From Gemmatales bacterium (GTDB lineage: Bacteria; Planctomycetota; Planctomycetia; Gemmatales; HRBIN36), in NCBI GenBank assembly GCA_041640595.1, contig JBEPZY010000001.1:256001-320000 (forward strand): a DNA stretch of 64,000 nucleotides, in the 5' to 3' direction. Positions 1-64,000 of this stretch are shown in pieces (position 1 is the first letter of the stretch; each line of letters starts with the position of its first letter). The position numbers and the translations under genes were made by a program. The notes beneath the pieces were generated by a model that made no database searches, had not been told where the DNA came from, and saw only the letters and a list, made by a program, of their open reading frames with translations.

Positions 1-312
1 TGCGAGGACTGTGAGCAAAACGCCAAGTTGCCCAAGCACCGAGTGTTCCGACACGCGAAGTAGTAACATGGGAAATATAGTGGCAGTAAGTCCGACGACC
101 GAGCCCATGGAAAGGTCTATACCCCCGCTAATTATGAGAATGCCTGCCCCAATGGTCAGTACGCCATAAAAACCGATGTCGCGGGCTAAATTGTAATGAG
201 CGGATCTGTAATGAGCGGATGTATCGCCGGGTGTTTCGCTCGTGAGGAGTGCTCTGGCATAGATGGCATATAGTAGTAAGAAAAACACGGAGAGGCCTAA
301 CAATTTTTTCAT
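1..312 (-). CDS. Sugar ABC transporter permease (RbsC-like), 5' part; runs off the window
   Basis: Hand translation from ATG at 312 (ATGA overlap with the ATPase stop): MKKLLGLSVFFLLLY...GILIISGGIDLSMGSVVGL, the GGIDLSxGS permease motif. Confidence 0.85.
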   Translation of the reverse strand, partial: MKKLLGLSVFFLLLYAIYARALLTSETPGDTSAHYRSAHYNLARDIGFYGVLTIGAGILIISGGIDLSMGSVVGLTATIFPMLLLRVSEHSVLGQLGVLLTVLA

Positions 313-1856
313 GGTCGTCCCTCAGCTCCCGTGGCGAGGCGTAGAATCGTTTCTTCCGACATCTGGGATCGGTCAAGTTCGCCAGCCAGTTCGCCTTGAT
401 GCATCACCAGCACACGATCGCAAAGTCCGAGAATTTCCTCGATTTCGCTGGAGACCAGCAAGATCGCTACACCCTGCCGTGCCAGGTCGTCAATTAAGGC
501 GTAAATTTCCGACTTAGCATTGACATCAATGCCGCGTGTAGGCTCGTCCAGAAGCAACCAGCGTGGGCGACGCGCCAGCCATTTGGCAAGCACTGTTTTT
601 TGCTGATTTCCACCACTTAGTAAGCCCACCGTTTGATTAACATGCGGCGTGCGAATCGCTAACTGCTTTACCAGGCGATTTGCTAAGTCATATTCGCGCT
701 GCCAGGCAATGAAGCGAAACCTGCTTAGTTGCTTTAGCGATGGAAGACTAATATTATGGCGAACAGTGTCGCTCAGGATAAGGCCGTGGGACTTGCGATC
801 TTCCGGCACTAAATAAATGCCGGCGCGAATGGCATCGTGGGGAGATCGAATAGGCACCTCCTGGTCGTCTAAATAAATGTGTCCGGCGAGCTTCGGGCGG
901 ATGCCAAAGAGCGTTTCCACCAGACGTGTGCGGCCGGAACCCATAAGCCCAGCCAGACCGACCACTTCACCGCGATAAAGCGAAAAAGCAATGGGCCTAT
1001 TCTGGCCGGGACGGATTCGCAAATCGCTCACCCGCACCAGCGCTTTGTCGTCGCGGCTGGGCGAAAATTGCCGCTGGAAAAACTGCTTCAACTCGCGGCC
1101 GACCATGAGCTGAACCATAGCTTCGTGGGCGATCTGGTTGCGTTGCAGTTCGCCGGCATTGCGACCGTCGCGGAGAACGGTAACCCGATCAGCAATCTGT
1201 TCCACTTCGCGGAGGCGATGGGAAATATAGATAATGCTGACGCCCTGACGGCTCAGGCGTCGCATAATCTCGAACAAGCACTCGGTCTCCCGCTGCGTAA
1301 GGCTGGAGGTGGGTTCGTCCATAATCAAGATGCGCGAAGCGGAGGAAAGGGCCTTGGCGATTTCGACGAGTTGTTGCTGACCTATCGGGAGAGACTTGAC
1401 GGGAGTTGTCAGTGGTACCTGCAGGCCTAATTGGCGGGTATAGAGAGCGGCATGTTTGTAAATGTCTCGGCTCAGCCAGCGCAGGGGACCGCCGCGAATC
1501 GGTTCCCGACCTAAGAAGATATTGCCGGCAATGTCCAGCTGAGGCACCAGGTTGAGTTCCTGGTGGATGAGCGCGATACCGTGTCGCTGGGCGTCCTGGA
1601 CGTTGCGAAAGCGAACCGGTCGGCCCTGGAGAAAAATTTGTCCGGCATCCGGCGTCAGGACACCGGCGAGGATTTTCATAAGCGTGGATTTGCCGGCTCC
1701 GTTTTCGCCGACCACAGCAAGGATTTCGCCAGGATACAGCCGCAGGCCAACTTCCCAGAGAGCTTGCACACCCGGAAAGGCCTTGCAAATGCCTACTGCT
1801 TCCAGGACGGGCGGAGTGGCGGTGGAATCGAATTTGCCCGCGGCGTGGACGCTCAT
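309..1856 (-). CDS. Sugar ABC transporter ATP-binding protein (RbsA-like, two ABC domains)
   Basis: GENGAGKST Walker A, IMDEPT, LSGGNQQK, LLDEPTRGID. Confidence 0.95.
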   Translation of the reverse strand: MSVHAAGKFDSTATPPVLEAVGICKAFPGVQALWEVGLRLYPGEILAVVGENGAGKSTLMKILAGVLTPDAGQIFLQGRPVRFRNVQDAQRHGIALIHQELNLVPQLDIAGNIFLGREPIRGGPLRWLSRDIYKHAALYTRQLGLQVPLTTPVKSLPIGQQQLVEIAKALSSASRILIMDEPTSSLTQRETECLFEIMRRLSRQGVSIIYISHRLREVEQIADRVTVLRDGRNAGELQRNQIAHEAMVQLMVGRELKQFFQRQFSPSRDDKALVRVSDLRIRPGQNRPIAFSLYRGEVVGLAGLMGSGRTRLVETLFGIRPKLAGHIYLDDQEVPIRSPHDAIRAGIYLVPEDRKSHGLILSDTVRHNISLPSLKQLSRFRFIAWQREYDLANRLVKQLAIRTPHVNQTVGLLSGGNQQKTVLAKWLARRPRWLLLDEPTRGIDVNAKSEIYALIDDLARQGVAILLVSSEIEEILGLCDRVLVMHQGELAGELDRSQMSEETILRLATGAEGRP

Positions 1857-2854
1857 GGTTCCCGCAGTGCCTCCAGGACGCCCTGACGGCGTTCGATGGC
1901 GTTTTGGACATCGAGGCGGCCCACGAAGATGGCGACTTTGCCGCCTTCAGGCAAAACCTTGCGGACTAACCGACCGGCCGCCCGACCGGCTTCCACATTA
2001 TTCGTGCCGACGTAGCACAAGCGTTTGCTTCCGGGCGGGAGATCGCTGTCGGCCGCGATGAAGGGAATCTTGCTGGCTATTTCATCGAAAAACGCCGCTT
2101 GATTGGCGGCATCCACGGGGCTGATGGCGACACCCTGGACGCCGCGATTGAGCAAAGTCTCCAGGATACTGCGCTGTTCTTCGGGCGTACCGCGGGCAGG
2201 GCGGTGGAATTCGTAGCGGATGTTGAATTCTTCGGCAGCCTGTTGCACGCCGCGTTCGCAAATCGTCCAGAATTCGTGCGGGTTGTTGCTGATGAAGGCC
2301 AAAAACGGCTGCGAATCCGCGGGGCTTTTAGAAGCGGCGCTGGGCTTTCTCTCTTTGATTTCGCGGAGTTGTTTGTGGAACTCTTCCACATTTTCGCGGG
2401 TGATGACTCGATGGGGGATGTAGAGGATACGGTTTTCCGGCAGCATCGCGTCCTGCTTACGGATGGTGGCGGCGAGAATCCGCATAGACTCGTAACCGAA
2501 TCGGAAGGGGTCCTGAACCACGGTGCCCACAATGTGGCCGTCTTTGATTCCCTGGAGCGTTTCCTCGTTTTCGTCGAAACCGACGATGTGCACGGTGCCG
2601 AGCTTACCGGCTTCCTTGACTGCTTGCAGTAAGGCGGGCGGATTATAGGCCCATAAGCCGACCAGACAATTGATATCGGGGTGGCGGGCGAGAACTGCTT
2701 CGGCGTTCGCTTTGCACTTATCCTGCTGGGCGTCGTCGGTAAAAGTGCCGACCAGCACGTATTTGCCGACCTGCTCGGTTTGCTGACGCACGCAGCCGAC
2801 GGCGGCTACGAGCAGGCAAAGTAATCCGCAGAACCCAAGTCGAAGCCAGGGCAT
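1853..2854 (-). CDS. Sugar ABC substrate-binding lipoprotein (RbsB-like), apparently circularly permuted
   Basis: Lipoprotein signal (LVAAVGC); VGFDE and TVVQDPFRFGY precede AFISNNPHEFW, AISPVD and YVGTNNVEAG. Confidence 0.85.
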   Translation of the reverse strand: MPWLRLGFCGLLCLLVAAVGCVRQQTEQVGKYVLVGTFTDDAQQDKCKANAEAVLARHPDINCLVGLWAYNPPALLQAVKEAGKLGTVHIVGFDENEETLQGIKDGHIVGTVVQDPFRFGYESMRILAATIRKQDAMLPENRILYIPHRVITRENVEEFHKQLREIKERKPSAASKSPADSQPFLAFISNNPHEFWTICERGVQQAAEEFNIRYEFHRPARGTPEEQRSILETLLNRGVQGVAISPVDAANQAAFFDEIASKIPFIAADSDLPPGSKRLCYVGTNNVEAGRAAGRLVRKVLPEGGKVAIFVGRLDVQNAIERRQGVLEALREP

Positions 2855-2966
2855 GAGTGAACCTCCGTTGCGAGGTTAGGAGACGCTGCTCGCCCGGGAA
2901 GGCGGCAACCGGGGCAGGGATATGTTTTAGGGGATTTTACGGGAAAAGCCGAGAGGGCCGGCCGGA

Positions 2967-4478
2967 TTACCAGCGATAACGGCGCTGGCCACGCTGCCGG
3001 AGGAAAATAGCCGCGGCGTTCAGCGATAGTAGCAGGGCAAGCAAAACCAGGCTGGCCATCGCGGCACAATAGCGCCACTCCAGCTGGGGACGCATAGCCC
3101 AGTTGTATATCTGCATGGGCAGCACCGTGAAGCGACTGAACAGGTGAGGAGTGAAGTCCAGAAACAGGAATGCGCCGAATACCACCAGCGGTGCCGCTTC
3201 ACCGACCACACGGGAAATGGCCAGAATCACGCCGGTCAGAATGTTCGGCAGCGCGTAAGGCAGAACGTGGTGGGAAATCATTTGCCAGCGGGTCGCTCCC
3301 AGAGCCAGGGCGGCATGGCGAATGGAAACAGGCACAGCCCGCAGGGCTTCCTGAGCGGAGACGATGATGACCGGCAAAGTCAGGATGGCTAGCGTGAGTC
3401 CGCCGCCCAGAGTGTTGCGATGGGCAACGCGGGCCTGTGGGCCGAACAGCCATTCCGTCAGCTGTTGCAACCATTGCACGGTAAATCGGCCGCGTTCGTC
3501 CACAATCGGCTGAAACAACAGTTCGACAAAGATGTAGGCTCCGAGAATTCCGTAAACCACCGAGGGCACGCCGGCCAGGTTGCCCAAGTTGATTTCAATG
3601 ACGCGGGCCAGCCAGGTACGGCGAGCGTACTCTTCCAGGTAAATAGCGGCGCCAACCCCGATCGGTACCGCTACCAGCAGGGTGATCATGGCCATATAGA
3701 AACTACCCACCAGCGCCGGCAAAATGCCCGTGTCTGCTGGGTCATCGCTGGGGCGAGAGGTGAGAAACCGCCACAAAGCTGCCACGGCGCTGGTGCGCTT
3801 CTGAAACTTCGCCTCCAATTCCTTACGGATTTCCTGCTGCCTTTGGTCGAGGTTTTGTTGCAGATGCTCGCGTAAAAGCTGAAAACGGACTTCCAGGTCG
3901 TGGCGGAGTTCTTTCGCCTTGCGTTCGGCCGCTGCTTTTTCCTCAGGGGATTCGGCTTGTTGCAGGAGCTGGGCGATTTGTTCCTCCAGTTGCTGACGTG
4001 CCTGGTGTTCCTCTTTCTCGAGTCGGCCAAATTCCGCCTGTCGCTCCTGGTCGAACTGGCGCAAGCGTTCAACGAAAGCGGCGTTCCTTTTCTGAATGGC
4101 GTTTTGTATGTTCTGGAACCATGTCCAGCCATCGCGGATCAGGGAAGCCAGAAACCACGCCAGCACCGCCACCGCCAGACAGGTGGCGCACGCAGTAACC
4201 GTTACAAACAGCGAAGCCCGGGAACTCCGCGACCAGTGGAGCAGATAACCCAGAAAAATACCACCGCTCAGAAACGCGCTGAGCACCAACCAGCGGAACA
4301 CACCTTGAGGCCAAATCCAGGGAGCGTTGGCCAGCGTCAGCCCGTGCAAAAAAGCCAGAATCACCGCGGCAAGCACGGGACCCAGTCCCGACCAGAGCAA
4401 CGCTGCCGGCCAGAGTTCTCGCCAGCTCAACGGGGGATCTCGCAAAGGATTGCCAGTTCGCTGAATCGAGGAAACCAT
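2967..4478 (-). CDS. pstA: Phosphate ABC transporter permease PstA with coiled-coil insertion
   Basis: GAAIYLEEY, NLAGVPSVVYG, EALRAVP..ALALGATRWQ, ISRVVGEAAP. Confidence 0.9.
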   Translation of the reverse strand: MVSSIQRTGNPLRDPPLSWRELWPAALLWSGLGPVLAAVILAFLHGLTLANAPWIWPQGVFRWLVLSAFLSGGIFLGYLLHWSRSSRASLFVTVTACATCLAVAVLAWFLASLIRDGWTWFQNIQNAIQKRNAAFVERLRQFDQERQAEFGRLEKEEHQARQQLEEQIAQLLQQAESPEEKAAAERKAKELRHDLEVRFQLLREHLQQNLDQRQQEIRKELEAKFQKRTSAVAALWRFLTSRPSDDPADTGILPALVGSFYMAMITLLVAVPIGVGAAIYLEEYARRTWLARVIEINLGNLAGVPSVVYGILGAYIFVELLFQPIVDERGRFTVQWLQQLTEWLFGPQARVAHRNTLGGGLTLAILTLPVIIVSAQEALRAVPVSIRHAALALGATRWQMISHHVLPYALPNILTGVILAISRVVGEAAPLVVFGAFLFLDFTPHLFSRFTVLPMQIYNWAMRPQLEWRYCAAMASLVLLALLLSLNAAAIFLRQRGQRRYRW

Positions 4479-4544
4479 GGGCCTGAAAGCCTCCGTAGTG
4501 CAGCGCGCGACCGGTTTGGGCGGGGGCCTTTGTTGCTCTGTGCG

Positions 4545-5636
4545 TTAGACATACACCTGCCGGTAGCGGCGAAGCACAAGCACGCCCAGCAGATTCATGG
4601 CCAGAGTGACGCAGAAAAGCACCAGAGCCAGGGCGAAAAGACTTCGGAAATGCGTACTGTTGTGCATGACATCGCCCGTAGCAATGGTGGCAATGTAACT
4701 GGTGATGGTAGCAGCGCCGACCCGCGGATCGAAAGTAAGTTGTGCTTTACCACCGCAGGCCAGGGTCACGGCCATGGTTTCACCTATGGCACGAGCGATG
4801 GACAGCAAAAACGACGCCATCACGCCGGACAAAGCGGCCGGCAATACCACACGAGTCGCGGTTTCAAAGCGATTCGCCCCCAGTGCGAACGAGGCATGCC
4901 GGAGCGCCTGCGGAACCGCTCGCAGGCTATCCTCGCTCAAACTGGTCACCATGGGCAAAATCATGATGGCCACCACGATGCCGCCACTCAGCTGATTGTT
5001 GGGATGAACGCCGGGAACGAATTGCTGCAGCAGCGGCGTGACCGTTGTCAGCGCGAAATACCCGTAAACCACGGTCGGAATCCCGGCCAGGATTTCCAGC
5101 ACCGGTTTCAGAATGGCACGCAAGCGGGGGCCGGCGTACTCGCTCAAAAATATAGCCGTGATCAGTCCGGTCGGTAAAGCCAGCAACCCAGCAAGGCCAG
5201 CCACCATCAACGTACCGACCAGCAGCGGTAACATGCCGTATTTCTCGCCGCGGAAACCCGCTGTCCATTCGGTTCCGGTCAGGAAATAGCGCACCGTTAC
5301 CGGTGAACGCTCTAGAGCAGGAAGATCGTTGAAAGTTTGCGGATAAAGCAGGGCAGTGGCTACCCACGGAAAAGTGGGGTCGGGCGGGGCCATGAATAAC
5401 GCACTGGCTCGCTGCAATGCCAGGTCGCGTTCATGCGTGTATTCGGCATCCTCGAAAAAGCGCCAGCTTTCGCCGACCAGCACGACAATGATGGCCAGCG
5501 TGATCGCCAGTGATAACGAAGCCGAACTGGCCAGCAGCAGGCGGATAAACCCTTCCCAGATACGGCGACCCACCGATACGGGTTGCCGTAACTGTAACCG
5601 CAACTCTTCCGGTAAGGTATTGGGGAAATCGGGCAT
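4545..5636 (-). CDS. pstC: Phosphate ABC transporter permease PstC
   Basis: EILAGIPTVVYGYF, SEDSLRAVP, ARAIGETMAV; start placed at MPDFP (5636), ORF is open to 5714. Confidence 0.9.
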   Translation of the reverse strand: MPDFPNTLPEELRLQLRQPVSVGRRIWEGFIRLLLASSASLSLAITLAIIVVLVGESWRFFEDAEYTHERDLALQRASALFMAPPDPTFPWVATALLYPQTFNDLPALERSPVTVRYFLTGTEWTAGFRGEKYGMLPLLVGTLMVAGLAGLLALPTGLITAIFLSEYAGPRLRAILKPVLEILAGIPTVVYGYFALTTVTPLLQQFVPGVHPNNQLSGGIVVAIMILPMVTSLSEDSLRAVPQALRHASFALGANRFETATRVVLPAALSGVMASFLLSIARAIGETMAVTLACGGKAQLTFDPRVGAATITSYIATIATGDVMHNSTHFRSLFALALVLFCVTLAMNLLGVLVLRRYRQVYV

Positions 5637-5878
5637 AGCCGTGAAGACTCCCAATGCCGCGACCTGTCTGCAACCCTGAAGTAAGCGATGTTCTCTTCGC
5701 AGCCCTGGATGCAAAGCCAGGCGACTGCAGTTTTGCGGCAGTCAGGCACTGCAATAGCGTCGGCGACAGGCACTCCGATGAATCGGAAGCCAAGCCGTCG
5801 TCAGGTTGTAGCAGACAGGCCATCTTTGGCTGAGACTGACCAAGCAGGTAGTGGGTAAGCCCGGCAGACGGGGTCGGC

Positions 5879-6448
5879 TTATTTCTTCGGAGTTTCTTTA
5901 CCGAGGTACTTATGCGTTTCGGTATCCACCCGCACCAGATCGCCAACACGTATAAACTGCGGCACCTTGATTTCCAGGCCGCAGGCTAATTTGGCGTCTT
6001 TGAGGACGTTGCTGGCGTGTCCGGAACCGGAACCTGCGCCGGTTTCGACGACCTCGTCCACAAAAGTCGGGGGAAAGACCACCTGTACCGGTTGCCCTTC
6101 CACCAGGCGAATGGGAAACTCGGCTCCCTCTTTCAGCAGCCATTTTCCTTTGCCAACGATTTCCGCCGGGACAGTAATCTGGTCGTAAGTTTCGCTGTCC
6201 ATGAAGACGTAGCCCGACTGGTCTTCGTAGAGAAACTGGAACTGGCGCGTGGCCACTTCCGGAGCTTCGACGCGATCGGTTTCGTTGAAGCTCCGCTCAA
6301 CGACATGACCGCTTCGCATGTTCCGCAACCGGACCTGCAGCACCGGTTTGCGCTGGGCTGTCTTCTGAATGTGATAGTCCTCCACTATCCAGTGGGCCCC
6401 TTCGAGCGTGATGACCGTACCTTTTTTCAACTCGGAGACGCTAATCAT
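5879..6448 (-). CDS. efp: Elongation factor P family protein with atypical loop (KTAQRKP)
   Basis: ELKKGTVI, QFLYEDQSGYVFMDSETYDQ, KDAKLACGLEIKVPQFIRVGDLVRVDTET. Confidence 0.85.
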   Translation of the reverse strand: MISVSELKKGTVITLEGAHWIVEDYHIQKTAQRKPVLQVRLRNMRSGHVVERSFNETDRVEAPEVATRQFQFLYEDQSGYVFMDSETYDQITVPAEIVGKGKWLLKEGAEFPIRLVEGQPVQVVFPPTFVDEVVETGAGSGSGHASNVLKDAKLACGLEIKVPQFIRVGDLVRVDTETHKYLGKETPKK

Positions 6449-6596
6449 GGCCAGCCCTCCTGAGAGGAACCTCTGTGGTTCATTCTAGAAAGCACCGCTC
6501 AATCCATAACTTAGGCGAGCGTGAATTTTTCGTGAAGCCGGGCTGGCAGAGGTGTCCGGAGCCAACGTAGCAGCGCCGGGCGTAATCTCGCCGGGG

Positions 6597-8012
6597 TCAC
6601 AAAAAGAAACGCCGCAACAGCAGCACGACCAGCAGACCGAAATTGAGACCGGCCAGCAGTACCAGAAGCCAGACCCATATCAGCCAGTCCTTGCGGCGAC
6701 CTCGTCCACGCAGGCCGGCAACTTCGGTCAGGGCTACGCCAGTCCCAGCGGCGGGAATGAAGTTGAGCGTGAACTGCGAACTGCCGGCCCCGCTCTGGCC
6801 ACCATCGGCCGTCGGAGCAATCACCGGCGATGCGGGTGCTGCTTGTGGTGCGGCGGGTGTTGGTGAAACCGCTGGGCGAGGCTCGCAATCCAGCAATTGC
6901 GCCTCCGGAAGCTCCTCGGCTGCGGGAACCGGTTGCGACGCCAGCAATTTCACTCGCGGCGGTTGACGCCAGGCCGCCAACCGCTGGGCTACCTCAAGCG
7001 CGCTGGCCGGGCGTTGCCGGGGGTCCTTAGCCATCATTTGCTTGACCAAATCCTCGATAGCCGGCGGAATATCGCTGCGCAGTTGTCCCAGAGGTGTCGG
7101 CTCCTCGGTTTGATGCCGCATCAGCTTCTCCAGGGGCGTCCCATCGGGAAAAGGCGGTCGTCCGGCCAGACAGAAATAGAGTGTCGCACCGAGACTGTAA
7201 ACGTCGCTGCGTGGATCGGCGTTATGACTGTCGCGGGCCTGTTCCGGAGCCATAAAATCCGGCGTTCCCATCACCGCATGCAGGCGCGTGATCTGCGTGG
7301 ATTCCAGGTGGCGGGTGGCATCGTATCGGGCCAGGCCCAGGTCGAGAATTTTGACCTGACCGTAAGTGAATTGTTGGACGCACTGACCGGGTTCCTCGCG
7401 GCGGACGATTTCGAGCATGATGTTGGACGGTTTCATGTCGCGGTGAACGACGCCGTGGCGGTGAGCGTAGTCCAGACCGATGGCCGCATGGTAAATGCAA
7501 TGGGCCGCCAGCTCGACGGGCAACGGGCCGACTTTCTTAACCAACCGCGACAGATCAATCCCGTCCACGTACTCCAGTACCAGGAAGAGCTGACCATTAT
7601 GCTCCGAGGCATCGAAAGCCCGCACGATATTGGGATGGTTGAGTTTGACCAGAGCCGCGATTTCCCGACGAAACCGTGCCAGGGCCACCGGATGCTGAGC
7701 GTAACGCGGATCGAGTATCTTTACGGCCACCGTCAGTCCGGTTGTCAAATGCTGGGCCTTGTACACCTGGGCCATGCCGCCGTGACCGATGCGGTCGAGC
7801 AAAATGTAGGGACCGATGCGAAGGTTCTGTCCCCGACCCGTCAGCAGATAGTTGGCCTGCAGAGGCGTCAGCAAACGTTCTCTCACCAGGACGCGCGCCA
7901 GTCCGAGTGCGTCCAGCTGATTGAGGTCGGGGCGACGTAACCGCTCCCTAATAGCCGGAAGCAGCGTCAGGCCTGTTTGCTGCAAGTGCAAGAGGAAATC
8001 GCGGCGATCCAT
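6597..8012 (-). CDS. Hanks-type Ser/Thr protein kinase with C-terminal TM helix
   Basis: IGHGGMAQVY, VAVK, HRDMKPSN, DLGLAR, GTPDFMAPEQ, SDVYSLG. Confidence 0.95.
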   Translation of the reverse strand: MDRRDFLLHLQQTGLTLLPAIRERLRRPDLNQLDALGLARVLVRERLLTPLQANYLLTGRGQNLRIGPYILLDRIGHGGMAQVYKAQHLTTGLTVAVKILDPRYAQHPVALARFRREIAALVKLNHPNIVRAFDASEHNGQLFLVLEYVDGIDLSRLVKKVGPLPVELAAHCIYHAAIGLDYAHRHGVVHRDMKPSNIMLEIVRREEPGQCVQQFTYGQVKILDLGLARYDATRHLESTQITRLHAVMGTPDFMAPEQARDSHNADPRSDVYSLGATLYFCLAGRPPFPDGTPLEKLMRHQTEEPTPLGQLRSDIPPAIEDLVKQMMAKDPRQRPASALEVAQRLAAWRQPPRVKLLASQPVPAAEELPEAQLLDCEPRPAVSPTPAAPQAAPASPVIAPTADGGQSGAGSSQFTLNFIPAAGTGVALTEVAGLRGRGRRKDWLIWVWLLVLLAGLNFGLLVVLLLRRFFL

Positions 8013-8015
8013 TGC

Positions 8016-8150
8016 TAGTGGTCAGTGGTTAGTGGCTAGTGGCCAGTTGCACGAGGGCTTGCCAGTGGCCAGTGGTCAGTGGTTAGTGGTCAGTTGCACG
8101 AGGATTCACTAGTGGTCGGTGATCGGTGGCTAGTGGATGGTTGCATGAGT
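8016..8150. repeat. Heptamer (YAGTGGY) tandem repeat in three ~47-bp blocks
   Basis: tagtggt cagtggt tagtggc tagtggc cagttgc acgagg, repeated three times with drift. Confidence 0.85.
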
Positions 8151-8200
8151 GGTGACTGATGGTCGGTTTAAGGGGTTTTGCGGGGGAGCGGTGGGCAGGT

Positions 8201-9655
8201 TCAGAGCGATTCGCCGGACACGGGAGCACTGGAAGTGAGGCTGGCGGCAGCGGAACTGCGGCGACCGGACAAACGCTGCCACCATTCCCGCAGGCGTTCG
8301 CGCCAGCCGGGCACGATACGGTCTTCCAGTTCGCGGAAGTTGGGACGGAGCACGACCAGAATCATGAGCGGTGCGAACCACAGCACCTGCGTGCCGCCGG
8401 CACGTCCGTACCAGAATTGCACGCCGATGGTCAACGCCGTCGTCAACACCAGCAAATGGCCGAAGTTTTTTTGTCGCGGCCAGCAAACGCTGAACACCAC
8501 CAGCACCAGATAGGCAACGAAAATCGGTACGCGATAGGCATAATGCAATTCCAGGCCCGACCAGAGTCCTTCGCCCGTGGGTCGGCGCGAGACATCCCAG
8601 GCTCGCCAGTCCGGCCAGTTCAGGACACGCTGCCATTCCTGCCATAAGGTTCCCGCTTGCCATAAGCTGATGGCGAGCGCCGCCAGAGCTATGCCCATAC
8701 CCAGAAGCAACCGGCCCAGCCCCCTGCGGTAATAATAGCTCATCCACAATGGCACCAGAAACGCCGGGAAATATGCCACGGCACAGCCCAGGCCCAGCAG
8801 CAATCCGGCCAGTAACGGTAACCGATACACCGCCAGCATCAGCACCAGCAACGTAGCCGGTACCAAATGCAGCAGGTCGGTGGCATGGTACGCCGAATAG
8901 GGCAGCAACAAATACAGCAACGCTGCCGAGGCTCCCAGAACAGCTTTGCCGAAATGACCGTAACCAATCCAGAACAGGCTCACCACGATCAAAACGTGAC
9001 AGGCGACGGTGATCCCTGCAAGCAACCGCTCAATGTCGAAAAAGCGCTCGACCACCGGCTGACTGGCGAGCACTTGCGGGGCACGCTCCAGCAAAACAGT
9101 TTCTTCCGCCGCGGGTTTGGGGGACTCGAAAACGGGCACGGCCGTGGTGACGCAGAACACCACCAGGAGCATTGCCGCCAGCCAGATTAAACCCTCGGTG
9201 GTCAGATTGGGCTGGAAGGATGAGCGACGCAAAACCACCAGATCCGCCAGACACCGCAGCAGCAGAGCAGCGCAGCCCAATAGCAGTAGCAGATAACCGC
9301 GTCGCACGGCCCGATCGGCTTGCTGAAATTGAGCCAGGGCGTGAACCGCCATACTCCAGGGCAGCGCTTCTTCGAGCAGTCCGGGTGAGCTCACCTGTAC
9401 CGTGCTGGCTTGGCTTACCGTTACCGCCAGCGTCTGGCACAACGCCGTCGTTGCTTCCTGCCGCCGGGCCTGGCATTCGCGGAGATACAAAATTCCCGGA
9501 ACGAGCAAGAAGAGTAGCAGAATATCCCAATTTTGCAGGCTAGCCAGTCGGCGGAAACGGAAAAACAGCGCCAGCGCCAGCACTAGCGACAGATAGAACC
9601 AAGTCGTGGCGCTGGGCAGGTGAAAGTCCAGGAAGATAGAACCGCCCGTGCTCAT
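8201..9655 (-). CDS. Multi-pass membrane protein of unknown function (possibly GT-C-like)
   Basis: 484-aa ORF with about 10 hydrophobic segments; no motif recognised with confidence. Confidence 0.7.
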   Translation of the reverse strand: MSTGGSIFLDFHLPSATTWFYLSLVLALALFFRFRRLASLQNWDILLLFLLVPGILYLRECQARRQEATTALCQTLAVTVSQASTVQVSSPGLLEEALPWSMAVHALAQFQQADRAVRRGYLLLLLGCAALLLRCLADLVVLRRSSFQPNLTTEGLIWLAAMLLVVFCVTTAVPVFESPKPAAEETVLLERAPQVLASQPVVERFFDIERLLAGITVACHVLIVVSLFWIGYGHFGKAVLGASAALLYLLLPYSAYHATDLLHLVPATLLVLMLAVYRLPLLAGLLLGLGCAVAYFPAFLVPLWMSYYYRRGLGRLLLGMGIALAALAISLWQAGTLWQEWQRVLNWPDWRAWDVSRRPTGEGLWSGLELHYAYRVPIFVAYLVLVVFSVCWPRQKNFGHLLVLTTALTIGVQFWYGRAGGTQVLWFAPLMILVVLRPNFRELEDRIVPGWRERLREWWQRLSGRRSSAAASLTSSAPVSGESL

Positions 9656-9962
9656 CCGGCTCCCCGCACCCTGGGTCCATCAGGTTTTAGTATAGCAACT
9701 CCATCTTAGCTGCGCCAGAACCCGAAACGGGCGGGTGAACTTTCAGAAAGGTCGGCGGTTGCTCCAGTGGTTACCCTGCATGGTGCGCTTGCCGATTGAC
9801 CGGGCGTTTTCCAGGTGCCCTGCCGCGCTGGCCCCACCAATGGCTTACCGTCATGGGGAGCGCGAGCGCCCAGCGTTTACTTTCGTCTCGGCGCGGCTTA
9901 GACTGATATTGGAAGCCGGTTACGAATCGTGCCGGTCTGCGATGGTCATTGAGGAGGCGGAT

Positions 9963-10235
9963 ATGCCGCAAGCTATTGTTGACCCCGGGGAATTGCGACG
10001 CTTTGCCCACAATCTCAAGCAGTTTGTGACCGATTTGCAGGGCCGCTTGCAGGTATTGCATAGTCAAATGCTGGCCCTGGGTGACACCTGGCGCGATCAG
10101 GAACACGAAAAGTTCGCCGAGGAATTTCAGCAAACGGTTCAGGTGCTCAAACGTTTTACAGAATCGGCGGAAAAGCAAGTCCCCTTCTTACTTCGCAAGG
10201 CTGAGAAAATCGAAGAGTATCTCCGGATTCGCTAA
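9963..10235 (+). CDS. WXG100 (ESAT-6-like) family protein
   Basis: 90 aa from ATG 9963 after a GAGGAGG RBS; VDPGELRRFA N-terminus, central W-R-D turn, helical hairpin pattern. Confidence 0.85.
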   Translation: MPQAIVDPGELRRFAHNLKQFVTDLQGRLQVLHSQMLALGDTWRDQEHEKFAEEFQQTVQVLKRFTESAEKQVPFLLRKAEKIEEYLRIR

Positions 10236-10238
10236 GCC

Positions 10239-10778
10239 ATGTCCCAGGAAGCACGCGTCCTGTCGGTGGAAGTGCTGGAGGAATTGCGAGCGGCTCTGGT
10301 GCGCTTTAAACAGGAGGCCAGCGCGGCACTCAGTTCTGTAGCGCTGATCGTGGAACGAATGGCGGTCTGGTTGGAACAGCAGGAACGATTCTGGAAGCAG
10401 GAGATTCGCAAACGCGAACAGGCTGTTTCCGAGGCACGACTGGAATTGCAACGGCGAAAATTGATGACCACGGTTCAGGGCCGGCCTCCGGACACGACCG
10501 AGCAAGAAAAAGCCCTGCGTAAAGCCCAGGCCCGATTGCAGGAAGCGGAACAGAAACTCCAGGCAACCAAATCCTGGATGATTCGCTGGCCGCGGGTGGT
10601 CAATGAATATGGCTCGTCCGGCCAGCGGCTCAGCGAGTTTCTGGAGGCCGAGATGCCGCAACTATTGGCCTGGATGCAGGGGCGAATCGAGGCACTGGAA
10701 GCCTATTTAGCGCTTCAGGCTCCCGAACCGCCTGGCCCTACCGCTGCCAGTGATACTGGCTCCACCACTTCCCCATGA
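10239..10778 (+). CDS. Coiled-coil protein of the WXG100/FtsK cluster
   Basis: 179 aa, all-helical composition, 3 bp after the WXG100 gene. Confidence 0.75.
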   Translation: MSQEARVLSVEVLEELRAALVRFKQEASAALSSVALIVERMAVWLEQQERFWKQEIRKREQAVSEARLELQRRKLMTTVQGRPPDTTEQEKALRKAQARLQEAEQKLQATKSWMIRWPRVVNEYGSSGQRLSEFLEAEMPQLLAWMQGRIEALEAYLALQAPEPPGPTAASDTGSTTSP

Positions 10779-10790
10779 CCGGGCCGCACC

Positions 10791-11003
10791 ATGTCCCTGC
10801 AAACCGGAATTGCCCAGCTGCATGAGGCGATGCGCGACCTGCGACGGGCAGCGGATCGCGCCCAGATGTACTGGACGGATACGGTGCAGCAGGAATTCGA
10901 GAAACGTTATTTGCAGCCTCTGGAGCTGATCGTCCAGCGCACCTTGGAGGAAATGCAGCGTCTGGACGAAGCGTTGCGGCAAATGCAACGAGATTGCACG
11001 TGA
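10791..11003 (+). CDS. Small WXG100-like helical hairpin protein
   Basis: 70 aa with central W-T-D followed by QQEFEKRY; operonic position. Confidence 0.7.
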   Translation: MSLQTGIAQLHEAMRDLRRAADRAQMYWTDTVQQEFEKRYLQPLELIVQRTLEEMQRLDEALRQMQRDCT

Positions 11004-11025
11004 CTCGCTGACTTCGGGAATCAAC

Positions 11026-14000
11026 ATGTCCGTCACCCAAGCCGAACCGGTCAGCCCATCCACGAACGTTCCGCTGTTGGAACGCCAGCGTGAACTCCTG
11101 AACCGTCTCCGCGAGATTATCCGCTGGCGGACGCAGACGGAGGTGGAACTGGAGCAACATTATCGCCGCCGGCTGGAACAAATCGAGGCTCACCACCGTC
11201 GCCGTCTGCCGGAAATCGAGAATCGCTACCGGCAGCAACGTGCGGAGCTGGAAAGGCAGTTGCAGGAATCGCTCCAGGCCCTTCAGACGGAACAGGAAAG
11301 CGAAACCGCCGCCATTGAAGCGGAATGGCACGAGCGACGCGCCAGCCTGGAGGAACGGGCCCAGCAGGAACGCGAAAACAAAGAACGCGAATTCGAGGAA
11401 CGCAAATGGGAACTGAATACCGAATACGAAGCGGCGGCCAGCGATCTGGAAGAACGCTCGCGCAAGCTGGAGTTGAAGTTGCAGGAACAGTGGGCACGCA
11501 TTAAGGCCATTCGGGAGGAGGCTCGCCAGCTGCTTCAGGTCTGGCGGCAACCGGTGGAAAAAGTCGTTGCCGTTCGACCCAAATTCACCAAAGACGACGA
11601 CTTGCTGGCCATCGTCCAGGCTAAAACCGACCTGGCCAGGGAATACCTCGAAAGCCTCAAGACCTTGGTGCTTCCCCGCTGTTTGGAAGGCAAGCGACCC
11701 TGGTGGCTGGCCACGTTTCTTGCCGTGCTGTTGGCGCCATTGTTTTTGATTGGTTACGCGGTGTTGATCGCCGGTCAAAGTGTCGGCCAGCTGCTGGCAG
11801 GCTCGTTTTGGGCCGAACATGCTTTGCCCGCTCTGCTGACCAGTCTGGTGGGTGCAATCCTCGGAAGCGGATTGATCCTGCTGGGCGTCTACTGGCTGGC
11901 ACGCTGGCGAGTCTGGCAACTGTACCGGCCACTTTTGACGGAAATTTACGAGGCTTGCAAAGCCGGACAAATCTGCAAGGAAGCCGCGGAAGCCGCCTAT
12001 CGTCGCCAGGCCGCTGAACTGAAAGCACGCCGGCAGAAGTTTGAAGAAACCCTCAAGGCGATGATCGTGGAGCATCGTCGCTGGCTGGCTGAGCATGAGG
12101 TACAGAGTCAGCGCGACCTGCAGTCGTGCGACGAACAATTCCGCAGCCGCCTCGACAGTTGCCGGCGGCAGTTTACCAGCCGTCGCCAGCAAATCTCCCA
12201 GGAACTTACTTCCCGGTTGGCAGAGCTGGACAGGCAATATCAGGCCCAGCGCCAGCGTATCGAAGACGAGTACCAGCAGGGCCTGGCTCAGTTGGAAGCG
12301 TGGCGGCAACAGCAGTGGGGACAATTGCGGCAACGCTGGGCAGAGACCATGCGGCAAATCCGTCGCCTGTCCGCCGAATTTCACCAGCAGGCCTACCAGG
12401 CTTGTCCGTCGTGGGAGGATGATTTCTGGAATCACTGGCAGGCACCCGTAGTTCCTGCGGAGAAGATTCCGCTGGGCCGATTCCACCTGGCACTCCGCGA
12501 TTGGAAAGACGCCATCCCGGATGATGCCGACATGCGAGCGGCGACGCCGTCGGAACTCTGGTTAGCTGCCGCTCTCGAATTTCCGGAACGCTGTTCGTGT
12601 GTGGTACGCTTGCCGGAGAATGCAGCCGCGAACGACCAGGCACGTGTCGCTGCTTTGCGATTTATGCAGATGTATCTATTCCGTCTCCTGGCTACCATCC
12701 CGCCTGGAAAACTTCGTTTCACCATTCTCGACCCGGTGGGCCTTGGGGAACCGTTTTCCGCTTTCATGCACCTGGCCGATTACGACGAGCAGCTGGTTAC
12801 CAGTCGCATCTGGACCGAACCGCAACACATCGAGCAACGCCTGGCCGACCTGACCGCCCACATGGAGACGGTGCTGCAAACCTATCTCCGCAACCAGTAC
12901 GCCACTATCGAGGAATACAATCAGCAAGCCGGCGAACTGGCCGAACCTTATCGCATTCTCGTTGTCGCAGATTTCCCGACGAATTTTACTTCGGAAGCAG
13001 CCCGGCGATTGGCCAGCATCATCGCCAGTGGTGCCCGTTGCGGTGTTTATGTCGTCATCAGTGTCGACCCGCGTTTGCCCATGCCGCATGGCTTTCAGCT
13101 GGAGGACCTCGAACGTGCCGGAGCCATGCTGGTCTGGAAAAATAATCGGCTGGCGTGGAACGACGCCGATTTTGGCCAGTTGCCGCTGCACCTCGACCCA
13201 CCTCCGCCGGATCAGCTGTGCACCCGTTTGATGCACGAGATCGGCAAGGCCGCTCTGGCTGCCAAACGAGTCGAGGTACCGTTCAGCTGGGTGGCACCAC
13301 CGCCGGAAAAACGCTGGGCCAGCGACTCCAGTTCCGGAATCGAAATTCCTATCGGTCGCTGTGGAGCCACCAAGCGGCAGTATTTCCGACTTGGCCAGGG
13401 AACCGCCCAGCATGTGCTGATTGCGGGTAAGACCGGTTCGGGAAAATCTACGCTGTTGCACGTCCTGATTACCAATCTCGCCCTGCATTACAGCCCTCAG
13501 GAAGTGGAACTTTATCTGGTGGACTTCAAAAAAGGCGTGGAATTCAAGACGTATGCGACACATCGTTTGCCGCATGCCCGTGTCATTGCCATCGAAAGTG
13601 AGCGGGAGTTCGGCCTGAGCGTGTTGCAGCGATTGGATGCCGAGCTGAGACATCGCGGGGAATTATTCCGGCAGGCCGGCGTGCAGGATATTCGCGCCTA
13701 TCGGCAGGTGACCGGTCAGCCCTTGCCGCGAATTCTGCTCCTGGTGGACGAGTTTCAGGAATTCTTCGTGGAAGACGACCGCATCGCTCAGGAGTCAGCG
13801 CAACTGCTGGACCGTCTGGTGCGGCAGGGACGTGCGTTTGGTTTGCACGTCGTCCTCGGCTCACAGACTCTGGGCGGAGCCTACACTCTGGCACGCAGCA
13901 CACTCGACCAGATGGCCGTGCGAATTGCCCTGCAATGCAGCGAAGCAGATTCCGCATTGATCCTGAGCGAAGACAACACAGCAGCCCGTTTGCTCAGCCG

Positions 14001-15039
14001 GCCAGGAGAAGCTATTTACAACGATGCCAACGGCCTGGTCGAAGGGAACAGCCCATTTCAAATCGTATGGCTCAGCGACGCTACCCGCGACCAGTATCTA
14101 CGCGAGATCGAGGAATTGGCCCGTCGCCGGCAGCTTCCCGCACTGCCGCAGGTGGTTTTCGAAGGCAACGCTCCCTCGATCCTGGCCAGCAATACCGAGT
14201 TGTGGAAGCGCATTTCCGGTCAGGTTCCGCCCAGTCCCACACCGGTGGTGTGGTTCGGCGATTCCATTGCCATCCGCGAACCCACGCACTTGGTGCTGCA
14301 CCGCCACACCGGCGCCAATCTGGCTATTCTCGGTCAGGACGAAACCTTAGCGGCAGGGATGTTCTGTGCGAGCCTGATCGCACTGGCGGCTCAGCTTCCT
14401 GTTCGGGCGGAGGGCAGCGGTTCCGACAACCAGCATACGGCAACTTTTTATGTTCTCGACGGTAGTCTGGAAGGAACACCGGTATCGGCCAGTTTGACGG
14501 CAACCTTGGCCGTCCTGCCTCAGCCCATCCGTCTCGGCCGCTGGCGCGAAGTCAGCACCATTTTGCAGGAATTGCATGCCGAGATGCAGAAACGCATTCA
14601 GTCGGCAGATGCACCCAGTCCGACCTGGGTGCTTTGGATTTTCGGCTTACACCGTTTCCGTGACCTTCGCCGCGAGGAAGATGATTACGGTTTCGGTTTT
14701 GATAGCTCCAAGCCACCCAGTGCAGCTCGTCTGCTTGCGGAACTGTTGCGGGAAGGGCCTACGGTCGGGATTCACGTGTTTCTCTGGTGCGACACGCTTA
14801 CCAACCTGCAACGTTCCTTCGACCGGGCCGCTCTGCGCGAACTGAATTATCGCATCGCCATGCAAATGAGTGCCAACGATTCCAGCAACTTTCTCGATTC
14901 ACCGCTGGCGTCCCGGCTCGGTCCCTATCGCGCATACTTCTACAGCGAAGAGCAGGGACGGCTGGAGAAATTCCGTCCCTATGGCTTACCGGATGAGGCT
15001 TACCTGCAACAAGTGGCACTTCATTTGCGCTCTCGCTAA
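11026..15039 (+). CDS. FtsK/SpoIIIE multi-domain ATPase (EccC/EssC-like)
   Basis: N-terminal coiled coil with two TM helices; GKTGSGKS, LVDFKKGVEF, LLVDEFQ, RQGRAFGLHVVLGSQ; flanking degenerate domains (GARCGVYV, GPTVGIHV). Confidence 0.9.
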   Translation: MSVTQAEPVSPSTNVPLLERQRELLNRLREIIRWRTQTEVELEQHYRRRLEQIEAHHRRRLPEIENRYRQQRAELERQLQESLQALQTEQESETAAIEAEWHERRASLEERAQQERENKEREFEERKWELNTEYEAAASDLEERSRKLELKLQEQWARIKAIREEARQLLQVWRQPVEKVVAVRPKFTKDDDLLAIVQAKTDLAREYLESLKTLVLPRCLEGKRPWWLATFLAVLLAPLFLIGYAVLIAGQSVGQLLAGSFWAEHALPALLTSLVGAILGSGLILLGVYWLARWRVWQLYRPLLTEIYEACKAGQICKEAAEAAYRRQAAELKARRQKFEETLKAMIVEHRRWLAEHEVQSQRDLQSCDEQFRSRLDSCRRQFTSRRQQISQELTSRLAELDRQYQAQRQRIEDEYQQGLAQLEAWRQQQWGQLRQRWAETMRQIRRLSAEFHQQAYQACPSWEDDFWNHWQAPVVPAEKIPLGRFHLALRDWKDAIPDDADMRAATPSELWLAAALEFPERCSCVVRLPENAAANDQARVAALRFMQMYLFRLLATIPPGKLRFTILDPVGLGEPFSAFMHLADYDEQLVTSRIWTEPQHIEQRLADLTAHMETVLQTYLRNQYATIEEYNQQAGELAEPYRILVVADFPTNFTSEAARRLASIIASGARCGVYVVISVDPRLPMPHGFQLEDLERAGAMLVWKNNRLAWNDADFGQLPLHLDPPPPDQLCTRLMHEIGKAALAAKRVEVPFSWVAPPPEKRWASDSSSGIEIPIGRCGATKRQYFRLGQGTAQHVLIAGKTGSGKSTLLHVLITNLALHYSPQEVELYLVDFKKGVEFKTYATHRLPHARVIAIESEREFGLSVLQRLDAELRHRGELFRQAGVQDIRAYRQVTGQPLPRILLLVDEFQEFFVEDDRIAQESAQLLDRLVRQGRAFGLHVVLGSQTLGGAYTLARSTLDQMAVRIALQCSEADSALILSEDNTAARLLSRPGEAIYNDANGLVEGNSPFQIVWLSDATRDQYLREIEELARRRQLPALPQVVFEGNAPSILASNTELWKRISGQVPPSPTPVVWFGDSIAIREPTHLVLHRHTGANLAILGQDETLAAGMFCASLIALAAQLPVRAEGSGSDNQHTATFYVLDGSLEGTPVSASLTATLAVLPQPIRLGRWREVSTILQELHAEMQKRIQSADAPSPTWVLWIFGLHRFRDLRREEDDYGFGFDSSKPPSAARLLAELLREGPTVGIHVFLWCDTLTNLQRSFDRAALRELNYRIAMQMSANDSSNFLDSPLASRLGPYRAYFYSEEQGRLEKFRPYGLPDEAYLQQVALHLRSR

Positions 15040-15061
15040 GTGGTTGTGCTGGAGTTTTCCC

Positions 15062-15088
15062 TTGACAATCTCCAGCAAGCGGCATAAT
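15062..15088 (+). promoter_or_regulatory. Putative sigma70 promoter of speA
   Basis: TTGACA (15062-15067) and CATAAT (15083-15088); the 15-bp spacer is short. Confidence 0.4.
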
Positions 15089-15161
15089 GATTGTCCAAAT
15101 AAAAGTTTTTGCGTTCTGACCTTCCCTGAATTTGTGCAGCGGGCGCACACCTGGAAACTCA

Positions 15162-17093
15162 ATGAGCGGAGCTAAACCTGGAATGGAGCTACTCGAAACC
15201 TGGTCTATACAAGACGCGGCAGAAACCTACGGCATCCGCAACTGGGGCAAAGGCTATTTCTCGATTAACGAGCGTGGCCACGTTACCATCCATCCTTATA
15301 AGTCCCCGGAGCCAGCCATAGACCTGAAAGAGCTAGTGGACCAGTTGCAGGCCCGTGGCATCCAGCTGCCGATCCTGCTCCGTTTTAGCGACATCCTGCG
15401 GCACCGCTTGAGTGAAATTCATCAAGCCTTCCGCGCTGCCATTTCCGAGTACCACTACCAGGGTGACTATATTTCCGTCTATCCCATCAAGGTGAACCAG
15501 CAACGCCACGTCGTGGAAGAGCTGTTGCACTATGGCAAGGAACTGCGTTTTGGTCTGGAAGCCGGCTCCAAACCGGAATTGCTGGCTGTGCTGGCTCTCA
15601 CCAACGGGCAGGACAAAACGCTGATCATTTGCAACGGTTTCAAGGACGATGAGTTTTTGCGGATGACCGTGCTGGCCCGCAAGATTGGCAAACCTATCAT
15701 TCCGGTGATCGAGAAGTTTACCGAACTGGAAACGCTGGTTCAGCACGCTCGCGATTTGCAGGTGCGCCCCGTTCTAGGAGTGCGGGCAAAGTTGGCGGCA
15801 CGTGGTTCCGGTCGCTGGAAACTTTCGGCTGGATACCGCTCGAAATTTGGCCTGACCGTTACGGAAATCCTCGATGCTCTCGAGTATCTGAAATCCGAGG
15901 GCATGGCCGACTGTTTGCAACTGTTGCATTTTCATCTAGGCAGTCAGATCACTAACATTCGCAGCATTAAAAATGCCATTAACGAAGCGGCTCGCATCTA
16001 CGTCGAGTTGAAACGGCTGGGAGCTGGTCTGCGATACTTAGACGTGGGAGGCGGACTGGGCATTGATTATGACGGTTCGCAAACCGATTTTGAATCCTCG
16101 GTCAACTATACCTTGCAGGAATACGCCAACGACGTCGTTTACTATATCAAGAGCATCTGCGACGAAGCCGAGGTCGAGCATCCCACTATCATCACCGAAT
16201 GTGGTCGAGCTATCGTAGCCTATCACAGCGTTCTGGTCTTTAATGTGCTGGGGGTGTCCGATTTTGAAGACAGTCCGTTGCCCGAAGAGTTACCTGAAGA
16301 GGCACCGCAACCAGTGCGCGATCTGTTCGCCATCTGTCGGGAGCTTAACAAAAAGAACTACCTGGAAAGTTATCACGATGCCCAGCAGGCTATTGAGCAG
16401 GCGTTGCATGCGTTTACTCTGGGCTATATGAGCTTAGAGATGCGCGGCTTAGCAGAACGCTTATTCTGGGCATTTGCTAATAAGCTGTTGCGTATCGTTC
16501 GGGAACTGCCTTACATTCCGGAAGAATTGCAAAACTTAGAGGCGTTGCTTTCGGATACTTACTTCTGCAACTTTTCCGTGTTCCAATCTATGCCCGATAG
16601 CTGGGCAATCAATCAGGTTTTTCCGGTGATGCCGATCCACCGCCTGGATGAACCACCGACACGCCGTGGCATTCTCGGAGATATTACCTGCGATTCTGAC
16701 GGCAAAATTGATAAGTTTCCTTCCCTGCGGGATGTCAAGCCGGTCTTAGAGTTACATCCGTTCACCGGTGAGCCATACTACTTAGGGGCGTTCCTGCTTG
16801 GAGCGTATCAGGAAATTCTTGGCGATTTGCACAATCTATTCGGAGACACGAACGCCGTACATGTCCGTGTAGATGAAAGCGGCGAGGTCTATATCGAAGC
16901 GGTGATTAAGGGAGACACCGTCCGCGAAGTTTTGCATTACGTACAGTATTCCGCTGATGAATTGCTGGCCCAGATGCGTCGCGATGTTGAGAAAGCGGTG
17001 CGGGCCAACCGCATTTCTCTGTCCGAGGCTCGGTTGTTACTACGCTTCTATGAAAACGGCTTGGAAGGTTATACTTACCTGGAAGAGCCTTGA
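15162..17093 (+). CDS. speA: Biosynthetic arginine decarboxylase
   Basis: VYPIKVNQ PLP lysine, GLEAGSKPEL, HFHLGSQI, DVGGGLG, DITCDSDG, GAYQEILGDLHNLFGD; start 15162 or 15183. Confidence 0.95.
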   Translation: MSGAKPGMELLETWSIQDAAETYGIRNWGKGYFSINERGHVTIHPYKSPEPAIDLKELVDQLQARGIQLPILLRFSDILRHRLSEIHQAFRAAISEYHYQGDYISVYPIKVNQQRHVVEELLHYGKELRFGLEAGSKPELLAVLALTNGQDKTLIICNGFKDDEFLRMTVLARKIGKPIIPVIEKFTELETLVQHARDLQVRPVLGVRAKLAARGSGRWKLSAGYRSKFGLTVTEILDALEYLKSEGMADCLQLLHFHLGSQITNIRSIKNAINEAARIYVELKRLGAGLRYLDVGGGLGIDYDGSQTDFESSVNYTLQEYANDVVYYIKSICDEAEVEHPTIITECGRAIVAYHSVLVFNVLGVSDFEDSPLPEELPEEAPQPVRDLFAICRELNKKNYLESYHDAQQAIEQALHAFTLGYMSLEMRGLAERLFWAFANKLLRIVRELPYIPEELQNLEALLSDTYFCNFSVFQSMPDSWAINQVFPVMPIHRLDEPPTRRGILGDITCDSDGKIDKFPSLRDVKPVLELHPFTGEPYYLGAFLLGAYQEILGDLHNLFGDTNAVHVRVDESGEVYIEAVIKGDTVREVLHYVQYSADELLAQMRRDVEKAVRANRISLSEARLLLRFYENGLEGYTYLEEP

Positions 17094-17137
17094 TTCCTGC
17101 TTAGCTGACAACTAAGTTAGGGTACCTGTGGAACAGG

Positions 17138-17701
17138 TTAGCGAATCCCGAGGGCAGACTGGAGCCGGCGTATCTGTTCCGGCATAGGGCGCGGTGGCTG
17201 GGGCGTTTTCTGTCCAGGTCGTCCGATAACTTCCAGCCAGATAAACACCGGGCCGGGAGGCTCTAAGCAGGAGGCGGCATGAGTTTCCCAGCTATTTCTG
17301 TCGCGGAAATGATAAACCCGCCGAATGCCGGCACCCTCAGCGATTCGCGCAAAGTCAATCTGGCGCGAGCCGACGATTGGTTGCCCCCCGGTTACCTCAT
17401 ACATGCCATTATCCATGACCACGAGATAAAGCTGGGCCGGATAGCTGGCGATCGTGATAAGACAGCCGAGGTTCATGATCAGGCTGCCATCGCCGCATAC
17501 AGCGATGACCCGGCGATTCGGTAAAGCAAGGGCCAGACCTAAGCCGAGTGCTGGTCCCTGACCCATAGCTGAGGGCATGTATGCGAAGTCCAGCGGCGTA
17601 TCGGAGAGTTTGGGCCAGATGCCCACCGCACCCATCGTAGTAAGAACCAAGGCATCCCCGCGATTGCGGGCGAGAACTTCTAGAGCTTCTTCCGGAGTCA
17701 T
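17138..17701 (-). CDS. TPP-binding decarboxylase beta subunit (ComE/phosphonopyruvate decarboxylase-like)
   Basis: SAMGQG, GDGSLIMN..DNGMYEVTGGQP TPP motif. Confidence 0.85.
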   Translation of the reverse strand: MTPEEALEVLARNRGDALVLTTMGAVGIWPKLSDTPLDFAYMPSAMGQGPALGLGLALALPNRRVIAVCGDGSLIMNLGCLITIASYPAQLYLVVMDNGMYEVTGGQPIVGSRQIDFARIAEGAGIRRVYHFRDRNSWETHAASCLEPPGPVFIWLEVIGRPGQKTPQPPRPMPEQIRRLQSALGIR

Positions 17702-17723
17702 GGCCAGTTTCTCATGGCTGCGG

Positions 17724-18206
17724 TTATTCGGGAATGCAAGCGACAAAAGGTCGTCCTTGTTGCCGCGCAGAAATATAGAGCTGCACTAAGTCCGCTGCGT
17801 TGGCCTGGGCACTTAGTATTTGAAAGGGTACCTGCCAGGCCTCTAAAATCGGAATCGTGAAACGCGGACAGGTGTCGGCGGTGCGTCGTTCTTGATACGC
17901 GAGATAACTACGAATGCCCAGGATTAGAAACAGGGGTAACTGCAGGTCGTGGACGACGTTGCGAAAAGCGTCGCCGGCATCGAAAAAACCTGTGCATTGC
18001 ATGGCCACAACAGGTTGCTTGCCGCCGAGCATAAGCCCCGCGGCAACGCCAAAGGCCTCCGCTTCCCGACTCACCCGAATCAATTGCAGTCGAGGCTCAG
18101 CCACTAAGTCCGCTTCCCAGCGACCTAATTCGCTATCCGGTATCCAGAGCCAGTGGCTTACTCCTTGATTCACAAGGCCGACAACCAAGTCCCGACCACT
18201 AATCAT
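17724..18206 (-). CDS. TPP-dependent decarboxylase alpha subunit (ComD-like)
   Basis: IPDSEL, VSREAEAFGVAAG..GKQPVVAMQCTG; adjacent to the beta subunit. Confidence 0.8.
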   Translation of the reverse strand: MISGRDLVVGLVNQGVSHWLWIPDSELGRWEADLVAEPRLQLIRVSREAEAFGVAAGLMLGGKQPVVAMQCTGFFDAGDAFRNVVHDLQLPLFLILGIRSYLAYQERRTADTCPRFTIPILEAWQVPFQILSAQANAADLVQLYISARQQGRPFVACIPE

Positions 18207-19950
18207 GAGGGGTTTCCTCCTGGGGTGCTTGAAGTTTCTGGTCGCGGTTCCGGCTACCTAGAGTGCCATAACGTGCGGCGAGGCTCAAGGGCGCCGGTGG
18301 CTCGAGTTCCTCGGCGGGTACAGGCCGCGTCGCTTCCAGAGCCAGGGGCAGAGTCACGGTAAAAGTGCTGCCATGACCGAGTTCGCTCTTCAAGCCGACG
18401 GTTCCCCCTAACAGTTTGCACAACTCCCGGACAATGGAAAGCCCCAATCCGGTGCCGGATTGTTGTCGAGTGAGAGCCTGGCCTACCTGGCGGAACTTTT
18501 CAAAGACCCGTTCCTGATCTTCCGGAGCGATACCGATGCCGGTGTCGCTTACGGACAGGATAAGGTGCTTGCCGTCGGTTTCGACCCGCACACAGACTCG
18601 CCCTCCTTCTGGAGTAAACTTGATAGCGTTCGAGAGCAGGTTCCAGAGAATCTGTTGAATCTTGCTGGCGTCCTGACGGGCCGGCGGTATTCCGGGTTCG
18701 ATTTCACTGCTTAGAGCGATATTCTTCTTCTCCGCCAGCGGCCGAAACATATTAAGCATGGTGTCCACGATTTCGCTGATGTGAAATTCCTCGATATGGA
18801 CTTCCATGCGGCCCGCTTCCATTTTAGCGAGGTCCAGCACGTCATTGATCAGGTTCAACAATTGCTGGCCGCTGCTCTGGATATTTTTCACCCAGCGGGT
18901 CTGTTTCTCGGAAAGTGGCGGGTCGCTGGTCAGTAGCACTTCGCTAAAGCCCAGAATACTATTCAAGGGAGTGCGCAATTCATGGCTGACCGTAGCCAGG
19001 AAATCATCCTTCAGCTTATTGCTCTGATATAGGGCCATGTTAGCCTGGGCAAGTTCGTCCACCTTGCGATCTAAGTCAGCGTTGACCCGGCGGAGTTGAT
19101 CCTGCATGCTCACCAGCGTGCGGATCATGCGGTTAAAAGCGTGGCTCAGGTCTTCAAACTCGTCGCCGGTCTGAATCTCGCTGCGGACATTAAGCTGGCC
19201 TGCCGAAATCGCATCGCTGACATCTTTCAGGTGCTTGACCGGTTTGACGACCACATAGCGGACGATGAGATAGCTGCCGCTCATCAGCAACAAAACTGTC
19301 ACCAGGGCGGTAGCAATCAAGATGGCCCGGTTTTTATGAATTTCGTCGTCCATAGGCTTAGTGGACATAGATACACTAGCTACGCCGAGCAAAACCTGGC
19401 CCGCATCGGAATCCTTGCCGATGCGCCAGCCGGCACTGCGTGCGGAGGACTGGCGGTGGCAGTGAAGGCAGCGGTCATCTCCCCATAACGCAGCACGATA
19501 AATGTAGTTGTAAGGCGACTCGGCGGGAGCGTCGAGATAGAGGTCAGTTTCTTTACGCTGCGGATGCTCGCTAAATTCCTGAAGCAGGGCCTGGTGCTGC
19601 GGGTCATCGCTGCTGGCCGGAATAATGTCGGCTTTGTAAAGGAGTCCCTCCGGTTGCGCTCCGGACAGCCCCACGATACGCTGGCGGATTTGCTGTAAAA
19701 ATTCCTTTTGTTGCGAACTCAGCTGACCGCTCTCTTCGCCCCACTTCTCTAAATGCAGACGGAGTAGCGCCTGGTACACAAGCAAGCGACCCGTGAAACG
19801 AGCCTGTTCATAAACCAGGCTCTCGGTCATCCAGGCATAGTACCAGAAGCTGGCGGTGATCAACAGCAAACTGGCCGTGCCGAACAACAACAGGCACTTG
19901 CGTTCGAGATAAGTTTCGCCGAGCAAGCGTTTGAAGCGGCGATAAGACAT
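18199..19950 (-). CDS. Membrane sensor histidine kinase (HAMP-HisKA-HATPase)
   Basis: FLATVSHELRTPLN H-box, NLLSNAIKFT, DTGIGI, GTGLGL; two TM helices. Confidence 0.95.
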   Translation of the reverse strand: MSYRRFKRLLGETYLERKCLLLFGTASLLLITASFWYYAWMTESLVYEQARFTGRLLVYQALLRLHLEKWGEESGQLSSQQKEFLQQIRQRIVGLSGAQPEGLLYKADIIPASSDDPQHQALLQEFSEHPQRKETDLYLDAPAESPYNYIYRAALWGDDRCLHCHRQSSARSAGWRIGKDSDAGQVLLGVASVSMSTKPMDDEIHKNRAILIATALVTVLLLMSGSYLIVRYVVVKPVKHLKDVSDAISAGQLNVRSEIQTGDEFEDLSHAFNRMIRTLVSMQDQLRRVNADLDRKVDELAQANMALYQSNKLKDDFLATVSHELRTPLNSILGFSEVLLTSDPPLSEKQTRWVKNIQSSGQQLLNLINDVLDLAKMEAGRMEVHIEEFHISEIVDTMLNMFRPLAEKKNIALSSEIEPGIPPARQDASKIQQILWNLLSNAIKFTPEGGRVCVRVETDGKHLILSVSDTGIGIAPEDQERVFEKFRQVGQALTRQQSGTGLGLSIVRELCKLLGGTVGLKSELGHGSTFTVTLPLALEATRPVPAEELEPPAPLSLAARYGTLGSRNRDQKLQAPQEETPHD

Positions 19951-19959
19951 AGTGGCTTG

Positions 19960-20793
19960 TTATCCCTCTGGGGAGCGATCTAAGGGTTGGCAATAAGGGC
20001 AAAAGTAAGTGGAGCGCCCGGCCAGACGTTGACGCTGTAACGGATAAGAACAACGCCGGCAGGGCTGGCCTTGCCGCCCATATACCAGAAATTCGTCCTG
20101 ATACGTTCCCCGGCCGTTTTCTCCGAACATGTAATCGCGAATCGAGGAGCCGTGGCAAGCTATGGCGCGGCGCAACACGGTGCGAATGGCACGAAGAAGT
20201 TGCCGCGTCTCGTCAAAGGAAAATGTGTTGGCCGCACGATAAGGAGAAAACCCCGCCTGATAAAGGGCTTCGTCGGTGTAAATGTTGCCCAGTCCGGCCA
20301 GAAGACTCTGATCCATAAGGGCGACTTTGATCGGTCGGCTCGTGGCCTGGAGCCGGCAATGTAATTCGTCTGCCGTTACCGAAAAGGGCTCCGGACCGAG
20401 TTGGCTTTCTAAATAGCGCTGTGCATCGTCGCTCGAAAAGACGAGAATAGCTCCGAAGCGGCGTGGATCGCTGTAGCACAGGTGCGCCGGCTCAGGAGCG
20501 AGTTGGCAGACGAAATGGCAGTGAGGATCGTCCGACCTGACCGATGCCAGCACCTGGAGCCGACCGGTCATGCCCAGATGAATCAGCAGACAATCCTGTT
20601 CCAGCGATAGCACGATCCATTTGCCCCGCCGACTGACTGCGGTAAAGGTCTGGCCGAGCAGACGGCGGAGAGCCTTTTGCGGTACCGGGTGACGTAAACG
20701 TTTTCTCCCTGCCTGCACCGCCAGAATCCTTTTGCCTTTAAGTTGCGGTTGCAGGTAGCGGACAACTGTCTCGACTTCGGGCAATTCTGGCAT
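19960..20793 (-). CDS. mutM: Formamidopyrimidine-DNA glycosylase
   Basis: N-terminal PELPEVET, HLGMTG, DPRRFG, AGLGNIY, C-terminal CxxC..CxxCQ zinc finger. Confidence 0.95.
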   Translation of the reverse strand: MPELPEVETVVRYLQPQLKGKRILAVQAGRKRLRHPVPQKALRRLLGQTFTAVSRRGKWIVLSLEQDCLLIHLGMTGRLQVLASVRSDDPHCHFVCQLAPEPAHLCYSDPRRFGAILVFSSDDAQRYLESQLGPEPFSVTADELHCRLQATSRPIKVALMDQSLLAGLGNIYTDEALYQAGFSPYRAANTFSFDETRQLLRAIRTVLRRAIACHGSSIRDYMFGENGRGTYQDEFLVYGRQGQPCRRCSYPLQRQRLAGRSTYFCPYCQPLDRSPEG

Positions 20794-20941
20794 GGGCACA
20801 TCCCGGCATGGTTACTCGCTGGCATTATAGCCAATCGCGCTGGCCTTAGAATCCGACCTGCCCTGTGGTAGCGGCATCTGCAAGCCCGAGTGCGCTCCCT
20901 ATATTGAAAAACGGAAAGCATCTGTAAGCGAGGAGGCAGAT

Positions 20942-22990
20942 ATGGACTGGTACCAGGCGGTGCAGGCAGGATTTGCCACTTTAGATGTTCCGGAAGAATA
21001 TCGGCAGCGTGCACTCAGCTATTTGCAACAGTGGATGACTGCGGCCGAGTTTCAGCCCTACCGACCGCAACTGGATTGGCTCATCCAGCAAGGTTCCTGG
21101 GCTGGGTTGCTGGATCGCTTTTACCGCATCCTGCCTTTTGGAACAGGCGGTCGCCGCGGGCCAGTGGGCATCGGGCCGAACCGCATGAATCCCTGGACGG
21201 TAACCGCTTCCGTACAGGGGCATTGTGATTACTTGCGTTTGCGTTTCGCAGAAATTCTGGCCAGAAATCAGCGTTTGCGGGTGGTTGTGGCTTACGATGT
21301 ACGGCGATTTGAGGACCAGAATCGGCAATACAATCCCCATTTACCGAATCCGGTGCTGGGTTTGACCTCGCGGGATTTCGCCAGGTTCGCGGCGGAGGTT
21401 TATGCGGCCAACGGTGTCGAAACCGTCTTGCTGCCGCCCGAGGCGTCGCGTTATCTGGCTACGCCGGAGTTGTCGTTCGCCATTCGTTATTACGGTGCTC
21501 ACGGCGGGTTGAACATCTCGGCTTCCCATAATCCACCGGATGACAACGGGGCGAAGTTCTACGTGCAACATGGAGGCCAGCCGGTTCCGCCCGAAGACCA
21601 GCTCATGTCCGACTGCGTGGATCGGGTGACCGCGATTCGACGAATGCCGTTTGCCGAAGCAATGCAGCAAGGCTGGATCGTCCCGTATGAAGAAGAAGCA
21701 CACCGCGCCTATTTGCAAGTCAACCTGCGGCAAAGTCTCGTCGGGACGGCCCGGCCGAACGAGCTGACGGTGATTTACACGCCGCTGCACGGCGTGGGGC
21801 AATTTACCGTGCTGGAATTGCTACAACAGCAACGCATCCGCGTAGTGCCGGTAACCCAGCAGATGGAGCCGAACGGTCTGTTCCCCCGAGCACGGTCGGC
21901 GAATCCGGAAGTACCGGCAGCATTCAGCGAGGCCCTGCAGGTAGCGCAACAAACGCCGCAGGCCGAACTGATCCTGGCCAGCGATCCGGACGCGGATCGG
22001 CTTGGGGCGATGGCACGCACCCGGGCTGGCGAATGGCGGTTTCTGACGGGCAACGAAATTGCCGCTTTGCTGACGCACTTCAAGTTATCGCAACTGCGTC
22101 AGCAAGGCCGCTGGCCCGCTTCGCCGCTCGTTGTCAAGACCGAGGTAACGACCAACCTGATCACGCGAATTGCTCGAAGTTTCGGTTGTGCGGTAGTGGA
22201 CGATTTGCTGGTAGGCTTCAAATTCATCGCCGATGTGCTATGGCAACTGGAATCCACGGGGCGTTACCGTGATTATCACGGCACGCCAGCCGATTTCCTC
22301 ATCGGCTGCGAGGAGAGCCACGGCATCTTGATTACGCCGGAGATTCGCGACAAAGATGCTGCAGGGGCGGCCCTGCTGCTGACCGAGGCGACTTTGTATC
22401 AGAAACGCCGCGGATTAACGCTCGTCGAGTATCTGGAACAGCTTTATCGGGAGTTCGGCTACTTCCGCAATGTTTTGTTCAATGTACAGTTGCCCGGTCA
22501 GCTGGCGGATTATCAGAAGATGCAGCGGTTAGGCCGGGCACTGGATATGTTGCGTCGCGATCCGCCGCGGGAACTGGCCGGCTGGAAGGTCGTGCATTTC
22601 GATGATTACCTGCGACCGGAATCGCGGTTCGGCCCGATTCTTGGCGAAACCGATCGCCTGGGGCGGAACGTTCTTGTGTTCCATTTCCAGCCAGCGGAAC
22701 ATTCTCCCGCTGGCAGCGACCAGGATACAGTCCGAGCACTGACCAACGAAATAGCCAGGATATGCGTCAAAACCGGCGAAGAGCTATCAGCGCGGCTCAT
22801 CTTCCGGCCGAGCGGCACCGAACCGAAAGCCAAATGCTACGTCGAAGTAGCCACACCGCCGGCTTTGCCGCAAATTGATCGGCAGGAGTGGTCGCAATTG
22901 TGTCGGCAGGTCGATCATCTGGCCGAAAAGCTGGGCCAATCGTTTGTGCAACTGGCGCTGCAATTGGCCGAGGTTCCCGCTGCAGTTTAG
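20942..22990 (+). CDS. Phosphoglucomutase/phosphomannomutase family protein
   Basis: FGTGGRRG, SASHNP, DPDADR, EESHG, RPSGTEPKAKCY. Confidence 0.93.
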   Translation: MDWYQAVQAGFATLDVPEEYRQRALSYLQQWMTAAEFQPYRPQLDWLIQQGSWAGLLDRFYRILPFGTGGRRGPVGIGPNRMNPWTVTASVQGHCDYLRLRFAEILARNQRLRVVVAYDVRRFEDQNRQYNPHLPNPVLGLTSRDFARFAAEVYAANGVETVLLPPEASRYLATPELSFAIRYYGAHGGLNISASHNPPDDNGAKFYVQHGGQPVPPEDQLMSDCVDRVTAIRRMPFAEAMQQGWIVPYEEEAHRAYLQVNLRQSLVGTARPNELTVIYTPLHGVGQFTVLELLQQQRIRVVPVTQQMEPNGLFPRARSANPEVPAAFSEALQVAQQTPQAELILASDPDADRLGAMARTRAGEWRFLTGNEIAALLTHFKLSQLRQQGRWPASPLVVKTEVTTNLITRIARSFGCAVVDDLLVGFKFIADVLWQLESTGRYRDYHGTPADFLIGCEESHGILITPEIRDKDAAGAALLLTEATLYQKRRGLTLVEYLEQLYREFGYFRNVLFNVQLPGQLADYQKMQRLGRALDMLRRDPPRELAGWKVVHFDDYLRPESRFGPILGETDRLGRNVLVFHFQPAEHSPAGSDQDTVRALTNEIARICVKTGEELSARLIFRPSGTEPKAKCYVEVATPPALPQIDRQEWSQLCRQVDHLAEKLGQSFVQLALQLAEVPAAV

Positions 22991-23005
22991 CCAGCTCAAT
23001 GCGGA

Positions 23006-23584
23006 TTAGTCACGCTGGATAGCCGGTTTCGCGGGCAACTGGCCTGGCTCAGCACCAGGCGGTAACGGTTGGGGAAGGGGCACCGGCCTGCCGAATTTCG
23101 GTCGGCGGAACGCCACCAGACCGGACGGTTGACCGTTTGTCGTTCCGTTGGTCTGCGTGCTATAAAGGTTAATCAGGCCCACGTATTCCCAGCCTTCAGC
23201 CGCCAAACGATTGAGCACCTTGGCATGCTCATCGCAATCGCGGCCAGTAAATTCAACCACCCGGTACTCCCAGCCGAGAGGTTGTGGCACGACCCCGATA
23301 TTGGGCTGAACACCGCCTCCGGCCGCTCCGGGTGGATCGTCACCCGCTTGTTCAACGGGAGGAACCTGCTGAACCGGTTTGGCTTGCACCGCTTTGGGCC
23401 TGGCTGGTGCGGGTAGTGGCTGAATTTGCACCGGCTGCACAGGTCTGGGTTGGACCTTGGCGGGTTCGGGATTCGGGGCATTCTGCGAACGGGCCAGGCC
23501 CATCCAGACCAGTCCCGTCAAACCCACCAGTACCATCACGGTAAGACCGGCTCGCATCGCCATCTGTCGCATTAGCATGTTCAT
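23006..23584 (-). CDS. Exported Pro/Gln-rich protein with DUF4177-like domain
   Basis: Signal-like N-terminus; WEYRVV..LNRLAAEGWEYV..FRRP. Confidence 0.65.
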   Translation of the reverse strand: MNMLMRQMAMRAGLTVMVLVGLTGLVWMGLARSQNAPNPEPAKVQPRPVQPVQIQPLPAPARPKAVQAKPVQQVPPVEQAGDDPPGAAGGGVQPNIGVVPQPLGWEYRVVEFTGRDCDEHAKVLNRLAAEGWEYVGLINLYSTQTNGTTNGQPSGLVAFRRPKFGRPVPLPQPLPPGAEPGQLPAKPAIQRD

Positions 23585-24089
23585 CTCCTTGTTCCCATGC
23601 GGTCAATCCCTGGGCGACACGTCTGCCTCTATATGACGAACGGAGCGACGAAAGGGATTAACCGAGCCTCTAACATTTTGGTCGCCACGGCAACGCAGGA
23701 TGCGGGCAGCCAGAAGAAATGTGAAATGGATGCTGGAAGGGTCTTTTTATCCGCATCGGGCCAGCTTGGAGTGAAACCGTTTTCATGGTGCAGACCTTGA
23801 GAAGATCGCTCATGAACAGCACGCGCGTCCGTGCATGGGCTTGTGATCGCGGCCGACGTTGGTGACACAAACTCGAAAATTGCTTGAAAGCCGGACGTGC
23901 CACCGTCCGCACGATTACGTTCCAACCAGGTCTTGGTGGCGCGGAATTAAAGAACCATCCGGAAGCGGAAGCAGGACGCACATTCGTTCACGAGCTCACA
24001 TGGCCAGGCAGCGACCATGAGACCGAATCCAAGAACCATTCGCAGGCAGCCTGGCCTTCGACCGGGCGGGACGTGCACCTGTTCGGGGA

Positions 24090-25409
24090 TCATGAGGTGG
24101 AATCCAAGAACCATTCGTAGGCAGGGCGGACGCGGATTCCCTGGCCTGCCAACTGGCTGGCTTGTTCCGAGGTCATAACGACCAACAGCCGCTCGGCATG
24201 GCGATACCGCACTGCTGCCGCCTGTAACGCCCGCATTTCCCGCGCGAAGCTTTCCTCTGATGTCGGTGCTGCGCACACCTGGATAAGCTGCTGTACCTGT
24301 CCAGGAATTCGCGCCAAAAAGTCCACTTCATATCCCTCTTGGGTCTTCACGTAGGTGATCGCAGCGCCGCGCCGCAGAAGCTCCTGCAATACCGCTGTTT
24401 CCAGGGCATGGCCGAAATTGGTGCGCCCACTGATGTCGTAGGCCTGGATCAGGCCGACATCTACGGGATAGACCTTACGCGGATTGGTATTGCGCTGGCG
24501 TTCCGACTCGGTATCGAGGTAGATAGCCGTGATCAGGAACGCGTCTTCCAAGTAGCTCAAAAGAGCATGGAGTGTGTCTTTGGCCACAGCATGTCCCTGG
24601 GACTTGAGGTCGCGGTAGAGTTTATGCACACTCAGGGCGGCGGCAGGATTGCGTAAGCAGAAACGTACAAGCCACCGCAAGGGGCCGACCTGGCTCACCC
24701 GATAACGCTCCACCACGTCGCGCAAAATCAGCGTATCTACATATCCCTGAAGTAAGGGGATGCGTAACGATGCTTCCAGGCCTTGCGCTTCAGGGAAGCC
24801 GCCCACTTCCAGATATTCACGTAACCGCTTCTCCAGGAGGGAGCGTTCGGGTGGAGTTATGCGAGATACCGGTTTGGTCGGCTCCTCGCCTCGGTGGCGT
24901 AAAAACTCACGGAAACTGAAAGGGCGGAGAATGGTTTCAAATCCTCGCCCGCGCAGCGAAGTGTGCACCTCACGCGATAGTAACCGTGCCGATGAACCAG
25001 AAACCACTACCTGCACTTTTTCTGTGTCCAGCAACCGGCGAACAAACCTTTCCCAGCCTGAGATTACCTGGATTTCGTCCAGGAACCACCAGACTTCTTG
25101 CCGTCCCCGCAATTCAGGGAACATGCGGTAGTATTCTTCCAGTAAGGCATTCAGCTGGGAGAGTGGAAGGTCTGCCAGGCGGTCATCGTCGAAACTAATG
25201 TACACAGCGCGCGTGGGCGACAGGGCATTCTGTTTTTCGGACTGCACCTGGCGCAGGAAAGTGGTTTTTCCCACCCGTCGCATGCCCAGCACGGTATGCA
25301 CCTTATTCTGGATGGCTGGAAGGCGTGCATCACGTCGCGTTACTCCGACAAGCTGAACCGGTTCCAGGCCGCTAACCAGTTTTTCACGCAGCACAGGATG
25401 CAGTTCCAT
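24090..25409 (-). CDS. AAA+ ATPase (AAA_14) with DUF4143 C-terminal domain
   Basis: GMRRVGKT, FLDEIQ, VSGSS, LRGR, GGFPE, RKVYPVDVG, EVDF..LIQV. Confidence 0.9.
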   Translation of the reverse strand: MELHPVLREKLVSGLEPVQLVGVTRRDARLPAIQNKVHTVLGMRRVGKTTFLRQVQSEKQNALSPTRAVYISFDDDRLADLPLSQLNALLEEYYRMFPELRGRQEVWWFLDEIQVISGWERFVRRLLDTEKVQVVVSGSSARLLSREVHTSLRGRGFETILRPFSFREFLRHRGEEPTKPVSRITPPERSLLEKRLREYLEVGGFPEAQGLEASLRIPLLQGYVDTLILRDVVERYRVSQVGPLRWLVRFCLRNPAAALSVHKLYRDLKSQGHAVAKDTLHALLSYLEDAFLITAIYLDTESERQRNTNPRKVYPVDVGLIQAYDISGRTNFGHALETAVLQELLRRGAAITYVKTQEGYEVDFLARIPGQVQQLIQVCAAPTSEESFAREMRALQAAAVRYRHAERLLVVMTSEQASQLAGQGIRVRPAYEWFLDSTS

Positions 25410-25552
25410 AGCAAATGCCTGCTTCGCAAAGCTGTCCTTCTTATAAGGACAGTTTACGCATAATCTGTCCTTCTGAGAAGGCCAGAACAGGAAACAGTGG
25501 ACTCAGTAACTAATGCGCGGACAAACTGGGGCAAGCGATGCTGAGCGCTGCT

Positions 25553-26232
25553 GGAGCGGCTGGCGTTAGCCAGCCGTGGCGGGCGCAACGTCATTGCAGT
25601 TGGAGAACGCACGCTTTTGCCGGCATCCGTGCGTGCCAACTAGAGCGGCTGGCGTGAGCCAGCCGTGGGAAACAACCCGTCCTTGCAATTACACGTTCGT
25701 TCTATAGCGCGTAACGTTTGTTTTGTCACACCCACGGCGGGCTTACGCCCGCCGCTCCTGCGAATGTGCGTTTCTGCATCGCAAAAGACGTTGTTCTTCC
25801 GGCAGACGAACGCCGTTCCATGCACCAGGAGCGGGGGGCGTAAGCCCCCCGTGCAATACCTTCCGCATGCGAACTCGAAACGGGCAAACTCACCTCATTG
25901 CCTTCGCAGACGCGGTTTGCAACCCACGGCGGGCTTACGCCCGCCGCTCTTGGCGGATGTGCCCTTTTGCGTTGCAGAAGCTCATATTGCAGCGTATATC
26001 CGTTGTGCACCTGGAGCGGCTGGCGTGAGCCAGCCGTGGGAAGCATAACATCATTGCAGTTGGAGAACGCACGCTTTTGCCAGCATCCGTGCGCGCCAAC
26101 TAGAGCGGCTGGCGCCGGTCAGCCGTGGTACGGGAAAAGAATGTGCGGTGCGAAACGTAAGCAGTGCGCAAAAGCGGGTCACCGTTGCAAACGCCAATTC
26201 GACCCACGGCGGGCTTACGCCCGCCGCTCCTG
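25553..26232. repeat. REP/BIME-like cluster of eight ~27-bp palindromic units
   Basis: GAGCGGCTGGCGTGAGCCAGCCGTGG-type copies at ~25554, 25643, 25829, 26014, 26103; reverse-type CCACGGCGGGCTTACGCCCGCCGCTC at ~25732, 25924, 26204. Confidence 0.85.
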
Positions 26233-26301
26233 GCGGATGGGCGTGCCACCGTTACGGACTGGGCATTTTGCAGCGAACAGCCGTTATGCCTTGAAGAAGC
26301 G

Positions 26302-27507
26302 TTAGTCGAAGCGTTTAGGTTGCTGGTCGGGTGCAAAAAATCGGCCCTTGAGTGCGGAGTCCAAAACTTTGTTGACTTTTTCACGAGTACCGGCGGGCAA
26401 CGCTTCAAGGCTGTCGTAAGTCTTGGTCTCACGCCCTTCGGTGACTTCGATTTTGCTGACGCTGGTCTTACCGTCGGCCTGGGTGCCTTCGATGCGGATG
26501 GTCTGGCCCGGCTCCCGATACTGGACACGGAAAGTGCCATCGCTACTGCGTTCAACCTGCAAGAAGTAACCGCCGGGCAGCGAAGGTTCCGCGGGAAATG
26601 GCAGAATCCGGGAATCGGGACGGCGAGGTCTGGCTGGAGGCACTTCCGGCAATTCCAGTTCGGGCAGTGTTTCTTTCTTGCCCTTGCGGAGCACGACAAC
26701 TTTGCCAACCTTGCCAGCGGGCAGTTCACGGATGAGCCGAACGAATGCTTCGGGATCGGCCGGCACCGTTTTGCCTCCGATTTCCAGCAGGATGTCGTGG
26801 GGCTTGATGCCGACTTTAGCGGCCGGAGAATCCGGCACAACTTCCCGCACAAGCACGCCCTCGTTTTCGGCGACGCTGAGCTGGTCGCGCAGAGCCGGAT
26901 GCAATGGCTCGACGATCACGCCCAGCCGTGGATGCCGTTGAGCAGGCTCACCGAAAAACGGCGGGCGTAACTGGGGTGGGAATATTCGGCGGCGATCTTC
27001 CTGCAACTGGCCGCGATGGAGTTGCTCCAGCATTTGCCGTAATTCTTCCTGCTGCCGACGCAGCAGTTGCCGCAGCCGTTCCCACTCCTGCGGGTCTATG
27101 CCGGGCGGCGGTTCCTTCAGAAGCTCATCAAGATCGGCGAAAGGTGGGGGAACAAGGCGGTCTGGTGCGCGAGCTCTGTCCGATTTTTCTCCGGAATCGC
27201 GTCGCTCCTGGGCTGGTGCGGCACGTTGACCGGACTGGTCATCCGGCTGGATTTTCTGACGCCGCGAATCAGACGGCTGACGCGCGGCATCTTCCTTCTG
27301 CTTATCGGAGGCAGTGCCGGTACCAGACGACTGGTCGCGCACTGCCGAGTCTTTTCCGTCGGTCGGCAAGGAAGCATCTTTCGCGGCAGCGGTGACCAAC
27401 CAGTTTGCTCCAGCCAGAAGGGCACCTGTCGCAAGTAACCCAAGCAGTCCGTGAAGCAACCATCGGCGTGCACGAGCAAAGCTTGCCAGCAAATCCCTCA
27501 GCAGCAT
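26302..27507 (-). CDS. Exported PDZ-domain protein
   Basis: ATG 27507 after AGGAG; hydrophobic signal; PRLGVIVE..GVLVREVVPDSPAAKVGIKPHDILLEIGG. Confidence 0.85.
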   Translation of the reverse strand: MLLRDLLASFARARRWLLHGLLGLLATGALLAGANWLVTAAAKDASLPTDGKDSAVRDQSSGTGTASDKQKEDAARQPSDSRRQKIQPDDQSGQRAAPAQERRDSGEKSDRARAPDRLVPPPFADLDELLKEPPPGIDPQEWERLRQLLRRQQEELRQMLEQLHRGQLQEDRRRIFPPQLRPPFFGEPAQRHPRLGVIVEPLHPALRDQLSVAENEGVLVREVVPDSPAAKVGIKPHDILLEIGGKTVPADPEAFVRLIRELPAGKVGKVVVLRKGKKETLPELELPEVPPARPRRPDSRILPFPAEPSLPGGYFLQVERSSDGTFRVQYREPGQTIRIEGTQADGKTSVSKIEVTEGRETKTYDSLEALPAGTREKVNKVLDSALKGRFFAPDQQPKRFD

Positions 27508-27664
27508 GGCCTCTCCTCCTTTCTGAGTAACGCATAGAGTCGGGTGCGTCGGCAAGCAATGTGTGGATGTGCACGGCTCACCGGCCACACCCCGCGTATC
27601 CACATAATTCTAATCAGCGGTCGGGCCTGCCAGTCGGTTATTGTCTCGCAAGCACCGACGAAAT

Positions 27665-27865
27665 TCAGGTTGCATCGTCCGTGGTTGGCTCTGTCGGTTC
27701 GGATTCGGTTTCGTCCGGTTGGACGGGGATACGGTATTCCCCGCCGAGCCAGCGACCGGTGTCAATGATGCGACACCGCCGACTGCAGAACGGGAAAGTC
27801 GGCAGGTCCTCCAGTTTTTCGATGCGGATTTCCTTACCGCAAATCGGGCAGCGCACCTGAATCAT
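27665..27865 (-). CDS. yacG: DNA gyrase inhibitor YacG
   Basis: CPICGK..FPFCSRRCRIIDTGRW..EYRIP. Confidence 0.9.
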   Translation of the reverse strand: MIQVRCPICGKEIRIEKLEDLPTFPFCSRRCRIIDTGRWLGGEYRIPVQPDETESEPTEPTTDDAT

Positions 27866-27938
27866 GCGGCCGCCTTTTTGGGCGTAAGTTTGCTTTTAGT
27901 CGGCGGTCGTCTCGAATGATGCGGCGATGGTCCGCCTG

Positions 27939-28214
27939 CTACTTCGATTCCGTTTCGCTTTTGCACTTGCAGTTGTCGGAACCGCAGCCGGCCTGCTCCA
28001 GCTCTTTCTTCGCCGCGGCTTTGTACGATTCGCTGCGGTAATCCGTGATGTAGAAGCCAGAGCCTTTGAAAATCAGGCCGGCTCCCGTTCCGAATAGCCG
28101 ACGCAATCGCGGCTGGTGGCATTTGGGACAATCCCGCAAAGGTTCGGCGGTAATCGGTTGCAATTCCTCGAAGGTGTATTCGCAGGCCTCGCAGCGATAC
28201 TCATACGTCGGCAT
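27939..28214 (-). CDS. FmdB-family zinc ribbon protein
   Basis: MPTYEYRCEAC..CPKC..FKGSGFYITDY. Confidence 0.9.
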   Translation of the reverse strand: MPTYEYRCEACEYTFEELQPITAEPLRDCPKCHQPRLRRLFGTGAGLIFKGSGFYITDYRSESYKAAAKKELEQAGCGSDNCKCKSETESK

Positions 28215-28319
28215 ACTTCCCCTCCTGTTTGTGTGCTGAGTGCTGCGTTCTTGGCGGCGATAGTGAAGCGACCGCCCGACGGGTTAGCTCCTTGCCGAGC
28301 AGGTTCAAGATGGCGACGA

Positions 28320-28994
28320 TTACTGCTTTTGTTCGGAAGGCTGGGCCGTCTGATCACCGCCAGTGCTGGCGGAGCTGGCTTGTTGGGAACTGGCCTGTTC
28401 CGAACCGGCTTGTTCGGTCATGGCAGTGCTGACGATTACTCGGGCCGGTCGCAGCACGCGATCGTGATAAAAATATCCTGCCTCGAGCACTTTCAGTACG
28501 GTGTTAGGCGGGTGATCGCGGCTCGGCTGCTGCATGACTGCCTGGTGTAGATGCGGGTCGAAGGGCTGACCTTCCGCATCCATCGGCACAATGCCGTGTT
28601 TGCGAAGCACCTGTTGCAGTTGCTGATAAATCATCGCCACGCCCTGGCGCAAGGGCGAATCCTGTTGCACCGAATCGAGTGCCCGCTGGAAGTTGTCCAG
28701 TACCGGCAGCAGATCGAGGGCCAGCGGCCAGAGCGCGAATCTCTGCTCCTGTTCGCGTTCTTTGGCGACACGCTTCTGGTAATTCTCGAAGTCGGCCCGG
28801 GTCCGAAGCAGCAGTTCTTTGAAGGTGTCGCGTTCGCGACTGAGTTGTTCGAGATCGGCAAGCACCTGGGCCGCTTCCGCTGTTCCATCGGAAGTGTTTG
28901 CGGCCGATGGCGAAGCAGTCGTCGCTGGCTTATCGGTTTTTCCGGTTGTGGAGTCGGACGAGTTGCTTGATTTCTGGGTGGTTTCGTCGCTCAT
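28320..28994 (-). CDS. grpE: Nucleotide exchange factor GrpE
   Basis: RADFENYQKR, LLPVLDNFQRAL, FDPHLHQAV, GY..DRVLRPARV. Confidence 0.95.
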   Translation of the reverse strand: MSDETTQKSSNSSDSTTGKTDKPATTASPSAANTSDGTAEAAQVLADLEQLSRERDTFKELLLRTRADFENYQKRVAKEREQEQRFALWPLALDLLPVLDNFQRALDSVQQDSPLRQGVAMIYQQLQQVLRKHGIVPMDAEGQPFDPHLHQAVMQQPSRDHPPNTVLKVLEAGYFYHDRVLRPARVIVSTAMTEQAGSEQASSQQASSASTGGDQTAQPSEQKQ

Positions 28995-29015
28995 GGCTTG
29001 GTCCAGGATGGCGGT

Positions 29016-30170
29016 TTAATCATCGGAATCTGATTTCGCTGGCGGAGCTTCACCGCCCAGCCAGGATTTGAGCATTTCGAGAAAACTTCGCCGTTGCGGG
29101 GATACGTTTTTCTGTTCCAGTTCGGCCAGTTCCCGCAGCAATTCTTCCTGGCGGCGGGTAAGTTTGCGGGGCACTTCCACGACCACCTGAACGAGTAAGT
29201 CGCCGCGTTCCTGACTGCGTAATACTGGCATGCCCTGTTGCGGAATGCGTAACACCTCGTGGCTCTGGGTGCCCCGGGGAATGACCAGTTTCGTTGTCTT
29301 GCCGTCCAGGGTGGGAATTTCAATCTCCGCTCCCAGAGCCGCCTGGGTAAAACTGATCGGAACCTGACAGAACAGGTCGCGCCCTTGCCGACGGAAGAAC
29401 GGATGCTCTTTAACTCGTAGCACGCAGTACAAATCGCCACGCGGCGCACCAGGATCGCCCGCCTCACCCTCGCCGGGCAAATGCAAACGATGGCCGGTTT
29501 CAACACCGGGCGGAATCCGCACTTCGATGGTGCGGCGGGCCTGCACTTTGCCACGCCCCTGACAGCGCGGGCAAACCTGCGTGATTCGGTAACCCAGACC
29601 CTGGCAGCTACGGCACTGCGTCCGCACCGTCAGCAATCCTTGTCGCAGGTAAATCTCTCCGTGTCCGCCACACCGGGAACAGGTCTCCGGACGATAACCG
29701 CGTGGAATACCCGCGCCGCCACATTCACCACACAATTCCAGCCGCTCGATTTCCAGTGTCCGGCTGGTTCCGGTAAACGCTTCCCGCAGGTCGATTTCCA
29801 CGAGGGTTTCCAGATCACGACCCGGGCGCGGTCCTCGCCGGGAACGCCTGCCGCCGAAACCGAAGAAATCGCTCAACAAGTCGAAGAACGGGTCGAGTGG
29901 TTCGTGGCTCGGCCCATACGTTCCCGGCGGACTGAACGACTCATCCAGACCAGCAAATCCGTAGCGGTCGTAGCGGGCCCGTTTTTCCGGATCGCAAAGA
30001 ACCTCGTAAGCCTCGGTGATCTCCTTGAATTTCTGGGCAGCTTCTTCGTCGCCGGGATTGCGGTCGGGGTGATACTTCTTGGCCAGTTCGCGGTAGGCGC
30101 GCTTGATCTCCTCCTCGCTCGCGTTGCGGGCGACGCCCAACACTTGGTAATAATCTCGTTTACTGGCCAT
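29016..30170 (-). CDS. dnaJ: Chaperone DnaJ
   Basis: [11 protein letters not shown] motif, four CxxCxGxG repeats. Confidence 0.95.
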
Positions 30171-30230
30171 AGCCCTTGCTTCAACCGTCGCAGCCATTTT
30201 GCACAGGCTATTGAGATTTTACACCACTCA

Positions 30231-30268
30231 GAAAAAGCAGGGTGAACCGGCGTCGGTCCACCCTGCTG
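30231..30268 (-). terminator. Rho-independent terminator between groEL and dnaJ
   Basis: Minus strand GCAGGGTGGACCG-acgc-CGGTTCACCCTGC followed by TTTTT. Confidence 0.7.
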
Positions 30269-30333
30269 AGAGGTTCGGCGAATGATAGCAGTCCGACCGC
30301 TACGACGCCAGGCCAGCGGACGCGACGCCGACA

Positions 30334-31953
30334 TCAATGCACCGCACCTTCGACTTTCGGCTTGTCGGCATCTTCGTCAATCCGCGTGACCAGAACTTCC
30401 GTCGTCAGCATCAACCCAGCAATACTGGCAGCGTTTTGCAGGGCAGTGCGGACGACTTTGGTGGGATCAATGATGCCCGCCTTGTACATATCCACATACT
30501 GCCCGGTGTTGACGTCGTAGCCGATATTCGGATTGTCCTGGTCGAGAATCTCCTGAGCGATCACGGCACCGTCGCGGCCGGCGTTTTCGACCAGGGTTCG
30601 GATCGGCTGTTCCAGGGCCCGCAAAACGATCTCAGCTCCGTATTTTTCGTCGCCCTCGAGTTTCTTAGCCAGCTTCTGCACCGCCTCCTTGCAGCGGAGC
30701 AAAGCGACACCGCCACCGGGGAGAATACCTTCTTCGACGGCGGCACGGGTCGCATGCAGCGCATCTTCGACGCGTGCCTTGCGCTCTTTCATCTCGGCTT
30801 CCGTGGCCGCACCTACCTTGATGATGGCCACGCCACCAGTCAGTTTCGCCAGCCGTTCGCTGAATTTTTCCTTGTCGTATTCGCTTTCCGTCTGCTCCAT
30901 CTGGGTGCGAATCTGCTCAATGCGTTTCTGAATCTCCTGCTTCTTGCCTTTGCCGCCGATGATGGTGCAGCTTTCCTTTTCGACGCGGACACGTTCGCAC
31001 TGGCCGAGTTGCCGCGTCGTGACGTTCTCCAGTTTGATGCCCAGGTCTTCACTGATCAGTTGGCCGCCGGTCAGCACGGCGATGTCGCCGAGGATGGCTT
31101 TGCGCCGATCCCCGAAACCGGGAGCCTTGACGGCGCAGCATTGCAACACGCCGCGGAGTTTGTTCACCACCAGCGTGGCCAGTGCCTCGCCTTCCACGTC
31201 TTCAGCAATAATCAGCAACGCCCGACCTTCTTGGGCGACACGCTCCAGAAGCGGCACAATATCGCGGACGTTGCTAATCTTTTTCTCGTAAATCAGGATG
31301 TACGGATTCTCCAGCTCACAACGCATCGTGGACGGGTCAGTGATGAAGTACGGCGAAATATAGCCCTTATCGAACTGCATGCCCTCCACGAATTCCACCG
31401 TGGTTTCGGCGGTCTTGCCCTCTTCCACTTGGATGACGCCATCCTTGCCGACACGCTCGACCGCGTCGGCGAGCATTTTGCCGATGGTCATGTCGTTGTT
31501 GGCGCTGATGGCACCTACCTGGGCGATTTCCTCTTTGCTGGTCACCTTGCGGGACATCTTTTCGAGCTGGCTCACCGCCGCTTCCACGGCTTGCTCAATG
31601 CCCCGCTTAATTCCCATCGGATTAGCACCGGCGGTGGTGTGTTTGAGACCTTCCTTGTAGATTGCCGCAGCCAGGACAGTCGCAGTGGTGGTGCCATCGC
31701 CAGCGACATCGCTGGTTTTCTGAGCGACGGCGTTGACCAGCTTGGCGCCCATGTTCTCAAAAGGATCGGGCAGATCAATTTCCTTGCTCACAGTCACGCC
31801 GTCTTTGGTCACCGTCGGGTTGCCGAAGGTTTTTTCGAGGATGACGTTGTGCCCAGCTGGGCCGAGGGTGCAACCGACCGCTTTGGCCAGTTTCTCAGCA
31901 CCAGCGAGCAGTTTTTTGCGTGCATCGTCAGTGAACATCAGTTGCTTGGCCAT
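30334..31953 (-). CDS. groEL: Chaperonin GroEL (second copy)
   Basis: [34 protein letters not shown]; no GGM tail. Confidence 0.97.
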
Positions 31954-32069
31954 GTCTCACTCCTCGTTTGCATATCCTTTGTAATGGGAAAGCCCGACCC
32001 ATTCCGGGTCGGATTCGTTCACCGTGCCAGAAGTTGCTTATTGGCTCCGGGTGGCCAGCGAAAGCACTC

Positions 32070-32360
32070 TCATTTGATGACCTTGGCCAGGATGTCGCTT
32101 TCCCGCATAATCTTGTATTCGTTGCCGTTGATCTTGACATCGCTGCCGGCGTATTTGCTGAAGATCACTTCATCGCCGACGGCGACGTTCATGGCGGCGC
32201 GGCTGCCGTCGTCCAGTAGTTTGCCTGGACCGACCGCGACCACTTTGCCCCGTTGCGGTTTTTCCTGGGCAGTATCGGGGAGAACAATCCCGCCGGGAGT
32301 TCGCTCTTCCGATTTCAGCGGTTCAATCACCACCCGATCATCCAATGGCCGCAGTTTCAT
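32070..32360 (-). CDS. groES: Co-chaperonin GroES
   Basis: [29 protein letters not shown]. Confidence 0.97.
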
Positions 32361-32483
32361 AGGCTCTTTCCTCCTTTCGTGTATTCGTGCACCGTTTCCA
32401 GGGTGTCTGCATTTATCCCGTCAGAGCTAGCCAAATGGGCCTGGGCTCCTTTTACCCGTTATGACGCCACCGTTTCGTGCGGA

Positions 32484-34115
32484 CTAGAACTCATCCATGT
32501 GCTCGTCGTGATGCGGTTCTTCCTTTTCCTTCTTGGGGATGTCCGCAACGAGCGTTTCGGTGGTCAAGAGCAAGCAGGCGACACTGGCGCCGTTCTGCAG
32601 TGCCGAGCGTGTGACCTTGACCGGGTCAACAATGCCTGCCTTGCGCAGGTCGGTGTATTTCAGTTCCAGGGCATCAAAGCCCCAGGTCTTTTCCTTGGCC
32701 TTGCGGACGGCATTGACGACCACAGAGCCATCGAGGCCAGCATTTTCAGCAATCGCCCGGCAGGGCACCTCCAGCACCTCTTTCAGCAGCTCGACGCCGA
32801 CCTGTTCGTCGCCCTCCAGTTGCAGTTTGTCCAGAGCACGGGCCGCATGCACTAACGCCACCCCACCGCCAGGAACAATGCCCTCGGCGATAGCGGCGCG
32901 AGTAGCGGCGAGGGCGTCTTCATACAACGCCTTCCGCTCCTTCATTTCCGTCTCGGTAGCAGCACCCACTTTGATCACAGCCACACCGCCGGACAACTTC
33001 GCCAATCGCTCCTGCAACTTTTCGCGATCGTACTCGCTATCGGTCTTTTCAATCTCCTGGCGGATCTGCTGGCAACGTCCTTCGATGGCCTCTCGTTTGC
33101 CCGCCCCTTCAATGATGGTGGTGTTCTCAGCATCTACGCGGACTTTCTTGGCCTGACCGAGGTCGGTCAGCTTGACGTTCTCCAGCTGGATGCCCAGGTC
33201 TTTGAAAATCGCTTTGCCGCCGGTCAGAATGGCGATGTCTTCGAGCATGGCCTTACGCCGATCGCCGTAACCGGGGGCCTTCACCGCGCAGCATTCGACA
33301 ATGCCACGCAGTTTGTTCACCACCAGCGTCGCCAGCGCTTCGCCTTCGACATCTTCGGCGATAATCAGCAATGGTCGCTTGGCTTTCGATACCGCTTCCA
33401 AGAGCGGCACCAGAGCGCGGGCGCTGGAAATCTTGTCCTCGTAAATGAGGATGTACGGTTTCTCCAGTTCGCAAACGACTTCCTCCTGGTTGGTAACAAA
33501 GTGCGGCGACAGGTAACCGCGGTCAAACTGCATACCTTCCACCCATTCCACTTCGGTGGTGATTCCTTTGCCCTCCTCGATAGTGATAACGCCGTCGGCT
33601 CCAACGCGTTCCAGTGCCTCGGCAATGCGCTCGCCGATTTCGCTGTTGTTGTTGGCGGCGATGGTGGCCACCTCGCGGATTTCCTTTTTGTTTTTGACGT
33701 CAATCTTCTCGGCCATTTTGCGGAGTTCGGCGACGACCGCGTCCACGGCCTTGTGAATCCCGCGGCTCATGGCCATGGGATCTACGCCAGCGCTGATGCG
33801 GCGCAGTCCCTCACGGAAAATTGCCTCGGCCAGGACCGTCGCAGTGGTGGTACCGTCGCCGGCAACGTCGCTGGTCTTGCTTGCCGCTTCCTTGACCAGC
33901 TGGGCACCCATGTTTTCATAGGGGTCTTCCAGTTCGATATCCTCAGCTACGGTGACGCCGTCTTTGGTAATGTTGGGCGCACCCCAACCTTTATCAAGCA
34001 CAGCATTGCGTCCGCGCGGGCCAAGTGTGCATTTCACTGCTCGCGCCAGTTTCGACGCGCCACTCAAAAGCTTTTGTCGTGCTTCATCTCCGTAGGCCAG
34101 TTGCTTGGCACCCAT
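32484..34115 (-). CDS. groEL: Chaperonin GroEL (first copy, His-containing C-terminus)
   Basis: [26 protein letters not shown]; ends [11 protein letters not shown]. Confidence 0.97.
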
Positions 34116-34208
34116 TCGTCTGCCTCCTCTGAGAATTTCACCGTAGGCAAAGCAGGACGGAATCTAACGTTGGCTATCTGGGGCGATGGAAAAGCAGTGC
34201 GCCCAATG

Positions 34209-34226
34209 TGCAACGTACATGCCGGG
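34209..34226 (-). promoter_or_regulatory. Putative sigma54 -24/-12 promoter of the chaperone operon
   Basis: Minus strand CCC-GG-CATGTACGTT-GC-A, i.e. GG-N10-GC with TTGCA. Confidence 0.55.
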
Positions 34227-34412
34227 AACAATCTTCGACATAAGTCCAAGAAATTTCAGTCGTTATGGAACATCGTCAACAACAGCCCCGAGCATTGTGC
34301 CTGCCAAGTTGACAGGCGGAAACCGGTTCCGTGCCGATTTGGAAATGGCCATCGTCGTGGCCGGTGTTCGGCCCACCAGAAGCAAGGGCTTCAAGAGAGT
34401 TTGTCTTTGCAC

Positions 34413-34440
34413 TTGACGCTAAGGAACCATACACTATAGT
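34413..34440 (+). promoter_or_regulatory. Putative sigma70 promoter of the DUF1559 gene
   Basis: TTGACG-N16-TATAGT in AT-rich intergenic DNA. Confidence 0.5.
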
Positions 34441-34763
34441 GACGATTTAGATAGTAATGATGACTAATTTGCAAAACAATTTTGCTGGGCTGGATTTTCA
34501 GCACTGCTCCGGATTCGGGCGGGGAAGGCACCGAGCAAACGAATTGAGAAACCCAAGCTAAAAAAGCTACGGAATGCAATCCTGTGGCCTTTTAGTGGCC
34601 CTTCAGGGCCAAAGGAAACAGACGCGGTAAACAGTCCGGCATTCCCTTCAAACCTACGCAATAGGAGCGAACTATGCGCGAAACCATTGGGATAAGCTGC
34701 ATCAGATTGGTCGAAGGCAATTACCGGAAAGTCTGGCCCATCTACACAAGAAAGGAGGAACCC

Positions 34764-35822
34764 GTGCAGATCTCACGCTTTCGCTTGCTGCCCGTCGGTT
34801 CTCCGAAACTGTCGGGGCGGACTCGCGCCCGTGTCGCAGCATTCACGCTGGTTGAGCTGCTGGTGGTCATTGCCATCATCGGGCTGCTGATGGCCCTATT
34901 GCTACCGGCCATCCAGCGGGTGCGCGAAGCCGCCAATCGGATGCGTTGCGCCAGTAACCTTTCCCAGATTGCGCTGGCTTTTCACAACCACCATAACGAC
35001 TTTAACTATTTCCCCACGGGCGGTCTTTCCGTGAGCGACGGTAACGATGTGGTCGGTCAGAATTACGCAGTGGACTTCAAAGACGCTTCCGGGTCGCCGG
35101 TTCCGCGCACCTGGGCGGGTGGATACGCTCCAGCTGTAGGGGCGGATCAAGCCTGGGGCTGGGCGTATCAAATCCTGCCGTATATCGAGCAGACGGCATT
35201 GTATCGCAATGCGGACGATAACGCAGTGCGGCAGACGCCAATTCCGCTGTACTTCTGCCCAGCCCGTCGTCGGCCGGGAGTGGACATCAACGGTTGGGCA
35301 CAGATCGACTATGCCGGGAGCGCCGGTGCCTATGAGGAGGATTCGCAATGGTTTGCCCCGGCGGGTTGGTCCCGGCCGACGATCCGTCATTCCAGCGGCG
35401 TGATCGTTTCACGGGCACCGAGCGAACCTCCGAGTATTCGCCGGGTTGTGGATTTGGAAAGCGGCATTCCGGATGGCACCTCAAACACCATTTTGGCCGG
35501 AGAAAAGTATCTCCGCCGATTCCAGTACAACATGGCGCCGCCCGAGGACAACGACAGCTTCATTGCTGGATTTGTCAACGATGTGGTTCGCTGGGCGCGT
35601 GCACCGCAACTGAATGAAGCCCAGCCTTTCCCGGACGGCAAGTTATACGGCTCGGACGCCAACCACCCGCGGCGCTTCGGCAGCGCGCATCGCTCGGGAG
35701 CCAATTTCGTCTTTGCCGATCGCTCGGTTCGTCTCGTTCGTCATGGCGCGGATCCGGCAATCTTCTATCTGCTGGCTATCCGCTTTGATCACCTTGCCGT
35801 GGACCCGGCCAAAGTGCAGTAA
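34764..35822 (+). CDS. DUF1559 prepilin-type N-terminal cleavage/methylation protein
   Basis: GTG 34764 after AAGGAGG; AFTLVELLVVIAIIGLLMALLLPAIQRVREAA, DGTSNT, SAHRSGANFVFAD (H-X9-DG-like). Confidence 0.92.
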   Translation: MQISRFRLLPVGSPKLSGRTRARVAAFTLVELLVVIAIIGLLMALLLPAIQRVREAANRMRCASNLSQIALAFHNHHNDFNYFPTGGLSVSDGNDVVGQNYAVDFKDASGSPVPRTWAGGYAPAVGADQAWGWAYQILPYIEQTALYRNADDNAVRQTPIPLYFCPARRRPGVDINGWAQIDYAGSAGAYEEDSQWFAPAGWSRPTIRHSSGVIVSRAPSEPPSIRRVVDLESGIPDGTSNTILAGEKYLRRFQYNMAPPEDNDSFIAGFVNDVVRWARAPQLNEAQPFPDGKLYGSDANHPRRFGSAHRSGANFVFADRSVRLVRHGADPAIFYLLAIRFDHLAVDPAKVQ

Positions 35823-35906
35823 GCAACACAAGCGCCGGCCGTGGGCACCAGGACGGCAGGGCAAGCGCTCAGTGTCCCGCCATCGTCAAGCGAATCCCCC
35901 GCTGCC

Positions 35907-37673
35907 TCAACTCCGGGCTTTTTCCGGTGAAATCTCGACCTCAGACGCGGGGGATTCGCTGTACAAGGCGTCCAGCAAAGGGCGATACTTATTCAGCACA
36001 AACTGACGGCGGATTTTCAGGCTGACAGTCAGTTCCTCAGCTTCGACGCGAAACGGCTGCGGCAACAGGACGAATTTGCGAATCTGCTCCCAGGGGGGCT
36101 GGTGAACCAGCAGGCGGTCCAATTCCTGGCGGAAGAACTGCTGCACTTCCGGATGCTGAACCAGTTGCTCTGGGGGTAACTCCATAAGGCCGTGCTGCTG
36201 GCCGAGTTGTTGGAGAGTGTCGCGGCTGGGAACAATCAGGGCCGTGAGATAGTTCTTGCCGTCGCCGTGGATCACGGCCTGTTCGATATGCGGACTGGCC
36301 ACCAGCAGACTTTCCAGCTCGGTCGGAACAACCTTCTTGCCATTGGAGAGGACGAGTAAGTCCTTTTTGCGACCGGTAACGGTCAGAAAGCCGTCGGCAT
36401 CGAGAAAACCCAGGTCGCCGGTGTGGAACCAGCCGTCGGCCAGGGCTTGCTGGGTCGCTTCGGGATTGCGCCAGTATCCGGGAGTAACATTTGGCCCGCG
36501 TACCAGGATTTCGCCATCTGCAGCAATGCGGATTTCCACGCCGGGTACTGCCTGGCCGACCGTGCCAATTTTGTTTTTGCCCAGACGATTGAAGCTGACC
36601 ACGGGAGAAGTTTCGGTCAATCCATAACCCTGCAGAAGTGGCAAACCCGCATCCCAGTACGCCTGGGCTACGTGCACCGGTAAGGGAGCACCGCCGGAAT
36701 TGAGCCGTTCGATTCGCGGGCCGAAAATGCTGCGAAGTCGGCGGCGCTGTTTTTCCTGGTCAGTATCCCGGCAGGCCGCCAGGATTTTCTCGTACACCCG
36801 CGGCACGGCAGCAAATGAGGTCGGTTGCACCTGTCGCAGGTCCTCGACAATGTTGTCCACGGACTCGGCCAGCACAAGCAAAAACCCTCCGGCCAGGCTC
36901 AGATAGTAGTCCACCAGCCGACCGTAAATGTGGCTATATGGCAGCCAGCTAAGCACTACCGTGTGCGGCCCCAAGCTCACCGATTCGAGCATGGCCAAGG
37001 CGTTGCTCAGCAGATTCCCGTGGGTCAGCATCACTCCCTTGCAATCGCCGGTAGTCCCCGAGGTGTACATGATGGTTGCGAGGCTATCACGGGAGAGCTC
37101 GGCGATGCGGCGAGCCAGTTCGGAGAAAAAACGCGAGCGTTGTTGCCAGCCGCGACTTACCAGCACCGACCAGCGCTGGGCATGTGGCGAGGGGAAATCG
37201 GTCAAGGCCCAGATTTTCCTTGGCGGTTGCGACTGGCTGGCCCAGTGGGCGAGTGCAGCAGCTTTTGCGGCATCGCTCACGAATACCAGCCGCACCTCGG
37301 CATGATCGAACTGGGCAATCACCTGTTTTGCCGGAAGCGGTGCATGGGCCGGGACACACACGCCGCCCACCGCAAGAATAGCCAGATCAGCCAGCAACCA
37401 TTCCGGACGATTCTCCGACCACAAGCCGATGCGGTCGCCTGGAGCAACTCCTTCGCCCAGCAAAGCTGCCGCCAACGCCAGCATGCGTTCGCTAAAATCT
37501 TCCCACGACCAATTCTGCCACCAACCGTGTTGCTTCCAGCGAACAGCGGGGCGAGGCCCCAGGCGTTCGGCTTGTTGCAAAAGCAGCGCCGGGATGCTGG
37601 TCACCAGGTTCAACGCAGGCATTGGCCTGGCGGGCGGAGCACCAGAAGTTACGGCCGAAATGGAGGCGGTCAT
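35907..37673 (-). CDS. AMP-dependent long-chain fatty acid-CoA ligase
   Basis: YTSGTTGDCKG, LPYSHIY, QGYGLTET, WFHTGDLG, GRKKD. Confidence 0.92.
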   Translation of the reverse strand: MTASISAVTSGAPPARPMPALNLVTSIPALLLQQAERLGPRPAVRWKQHGWWQNWSWEDFSERMLALAAALLGEGVAPGDRIGLWSENRPEWLLADLAILAVGGVCVPAHAPLPAKQVIAQFDHAEVRLVFVSDAAKAAALAHWASQSQPPRKIWALTDFPSPHAQRWSVLVSRGWQQRSRFFSELARRIAELSRDSLATIMYTSGTTGDCKGVMLTHGNLLSNALAMLESVSLGPHTVVLSWLPYSHIYGRLVDYYLSLAGGFLLVLAESVDNIVEDLRQVQPTSFAAVPRVYEKILAACRDTDQEKQRRRLRSIFGPRIERLNSGGAPLPVHVAQAYWDAGLPLLQGYGLTETSPVVSFNRLGKNKIGTVGQAVPGVEIRIAADGEILVRGPNVTPGYWRNPEATQQALADGWFHTGDLGFLDADGFLTVTGRKKDLLVLSNGKKVVPTELESLLVASPHIEQAVIHGDGKNYLTALIVPSRDTLQQLGQQHGLMELPPEQLVQHPEVQQFFRQELDRLLVHQPPWEQIRKFVLLPQPFRVEAEELTVSLKIRRQFVLNKYRPLLDALYSESPASEVEISPEKARS

Positions 37674-39508
37674 GGTTCGGCTCCGGAAGTCTCCCGAACC
37701 TGGAATTCGAGTTTCCAGCGTTGCTTCGGTTCACGTCCCAGACACCAGAGTTCCAACGTACCGATAGGCGTGACATGGCTGTGCAACCGCACCGGTACGA
37801 CTTTCCCTTCCAGACCGGGGGCCTGCAAAGTAACCTCCAGCGGATCGAGTTCCTGCAGCTCCTGCTCGTCCCACTCGTCCAGCACCGTGCCGATGGTGTC
37901 TTTGCGACGCACACTGGAACCGAAAAAGCGGAATCGAGCCGGCACCCCGACTACCAGGCCAAATTCCTGTCCCGGCACATCTGCTTCGGTTCCTTCTTCC
38001 ATGCCGAAAGGAGCAACGCAAACGGCTTTGACGGGCGGAGGCATACCCGGAACTGCCGGGAGATTGACCGCCACGCCGATGTAGTAAGCCCGAGCTGTCC
38101 CGCCGCGGATACGGATACCGCGACCCCGTCGTACCATGCCGTAACAGGCCGCGCCGCGAGCCACCGCCAGGTCGAGATCGGTTCCGGTCAGGACACGGAC
38201 AGGTTTGGCACCGAGTTGTTGTGCCCAACTGTTGAGGACCTGCACCAGGCGATCGACCAAAGGCTGTGCTTTGAACACGCCGCCATTGAACAGCACCGCG
38301 GTCGGAAAAGCGGCAGAATCGCGGCCTTCTTGTCTTTCCGACATGGCCGACTGATGCCGACGCAGGAAACTGGCCAGGTGCCGCGTGATCGCCGCATCGC
38401 TGGCGTATGGCAGCCCCAGTTCCTGAAAGCCGATGGCTGCCGATCGTTTCACCTCCGCGTCAAAGTCAACATGGGGGAAAAAGCCTTCGAGTAACACCTC
38501 CCGCAACTCTTCCTGGGTCAATTCCGCGGTCAGCGTCCCGCCAATCACTCGGCTGCCGCGACCAAGAATGGTTACCGGGACTGCCGGAAGTTGCGAGTCG
38601 GAGAATAACTTTTCCTTGGCCTGTCGGCAAGCGTAGGCCAGCTGGCGAAACTGACCGAAATCGAGTCGCACACCCTGCCGTGCGAATTTCTGTTGCAGAT
38701 AGTGAGCCAGGGCCAGGTCCATGTTGTCGCCACCCAGCAGAATGTGGTCGCCCACGGCCAAGCGGTCGAGCACGAGATTGCCGGATTCCTCACCCACAGC
38801 GATCAGGGTGAAGTCGGTGGTACCGCCGCCCACGTCGCACACCAGGATGCAATCGCCGACTCGTACCTGCTTGCGCCAGTCCGGGTGCGTGTGAATCCAG
38901 GCGTAGAAAGCGGCTTGCGGTTCTTCCAGCAGGGTCAACTGTTCCAGACCCACGGCCCGAGCGGCTTCCACGGTCAGGTCGCGAGCCGATGCATCAAACG
39001 ATGCCGGCACGGTCAAAACCACATCCTGGGCGATCAGCGGTTCCTCGCCGAAACGTTCCCGCTGACGAAACTGCCAGGCTTCGATGAGATGTTGTAAATA
39101 GCGGCTACTGGCTTCCACCGGCGAAACGCGACGGACTCCTTCGGGGGCTTGCCAGGGCAAGATCGGCGCTCGCCTGTCCACACCGACATGAACCAGCCAC
39201 GACTTCGCCGAACTGACCAACCGCGTCGGCACCCGCGAGCCCAGCTGTCGCGCCAGTTCACCGACCGCATAATCACGCCGCGGGTCCCAGGGCAGTTGTA
39301 GACTTCCTGCTGGCAGTTCACCTTCCGTAGGCAGGTACAGAAACGACGGCAACAACGTCCGGTCCTCCACGACGCCTAGCTCCACCAGTTGCGGGATCGG
39401 CAAATTTTCCACCGCGAACGTATCTGCTTCTGGTTCGATAGCAGTATCTGTCCAGGCCAGTGCACAATTGGTCGTGCCGAGATCAATCCCTACGGCAAAT
39501 CGGCTCAT
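37670..39508 (-). CDS. Atypical Hsp70/DnaK-family protein
   Basis: GIDLGTTN, TVPASFD, EEPQAA, DVGGGTTD, LGGDNMD. Confidence 0.92.
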   Translation of the reverse strand: MSRFAVGIDLGTTNCALAWTDTAIEPEADTFAVENLPIPQLVELGVVEDRTLLPSFLYLPTEGELPAGSLQLPWDPRRDYAVGELARQLGSRVPTRLVSSAKSWLVHVGVDRRAPILPWQAPEGVRRVSPVEASSRYLQHLIEAWQFRQRERFGEEPLIAQDVVLTVPASFDASARDLTVEAARAVGLEQLTLLEEPQAAFYAWIHTHPDWRKQVRVGDCILVCDVGGGTTDFTLIAVGEESGNLVLDRLAVGDHILLGGDNMDLALAHYLQQKFARQGVRLDFGQFRQLAYACRQAKEKLFSDSQLPAVPVTILGRGSRVIGGTLTAELTQEELREVLLEGFFPHVDFDAEVKRSAAIGFQELGLPYASDAAITRHLASFLRRHQSAMSERQEGRDSAAFPTAVLFNGGVFKAQPLVDRLVQVLNSWAQQLGAKPVRVLTGTDLDLAVARGAACYGMVRRGRGIRIRGGTARAYYIGVAVNLPAVPGMPPPVKAVCVAPFGMEEGTEADVPGQEFGLVVGVPARFRFFGSSVRRKDTIGTVLDEWDEQELQELDPLEVTLQAPGLEGKVVPVRLHSHVTPIGTLELWCLGREPKQRWKLEFQVRETSGAEP

Positions 39509-40005
39509 GCGACCTCCACCTCCGCCGGCATCACCACCCGCAGGTCCTGCCCTTCCGGTGCGGCCGGTAACCGTAATTCACGCACACGCCAGCCCGGATG
39601 CTTCACCGTACCGCGAAACGGCGGCTGACCGCTCACCGCTCCGCTCAACCGGATCGCCGACGGGTCGAAACCGGCTTCCACAGTGACTTCTTCTCCTTCC
39701 TCCTTGGGCAAAACCTTTTCAAGCACCATCATTTTTTCCAGGGCTTCGCGGCACTTGCGGTGAATTTCACGCACGGCTGCTCCGATCTGGGCGTCGCTGT
39801 AGGCGTCTATGGGTTCCAGCAGGAAGTCCAGGAGTCGCCCCTCACGTTGCAATACCGCTAGCAAACGCAGCGCGGGGGCAAGGTCGTCCGAAGGTTTCGT
39901 AGCTGGCGAAACCCGGCTGCGCAGCCACCAGCCGATAGTCCCCCCCACTAAGAATCCTGCCAATCCCGCCAGGGCAATCCACCAAACGGCCACACCGTCC
40001 GGCAT
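39505..40005 (-). CDS. DUF2760-domain membrane-anchored protein
   Basis: N-terminal TM; LQREGRLLDFL..DAQIGAAVR..FDPSAIRL..HPGW..PAEVEV. Confidence 0.85.
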   Translation of the reverse strand: MPDGVAVWWIALAGLAGFLVGGTIGWWLRSRVSPATKPSDDLAPALRLLAVLQREGRLLDFLLEPIDAYSDAQIGAAVREIHRKCREALEKMMVLEKVLPKEEGEEVTVEAGFDPSAIRLSGAVSGQPPFRGTVKHPGWRVRELRLPAAPEGQDLRVVMPAEVEVA

Positions 40006-40020
40006 GATTGGTTTTCCTCC

Positions 40021-40110
40021 TGCTCGACAGTTCGCCTATCCGAGTCCGCTTGTTCGACAGTTCGCCTGTCCGGATCCGCCTGTTCGACGGTTCGCCTATC
40101 CAAATCCGCG
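40021..40110. repeat. Three tandem 30-bp repeats
   Basis: tgYtcgacRgttcgcctRtcc..tccgc at 40021, 40051, 40081. Confidence 0.8.
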
Positions 40111-41274
40111 ATATCTCTCGTTCCCGACCGAGTCCGCGATTTTGCTCGTCTGCCAACCGCTCTCCAAAAGCATACGCAGCCACCTCGGCACAGCCCAGCC
40201 GCCCCGCATCCAACCGTAATCGAACCGAGGTGCATGTTAGACTGGCTTGCCGATGTGCAAAACCAGCACCTGTCTGACACACGTTATGGTGCTTGCGGGG
40301 CACGCTGGATGGAACTTGTCGCGGATAAGCTCGGCGGCGCTGGAGCGGAAATCCATGACTCTGACCTCCACAGGGACGCTGGATGGAACTTTTCACGAAC
40401 AAGCTCGGCGGGGCTGTCCAGCTCATGGTTAGGCATAATGCAATCCCGCAACAAACAAACAGCGAACCTGGCACGAAATAACGAAGTTACCTGCCTGGGT
40501 CGAGACAATTTTGCCCTGTCGAAAACACGGCTGGCTCTGGGCGAAAACTAGCGGCGAACGGCGTGGGCCAGTAACCACAGAGCCGCTTCATTGCCCAATC
40601 GCCACTTCCGCCGCGCCCTCAATTGCAGGTGACAAGGCATTGCCTGGCTGGGCCCAATCTCGTTGAGCGCCGGGCCGCAACTGGAACCGAGTGAACTGGC
40701 CGGGCTTTTCGGCTGCGAAGACGGGGGCAACACCTGCTGGGCTAATTCCAGGCCCATCCTGGTTACAGCTTAGAGCAAATGCGTCCTTGCGTCCGAAGCA
40801 ATTTTCTCCGCATCCGATTGCATCATGGTTACAGCCAAGAGCAAATGGGTTCCTTCCATGGCCGAGCATCGTAGCTCATCCCGCTTCGTGGTGGTTCCAT
40901 CAGAAGCTGTCGTGGTCGTGTCCCACGACCGAGCATCCTAAATCCTCTCGCCCGGCGCGAAGCTCTTTTCGACAGAGCAAGAGGGTTCCAGCCCCATGCC
41001 CGACCGGTACTGGTATAACTCCAATGCCGGAATAATGTTAGTCGTGGTGGGGAATATTTGCGGGCAGCGGGGACAGTGTCACTGGTCGGCCCTGATAACA
41101 GGGTGCTGCTTCCGGAATGATTCTACTCCGGTCCGGCGCCCTCCAATGGGCGCTGGAGGCTCCGCCCTGGTGACAGGATGCTGCCTCCTGATGATTCAAC
41201 GGCTGATCACCCGAACCTGGATGGAAAACGATCTGTTCAACACTGGCCAGCGCACGAACATGGAGTGAATCACC

Positions 41275-44200
41275 ATGATCCAGGTAGGCGACTGGGTGCG
41301 GATTGACCCGTATCCAGAAAAGGCGGAAGTCTTTGAAGTTCGGCAACAAGGTGGGCACGTGGTGCTGGGCATAATCTTCCTGGTCTCGCAAAAGGCGCAG
41401 CGAATGGTGTTCACGCCCGAGGAACTGGCGCAGAGAGTTCAGCGTCTGCCCAAACTCGGGGAGCGTTTCGAGCAAGACAGCTTGCGAACGCGTGAACCGT
41501 TCGTGCTTTTCCTGGAGGCGCTGCGCATGCGTCTGGCGTACACGTTTGATCCGCATTATGCGGTGAGCGTGACGCAGGTGGACCTGCTGCCCCATCAGGT
41601 GGACGCCGTCTATGGCCACATTCTGCCGCTGCCCCGCATTCGCTTCTTGTTGGCGGACGACCCGGGACTGGGCAAGACGATCATGGCGGGATTGGTGCTG
41701 AAGGAACTGAAGGTGCGCGGCGCAGTTCGTCGGACTCTGCTGGTGGTCCCTGCTCACTTGCAGGATCAATGGCAGCGGGAAATGCGCGACTGGTTCCGCG
41801 AGGACTTTGTCCCGCTGCGTCGGGAGCTATTGCAGAACCTGTACGCGACGGACTTTTTCGAGCGGCACGCTCAGGTGCTGGTGTCGTTGGATTTTGCCCG
41901 GCAGGTGGATGTCCGCGAGCTATTGGCGCGTCAGTCCTGGGACTTGCTGATTGTGGATGAAGCGCACAAACTGTCGGCGACCCGCTACGGGCAGAGAATT
42001 TTCAAGACGCAACGTTACCAGCTGGGCGAAGCCCTGGCCCCTCGGGCCACGCATCTGCTGTTGCTGACGGCCACGCCGCACAAGGGGGATGACGATGCGT
42101 ATTTCCTGCTGCTCAACCTGCTGGAGCCCCGTTTATTTGCAACGGCCGAGCATTTGAAGCAGGCAGCGCGCAGTGAGGGGCTTCCATTTGTACTGCGGCG
42201 TAGTAAGGAGCAGGTTACCGATCTGGAGGGACGCAAGCTGTTCCGCCGCCGCGAGGTGCAGAGCCTGGGTATCACCCAGAGCGAAGGGGAGAAGCAACTT
42301 TACGAAGCGGTCACCCAGTATGTCCGCCGCTGGTACGCTGCCGTTTCCGGCAAGACCGACCGGAAAAGTCGTAACGTGGCCCTGGCTCTGACGGTGCTGC
42401 AACGCCGACTTTCTTCCAGTCTGTTTGCTGTGCGGGAGTCGCTGCGTCGTCGCGGGGCCAAACTGCAGAATCTCCTGCAGGAATGGGAGCGTCGGCTCCA
42501 GGAGAACGAGTTGCCGGAATGGGACGAGGAGACCGAGCAGGACCTGGCCGAGATGACCTCCCAGGAGTGGGAAGGGTTTCAAGAGCGGCTGGAAGGAATC
42601 ACCGCTGCCCGGAACCCCGAGGAGTTGCGGGAGGAACTGGGCGAACTCAAGGAACTGCTTCGCCTGGCGCTGGAAGTGGAGAAAGCAGGTGAGGAAGCCA
42701 AAGTGCAGGAATTACGCCGCGTCATCGAGGAACGGTTGCGGCATCATCCCGACGAGAAGTTGCTGATTTTCACCGAATTCAAGGATACGCTGTCAGCGCT
42801 GGAGCAGAAAATCCGGAGCTGGGGCTTTCCTTGCGTGAGCATCCACGGGCAGATGTCGCTGGGGGACCGCATCGAAGCGGAGCGGCGTTTCCGGGACGAA
42901 GTGCAGGTGATGGTCGCCACCGATGCCGCCGGCGAGGGCATCAACCTGCAGTTCTGCCGACTCATGGTCAACTACGATCTCCCCTGGAACCCCAATCGGC
43001 TGGAACAGCGTATGGGACGCATTCATCGTTACGGACAGCAGCGGGATTGTTATGTCTTCAATCTGCTGTATCCCGAAACCCGCGAAGGCGAGGTGCTGCA
43101 GCGGCTCATGGAGAAACTGGAACGGATGCGAGAACGCCTGGGTGACAGCGTGTACGACGTGATCGGCACCTTGCTCGAAGGGGTGCGGCTGGAAGAACTC
43201 CTGATGCAGGCCATTGTCCAGGGCCCATCCGGCGAACTGGAGCGTGTCCTTGATGTGGACCTGGGGCAACGACTCGAGCAATACTGGCAAACGCTCCGGG
43301 AAAACGCCCTGGCTGGCCATTACATTGACCTTACCACCGTTCAGAAAAACGAGACGGACTCGCTCTTGCGTCGGCTGGTGCCCTGGGATGTCCAGCGCTT
43401 TACCCAACTGGCAGTGCCGACCGTGGGCGGGCAGATCAGCGAGGACCGTCGCCAACGCCAGGTCTTTCGCCTCAGCGTGCCCAGAGAGTTCCTCAAGCAA
43501 CACGGCCTGCAGAACGAGTCGTTCGCCCGTGGTCTGCGGATTGCCTTTCAGCGGGACGTGGCACGACGGGCCGATGCTGAGTTCTTCGCTCCAGGTCATC
43601 CCTTGCTCGAAGCCCTCACCGATCACTTCCTGAATAAGAACCGCCCTGTCCAGGCCATCCTGGTGGATGAGCAAGGGCGTAAGGGTACACTGTGGCTGTA
43701 TCGGGTTCGGCTGCAGGACGGTCGGAGCCAGGCGGTTCTGGAACGGTTACTGGCGTTGTTTCACGATCTGACCAGCGGCGAGATACGCGAAGTGGACCCC
43801 CGCATGGTCTGGGAGCTGGCCAGTCCGCCGGATCACCTCGACCTGCCCCCGAACCTGCCCAATCTCCTGGACGAAGCCAGTCAGCGAACTCGAGAGCACG
43901 TGCTCATTTGCCTGCAGGCGCTGCAACACGAAGCGCAACAGCGGCGGGAGCGGGAATGCACCATCAAGCACGACTGGCTGAACCGCTCCTACACGTATCT
44001 CATCGCCGAGTCCCAGGGCAAACTTATCGAGTACCACCAGCGCCAGCAAGCCGGCGAAGACATGGCCGTCGCTATCCGTCAGGAAGAGGAAAATCTCAAA
44101 GTCCTCCTACGCGAGAAGGACGAGCGTTTGAAAGAAATCGAAAAGGAGCGGCAAATCACGTTGCTGGAACCGGAGCTGGAAGCGGTCGCCCTCATCCTGC

Positions 44201-44616
44201 CCAAAGCCGCAGCCACTTCAGCTACGCCGGCCGAAGACGAAGAAATCAAGCGTCGGGTCGAAGAAGCCGGCATGCGGTACGTGATGGAACACGAACGCCA
44301 AGAGGGCCGTCAGCCCCAGGATGTCAGCCGTGAATTCCGCGGCTACGATATTGAGTCCCGGTCGGATTCGGAGGTCCGCTATATCGAGGTGAAATCGCTT
44401 GCGACAACCGGCCCCTGGGAGTTCACGGTCCACGAGTGGCAAGTCGCTGAGCGCCTGGGCGCCCGCTACTGGCTTTATGTGGTGGAGCATGCCCTCACCA
44501 AGCCCCGGTTGCGCCCCTACGATAATCCCGCCGCCCGCTTCAAGCCCAAGCTTGTCATGGGGGTAGTGAAGATGGTGGTGGAAGAATCGGAACAGGGGGG
44601 CGAAAATGACGCCTGA
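41275..44616 (+). CDS. SNF2-family helicase with C-terminal DUF3883 nuclease domain (system 1)
   Basis: LADDPGLGKT, VDEAHK, LTATPH, EGINLQ, EQRMGRIHRYGQ; GYDIES..YIEVKS. Confidence 0.92.
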   Translation: MIQVGDWVRIDPYPEKAEVFEVRQQGGHVVLGIIFLVSQKAQRMVFTPEELAQRVQRLPKLGERFEQDSLRTREPFVLFLEALRMRLAYTFDPHYAVSVTQVDLLPHQVDAVYGHILPLPRIRFLLADDPGLGKTIMAGLVLKELKVRGAVRRTLLVVPAHLQDQWQREMRDWFREDFVPLRRELLQNLYATDFFERHAQVLVSLDFARQVDVRELLARQSWDLLIVDEAHKLSATRYGQRIFKTQRYQLGEALAPRATHLLLLTATPHKGDDDAYFLLLNLLEPRLFATAEHLKQAARSEGLPFVLRRSKEQVTDLEGRKLFRRREVQSLGITQSEGEKQLYEAVTQYVRRWYAAVSGKTDRKSRNVALALTVLQRRLSSSLFAVRESLRRRGAKLQNLLQEWERRLQENELPEWDEETEQDLAEMTSQEWEGFQERLEGITAARNPEELREELGELKELLRLALEVEKAGEEAKVQELRRVIEERLRHHPDEKLLIFTEFKDTLSALEQKIRSWGFPCVSIHGQMSLGDRIEAERRFRDEVQVMVATDAAGEGINLQFCRLMVNYDLPWNPNRLEQRMGRIHRYGQQRDCYVFNLLYPETREGEVLQRLMEKLERMRERLGDSVYDVIGTLLEGVRLEELLMQAIVQGPSGELERVLDVDLGQRLEQYWQTLRENALAGHYIDLTTVQKNETDSLLRRLVPWDVQRFTQLAVPTVGGQISEDRRQRQVFRLSVPREFLKQHGLQNESFARGLRIAFQRDVARRADAEFFAPGHPLLEALTDHFLNKNRPVQAILVDEQGRKGTLWLYRVRLQDGRSQAVLERLLALFHDLTSGEIREVDPRMVWELASPPDHLDLPPNLPNLLDEASQRTREHVLICLQALQHEAQQRRERECTIKHDWLNRSYTYLIAESQGKLIEYHQRQQAGEDMAVAIRQEEENLKVLLREKDERLKEIEKERQITLLEPELEAVALILPKAAATSATPAEDEEIKRRVEEAGMRYVMEHERQEGRQPQDVSREFRGYDIESRSDSEVRYIEVKSLATTGPWEFTVHEWQVAERLGARYWLYVVEHALTKPRLRPYDNPAARFKPKLVMGVVKMVVEESEQGGENDA

Positions 44617-47600
44617 AGATCGCGTGCGTTTTCTCATTGAAAGGGCGATGCCGCTGCGGGAGTTGTCGGCGGAGGCGCGGCGGGAGAAGGCGATTCGCCA
44701 CGGGCACATCTCCACGCTGCATGTCTGGTGGGCAAGGCGGCCGCTGGTGGTCGCCCGCGCTGCTGTGCTTGGCGCCCTGCTGACCGACGAAGCTGACATC
44801 GCCCCCGATTTCGTCCAGAATCTCTGCCGCTGGGAAGTGCATGATGGCGATGCCGGCGGGCGTTCTCTGCTGAATGAGGCACGGGCGCTTGTGCGCCAGC
44901 GTTTCGGCTCGACGCCCCCGAAAGTGCTGGACTCGTTTGCTGGCGGCGGATCGATCCCGCTGGAGGCTCTGCGGTTAGGTGCCCAGGCCTTCGCCGTCGA
45001 ATACAACCCCGTCGCCTACCTCATCTTGAAGGCGACCATTGAGTTCCCACAACGGTTCAGGCAAGGGATTAGGGATGAGGGGCGAGGGACGAAGGAGGAG
45101 ATGCATCATGAGCATTCGGTCATATCAGGACCTGGCAATTTGGAAAAAGGCGATGCAATTGGTTGTTCAAGTGTATCACCTGACCAGGCGCTTCCCTCGG
45201 GAGGAAATGCACGGTCTGACCAGCCAAATGCGCCGAGCAGCAGTTTCCATACCCACAAACATTGCGGAAGGATGGGGGCGAGGGAGCAGGAAGGAATACA
45301 TCCAATTTCTGCGGATTGCCAGAGGTTCACTTCTGGAACTGGAGACCCTTCTGGCTATCTCCAGAAACCTTCGTTACCTGAGCCAAGAGGATATGCAGGC
45401 AAGACTGGCTCTGGTGGAGGAAATCAGCCGCATGCTCAGTGGGTTGATTGCGAGCCTGAAGAGAGGCATGAGGGCTTAGGGGCAGGGGTCAAATCTTCTC
45501 CCTCATCCCTCACCCCTCACCCCTCGTCCCTCACCCCTGCCCCCTCCCCCCTCATCCCTCACCCCTCATCCCTCACCGACGCTGTTCTTTTTTGGGGCAA
45601 CTGGGTGCTTGAGCAAGCACGAAGGGAATTATCGCCCTTCTATCCCTCTGTCGCCCCTCATCCCTCGCCCCTCACCCCTCATCCCTCGCCCGAAACGCCC
45701 ATCGCCTACATCTGGAGCCGCACCATTCGATGTCCGAACCCCGATTGTGGCTCGGAAATTCCGCTGTTCCGGCAGTTCTGGCTTGCTAGGAAAGGGACGA
45801 GGGATAAGGGACGAGGGACGAGGGATAAGGGACGAGGGGCGAGGAAGGAGATTGCGTTAGCCCCTGTCGTTGATAGAGAGCGAAGGTGCGTCAATTTCAG
45901 AATCGTGCAGCGTCAAGGGGATTCTTGGCAGGTCATCGATGATTCCTCGGAGAGGGATAAGGGACGAGGGATTGGGGGCGAGGAACGAGGGACGAGGAAT
46001 GAGGGACGAGGAATGAGAGACGAGGCGCCTCTTTTATCCCCCAACCCTCACCCCTCACCCCTCAGCCCTCATCCCTCACCCCTCACCCCTCACCCCTCCA
46101 CCCTCATCCCTAACTCCTTTGACCCATCAAAGGGCACCGTCAGCCGCGGGCATGCCGTCTGCCTGGTCTGCAACACCAGCGTTCGGGACTCCTACGTGAA
46201 GGCGGAAGCCCAGGCCGAGCGCATGGGGCATCGCCTCGTCGCCGTCGTGACCACCCGCGGTCGTGGGCATGGCCGCAACTACCGCCTGGCCACCGAAGAA
46301 GACCTCGCCGCCTTCCGCAAGGCCGAGCAAGCCCTGCAAAACCTCCTGCAAACCCCATCCCCTTGGGCTTTCGGGCTCAGTTGGGTGCCCGAGGAGCCAT
46401 CGCCCGGAACTATCGGACAAGGACCTTCGCAGCGGCCGAGTTATGGGATGACTACCTGGGGTAAGTTCTTCAATCCCCGCCAGTTGCTGGCGCTGTGCAC
46501 CTTCGGCAAGTGGGTGCGGGAAGCCTATCGGCAAATCCTGCGGCAAACCGACGACCCCGACTTCGCCAAAGCCGTCGCAACGTATCTGGCGTTTGCGTTG
46601 GATAAACTTGCGAATTGGCTGTCTTGCGTATCCCGGTGGGAAGTAACCTGGGAGATGCCTAAAGAGGCGCTAACTGGTCACAGGCTCGCAATGGTGTTCG
46701 ATTATGCAGAGGGCAACCCGACAACCGGAGATGTTGCTTCCTGGCCAAAAGCGCTGGGGTACCTAGATAGAGGTCTCCGAGCTCTTTCTTGGATGAAAAA
46801 TGTTGGAGCCGTAGTAAAGGGCTCGGCGGCCAGTTTGCCCTTCCCCGACAAGCATTTTGATGCCGTCATCATAGACCCGCCGTATGCCGACAATGTGCCG
46901 TATGCCGACCTTTCGGATTTCTTCTATGTCTGGCTGCGTCGGACAGTGGGCGACCTTTACCCGGAAGCGTTCGGCACCGAACTGGTGCCCAAAGAGGAAG
47001 AGGCGGTGGTCAACCCGGCGCGGTTTGGCGGGGGCAAGAAAGGGGAGGCGGTCGCCCGCCGCCATTACCAGCGGCTGATGCAGAAATCGTTTGCGGAAAT
47101 CTACCGCGTGCTCCAACCCGATGGCATGGCGGTGGTGATGTTCACCCACCGTTCGACCGAGGCCTGGGAACGCCTGATGCTGAGCCTCCTGGAGGCGGGG
47201 TTGTACCCGACCGCTTCCTGGCCGGTGCACACGGAGATGGAGGCCTCGACGCATCAGCGCGGCAAAGGAGCGATCCAGAGCACGATCCTGATGGCGTGTC
47301 GCCGCCGTCCGGAGAATGCCGGGGTCGGCTGGTACTCTCAGGTACGGGACGACCTCGAGCGGGTAATCCGGGAGCGGCTGGAAGCGTTCTGGCGAGCGGG
47401 CATCCGCGGGGCGGATTTCTTCGTTTCGGCCATCGGGCCGGCCGTCGGGGTCTTCGGCAAGTATCGCAAGGTCATGCACCCGGACGGCCGGGAAGTCACC
47501 GTCAGCGATCTGCTGGACGAAGCCCGGTCGCTGGTAACCCGGTTTGCCCTGGAACAATTACGCCTGTCCACGCTGGATGCTCCGACGCGCTTTTATGTGC

Positions 47601-48130
47601 TTTACCGGTGGGCCTACGGCGGGGCCGAGCTTTCCTTTGATGAAGCCAACAAACTCGCCAAGAGCGTCGGCGCGGAACTCGATGCCCTGGCCGGCGAGCA
47701 TCACCTGGTGGAACGCCGACAGGACAAGGTGCAGACGCCCGCCTTCGCCCGGCGGTTCCAGAACCTCGACTTTTGCAAACGCCTGCAGCAGGCGCTGGAT
47801 GATGGCCAGTTGCCACAGTTGCCCGAGATCGATCAGGTGCACCTGTTGCTGTACCTGTGGCGCAAAGGCGAGCGGGAAAATATCTCCGCCGTGCTCGGAC
47901 GTGCCGGCGTGATGAGCGAAGACCATCCGCTGTGGCGAACCGCCCAGGCACTTCTGGAAGTGCAGCAGAACGACCAGAAAGCCGACGAAATCGGCGAAGA
48001 GGTTACCGTCCTGGCGCAATTGCTGGGGAGCAAACGCGGTCTGTTACGCGAGGTCGAGCAGACCCACACCACCGCCTTGCAGCTGCAATTTTTCGACGAC
48101 ACCGTAACCCCCCGCCGCCGCAGACGCTGA
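44606..48130 (+). CDS. DUF1156 adenine-specific DNA methyltransferase (system 1) with four in-frame insertions
   Basis: LHVWWARRPL, DSFAGGGSIPLEA (motif I), CPNPDC/CLVC, IDPPYADNVPY (motif IV); 1174 codons without a stop. Confidence 0.9.
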   Translation: MTPEDRVRFLIERAMPLRELSAEARREKAIRHGHISTLHVWWARRPLVVARAAVLGALLTDEADIAPDFVQNLCRWEVHDGDAGGRSLLNEARALVRQRFGSTPPKVLDSFAGGGSIPLEALRLGAQAFAVEYNPVAYLILKATIEFPQRFRQGIRDEGRGTKEEMHHEHSVISGPGNLEKGDAIGCSSVSPDQALPSGGNARSDQPNAPSSSFHTHKHCGRMGAREQEGIHPISADCQRFTSGTGDPSGYLQKPSLPEPRGYAGKTGSGGGNQPHAQWVDCEPEERHEGLGAGVKSSPSSLTPHPSSLTPAPSPLIPHPSSLTDAVLFWGNWVLEQARRELSPFYPSVAPHPSPLTPHPSPETPIAYIWSRTIRCPNPDCGSEIPLFRQFWLARKGTRDKGRGTRDKGRGARKEIALAPVVDRERRCVNFRIVQRQGDSWQVIDDSSERDKGRGIGGEERGTRNEGRGMRDEAPLLSPNPHPSPLSPHPSPLTPHPSTLIPNSFDPSKGTVSRGHAVCLVCNTSVRDSYVKAEAQAERMGHRLVAVVTTRGRGHGRNYRLATEEDLAAFRKAEQALQNLLQTPSPWAFGLSWVPEEPSPGTIGQGPSQRPSYGMTTWGKFFNPRQLLALCTFGKWVREAYRQILRQTDDPDFAKAVATYLAFALDKLANWLSCVSRWEVTWEMPKEALTGHRLAMVFDYAEGNPTTGDVASWPKALGYLDRGLRALSWMKNVGAVVKGSAASLPFPDKHFDAVIIDPPYADNVPYADLSDFFYVWLRRTVGDLYPEAFGTELVPKEEEAVVNPARFGGGKKGEAVARRHYQRLMQKSFAEIYRVLQPDGMAVVMFTHRSTEAWERLMLSLLEAGLYPTASWPVHTEMEASTHQRGKGAIQSTILMACRRRPENAGVGWYSQVRDDLERVIRERLEAFWRAGIRGADFFVSAIGPAVGVFGKYRKVMHPDGREVTVSDLLDEARSLVTRFALEQLRLSTLDAPTRFYVLYRWAYGGAELSFDEANKLAKSVGAELDALAGEHHLVERRQDKVQTPAFARRFQNLDFCKRLQQALDDGQLPQLPEIDQVHLLLYLWRKGERENISAVLGRAGVMSEDHPLWRTAQALLEVQQNDQKADEIGEEVTVLAQLLGSKRGLLREVEQTHTTALQLQFFDDTVTPRRRRR
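45064..46110. repeat. Interspersed heptamer repeat tracts (GGGRYGA and its complement TCRYCCC) within the methyltransferase gene
   Basis: Purine tracts ~45064-45092, 45465-45488, 45793-45844, 45952-46024; pyrimidine tracts ~45500-45577, 45651-45691, 46036-46110. Confidence 0.9.
45108..45479 (+). CDS. Four-helix-bundle protein (23S rRNA IVP / Avd-like), nested in the +1 frame of the methyltransferase
   Basis: AGGAGG RBS at 45093-45098; SYQDLAIWKKAM..FPREEMHGLTSQMRRAAVSIPTNIAEG..FLRIARGSLLELET. Confidence 0.9.
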   Translation: MSIRSYQDLAIWKKAMQLVVQVYHLTRRFPREEMHGLTSQMRRAAVSIPTNIAEGWGRGSRKEYIQFLRIARGSLLELETLLAISRNLRYLSQEDMQARLALVEEISRMLSGLIASLKRGMRA

Positions 48131-48137
48131 ACCCTGT

Positions 48138-48380
48138 CCACCGCGACACCCCAACACGAGCAATCACCGCGAAAAACCTTAGTGCTCCCTGGTGCCTGAG
48201 CGGTTATAATACCGCAACAGGAAGGTACGGAACGCACGAAGGAACACCAACGAAATATGCGGTATCCCTTTGTGTCTTCGTGCCCTGCTGGTTAAAACTC
48301 AATTACGAAGACACCAGGACGCGAAGAAACCTCGAGAAAACCCTTCGTGTTGCGTGGTGTCTTTGTGTCCTGGCGGTTAC
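48138..48380. repeat. Three degenerate hairpin-forming units between methyltransferase and ATPase
   Basis: acgaagacaccaggacgcgaag ... cttcgtg..gtgtctttgtgtcctggcggtt; each unit ends in (c/t)ggtta. Confidence 0.55.
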
Positions 48381-48406
48381 AACCCTTCAGCGACGGGGGA
48401 AGAAGC

Positions 48407-51031
48407 ATGGCGAGGCAGTCAGCTCTGCGGGTCTGGGAGGTGTGCGAACCGCATCGGGATGTGTTTTCGCGTGATCCGGACCCATCGCTGTTCGCTATCA
48501 GTCTGCACCACGTGATGCGAGGCTCGGCGGATCGGGATTACACTGACCCGGAGCGCTTCTTCGCCCGGACCTGCATGACGCGAGCCCTGTCGAACTTGTT
48601 GCAGCGAGTGCTCGGTCGGCTGGCGGGTCAGGGTCGCGGGGCACCGGTGTTGCGGCTGGAAACGCCATTCGGCGGCGGCAAAACCCACACCATGACAGCC
48701 CTCTGGCATATCGCCCGGTACCCGGAAGTCTGCAGCGAGCAGGAATCGCTCCGACCCATCCTGGAGGCGTTGAACCTGCGCAGCGTTCCGAACGATCTCC
48801 GCGTGGCCGTGCTCGATGGCCGGGGACTTGACGCCCGCGAACGACGTACCGACGACGGATTGACCGTCCGCACCCTGTGGGGCGAGCTGGCGTATCAGCT
48901 CGGCGGTCGGACGGGTTATGAGATGCTGGCCGATGCCGACCAGACGCGGACCTCCCCCGGCGGGGCCTTGCTCACCGAGTTGCTCCGCCGCTATCAACCC
49001 GCGCTCATCCTTATGGACGAAGTGCTCGACTACCTCATCAAGGCCCGGGCGGTGTCGGTGGGATCGAGCAATCTGATGGAACAGACCGGCACCTTCCTGG
49101 GAGAACTGACCTCAGCCGTCAGCGCGGTCCCCCAGAGTGCGCTGGTGCTAGCGTTGCCCGCCTCCTCGCTGGAAATCCCCGCCGAGAACCAGGAATCCGC
49201 CGAACGGCTCTTCCAGTACGCCAAGAAAGTGCTGGGACGAATGGAACTGGTGGAGACGCCCGTCGCTCAGGATGAAGTGTTCGAGGTGCTGCGCCGTCGC
49301 CTGTTTCAACGGGTCGCCGAAGAACGCGACCGCAAAAAAGCTGTCGAGGCTTTCCGCGCTTACTACGAAGAGTATGCCCGCTTTTTCCCCGATCGGTTGC
49401 GGTCGCCGGATTATCGCGAGCGCATGCTCCAGGCCTATCCCTTCCATCCCGAACTGGTGGATTTGCTCTATGAGCGGTGGGGTCCGCATCCGCAGTTTCA
49501 GCGTACCCGCGGAGCGTTGCGGCTGCTGGCGCTGGTGCTGCGGCGGATCTGGCAGCAACGACCGGGTTCGGCGCTGTTGATTCAGCCCCACCATATTGAT
49601 CTCCATGACCGCCATATTCGCGGCGAAGTGGTGCGGCTGCTGGACAGCAGTTGGGAAGCTATTGTCACGGGCGATGTCCTCCGACGGGCGGAAGAACTGG
49701 AACGGCAATTGGGCGGCGAGTACAGTCGCGAACAACTGGCCCGAGGAACTGCCAGTGCCGCTTTTGTGTACAGCATCTCCGCCGCCACCCGCGATGTCGG
49801 CGCCACCGAAGAGGAAATCCGCACCGCTTTGCTCCGCCCGTCGATCAACCCGGCGATGGTCTCCGAGGTGCTCGGACGCTTACGCGAACGACTCTGGTAT
49901 CTTCGTTACCGCGACCACCGCTATTTCTTCACAGCCAAACCGAACCTGAACAAGGTCATCCTGGACTTTGAGAACGAAGTTACCGACGAGCAGGTCGAGA
50001 AAGCCCTGCGGGAGCGTATCACCCAGTGCACTGGCAAGGCTGGCGAGGGGTTTCAACTGGTGATCGCTCCGGCAGAGCCCAAACTCGTTCCCGACCGGGC
50101 TCAACCGACTCTGGTTGTCCTCCCGCCGGATGTCCACCAGCCGCAGCAGTGGATGGAACAAGCGGTTCAGGCCGCCGAAAGCGGTATCCGCGTCAACAAA
50201 AACATGCTCATCTTCCTCGTGCCGGAACCGACGCAAATCTCCGCTTTGCGATCCGCCATTCGTCGCTGGCTCGCCCTCAAAGCCGTCTCCGACTCCCATT
50301 CCTTCAAAGAAATGGACAGCGATGACCGGGAACAGGTGAAGTTGCAACTCAAGGACAAGGAAGCGGAACTGGAGGCCCTCCTCCGCCGAACCTACCAGGA
50401 GATTTACCGTCCCAGCAACGGCAGTGTCAAGCGCATCACCGGCATCGGCCCCGAAACCATCAAGGCCAAAACACTCGCTGCGTTCGTCGAGGAAACGCTG
50501 AGAAATAAAGGCGAGCTGGTGGATAGCGTCGCCCCGGAGTATCTCAAAGATGTGCTGCGGATCGACCAGCAACAGCAGGTACCGCTGGCACAGGTGAGCA
50601 ACCTCTTCACCGGCGTAACCAGCCAACCGGTGCTCAGGAATCCCGAGGAGGCGGTTCGCCGGACCGTTCAGCAGGGCGTGCAGCAGGGGCTGTTCGCTGT
50701 GCGTGTCGGCGAGCAGGTTTACTCGCGTCAGGAAGTGCCCGATGACATCCTGAAACGCAAGGACGTGGTGCTCGTCCCGCCACCTGATGATAAGAAGCAA
50801 CCACCTCCGCCGCCGGCCCAGCCTAAGCCCCTCACCCTGCGGGTGCGAACCAGCGCCAGCGTGTTCTATCCGATTACGGTTGTGGCTAAGCAGTTGCAGC
50901 AGTTGAATGACGCGACGATTGTGCTCGAAGTCCGCGACCCGTCGGGCAAACTGTCCACCATGCAGGCGGAGATCGACAAACTCGTGCGCGACTACGGTTG
51001 CACCTGTGAGTGGGTCTCATCTACTGAGTGA
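48407..51031 (+). CDS. DUF499 AAA+ ATPase (system 1)
   Basis: WEVCEPHRDV, LETPFGGGKTH, TLWGELAYQLG, ILMDE, AYPFHPEL, FQRTRGALRLL. Confidence 0.92.
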   Translation: MARQSALRVWEVCEPHRDVFSRDPDPSLFAISLHHVMRGSADRDYTDPERFFARTCMTRALSNLLQRVLGRLAGQGRGAPVLRLETPFGGGKTHTMTALWHIARYPEVCSEQESLRPILEALNLRSVPNDLRVAVLDGRGLDARERRTDDGLTVRTLWGELAYQLGGRTGYEMLADADQTRTSPGGALLTELLRRYQPALILMDEVLDYLIKARAVSVGSSNLMEQTGTFLGELTSAVSAVPQSALVLALPASSLEIPAENQESAERLFQYAKKVLGRMELVETPVAQDEVFEVLRRRLFQRVAEERDRKKAVEAFRAYYEEYARFFPDRLRSPDYRERMLQAYPFHPELVDLLYERWGPHPQFQRTRGALRLLALVLRRIWQQRPGSALLIQPHHIDLHDRHIRGEVVRLLDSSWEAIVTGDVLRRAEELERQLGGEYSREQLARGTASAAFVYSISAATRDVGATEEEIRTALLRPSINPAMVSEVLGRLRERLWYLRYRDHRYFFTAKPNLNKVILDFENEVTDEQVEKALRERITQCTGKAGEGFQLVIAPAEPKLVPDRAQPTLVVLPPDVHQPQQWMEQAVQAAESGIRVNKNMLIFLVPEPTQISALRSAIRRWLALKAVSDSHSFKEMDSDDREQVKLQLKDKEAELEALLRRTYQEIYRPSNGSVKRITGIGPETIKAKTLAAFVEETLRNKGELVDSVAPEYLKDVLRIDQQQQVPLAQVSNLFTGVTSQPVLRNPEEAVRRTVQQGVQQGLFAVRVGEQVYSRQEVPDDILKRKDVVLVPPPDDKKQPPPPPAQPKPLTLRVRTSASVFYPITVVAKQLQQLNDATIVLEVRDPSGKLSTMQAEIDKLVRDYGCTCEWVSSTE

Positions 51032-51555
51032 CACGTCGTTCTCATCCCGCAGTGGCCTCGGTTGTCCCCATCGCAATCGCTCCACTCAGGCATCTGCTGA
51101 GTGACACACCGTTGTCAACCCGCAGTGAGTCTGATTCATCCCCAGTTTTTGATTGGGCCGGCTATTTCGCAGCACCTGACGAGAGAATGGTTTGTCGAAT
51201 GTCCTATTTTCCAGGGCCTGAGGCTCGCCCGTTCGCATCATACCAGCGTTCGGCCAAGGCGATCGGGTCTAACCGGGTGCCTGGCAGTCGGCAGCCTTTT
51301 CCAAAAACCGAAGATGCTCAAACAGATCTTGCATCTCCTGCGATCTGTGCGGTGCTTCGAGACAAGGAGACCTTTTCAAAAACCTGAAGAGGCTCTGCAT
51401 CTTCCAAGTGCCCCGAAAAACAGCGTCAGGATTGACGCCACCCCGACCGACACCGTGTCTTCCATGCTCCAAGTCTCCGCCTAAGAACAGACCATCCGAC
51501 GTAACCGTTATCATTCAGACGCCTTACCTCCAGCGGGGCTCCCGTCAAAACCGGG

Positions 51556-52041
51556 GATAAGTCAGAACTGGAGCCTTCAGGTAATCGCGGACGGGGTAGG
51601 GAACGCCGATAATGCGGATTTAGAGTCTGGGATAAGTCAGAACTGGGCCATCAGGCAATCGCGGACGCGGTGGGGAACGCCGATAGTGCGGATTTAGAGT
51701 CTGAGATAAGTCAGAACAGGGGCCTTCAGGTAATCGCGGGCGGGGTAGGGAACGCCGGTAGTGCGGATTTAGAGTCTGAGATAAGTCAGAACTGGGGCCT
51801 TCAGGTAATCGCGGACGCGGTGGGGAACGCCGATAGTGCGGATTTAGAGTCTGGGATAAGTCAGAACTGGGGCCATCAGGCAATCGCGGACGGGGTAGGG
51901 AACGCCGATAGTGCGGATTTGGAGTCTGAGATAAGTCAGAACTGGGGCCTTCAGGTAATCGCGGACGGGGTAGGGAACGCCGATAGTGCGGATTTAGAGT
52001 CTGAGAGAAGTCAGAACTGGGGCCTTCAGGTAATCGCGGAC
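51556..52041. repeat. 75-bp tandem repeat, about 6.5 near-identical copies
   Basis: Units start at 51556, 51631, 51705, 51780, 51855, 51930 and 52005 (partial). Confidence 0.95.
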
Positions 52042-52113
52042 CGTCGGCTTGCAGGAAGCGCCGACACTATTCTGCCAATCAAACGGCCGGCCAGGCATTC
52101 CAACCGAAGGAAC

Positions 52114-52134
52114 TACCCCCGGCAGGACTCGAAC
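52114..52134 (-). other. tRNA 3'-end fragment (att-like)
   Basis: Minus strand GTTCGAGTCCTGCCGGGGGTA: T-loop, 3' T-stem, acceptor strand and discriminator; rest of tRNA absent. Confidence 0.55.
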
Positions 52135-52545
52135 ATCCTGCGAATTTCCCAGGAAAATGCGAGGTTGAGGATTCCGGCGCAGCAAAATCCGCAGCACTTA
52201 GCCGCAGTTTCGAGGAAGAAACCAAGCATAACTGTCCCACTGCCGCAAGCCGCAAGCCTGCCCAGCCGCAAGCGTCTGAACTTGGTAACCGATTGGCCGA
52301 GGCACTGCTGATTATCGCATCACTATCCGAAAGCGAACGCCAGTTATTGATCCGGTTGCTGGAAAGTTTCGGCAAAACCAAGCCATAACCGGCCGGACCC
52401 ATCCCTAGTTTCGGCTGAAAGCTCCGCTGGAACGCTAACTGGCTCTTTCTAACTTACTCATTATCTGCCGGACTTATCCCCAGTTTTGACTGAGCGTCCC
52501 CAGGACATAAGTCGTTGGGATGGCGTTTATTTCTCCGGATGGCCA

Positions 52546-52772
52546 GTTTTCGGGGCACATGGAGGACGGTAAACGACACTGCTTATAAGACACGCACGTG
52601 CGTTAAACCCGGTTTTTGGGGCACAGGGAGGGCAGTGAACTCAGGCTCCAGATAATAATCCTTGCCACGAGCGGACGTTTTTCGGGGTATGCGAAGGACG
52701 GCGAACTTGTTAAAGGTCCTGGTGGTCCGCCAACTTCATCTCATTTTTCGGGGTACATGGAGGACGGTGAAC
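52546..52772. CRISPR. Degenerate orphan CRISPR-like array: 4 x 29-bp repeats, 3 x 37-bp unique spacers
   Basis: Repeats at 52546, 52612, 52678, 52744 (exact 66-bp period), consensus KTTTTCGGGGYACATGGAGGACGGTGAAC; spacers mutually unrelated. Confidence 0.55.
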
Positions 52773-53735
52773 CCAGCCGAGTTTCTTCGGGGCTTACAAA
52801 AAGGCTCGCCGAACGCCAAGCATACGGTCGGCTGCAATCGGCTTGACCGAACATTGCAACGATGTGAGCGCCCTACCCGAGGTCGGAAAATGGAACTTTT
52901 CGTTAGCCATTTTGTGGTCAGGTGTTGCGAATTAGCTTGCCCCCGCCACAACTGGCGATAGGTCAGTGCTTGCCCACCTACTGGGAGAAACTGCTGCGGC
53001 GATTGCGACTCCGCAAGGTCCCCGCATCCGTCCACATCCTCCGCAGTTCGACAGAGCTGGCAATACACGGCGTTGATCGGCGAGTGAAAAGTTCTGCCTT
53101 ATCCTGCCGCTTCGGACAACGGGCAACCGAAACATCGCCCGCTTCGTTGTCGGTTGCCACACCGCACCTGCGAGACCGGCAGCAGCGGCATGCTCCATCG
53201 AGCCATCGTCCGCTCCGGTGGGAACTGCTAGTCTATGCATGGATTAGCCGTTTGTGCAGGCTAGAGCGGCAAAACGGCGGTGGCGAAACCACGAAGGAAC
53301 GCAAGGCGGGGAAGCAGCAGCGCGAAGAATTTCCAGCACAGCCAGGCTCAGCGGACAAGGACCGTGCAAGCCGAGAACAAGTTCCTTACGCAGATCGAGA
53401 TCGAGGATGAATACTGCGACTCAGCGGCCAAACAACGCGCATGCTGGGAGAGCGTCCATCCAGGAAAGAGCACAGCGTCAGGTGCGGCGCCATAATTTCG
53501 ACGGTGCCCGATTCTCCTCGCTCTCATTGTGCGATACGCCAGTGTGAAGTGCGGCGTTATGAATACAACACACACTTAGGCCGTGCATTGGCCATGACCG
53601 GCGAAGTATAATTGACCCGCTTCGATCCGCTCCGTGGCATCAAGTACGCCGGCAAATTCCAAACGTGAACGTGCCGGCACGATTGACAGGGGAAGGACAT
53701 CACTCGTGGGAAGCACGTCTGGGGGGAGCTGCGAT

Positions 53736-56700
53736 ATGCAAGGGGAGCGTAGCGGTGAGAAGACTCTGAAACCCGACGATGTTCTTCAGGGGGATTTCTG
53801 GCCTGAGCCTGTACGCATTGTGAGGCTGGTCCGGTTCGGCGAACGCACTAAGATTGAAGCCGTCGGTACTAAGACCAGGCAATTTTACGAACACATTCTC
53901 AGAGCGCAAGACCTGGGACAGGTGCGAGTGGTTACCGAAACGGGACGGGATTACGGCGGACGTGGCGAAGCTTTTTTCCTGGTCATGGAAGCACACCGCA
54001 TCCGCTCGGCTTATCAATTTGATCCGCTCTTTGCCGTCACCGTTTCCCAGGTGGATCCCCTGCCGCACCAGATCGAGGCAGTCTATCACTACATCCTGCG
54101 TAATCCGCGCATTCGCTTCCTGTTAGCCGATGATCCTGGGGCAGGCAAAACCATAATGACGGGTTTGCTGCTCAAGGAACTGAAATACCGCGGACTGGTA
54201 CAGTGGACGCTCATCGTGGTGCCGGGTCATTTGCGAGACCAGTGGCTGAGGGAAATGAAAGAACGTTTTGGTGAAACCTTTACCGCAGTTGACCGCAACA
54301 TCATCAATGCCACCTGGGGGCGCAACGTCTGGCAAGAGCAGCCCCAGATTATCACCTCCATGGACTTTGCCAAACAGAGCGATGTGATGGCGACTCTGAG
54401 CGAGGTACACTGGGATTTGGTGATCGTGGATGAAGCCCATAAGATGGCTGCCTACCGTTATGGCGAAAAAACCGCACGCACTGAACGCTACCGTTTGGGC
54501 GAACTCCTATCGCGGAAAAGCAACTTTTTGCTGTTTCTAACTGCTACCCCTCATCGCGGTGATCCCGAGAACTTCCTGCTGTTCCTTGACCTGCTTCAGC
54601 CCGGTTTCTTCGCGAACGCCGACCTGCTTCAGGAATCCGTGCGCAACAAGGATAATCCCCTCTACCTTCGCCGGTTGAAGGAGGACCTTAAAGATTTTCA
54701 GGGGCGACCGCTCTTTCCGCCCCGTCGTGTAACCACGAAACCGTACCGGCTGAACGACGAGGAAAAGCGGCTTTACAACGCTGTGACCGAATACGTGGAA
54801 AAGTCGTACAACAAGGCCCTGGCAGCGGAAAAGCGAAATGTGGCGTTCGCTCTGTTGATTCTGCAGCGGCGGTTGGCATCCAGCGTCCGGGCAGTGCGTC
54901 GCTCACTGGAACGCCGTAAACAGCGACTGCAAGAGTTGCTCCAGTTGGGCAAATGGCTCGCCGAACGCGACAGCATTGACGAGGAAGAGCTCGAAGACGC
55001 ACCCGAAGCCGAACGCCTTAAGCAGGAGGAAGAGTTGCTGGAGCGGCTCACCGCGGCCGAAACCCGTGAGGAATTGCAGGAGGAGATCGCCAACCTGGAT
55101 CAGTTAATTCGCCTTGCCCGTGACGCCGAACGCCACGGTATCGAAACCAAGCTCAACGAGCTACGCAAGGTAATGGAAGACGAACATATCCAGCTCAGCG
55201 GCGAAAAACTCCTTGTTTTTACCGAATCACGCGAGACGCTGGAATATCTGGCGGAGAAACTCAAGGAGTGGGGCTATACCGTAAGCACTCTGCACGGTGG
55301 TATGGACCTGAATCAGCGCATTCGTACCGAGCATGAGTTCCGCGAACGAGCGCAGGTGATGGTATGCACTGAAGCGGGCGGGGAAGGCATCAACCTGCAG
55401 TTTTGCTCGCTGATGGTCAATTACGACATCCCTTGGAACCCCAACCGTCTGGAACAGCGTATGGGGCGGATTCATCGCTACGGCCAGCAAAAAGAGGTGC
55501 ACATCTATAACCTGGTCGCCGCCGATACCCGTGAAGGCAAGGTACTGGAGGCGCTGTTTCGCAAGCTGGAACGGATTCAGGAAGCGCTGGGCAGCGACCG
55601 CGTTTTCGACGTCATCGGCGAAGTGATGCCGGGACGCAGCCTGCAAGAACTGATCGTCGAAGCGATCGCCAACCGGCGCACCCTGGAGGAAATCGTGGCC
55701 GCTATCGAAGCGGTGCCCGATGAAGAAGCGGTGCGTAAGGCACGCGAAGCCGTACTGGAAGGTTTGGCCACCCGGCACATTGACCTGCAAAGCGTGCTGG
55801 GCGAAGAGCGACGCGCCCGCGAGAACCGTCTGGTGCCGGAATACATTGAGCGCTTTTTCGAACGTGCCTGTCAGTTTTTGAAAATCCCTCTGGAACGCCG
55901 CCGTGATGGACTCTGGCGCGTCCCCAGCGTGCCCTACGAAATTCGCCATGTTTCACAGGAATTTCGGCACCGCTTCGGTGAGGTTTTCCGGGAATACAGC
56001 AAAGTGGCGTTTGACAAAAAGATGGCTCGTGAGCAGAACGCGGTCCTGGTAGCGCCAGCCCATCCATTGCTGGAGGCGATCATCGAACGCCTGCTCACCG
56101 ATTGCGCCGACGATGTTCGCCGCGGAGCCGTATTTACCGACCCCGACGGTCGGCTTAACGGTTGGCTCTTCTTTCTGGAAGGGGAAATCCGCGACGGCAC
56201 CAACCAGGTGGCCGGCAAGCATGTTTTTGCTCTCTACCGCTCCGTTGCCGGCGATCTGCGGCTCGTCAACCCATCCATTCTCTGGGACCTGAAACCGGAT
56301 GGCGAACGGCAGGAGATGCACCCCCAGCTAGGCGAGGAAGAAGTTATCGCCTACGCCATTGAACACGTTCTGGAGCCGTATCGTGCGGAATTGCTGAAAA
56401 GGCGTGAGTGGGATGCCGCTATCAAGCGTAAATACGGCGTGCGTTCGCTGGAGCAAATGATTCTGGACTCGGAGGCGAAACTGATTGACTACGAAACTCG
56501 CCGGGCCAAAGGCGAAAACTTTCCCGACGTGGAAATACTCAATGAGCAGCGGAAGAAGGAAGAGCTTCAGGCACGCAAACAGGCGCTGGAAGAACAGATC
56601 CGCCGTCAGACCAGTCTGCTGCCGGCCAGCCCGAAGGTGCTGGGTGTGGTGCGCGTCCTGCCGCAAGTCGCTACCGATGACGACATGCGATCCGATGCCG

Positions 56701-57065
56701 AGATCGAAGCCATCGGCATGCAGGTGGCCATGCAGCGCGAGCGGGAACGCGGACGCTTGCCCGAGGATGTTTCGGCACAAAACCTGGGCTACGACATTCG
56801 CTCGACCAGCCCCGCGGGCGAAGTGCGCTACATTGAAGTCAAAGCCCGCGCCACCACCGGCCCCATAGCGCTCACCCCGAACGAGTGGCTCATGGCGCAA
56901 CGCCTCGGCAATGACTACTGGCTTTATATCGTCGCGCATGCTGCCAGCGAGCCACACCTGCATACTATTCAAAACCCCGCCGCTAAATTGCGCCCCGAAG
57001 AACAGGTCGAAACCGTGCGCTATGTCATAAAAAACTGGCAGGAGGTAAGCGATGAAGCCACGTGA
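53736..57065 (+). CDS. SNF2-family helicase with C-terminal DUF3883 nuclease domain (system 2)
   Basis: LADDPGAGKT, VDEAHK, LTATPHRG, EQRMGRIHRYGQ; GYDIRS..YIEVKAR..LTPNEW. Confidence 0.92.
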   Translation: MQGERSGEKTLKPDDVLQGDFWPEPVRIVRLVRFGERTKIEAVGTKTRQFYEHILRAQDLGQVRVVTETGRDYGGRGEAFFLVMEAHRIRSAYQFDPLFAVTVSQVDPLPHQIEAVYHYILRNPRIRFLLADDPGAGKTIMTGLLLKELKYRGLVQWTLIVVPGHLRDQWLREMKERFGETFTAVDRNIINATWGRNVWQEQPQIITSMDFAKQSDVMATLSEVHWDLVIVDEAHKMAAYRYGEKTARTERYRLGELLSRKSNFLLFLTATPHRGDPENFLLFLDLLQPGFFANADLLQESVRNKDNPLYLRRLKEDLKDFQGRPLFPPRRVTTKPYRLNDEEKRLYNAVTEYVEKSYNKALAAEKRNVAFALLILQRRLASSVRAVRRSLERRKQRLQELLQLGKWLAERDSIDEEELEDAPEAERLKQEEELLERLTAAETREELQEEIANLDQLIRLARDAERHGIETKLNELRKVMEDEHIQLSGEKLLVFTESRETLEYLAEKLKEWGYTVSTLHGGMDLNQRIRTEHEFRERAQVMVCTEAGGEGINLQFCSLMVNYDIPWNPNRLEQRMGRIHRYGQQKEVHIYNLVAADTREGKVLEALFRKLERIQEALGSDRVFDVIGEVMPGRSLQELIVEAIANRRTLEEIVAAIEAVPDEEAVRKAREAVLEGLATRHIDLQSVLGEERRARENRLVPEYIERFFERACQFLKIPLERRRDGLWRVPSVPYEIRHVSQEFRHRFGEVFREYSKVAFDKKMAREQNAVLVAPAHPLLEAIIERLLTDCADDVRRGAVFTDPDGRLNGWLFFLEGEIRDGTNQVAGKHVFALYRSVAGDLRLVNPSILWDLKPDGERQEMHPQLGEEEVIAYAIEHVLEPYRAELLKRREWDAAIKRKYGVRSLEQMILDSEAKLIDYETRRAKGENFPDVEILNEQRKKEELQARKQALEEQIRRQTSLLPASPKVLGVVRVLPQVATDDDMRSDAEIEAIGMQVAMQRERERGRLPEDVSAQNLGYDIRSTSPAGEVRYIEVKARATTGPIALTPNEWLMAQRLGNDYWLYIVAHAASEPHLHTIQNPAAKLRPEEQVETVRYVIKNWQEVSDEAT

Positions 57066-57423
57066 GATTCCCCAATCGGTGCGGCTGGCCTTGGAGGAAC
57101 TCAAAGCGTCGCTCGTCGAACTCTATGGCGAGCGGCTGGAGGGGGTCTATCTCTACGGCTCGTACGCGCGAGGCGATTTCACCGAAGATTCGGACATAGA
57201 TGTGCTTATCGTTCTCCAGGGCGATGTCAAGCCAGGAGCCGAGATTACCAGGCTCAGCCCGCTTCTGTCGGAAATATGTTTGCGCCATGATGTGCTCATA
57301 AGCACATATCCTGTGCCAGCAACATGCCTAAGGGAGCGGCAAAGTCCTTTGTTCATCAACATACGTCGTGAGGGCGTGCCGATGGGCGAGTTTCTCGAAA
57401 GAACCAACCATGCGGGAGCGTGA
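57052..57423 (+). CDS. Minimal nucleotidyltransferase (MNT)
   Basis: LYGSYARGDFTEDSDIDVLIV. Confidence 0.9.
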   Translation: MKPREIPQSVRLALEELKASLVELYGERLEGVYLYGSYARGDFTEDSDIDVLIVLQGDVKPGAEITRLSPLLSEICLRHDVLISTYPVPATCLRERQSPLFINIRREGVPMGEFLERTNHAGA

Positions 57424-57835
57424 GGTGGTGCGCATAGTTGCTGAGCGGCTGAAAAGCGAAGGTGCCCGGCACCTTCAGGTGCGTTACGCTCGTGAACCTG
57501 GCCCGGATATCGAGGCCGTGTTGCCTAACTCCCATCGTCAGTTGTTTATCGAAGCCAAGGGGGACGTAAAATCGGCCGAATCGGCGCTCGGTGTTGCCCT
57601 CTACCAGATCCTTTGCCGCTATGATGGCCAGGCCGTTTGCGCAATTGCCGTGCCCTTCTCCAGTCGTTATCAAGACCTTCTGAGAAAAGTCCTGGCTGGC
57701 CTTGGGCAGTTGCGCGTGCATGTGCTCCTGGTCAGGGAGGCCGAAGTCTGGCATCTTCCGCCCAACGCAAAAGGATTTCTGCCGACCAAACCTTCTTCGC
57801 TCGTCGAGGCTCTGGAAAATGAGCAAAGACATTAA
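57410..57835 (+). CDS. Small PD-(D/E)xK restriction-endonuclease-fold protein
   Basis: 141 aa: EREVV..GPDIEA..FIEAKG..ALYQIL; overlaps both neighbours. Confidence 0.65.
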
Positions 57836-59393
57836 GCTGCGGCTCATTGAAGTAGATTTCCCGTTGAGGAAGGTTTCCGAAGAATCGGTGCGGGAAAAGA
57901 ACATTCGCCACGGGCACATTTCCACGCTGCACATCTGGTGGGCCCGCCGACCGCTGGCCGCTTCCCGTGCTACCGCACTGGCGGCACTTCTGCCCGATGA
58001 CCACAACCGCCGCGACGAGCTGCTCCGGCTCATCGAGGAGCTTGCTCCCTGGGAAGCCGTTTCCGGTAAAGCTTCGAGGAGCCAATCCCTTCAGAAAGCC
58101 CGCGAGCTTCTCCGCGAAGCCTTTGGCGGACGTGCTCCGCGGGTGCTCGATTGCTTCGCCGGTGGCGGGGCCATTCCCCTCGAAGCGCTGCGCCTGGGCT
58201 GCGAAACCTATGCCCTCGACTACAACCCCGTCGCCGTCCTTATCAACAAAGCTGTCCTCGAATTCCCGCAGAAGTTCGGACGACCTGACCAGGTCACAAC
58301 CGTACCGCTCCCGCCTGCTTCGCAAAACCAGTCGCGGACCGATGGGCGACTTCTCGACGTGGAAGTCGAGCCTGTCGAAAATCCCCTGCTTCAAGCGGTC
58401 TCCGCCTGGGGAGCGTGGGTGTTAGAGGAAGCACGCAGGGAATTAGAGCCATTCTACCCGAAGGACCACGATGGTTCGATTCCGGTCGGCTACATCTGGG
58501 CGAGGACCTTGCCGTGTCAGAATCCCGCCTGCGGCGCCGAAATCCCGCTCATGCGCCAGACCTGGCTGGCCAAAAAAGATAAGAGGAAGGTTGCACTCAA
58601 GCTCATCCCGAACCGGGGAGCACGGCGCGTGGAGGTCGAAATCGTCGGGGCGGACGGCCGTCCGATTGATTTTGACCCCGAAGAGGGCACCGTCTCGCGC
58701 GCTCACGTGCGCTGCCCGCTCTGCGGCGGCACGTTTGACGACAAGACGACCCGCCGCCTCTTCCGCGAGGGCAAATCCGGCCAGCGTCTGATGGCGGTCG
58801 TGCTCCACCATCCGAAGCGCACAGGCAAGACCTACCGCCTGCCCAGCAAACGCGATCTGGAAGCCTACCACGCCGCCGAAACCGCACTGGAACACAAACG
58901 GGCCCGCCTCCGCGAAGAATGGGGCATCGAACCCGTGCCGGATGAGCCGTTGCCGCCGCTGGAGACGCTCGGCTTCCGTGTCCAGCGCTATGGTCTCACC
59001 CGCTGGGGCGACCTGTTCAACCCGCGGCAGAAGCTGGCGCTGATCACCTTCGCCGAGAAAGTCCGCCAGGCCCACGCCCAAATTCTCTCCCAAGGCGCCG
59101 AGCCGGAGTTCGCCAAAGCGGTGGCAACGTATCTGGCGTTGGTTGTCGATGAATTAGCTCGCTTTACCTCGGTCCTCAACCCTTGGAAAGTCGATGCCGA
59201 AGCTATTGTTCATGTTTTTGGCAGGCAAGCACTACCTATGCTCTGGGATCACTGCGAAAACGTTCCCGTCGGCTCGCACGGTGGAACATGGGAGCACCGC
59301 CTTACGGAAATAATTGCAGTGGCTGAAGCGCTATACGTACATGAAAGGTCCAACCTCAGTGGCATCGCTGCGGGAGAGCGAACGACTCAGTGA
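57819..59393 (+). CDS. DUF1156 methyltransferase (system 2), N-terminal half with SAM-binding motif, Zn ribbon and target-recognition region
   Basis: [39 protein letters not shown]; stops before motif IV. Confidence 0.9.
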
Positions 59394-59491
59394 AGGTACG
59401 CAAAGCCAGATTCACCAGCTGGAAATGGTCGCCAGCGAAGTGCGACGGCGATACCGAGCAGAGACTCGATTGGAACAATAAAGGAGAGAGA

Positions 59492-59788
59492 ATGAAAACA
59501 CGGAACGAAATTCTGGCGATCTTGAACGAACACCGGCAGGTTCTGCAGGAGCGCTACGGGGTCGAGGAACTGGCCCTTTTTGGTTCCTATGCCCGAGGGG
59601 AGCAGTGTCCCGTGAGCGATGTGGACATCTTGGTGCGGGTCCGTCGGCCCATCGGACTCAAGTTCTTTGAACTCTGGGATTACCTGGAGGAAATTCTGGA
59701 CTTGAAAGTGGACCTCCTGACGCCGGAGGCCCTTCAACAGAAGCCCGCCCTGTGGGAGAACGTTCAGGAAGACCTCGTCTATGTCTAA
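59492..59788 (+). CDS. MNT antitoxin
   Basis: ATG 59492 after AAGGAG; LFGSYARGEQ..SDVDILV..KVDL. Confidence 0.9.
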   Translation: MKTRNEILAILNEHRQVLQERYGVEELALFGSYARGEQCPVSDVDILVRVRRPIGLKFFELWDYLEEILDLKVDLLTPEALQQKPALWENVQEDLVYV

Positions 59789-60128
59789 GCGTGATTGGAC
59801 TCTCTTTTTGCAGGATATGCTGGACATCATCGGTAAGATCGGGCAGTACACGAGCGGGATGAGTTTTCAGGAATTTCTCCAAGACAGCCGAACCCAAGAT
59901 GCAGTAGTCAGGAACCTCGAAGTCCTGGGAGAAGCAGCGAGGCGGATTCCCCCCCACATCCAAGAGCGCTACCAGGAGATTCCGTGGGCCCAAATTGTGG
60001 GGCTGAGGAACCGGCTCATCCACGGTTACTTCCTCGTGGACTATGGCATTGTCTGGGAGATCGTCCAGAACGAACTGTCACCGTTGCGTGAAAAATTGGA
60101 ACAGATCGCGCGAGAGGTATCCGGATGA
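59781..60128 (+). CDS. DUF86 HEPN toxin
   Basis: DAVVRNLEVLGEAA, IPWAQIVGLRNRLIHGY (RX4H). Confidence 0.92.
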   Translation: MSKRDWTLFLQDMLDIIGKIGQYTSGMSFQEFLQDSRTQDAVVRNLEVLGEAARRIPPHIQERYQEIPWAQIVGLRNRLIHGYFLVDYGIVWEIVQNELSPLREKLEQIAREVSG

Positions 60129-60418
60129 CAAGCCTTGAGGAGATCAAAACGATACTTCAGCAACACAAAGAAGAGCTGAGAGCAAAGTATAAGGTCAAGG
60201 AGATAGGCGTTTTTGGCTCATACGTCCGGGGTCAACAGAGAAAGCAAAGCGACATAGATATCCTGGTGGAGTTTGAAGTGGTTCCTGGGCTGCTGAAATT
60301 TATAGAACTTGAAGATTACCTGTCCGAACTGCTTGGAGTCAAAGTTGACCTTGTCCGAAAGAGTTCTATCAGGGAGGAACTGCGGGACACAATCCTTCAA
60401 GAGGTGGTGGTGCTTTGA
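60125..60418 (+). CDS. MNT antitoxin (second pair)
   Basis: VFGSYVRGQQRKQSDIDILVEF..LGVKVDLV. Confidence 0.92.
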   Translation: MTSLEEIKTILQQHKEELRAKYKVKEIGVFGSYVRGQQRKQSDIDILVEFEVVPGLLKFIELEDYLSELLGVKVDLVRKSSIREELRDTILQEVVVL

Positions 60419-60648
60419 AGCGGCAATATCTTCTGTTTATCCAAGACATCCTGGAGGCGATACAGAAAGGGGAGGAATTCGCTGGCGCCATCATCCCCTG
60501 GAGCAGCATGGCAAAAATGAGGGATAGATTGGCTCATGGTTATTGGGCTGTGGATGATGAGATAGTGCGGAAAATTCGCAAAGAAGAGTTGCCGGAACTC
60601 AAGGCGAAAATCATGGAGGTCTATGAAAATGAACAGAAGCGTTCCTGA
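60415..60648 (+). pseudogene. Internally deleted DUF86 HEPN gene
   Basis: 77 aa; keeps FIQDIL and IPW..MRDRLAHGY but lacks ~35-40 central residues present in 59781-60128. Confidence 0.7.
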
Positions 60649-61903
60649 AGTATTACAAGGCACCGCCACCGTCCTCCCCTGGCCCGACAACTATTTCGAT
60701 GCCGTGCTCACCGACCCGCCGTATTACGACAACGTGCCCTATAGCGACCTTTCGGACTTTTTCTACGTCTGGCTCAAGCGCACCGTTGGCGACCTGTACC
60801 CAGAGCTGTTTGCCACCCCGCTTACGCCAAAGTCCGAGGAAATGGTGGCCGATGCCAGCAAAGCAGGTGGTATGGAAAACGCCATGCGTCGGTTCGAGGA
60901 GATGCTTACCCAGGCGTTCCGCGAAATCCACCGCGTGCTCAAGCCCGATGGCATCGCCGTCATCGTCTTCGCCCACAAGACCACTGAAGCCTGGGAAACC
61001 GTGATCAACGCCCTGTTAGAGGCTGGCCTCTACATGACCGCCTCCTGGCCCATTCACACCGAGATGCAGGCGCGGTTGCGCGCCCAGGAATCCGCGGCGC
61101 TGGCCTCCTCCATCTACATGGTCTGTCGCAAGCGCACCACGAGCGAAGTGGGCGAGTATCCCAAAGTGCGACGCGAAATTGAAGAGCGCGTGCGGCAGAA
61201 ACTCACGCAGTTCTGGGATGAGGGCATTCGCGGGGCGGACTTTTTCATGAGTGCCATCGGCCCGGCGGTGGAAGCGTTCGGCAAATACGTCCGCGTGGAG
61301 AAACTTTCCGGAGAACCGGTCACCGTGGCCGAACTGCTCGAATACGTCCGCAAGGTGGTCAGCGAGTTTGCCCTGGAGCGTATCCTGACGCCTGCAGCCC
61401 ATCCAACAGGAGCCGGGATGGGAATCGGCGGAGTGGATGCCCCGACCCGCTTTTATCTTCTGTATCGGTGGACTTACAATCACGCGCGCGTCCATTTCGA
61501 CGAGGCGCGCAAATTGGCGCAGGGAGCGGGTGTGGAACTGACCAGCCTGTGGGAGGCCGGCGGATTGGTGGAAAAGGACAAAGAGTATGTCCGTCTGCCC
61601 ATGCCGACGGAGCGTGCCCGCCATGCCCACTTTGTCAAAAGGACGCATTTCGCTACCATGATAGATGCTCTGCACTACGCCGCCTGGCTATGGGAGCGAA
61701 ACGACCAGACCAGGCTGCAGGAGCACCTGGCGGCCACTTACGGCGACAACGAGATCTTCTGGCAGGTGGCCCAGGCGATTGCGGAGGTGTTACCCCAGAA
61801 CGACAAGGAAAAACAATTGTTGCAGGGCCTGCTGTACGGGCGCAGAAGCCTTCAGTCAGCTCGTGATAAGCAGGCAGGTAGCTTATTTGGTGGAGCACCA
61901 TGA
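60623..61903 (+). CDS. DUF1156 methyltransferase (system 2), C-terminal catalytic half
   Basis: QGTATVLPWPDNYFDAVLTDPPYYDNVPYSDLSDFFYVWL, ASWPIHTE, GADFFMSAIGPA; GGAGG upstream of ATG 60623/60629. Confidence 0.9.
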   Translation: MKMNRSVPEVLQGTATVLPWPDNYFDAVLTDPPYYDNVPYSDLSDFFYVWLKRTVGDLYPELFATPLTPKSEEMVADASKAGGMENAMRRFEEMLTQAFREIHRVLKPDGIAVIVFAHKTTEAWETVINALLEAGLYMTASWPIHTEMQARLRAQESAALASSIYMVCRKRTTSEVGEYPKVRREIEERVRQKLTQFWDEGIRGADFFMSAIGPAVEAFGKYVRVEKLSGEPVTVAELLEYVRKVVSEFALERILTPAAHPTGAGMGIGGVDAPTRFYLLYRWTYNHARVHFDEARKLAQGAGVELTSLWEAGGLVEKDKEYVRLPMPTERARHAHFVKRTHFATMIDALHYAAWLWERNDQTRLQEHLAATYGDNEIFWQVAQAIAEVLPQNDKEKQLLQGLLYGRRSLQSARDKQAGSLFGGAP

Positions 61904-64000
61904 TGAAACCGTGGCATGAGGTGGCTACTCCGCATCCGGATATTCGGGCGGGCAGGTTTGATGAATCGGTTTTTGCGGCGGATCTTGCCGATGTCCTTGC
62001 CGACCGGGGTCCTCTGGAATACCGCGATGCCGACACCTTCTTTCGCAAGACCTATCCGACGCAAGGGCTGGTGAAGCTGCTTTCGGCCGTTGCCTCGCGG
62101 CTGTCCGGTCGGGGAAAAGGCCCGGCGGTCATCCAGATCCAGACCCCCTTTGGCGGCGGCAAGACCCACAGCCTGATTGCGCTTTACCACCTGTTCAAAA
62201 ATCCCCAACGGCCAGCGGCCGCCTCCGAACTCATCTCGAAAGTTCTCGAAGATGCCCAGCTGGATGAGCTTCCGGTGGCGCGGGTGGCGACCTTCACCGG
62301 CACTGCGGCCGACCCGCTCACGCAAAAAACGCCCTGGGGCGAAATCGCCGACCAGTTGGGCAAGTATGCCCGGCTGGCCGAGCACGATCAGAAGCGGCGT
62401 GCTCCGGGCAAAAACCTGCTGCATCAGCTCCTGGCCGGCTCACCGACGCTCTTGTTGATGGATGAGGTCGCAGAGTACGCCGCCAAGGCCAAAGACTTCC
62501 GCGAGCAGGTGAACGCCTTTTTCCAGGAACTGACCGAAACAGTCAAGGTCTTGCCGCAGTGTGCCCTCGTGGTGACGCTTCCTTCCAGCGCTCCTTACGG
62601 CGAAGAAGGCGAACGGGCACTCTACCAGCTGGGGCAGATCTTCGGTCGAATGGAGGCTATCTACGTACCGGTTGAAGGCGAGGAGATTTACGAGATCATC
62701 CGTCGCAGGCTTTTTGAAAATTCGCCCGACCCCGTTGAGGTCCGCAAGGTAGCGGATAGTTATTGGGAGATGTACAGACGGCTTGGGGATGATCTGCCGC
62801 ACGATGTGCGCGAAACTTCCTATCGCGACAAACTGCGCAAGGCTTACCCTTTTCATCCGGAGTTGATTGACCTGTTGTTAGAACGTTGGAGCACCTTCCC
62901 CAGCTTCCAGCGTACCCGTGGTGTGTTGCGTTTGCTGGCCGAAATCGTGGCAGACCTTTACCGCCGCGACCACAGTGCACCGCTCATCCAGCCGGCTCAC
63001 GTCAATCTCAACAATTCGGTCATCCGAAGCGAACTACTCAAACACATTGGCAACCAGTATGAAGGCGTCATTACCGCCGACATCGCCGGTGGCAACGCCA
63101 AAGCGCAGAGGATCGACCGCGAGATCGGTTCCGAATACGACCGCTTCAACGTAGCCAGCGGACTGGCCACCGCCATCTTTTTCGCTTCGTTCAGCGGAAG
63201 CGAGAAAAAAGGGGTGAGTGTGCAACGGCTACGCCTGGCGTTGTTACGCGAGAGTATCCCCCCGGCCGTGGTTGGCGATGCGCTTAGACGACTGGAAGAA
63301 GAACTCTGGTATCTGCATGTGGAAGGCGGATTTTACTCCTTCTCCAGTCAGCCCAACCTCAACCGCATTCTGGTAGAGAAGGAAGAGGCGGTCGGGGATG
63401 AGCTTATCACCGAAGAAATTCGTACCCGCCTGGAAAAGCTCGCCGGCAGCGATTTGCGTGTGACGCTCTGGCCCAAAGCCTCACAGGATGTGCCCGATAC
63501 AAAAGAACTGAAACTGGCCATCCTGTCACCGGAGCACTCAAAACAAAGTTGCACGACCCAGGATTTTGTGGATGAGCTTTTGAAAAAAACTGGCAGCACT
63601 TTCCGCACCTATCAGAACACGCTCCTGGTTCTCGCTGCTGACAACGACGAGTTTTCCTCTCTACGTCAGAAGGTCAAACGCTGGCTGGCTCTCCGCGCTA
63701 TTCGCGACGACAAAAAGCTCAACCGCCAGCTCTCGGAAGATAACAGGAAAACACTGGACAGCAAATGGAGAGATTTAGATAGCGCAATACCTTTCAGTCT
63801 GCTTTCGGCGTATCGGCATCTGGCAAAACCTGGTGAAAACGGTGCGGAGTGGTGCGATCTGGGCTTACCTACCACTGGCGCGAAAGAGTCGCTGGCCAGC
63901 CGGGTACGCGAGTTCCTCAGAAGCCAGGATTACTTGCTGGAACACCTCTCGCCTGCCCATCTCCTCAAAAAGGCAGTCCGTCCGGAAGAACACGAAAAGC
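61900..64000 (+). CDS. DUF499 AAA+ ATPase (system 2), 3' end beyond the window
   Basis: Hand translation MMKPWHEVATPHPDI..FAADL..IQTPFGGGKTHSL..AYPFHPEL..FQRTRGVLRLL; ATGA overlap with the methyltransferase stop. Confidence 0.92.
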   Translation, partial: MMKPWHEVATPHPDIRAGRFDESVFAADLADVLADRGPLEYRDADTFFRKTYPTQGLVKLLSAVASRLSGRGKGPAVIQIQTPFGGGKTHSLIALYHLFKNPQRPAAASELISKVLEDAQLDELPVARVATFTGTAADPLTQKTPWGEIADQLGKYARLAEHDQKRRAPGKNLLHQLLAGSPTLLLMDEVAEYAAKAKDFREQVNAFFQELTETVKVLPQCALVVTLPSSAPYGEEGERALYQLGQIFGRMEAIYVPVEGEEIYEIIRRRLFENSPDPVEVRKVADSYWEMYRRLGDDLPHDVRETSYRDKLRKAYPFHPELIDLLLERWSTFPSFQRTRGVLRLLAEIVADLYRRDHSAPLIQPAHVNLNNSVIRSELLKHIGNQYEGVITADIAGGNAKAQRIDREIGSEYDRFNVASGLATAIFFASFSGSEKKGVSVQRLRLALLRESIPPAVVGDALRRLEEELWYLHVEGGFYSFSSQPNLNRILVEKEEAVGDELITEEIRTRLEKLAGSDLRVTLWPKASQDVPDTKELKLAILSPEHSKQSCTTQDFVDELLKKTGSTFRTYQNTLLVLAADNDEFSSLRQKVKRWLALRAIRDDKKLNRQLSEDNRKTLDSKWRDLDSAIPFSLLSAYRHLAKPGENGAEWCDLGLPTTGAKESLASRVREFLRSQDYLLEHLSPAHLLKKAVRPEEHEK

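Follow-up and report, generated by a model that had tools for sequence, protein, structure and literature searches.

A four-helix-bundle gene nested out of frame in a bacterial hmaB methyltransferase gene, between complementary heptamer arms

Anatomy of the insert in hmaB

The DNA considered here, hereafter the window, is a stretch of 64,000 nucleotides from a Gemmatales bacterium (contig JBEPZY010000001.1, positions 256,001 to 320,000). The best PADLOC hits along it are, in order, the hmaA helicase, the hmaB methylase and the hmaC ATPase, which places the locus among the Hma systems. The hmaB frame (44606-48130) runs through 1174 codons without a stop, and both the FAGGG motif near residue 109 and the DPPY motif at residue 757 are intact; judging by its sequence, HmaB is probably active. 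The features of the operon and of the insert are the following.

41275..44616, + strand: hmaA, SNF2 helicase with a C-terminal NOV_C domain (PADLOC HmaA, E=1.7e-179; Pfam)
44606..48130, + strand: hmaB, the host gene, DUF1156 adenine methyltransferase of 1174 aa (PADLOC HmaB, E=6.1e-115)
44990..46145, + strand: approximate recombination tract, near-identical to the nested allele L056 (allele comparison)
45065..45571, + strand: whole insert, read in the hmaB frame as 169 codons rich in G, S and P that stand in place of about one codon, with predicted disorder
45065..45092, + strand: 5′ arm, four purine-rich heptamers GGGATTA-GGGATGA-GGGGCGA-GGGACGA (sequence, repeat search)
45093..45098, + strand: AGGAGG ribosome-binding site, 9 nt before the ATG; the predicted fold pairs part of it with the 3′ arm
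45108..45479, + strand: gene for a 123-aa four-helix-bundle protein (PF05635/TIGR02436), shifted by one base from the hmaB frame
45500..45577, + strand: 3′ arm, about 11 pyrimidine-rich complementary heptamers (11.1 copies, period 7)
45651..45691, + strand: satellite pyrimidine-rich heptamer array, in frame; carries a 1-nt deletion in L053-L055
45793..45844, + strand: satellite purine-rich array, 42 nt of which are missing from the related alleles L054, L056, L057 and L059
45952..46111, + strand: gene-less hairpin, purine-rich then pyrimidine-rich arrays, in frame (fold -85 kcal/mol)
48347..51031, + strand: hmaC, DUF499 AAA+ ATPase, likely start at 48407 (PADLOC HmaC, E=7.9e-147)

The first-pass annotation had described a 123-codon gene with its own AGGAGG, lying out of frame inside an unbroken methyltransferase frame, and both coordinates and frames are confirmed: the nested frame opens at ATG 45108 and closes at TAG 45477-45479, while the third same-strand frame over it holds seven stops. 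The complementary heptamer arms, with four 5′ and about 11 3′ units, were recovered by repeat search, and the suggested ability of the RNA ends to pair around the gene agrees with the predicted fold of the 581-nt region, in which the arms are paired (z = -3.63; none of 100 shuffles did as well). The arms may, on this prediction, also pair in vivo. Since an independent contig (L052) repeats the locus at 99.8% identity over 5.5 kb, the cassette locus is not an assembly artefact.

Compared with empty orthologous sites, the insert measures about 507 nt, with a net gain of 504 nt or 168 codons. The segment between conserved anchors spans 181 aa in the window versus 13 aa in 12 of the 18 closer orthologous loci; one further locus has 19 aa and five fall outside the anchor pattern, and the small gene is absent from all 18. 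No target duplication is evident when the insert is compared with the empty hmaB sites. An insert was thus rightly recognised at the outset, but its extent is about 45065-45571 rather than some 515 bp; the second paralogue has about 33 extra residues rather than a loop of about 35, and the site is not a loop in relatives generally, as the 13-aa segment of the 12 orthologues lacks one. In a single-sequence structure model the hmaB product reaches a pLDDT of 39; an alignment-based model reaches 58.9 overall and renders the insert as coil at 31-40, a value expected where the alignment is empty.

Three further inserts of the same heptamer family, all of them frame-keeping, lie in hmaB and had been overlooked. 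One of them, the gene-less hairpin at 45952-46111, is 132 nt longer than its counterparts in L054, L056 and L057 and looks like an "empty cassette". All 24 genome hits to the window heptamer pattern are inside hmaB, and the 99 native arrays of the genome are of another, AGTGGTC type, forming 37 clusters, 34 of them outside long ORFs (e.g., window 8015-8149). A four-helix-bundle gene matching the AGTGGTC-type arrays was not found in this 95% complete genome; relatives possess cassettes with AGTGGTC-type arms.

The small protein belongs to the IVP family, as originally proposed, with scores far above the curated cut-offs: 139.8 bits against PF05635 (cut-off 33.8; model positions 1-106 of 106) and 135 bits against TIGR02436 (cut-off 24). 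Its closest solved structure is 2GSC, Xcc0516 (E=2.7e-26). Identity with the Avd protein of diversity-generating retroelements (DGRs) was rejected, the scores being 38.2 against a cut-off of 40 for PF22296 and 39.5 against 80 for NF033474. No reverse transcriptase lies beside the cassette, the only RVT_1 match of the genome being about 56 kb away, and no transposase was found at the window cassette. As a separate observation, an identical four-helix-bundle protein accession adjoins a transposase gene on two plasmids of Nostoc PCC 7120 (L230, L231), where it is perhaps transposase cargo.

A second Hma system follows in tandem (window 53634-64000). Its hmaB is broken at the variable region into 57822-59393 and 60623-61903 and is split there by two pairs of toxin-antitoxin genes resembling MntA/HepT (59390-60648), none of them reaching its NCBIfam cut-off. 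A 75-bp tandem repeat of 6.5 copies with 92% matches (window 51556-52041) separates the two systems.

Alleles, selection and probable recombination at the locus

Among eight near-strain contigs the host frame is open in L052, L056, L058 and L059 and broken in L053-L055 and L057. One shared 1-nt deletion in the satellite array at 45651-45691 accounts for L053-L055, L057 has a host-frame TAG within the small gene, and a further protein-survey member (P0001) carries a frameshift just after it; some alleles are therefore dead. Defence genes are often broken, and these alleles do not overturn the open-frame pattern. Among the cluster members listed, those that span the site retain an open 167-aa segment in 5/5, and several listed members, from long contigs, stop short at the variable region. 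Array lengths differ between alleles by 21, 42, 45 or 132 nt, and the 3′ arm changes between strains in multiples of 3. The frame is still open in alleles that have diverged by 10% in the small protein and by 28% in the host-frame peptide.

The two overlapping frames differ clearly in the way they evolve. Between alleles, pN/pS is 0.10-0.31 in the frame of the small gene, with 0.13-0.31 between strains for the window gene, versus 0.8-2.0 in the host frame across the same nucleotides, and 0.04-0.18 in the hmaB flanks of the insert. Purifying selection acts on the small protein but not on the host-frame peptide.

The window hmaB looks like a mosaic, with the cassette tract recombined in from an allele that already bore it. 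Residues ~125-500 are mostly 91-97% identical to L056, falling to 81-83% where arrays or a ~90-nt divergent patch intervene and to 73% at the variable 3′ arm, and the rest of hmaB shows 42-93%, mostly below 80%, and is often nearer the empty allele L133. Informative sites side with L056 in 115 cases and against it in 18 within 44995-46135, compared with 242 and 329 outside, limits which were set after inspection of the data and which enclose the ~90-nt patch that mismatches L056. Because of this mosaic, and because all 24 pattern hits of the genome lie in hmaB, the cassette-bearing tract of about 1.1 kb is best explained as an import by recombination between hmaB alleles.

Recurrence of the cassette and state of the host frame

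The arrangement seen in hmaB is a general one. In a survey of 137 non-redundant four-helix-bundle loci with enough flank, an array of period 7 was present upstream in 116, downstream in 108 and on both sides in 100, versus 4/116 background windows with arrays. The units of the two arms are reverse-complementary in 72 of the 100 two-armed cassettes, whereas 1000 shuffled pairings gave 6.2 on average and never more than 14. Since this holds across 89 distinct upstream heptamer units, the arms must change together. Arm pairing reaches within 14 nt of the start codon at 124/149 loci, a count from a partly deduplicated set without a control and to be taken as a lead only. Most cassettes are intergenic, downstream of a co-oriented gene and in unrelated operons; for low-GC intergenic cassettes the upstream gene is in sense orientation in 28 of 31 flanks, antisense in one and unclear in two. 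No phage record among 50,697 matched the small protein, and 45 plasmid records did, the cassette being intergenic in the 5/5 examined. In one intergenic case (L086), about 45 codons resembling the 3′ end of the upstream gene are repeated downstream of the cassette. Cognate arrays tend to sit in or beside the host gene, as observed for 24/24 pattern hits in the window genome (G000), 43/48 in G014, and 4/4, 3/3 and 5/6 in three other genomes; unlike in these, they are spread genome-wide in G024.

The survey of other genomes proposed in the first-pass annotation gave a positive answer, as nested PF05635 genes recur inside other coding sequences in both genome and protein searches. A search with the small protein only yielded 100 unrelated loci (29 + 71), in four of which both flanks match one protein in order, the flank test detecting only hosts with a homologue in the reference set. 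The four hosts are a histidine kinase, two methyltransferases and a leucyl-tRNA synthetase, and the host frame is open in 4/4. The leuS host (L091) scores 1075.9 bits and shows no stop in the host frame versus 15-16 in the other frame; it makes the strongest argument for read-through where the host is essential. The same stretch, L091:2397-5372, holds several gene-less heptamer inserts besides the nested cassette.

At the protein level, a profile of the host-frame peptide gave 535 matches among 1.84 billion representative proteins (E<=1e-3), whereas a word-index search with it returned four proteins. Examination of 153 profile-matched proteins revealed 56 internal matches flanked on each side by 80 aa or more, 31 one-sided and 66 short ones, the last being probably spurious calls on intergenic cassettes. 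The internal hosts comprise 24 Eco57I/type IIG-like enzymes, 12 BREX PglX, 5 type III Mod, 4 DUF1156 proteins, 5 histidine kinases and 6 others; methyltransferases thus make up 45/56, in a set that is protein-level, was gathered with a profile derived partly from methyltransferase-hosted cases and includes 3/56 from the profile's own families. Genome searches added further DNA-level nested cases in the same phylum and, from 301 genomes of a different phylum, two more. Nested cassettes were also noticed in an intein, a DnaE2-like polymerase and STAND-like NTPases (P0147, P0100/L186, P0083, P0142). In type III mod genes of one genus, two different cassettes, with different proteins and heptamers, occupy the same loop (L189-L191 vs L215-L216).

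On a protein tree of 78 rows, which include 60 intergenic ones drawn at random and some duplicates, the nested label changes nine times. As the starred branches force only one change, the tree is no proof of independent origins; the independence of the nesting events is argued from their differing hosts, sites and heptamers. The nested small proteins of L034 and L048 are 73% identical and share a heptamer family, yet occupy different positions in their hosts; this hints at an overlap-competent lineage able to move from one coding site to another.

The first-pass annotation had asked whether host frames are preserved beyond chance in nested copies, and they are. The frame table started from 185 loci, of which 144 remained after removal of duplicates and two more were set aside on account of N or length. 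Open host frames are present in 14/14 intragenic cassettes versus 12/128 others, and below 56% GC in 9/9 versus 0/86, a contrast that the table overstates, because 8 of the 14 intragenic representatives came from the host-frame profile, which is biased to open frames; the unbiased part consists of the four flank-matched cases and the window family. The other same-strand frame is open in 0/128. This bias would arise because synonymous third positions decide whether the host frame contains stops, whereas in the other frame this is decided by Leu, Met, Ile and Val codons. For the window gene, 0.3% of 1500 synonymous-codon shuffles retain an open host frame, or about 1% after correction for background T depletion.

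Much of this pattern may be a filter at entry, given that the frame of high-GC cassettes is often open by chance (12/42). A modest sign of upkeep after entry is that synonymous changes involving T are found at 0/30 sites where T would create a host stop versus 18/103 others (P=0.012), a count from which L057, itself a carrier of such a host-frame stop, was left out. In L216 and L219 the small gene contains a stop, yet the host frame is open across the cassette. Within reach of the reference set, no host gene split by a closed-frame cassette was found; nor did a split host appear among 20 loci chosen for long frames, the matched stretch of most of them containing stops. Where both flanks did give hits (L160, L207, L223), the three cases turned out to be tandem paralogues.

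Interpretation and relation to known elements

The first-pass annotation had proposed a mobile element resembling an intervening sequence (IVS), with three possible fates: tolerated as dual-coding, removed from the RNA or bypassed. A cassette with an IVS-type protein and complementary ends stands; among the fates, dual coding is favoured, and removal and bypass are not. We consider it likely that the insert is translated through as a disordered loop, neither excised nor bypassed. According to this read-through model, the mobile cassette would consist of a purine-rich heptamer arm, a ribosome-binding site, the four-helix-bundle gene and a complementary arm, and would usually settle between co-oriented genes. 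Its survival within a gene would require a stop-free -1 frame, a length divisible by three and a landing site in a surface loop. One mRNA would then give rise to the host enzyme with about 170 unstructured filler residues and, from the internal ribosome-binding site, to the small protein, so that both frames would be translated, as the sequence suggests, and selection on the host frame would act only on stop avoidance. Defence methyltransferases would gather most cases probably through their long tolerant loops and the swapping of segments between alleles, and the cassette would have reached the window hmaB when a ~1.1-kb tract was acquired from a cassette-bearing allele through homologous recombination. 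A precedent for in-frame filler is the Rickettsia palindromic element (RPE) in an active guanylate kinase, as described in the available part of PMC2229807.

The complementarity of the arms, their covariation across 89 unit types and the predicted fold are also what one would expect if the paired arms allowed the insert to be cut out and the mRNA rejoined, or to be hopped over by ribosomes, leaving a normal HmaB. 23S rRNA IVSs with the same protein family are indeed cut out by RNase III, but, in the accessible account (PMC4990558), without ligation, and such an excision would destroy an mRNA. A unique RNA junction is not defined either, because other arrays in the same mRNA pair equally well or better (-65.8 to -81.6 kcal/mol, against -60.3 for the arms) and base composition alone gives much of the energy, averaging -43 kcal/mol. 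Removal or bypass would make an open host frame needless, yet it is present in every intragenic case, even where the small gene is dead, and no closed-frame split host came to light. In assembled RNA contigs from four of the eight listed metatranscriptome runs, which drop rare forms and may hold DNA, no excision joint was seen; the small gene is intact in a related allele, and the joints are strain length variants of arrays. A 723-nt skip in one RNA contig, whose short side is 21 letters and which lies between repeats, was taken as an artefact. In programmed bypass of the T4 gene 60 type, the take-off site is followed by a stop codon or the coding gap is closed, and hmaB has no stop in its frame. 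Taken together, we regard removal or bypass as very improbable. A similarly low probability is given to the view that the insert inactivated a gene in a dispensable defence island and that the open frame is a recent accident. The broken alleles, the cluster members that end early and the second Hma system next door fit such a relic, but the frame persists in diverged alleles, the flanks are constrained and the catalytic motifs intact, a nested case occurs in leuS, and at low GC an open frame never arises by chance (0/86).

Read-through is compatible with a further proposal, which differs from it in the reason for persistence: the small pentamer would bind the heptamer duplexes of its own mRNA, tune or delay expression of the methyltransferase and be kept for the benefit of the host. 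The preponderance of methyltransferases among internal hosts, purifying selection on the small gene while nested, the clustering of cognate arrays around the host gene and the repeated use of one loop with different heptamers all speak for a built-in regulator. Against it, most cassettes are intergenic and in unrelated operons, 0/18 orthologous hmaB loci possess one, dead copies exist, the arrays of G024 are dispersed, and arrival of the gene from a repeat-rich donor would explain the clustering equally well. We therefore think a regulatory role unlikely. As a guess by analogy with its relative Avd, an RNA-binding protein, the small protein may bind RNA duplexes of its own heptamer; Avd has been described as a pentameric RNA-binding barrel (10.1101/2023.10.23.563531, in the accessible text).

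The cassette can be compared with the elements it most resembles. With the ORF-bearing 23S rRNA IVS (S23p / 23S_rRNA_IVP) of Leptospira and Coxiella, as presented in the available part of PMC4990558, it shares the protein family, complementary stem-forming borders, here supported by prediction and covariation, and a sporadic distribution. The IVS resides in rRNA, whereas the window cassette lies in a protein-coding mRNA, has heptamer-array arms and a strong ribosome-binding site, carries an ORF under purifying selection and is better explained by read-through than by excision. Identity with a 23S rRNA IVS was rejected, since the site is inside hmaB and no Rfam model matches 44000-48500 at gathering score; rRNA was also absent from 20/20 other cassette loci scanned. 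A self-splicing intron was rejected as well, no group I or II model being among 35 Rfam matches at E<=1. RPE, ERIC and Correia elements, as far as PMC2229807 covers them, share inverted ends and translated, tolerated filler, translation of the filler being here a deduction from sequence; palindromic elements and MITEs with stops are said there to remain intergenic. These elements measure 100-200 bp and have no second-frame gene, unlike the window cassette of ~500 bp with its complete selected gene, and a MITE was rejected in view of the ~507 nt, the full gene and the lack of an evident target duplication. The window cassette acts like an RPE-type in-frame insertion carrying an IVS-type gene.

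Heptamer repeats are familiar from bacterial genomes, the cyanobacterial STRR being one of them. Others are TAACTGA (PMC4679880) and GGGAATC and GGGGA(C/T)T (PMC4692102), which, in the accessible text of both papers, share with the window arrays the 7-nt units, the frequent convergent inverted pairs and a mostly intergenic location with some copies in ORFs. No link of the repeats to a cargo gene was found in those texts, whereas arrays of the window type flank most four-helix-bundle genes. Members of the family have been placed between cas genes or near DGRs (PMC3936711, PMC10053308, PMC8700078, in the parts available), and a DGR Avd, on the available accounts (10.1101/2023.10.23.563531; PMC10053308), has a related fold; the window protein differs in scoring below the Avd cut-offs and in having no adjacent reverse transcriptase. 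Hma operons are a known site of cargo genes, present in 62.7% of 1,485 systems in the accessible text of 10.1101/2024.01.29.577857; the hmaABC host operon is the common point, but those genes are located between hma genes and the small gene of the window overlaps hmaB itself. The available text of a BREX survey (PMC12839542) makes no mention of the family terms. In the literature searched, whose scope excluded supplements and most subscription papers, no description of a nested cassette was found, and the arrangement is apparently undescribed there.

A bolder proposal, which we put forward tentatively and consider rather doubtful, is that four-helix-bundle genes and covarying inverted heptamer arms together make up a single large family of mobile elements that has gone unrecognised. 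The pentamer would recognise its own heptamer duplex, drive new insertions with a host polymerase or reverse transcriptase and leave gene-less hairpins behind, and lineages with a stop-free -1 frame would be "overlap-competent", colonising coding genes and, above all, defence methyltransferases. If this were true, bacterial heptamer repeats and the ORFs of 23S rRNA IVSs would be explained as one system.

Full same-strand nesting of one complete gene in another is considered rare in bacteria. Here it arose repeatedly from one cassette, in one frame and at many sites, which would offer a mobile gene a route to inhabit essential and defence genes without splicing and would provide natural examples of enzymes with about 170 filler residues. 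Nested cassettes escape annotation, because pipelines call only one of the two ORFs. Finally, the tie between the protein family and the heptamers makes the function of S23p/IVP proteins and the origin of heptamer repeats testable together.
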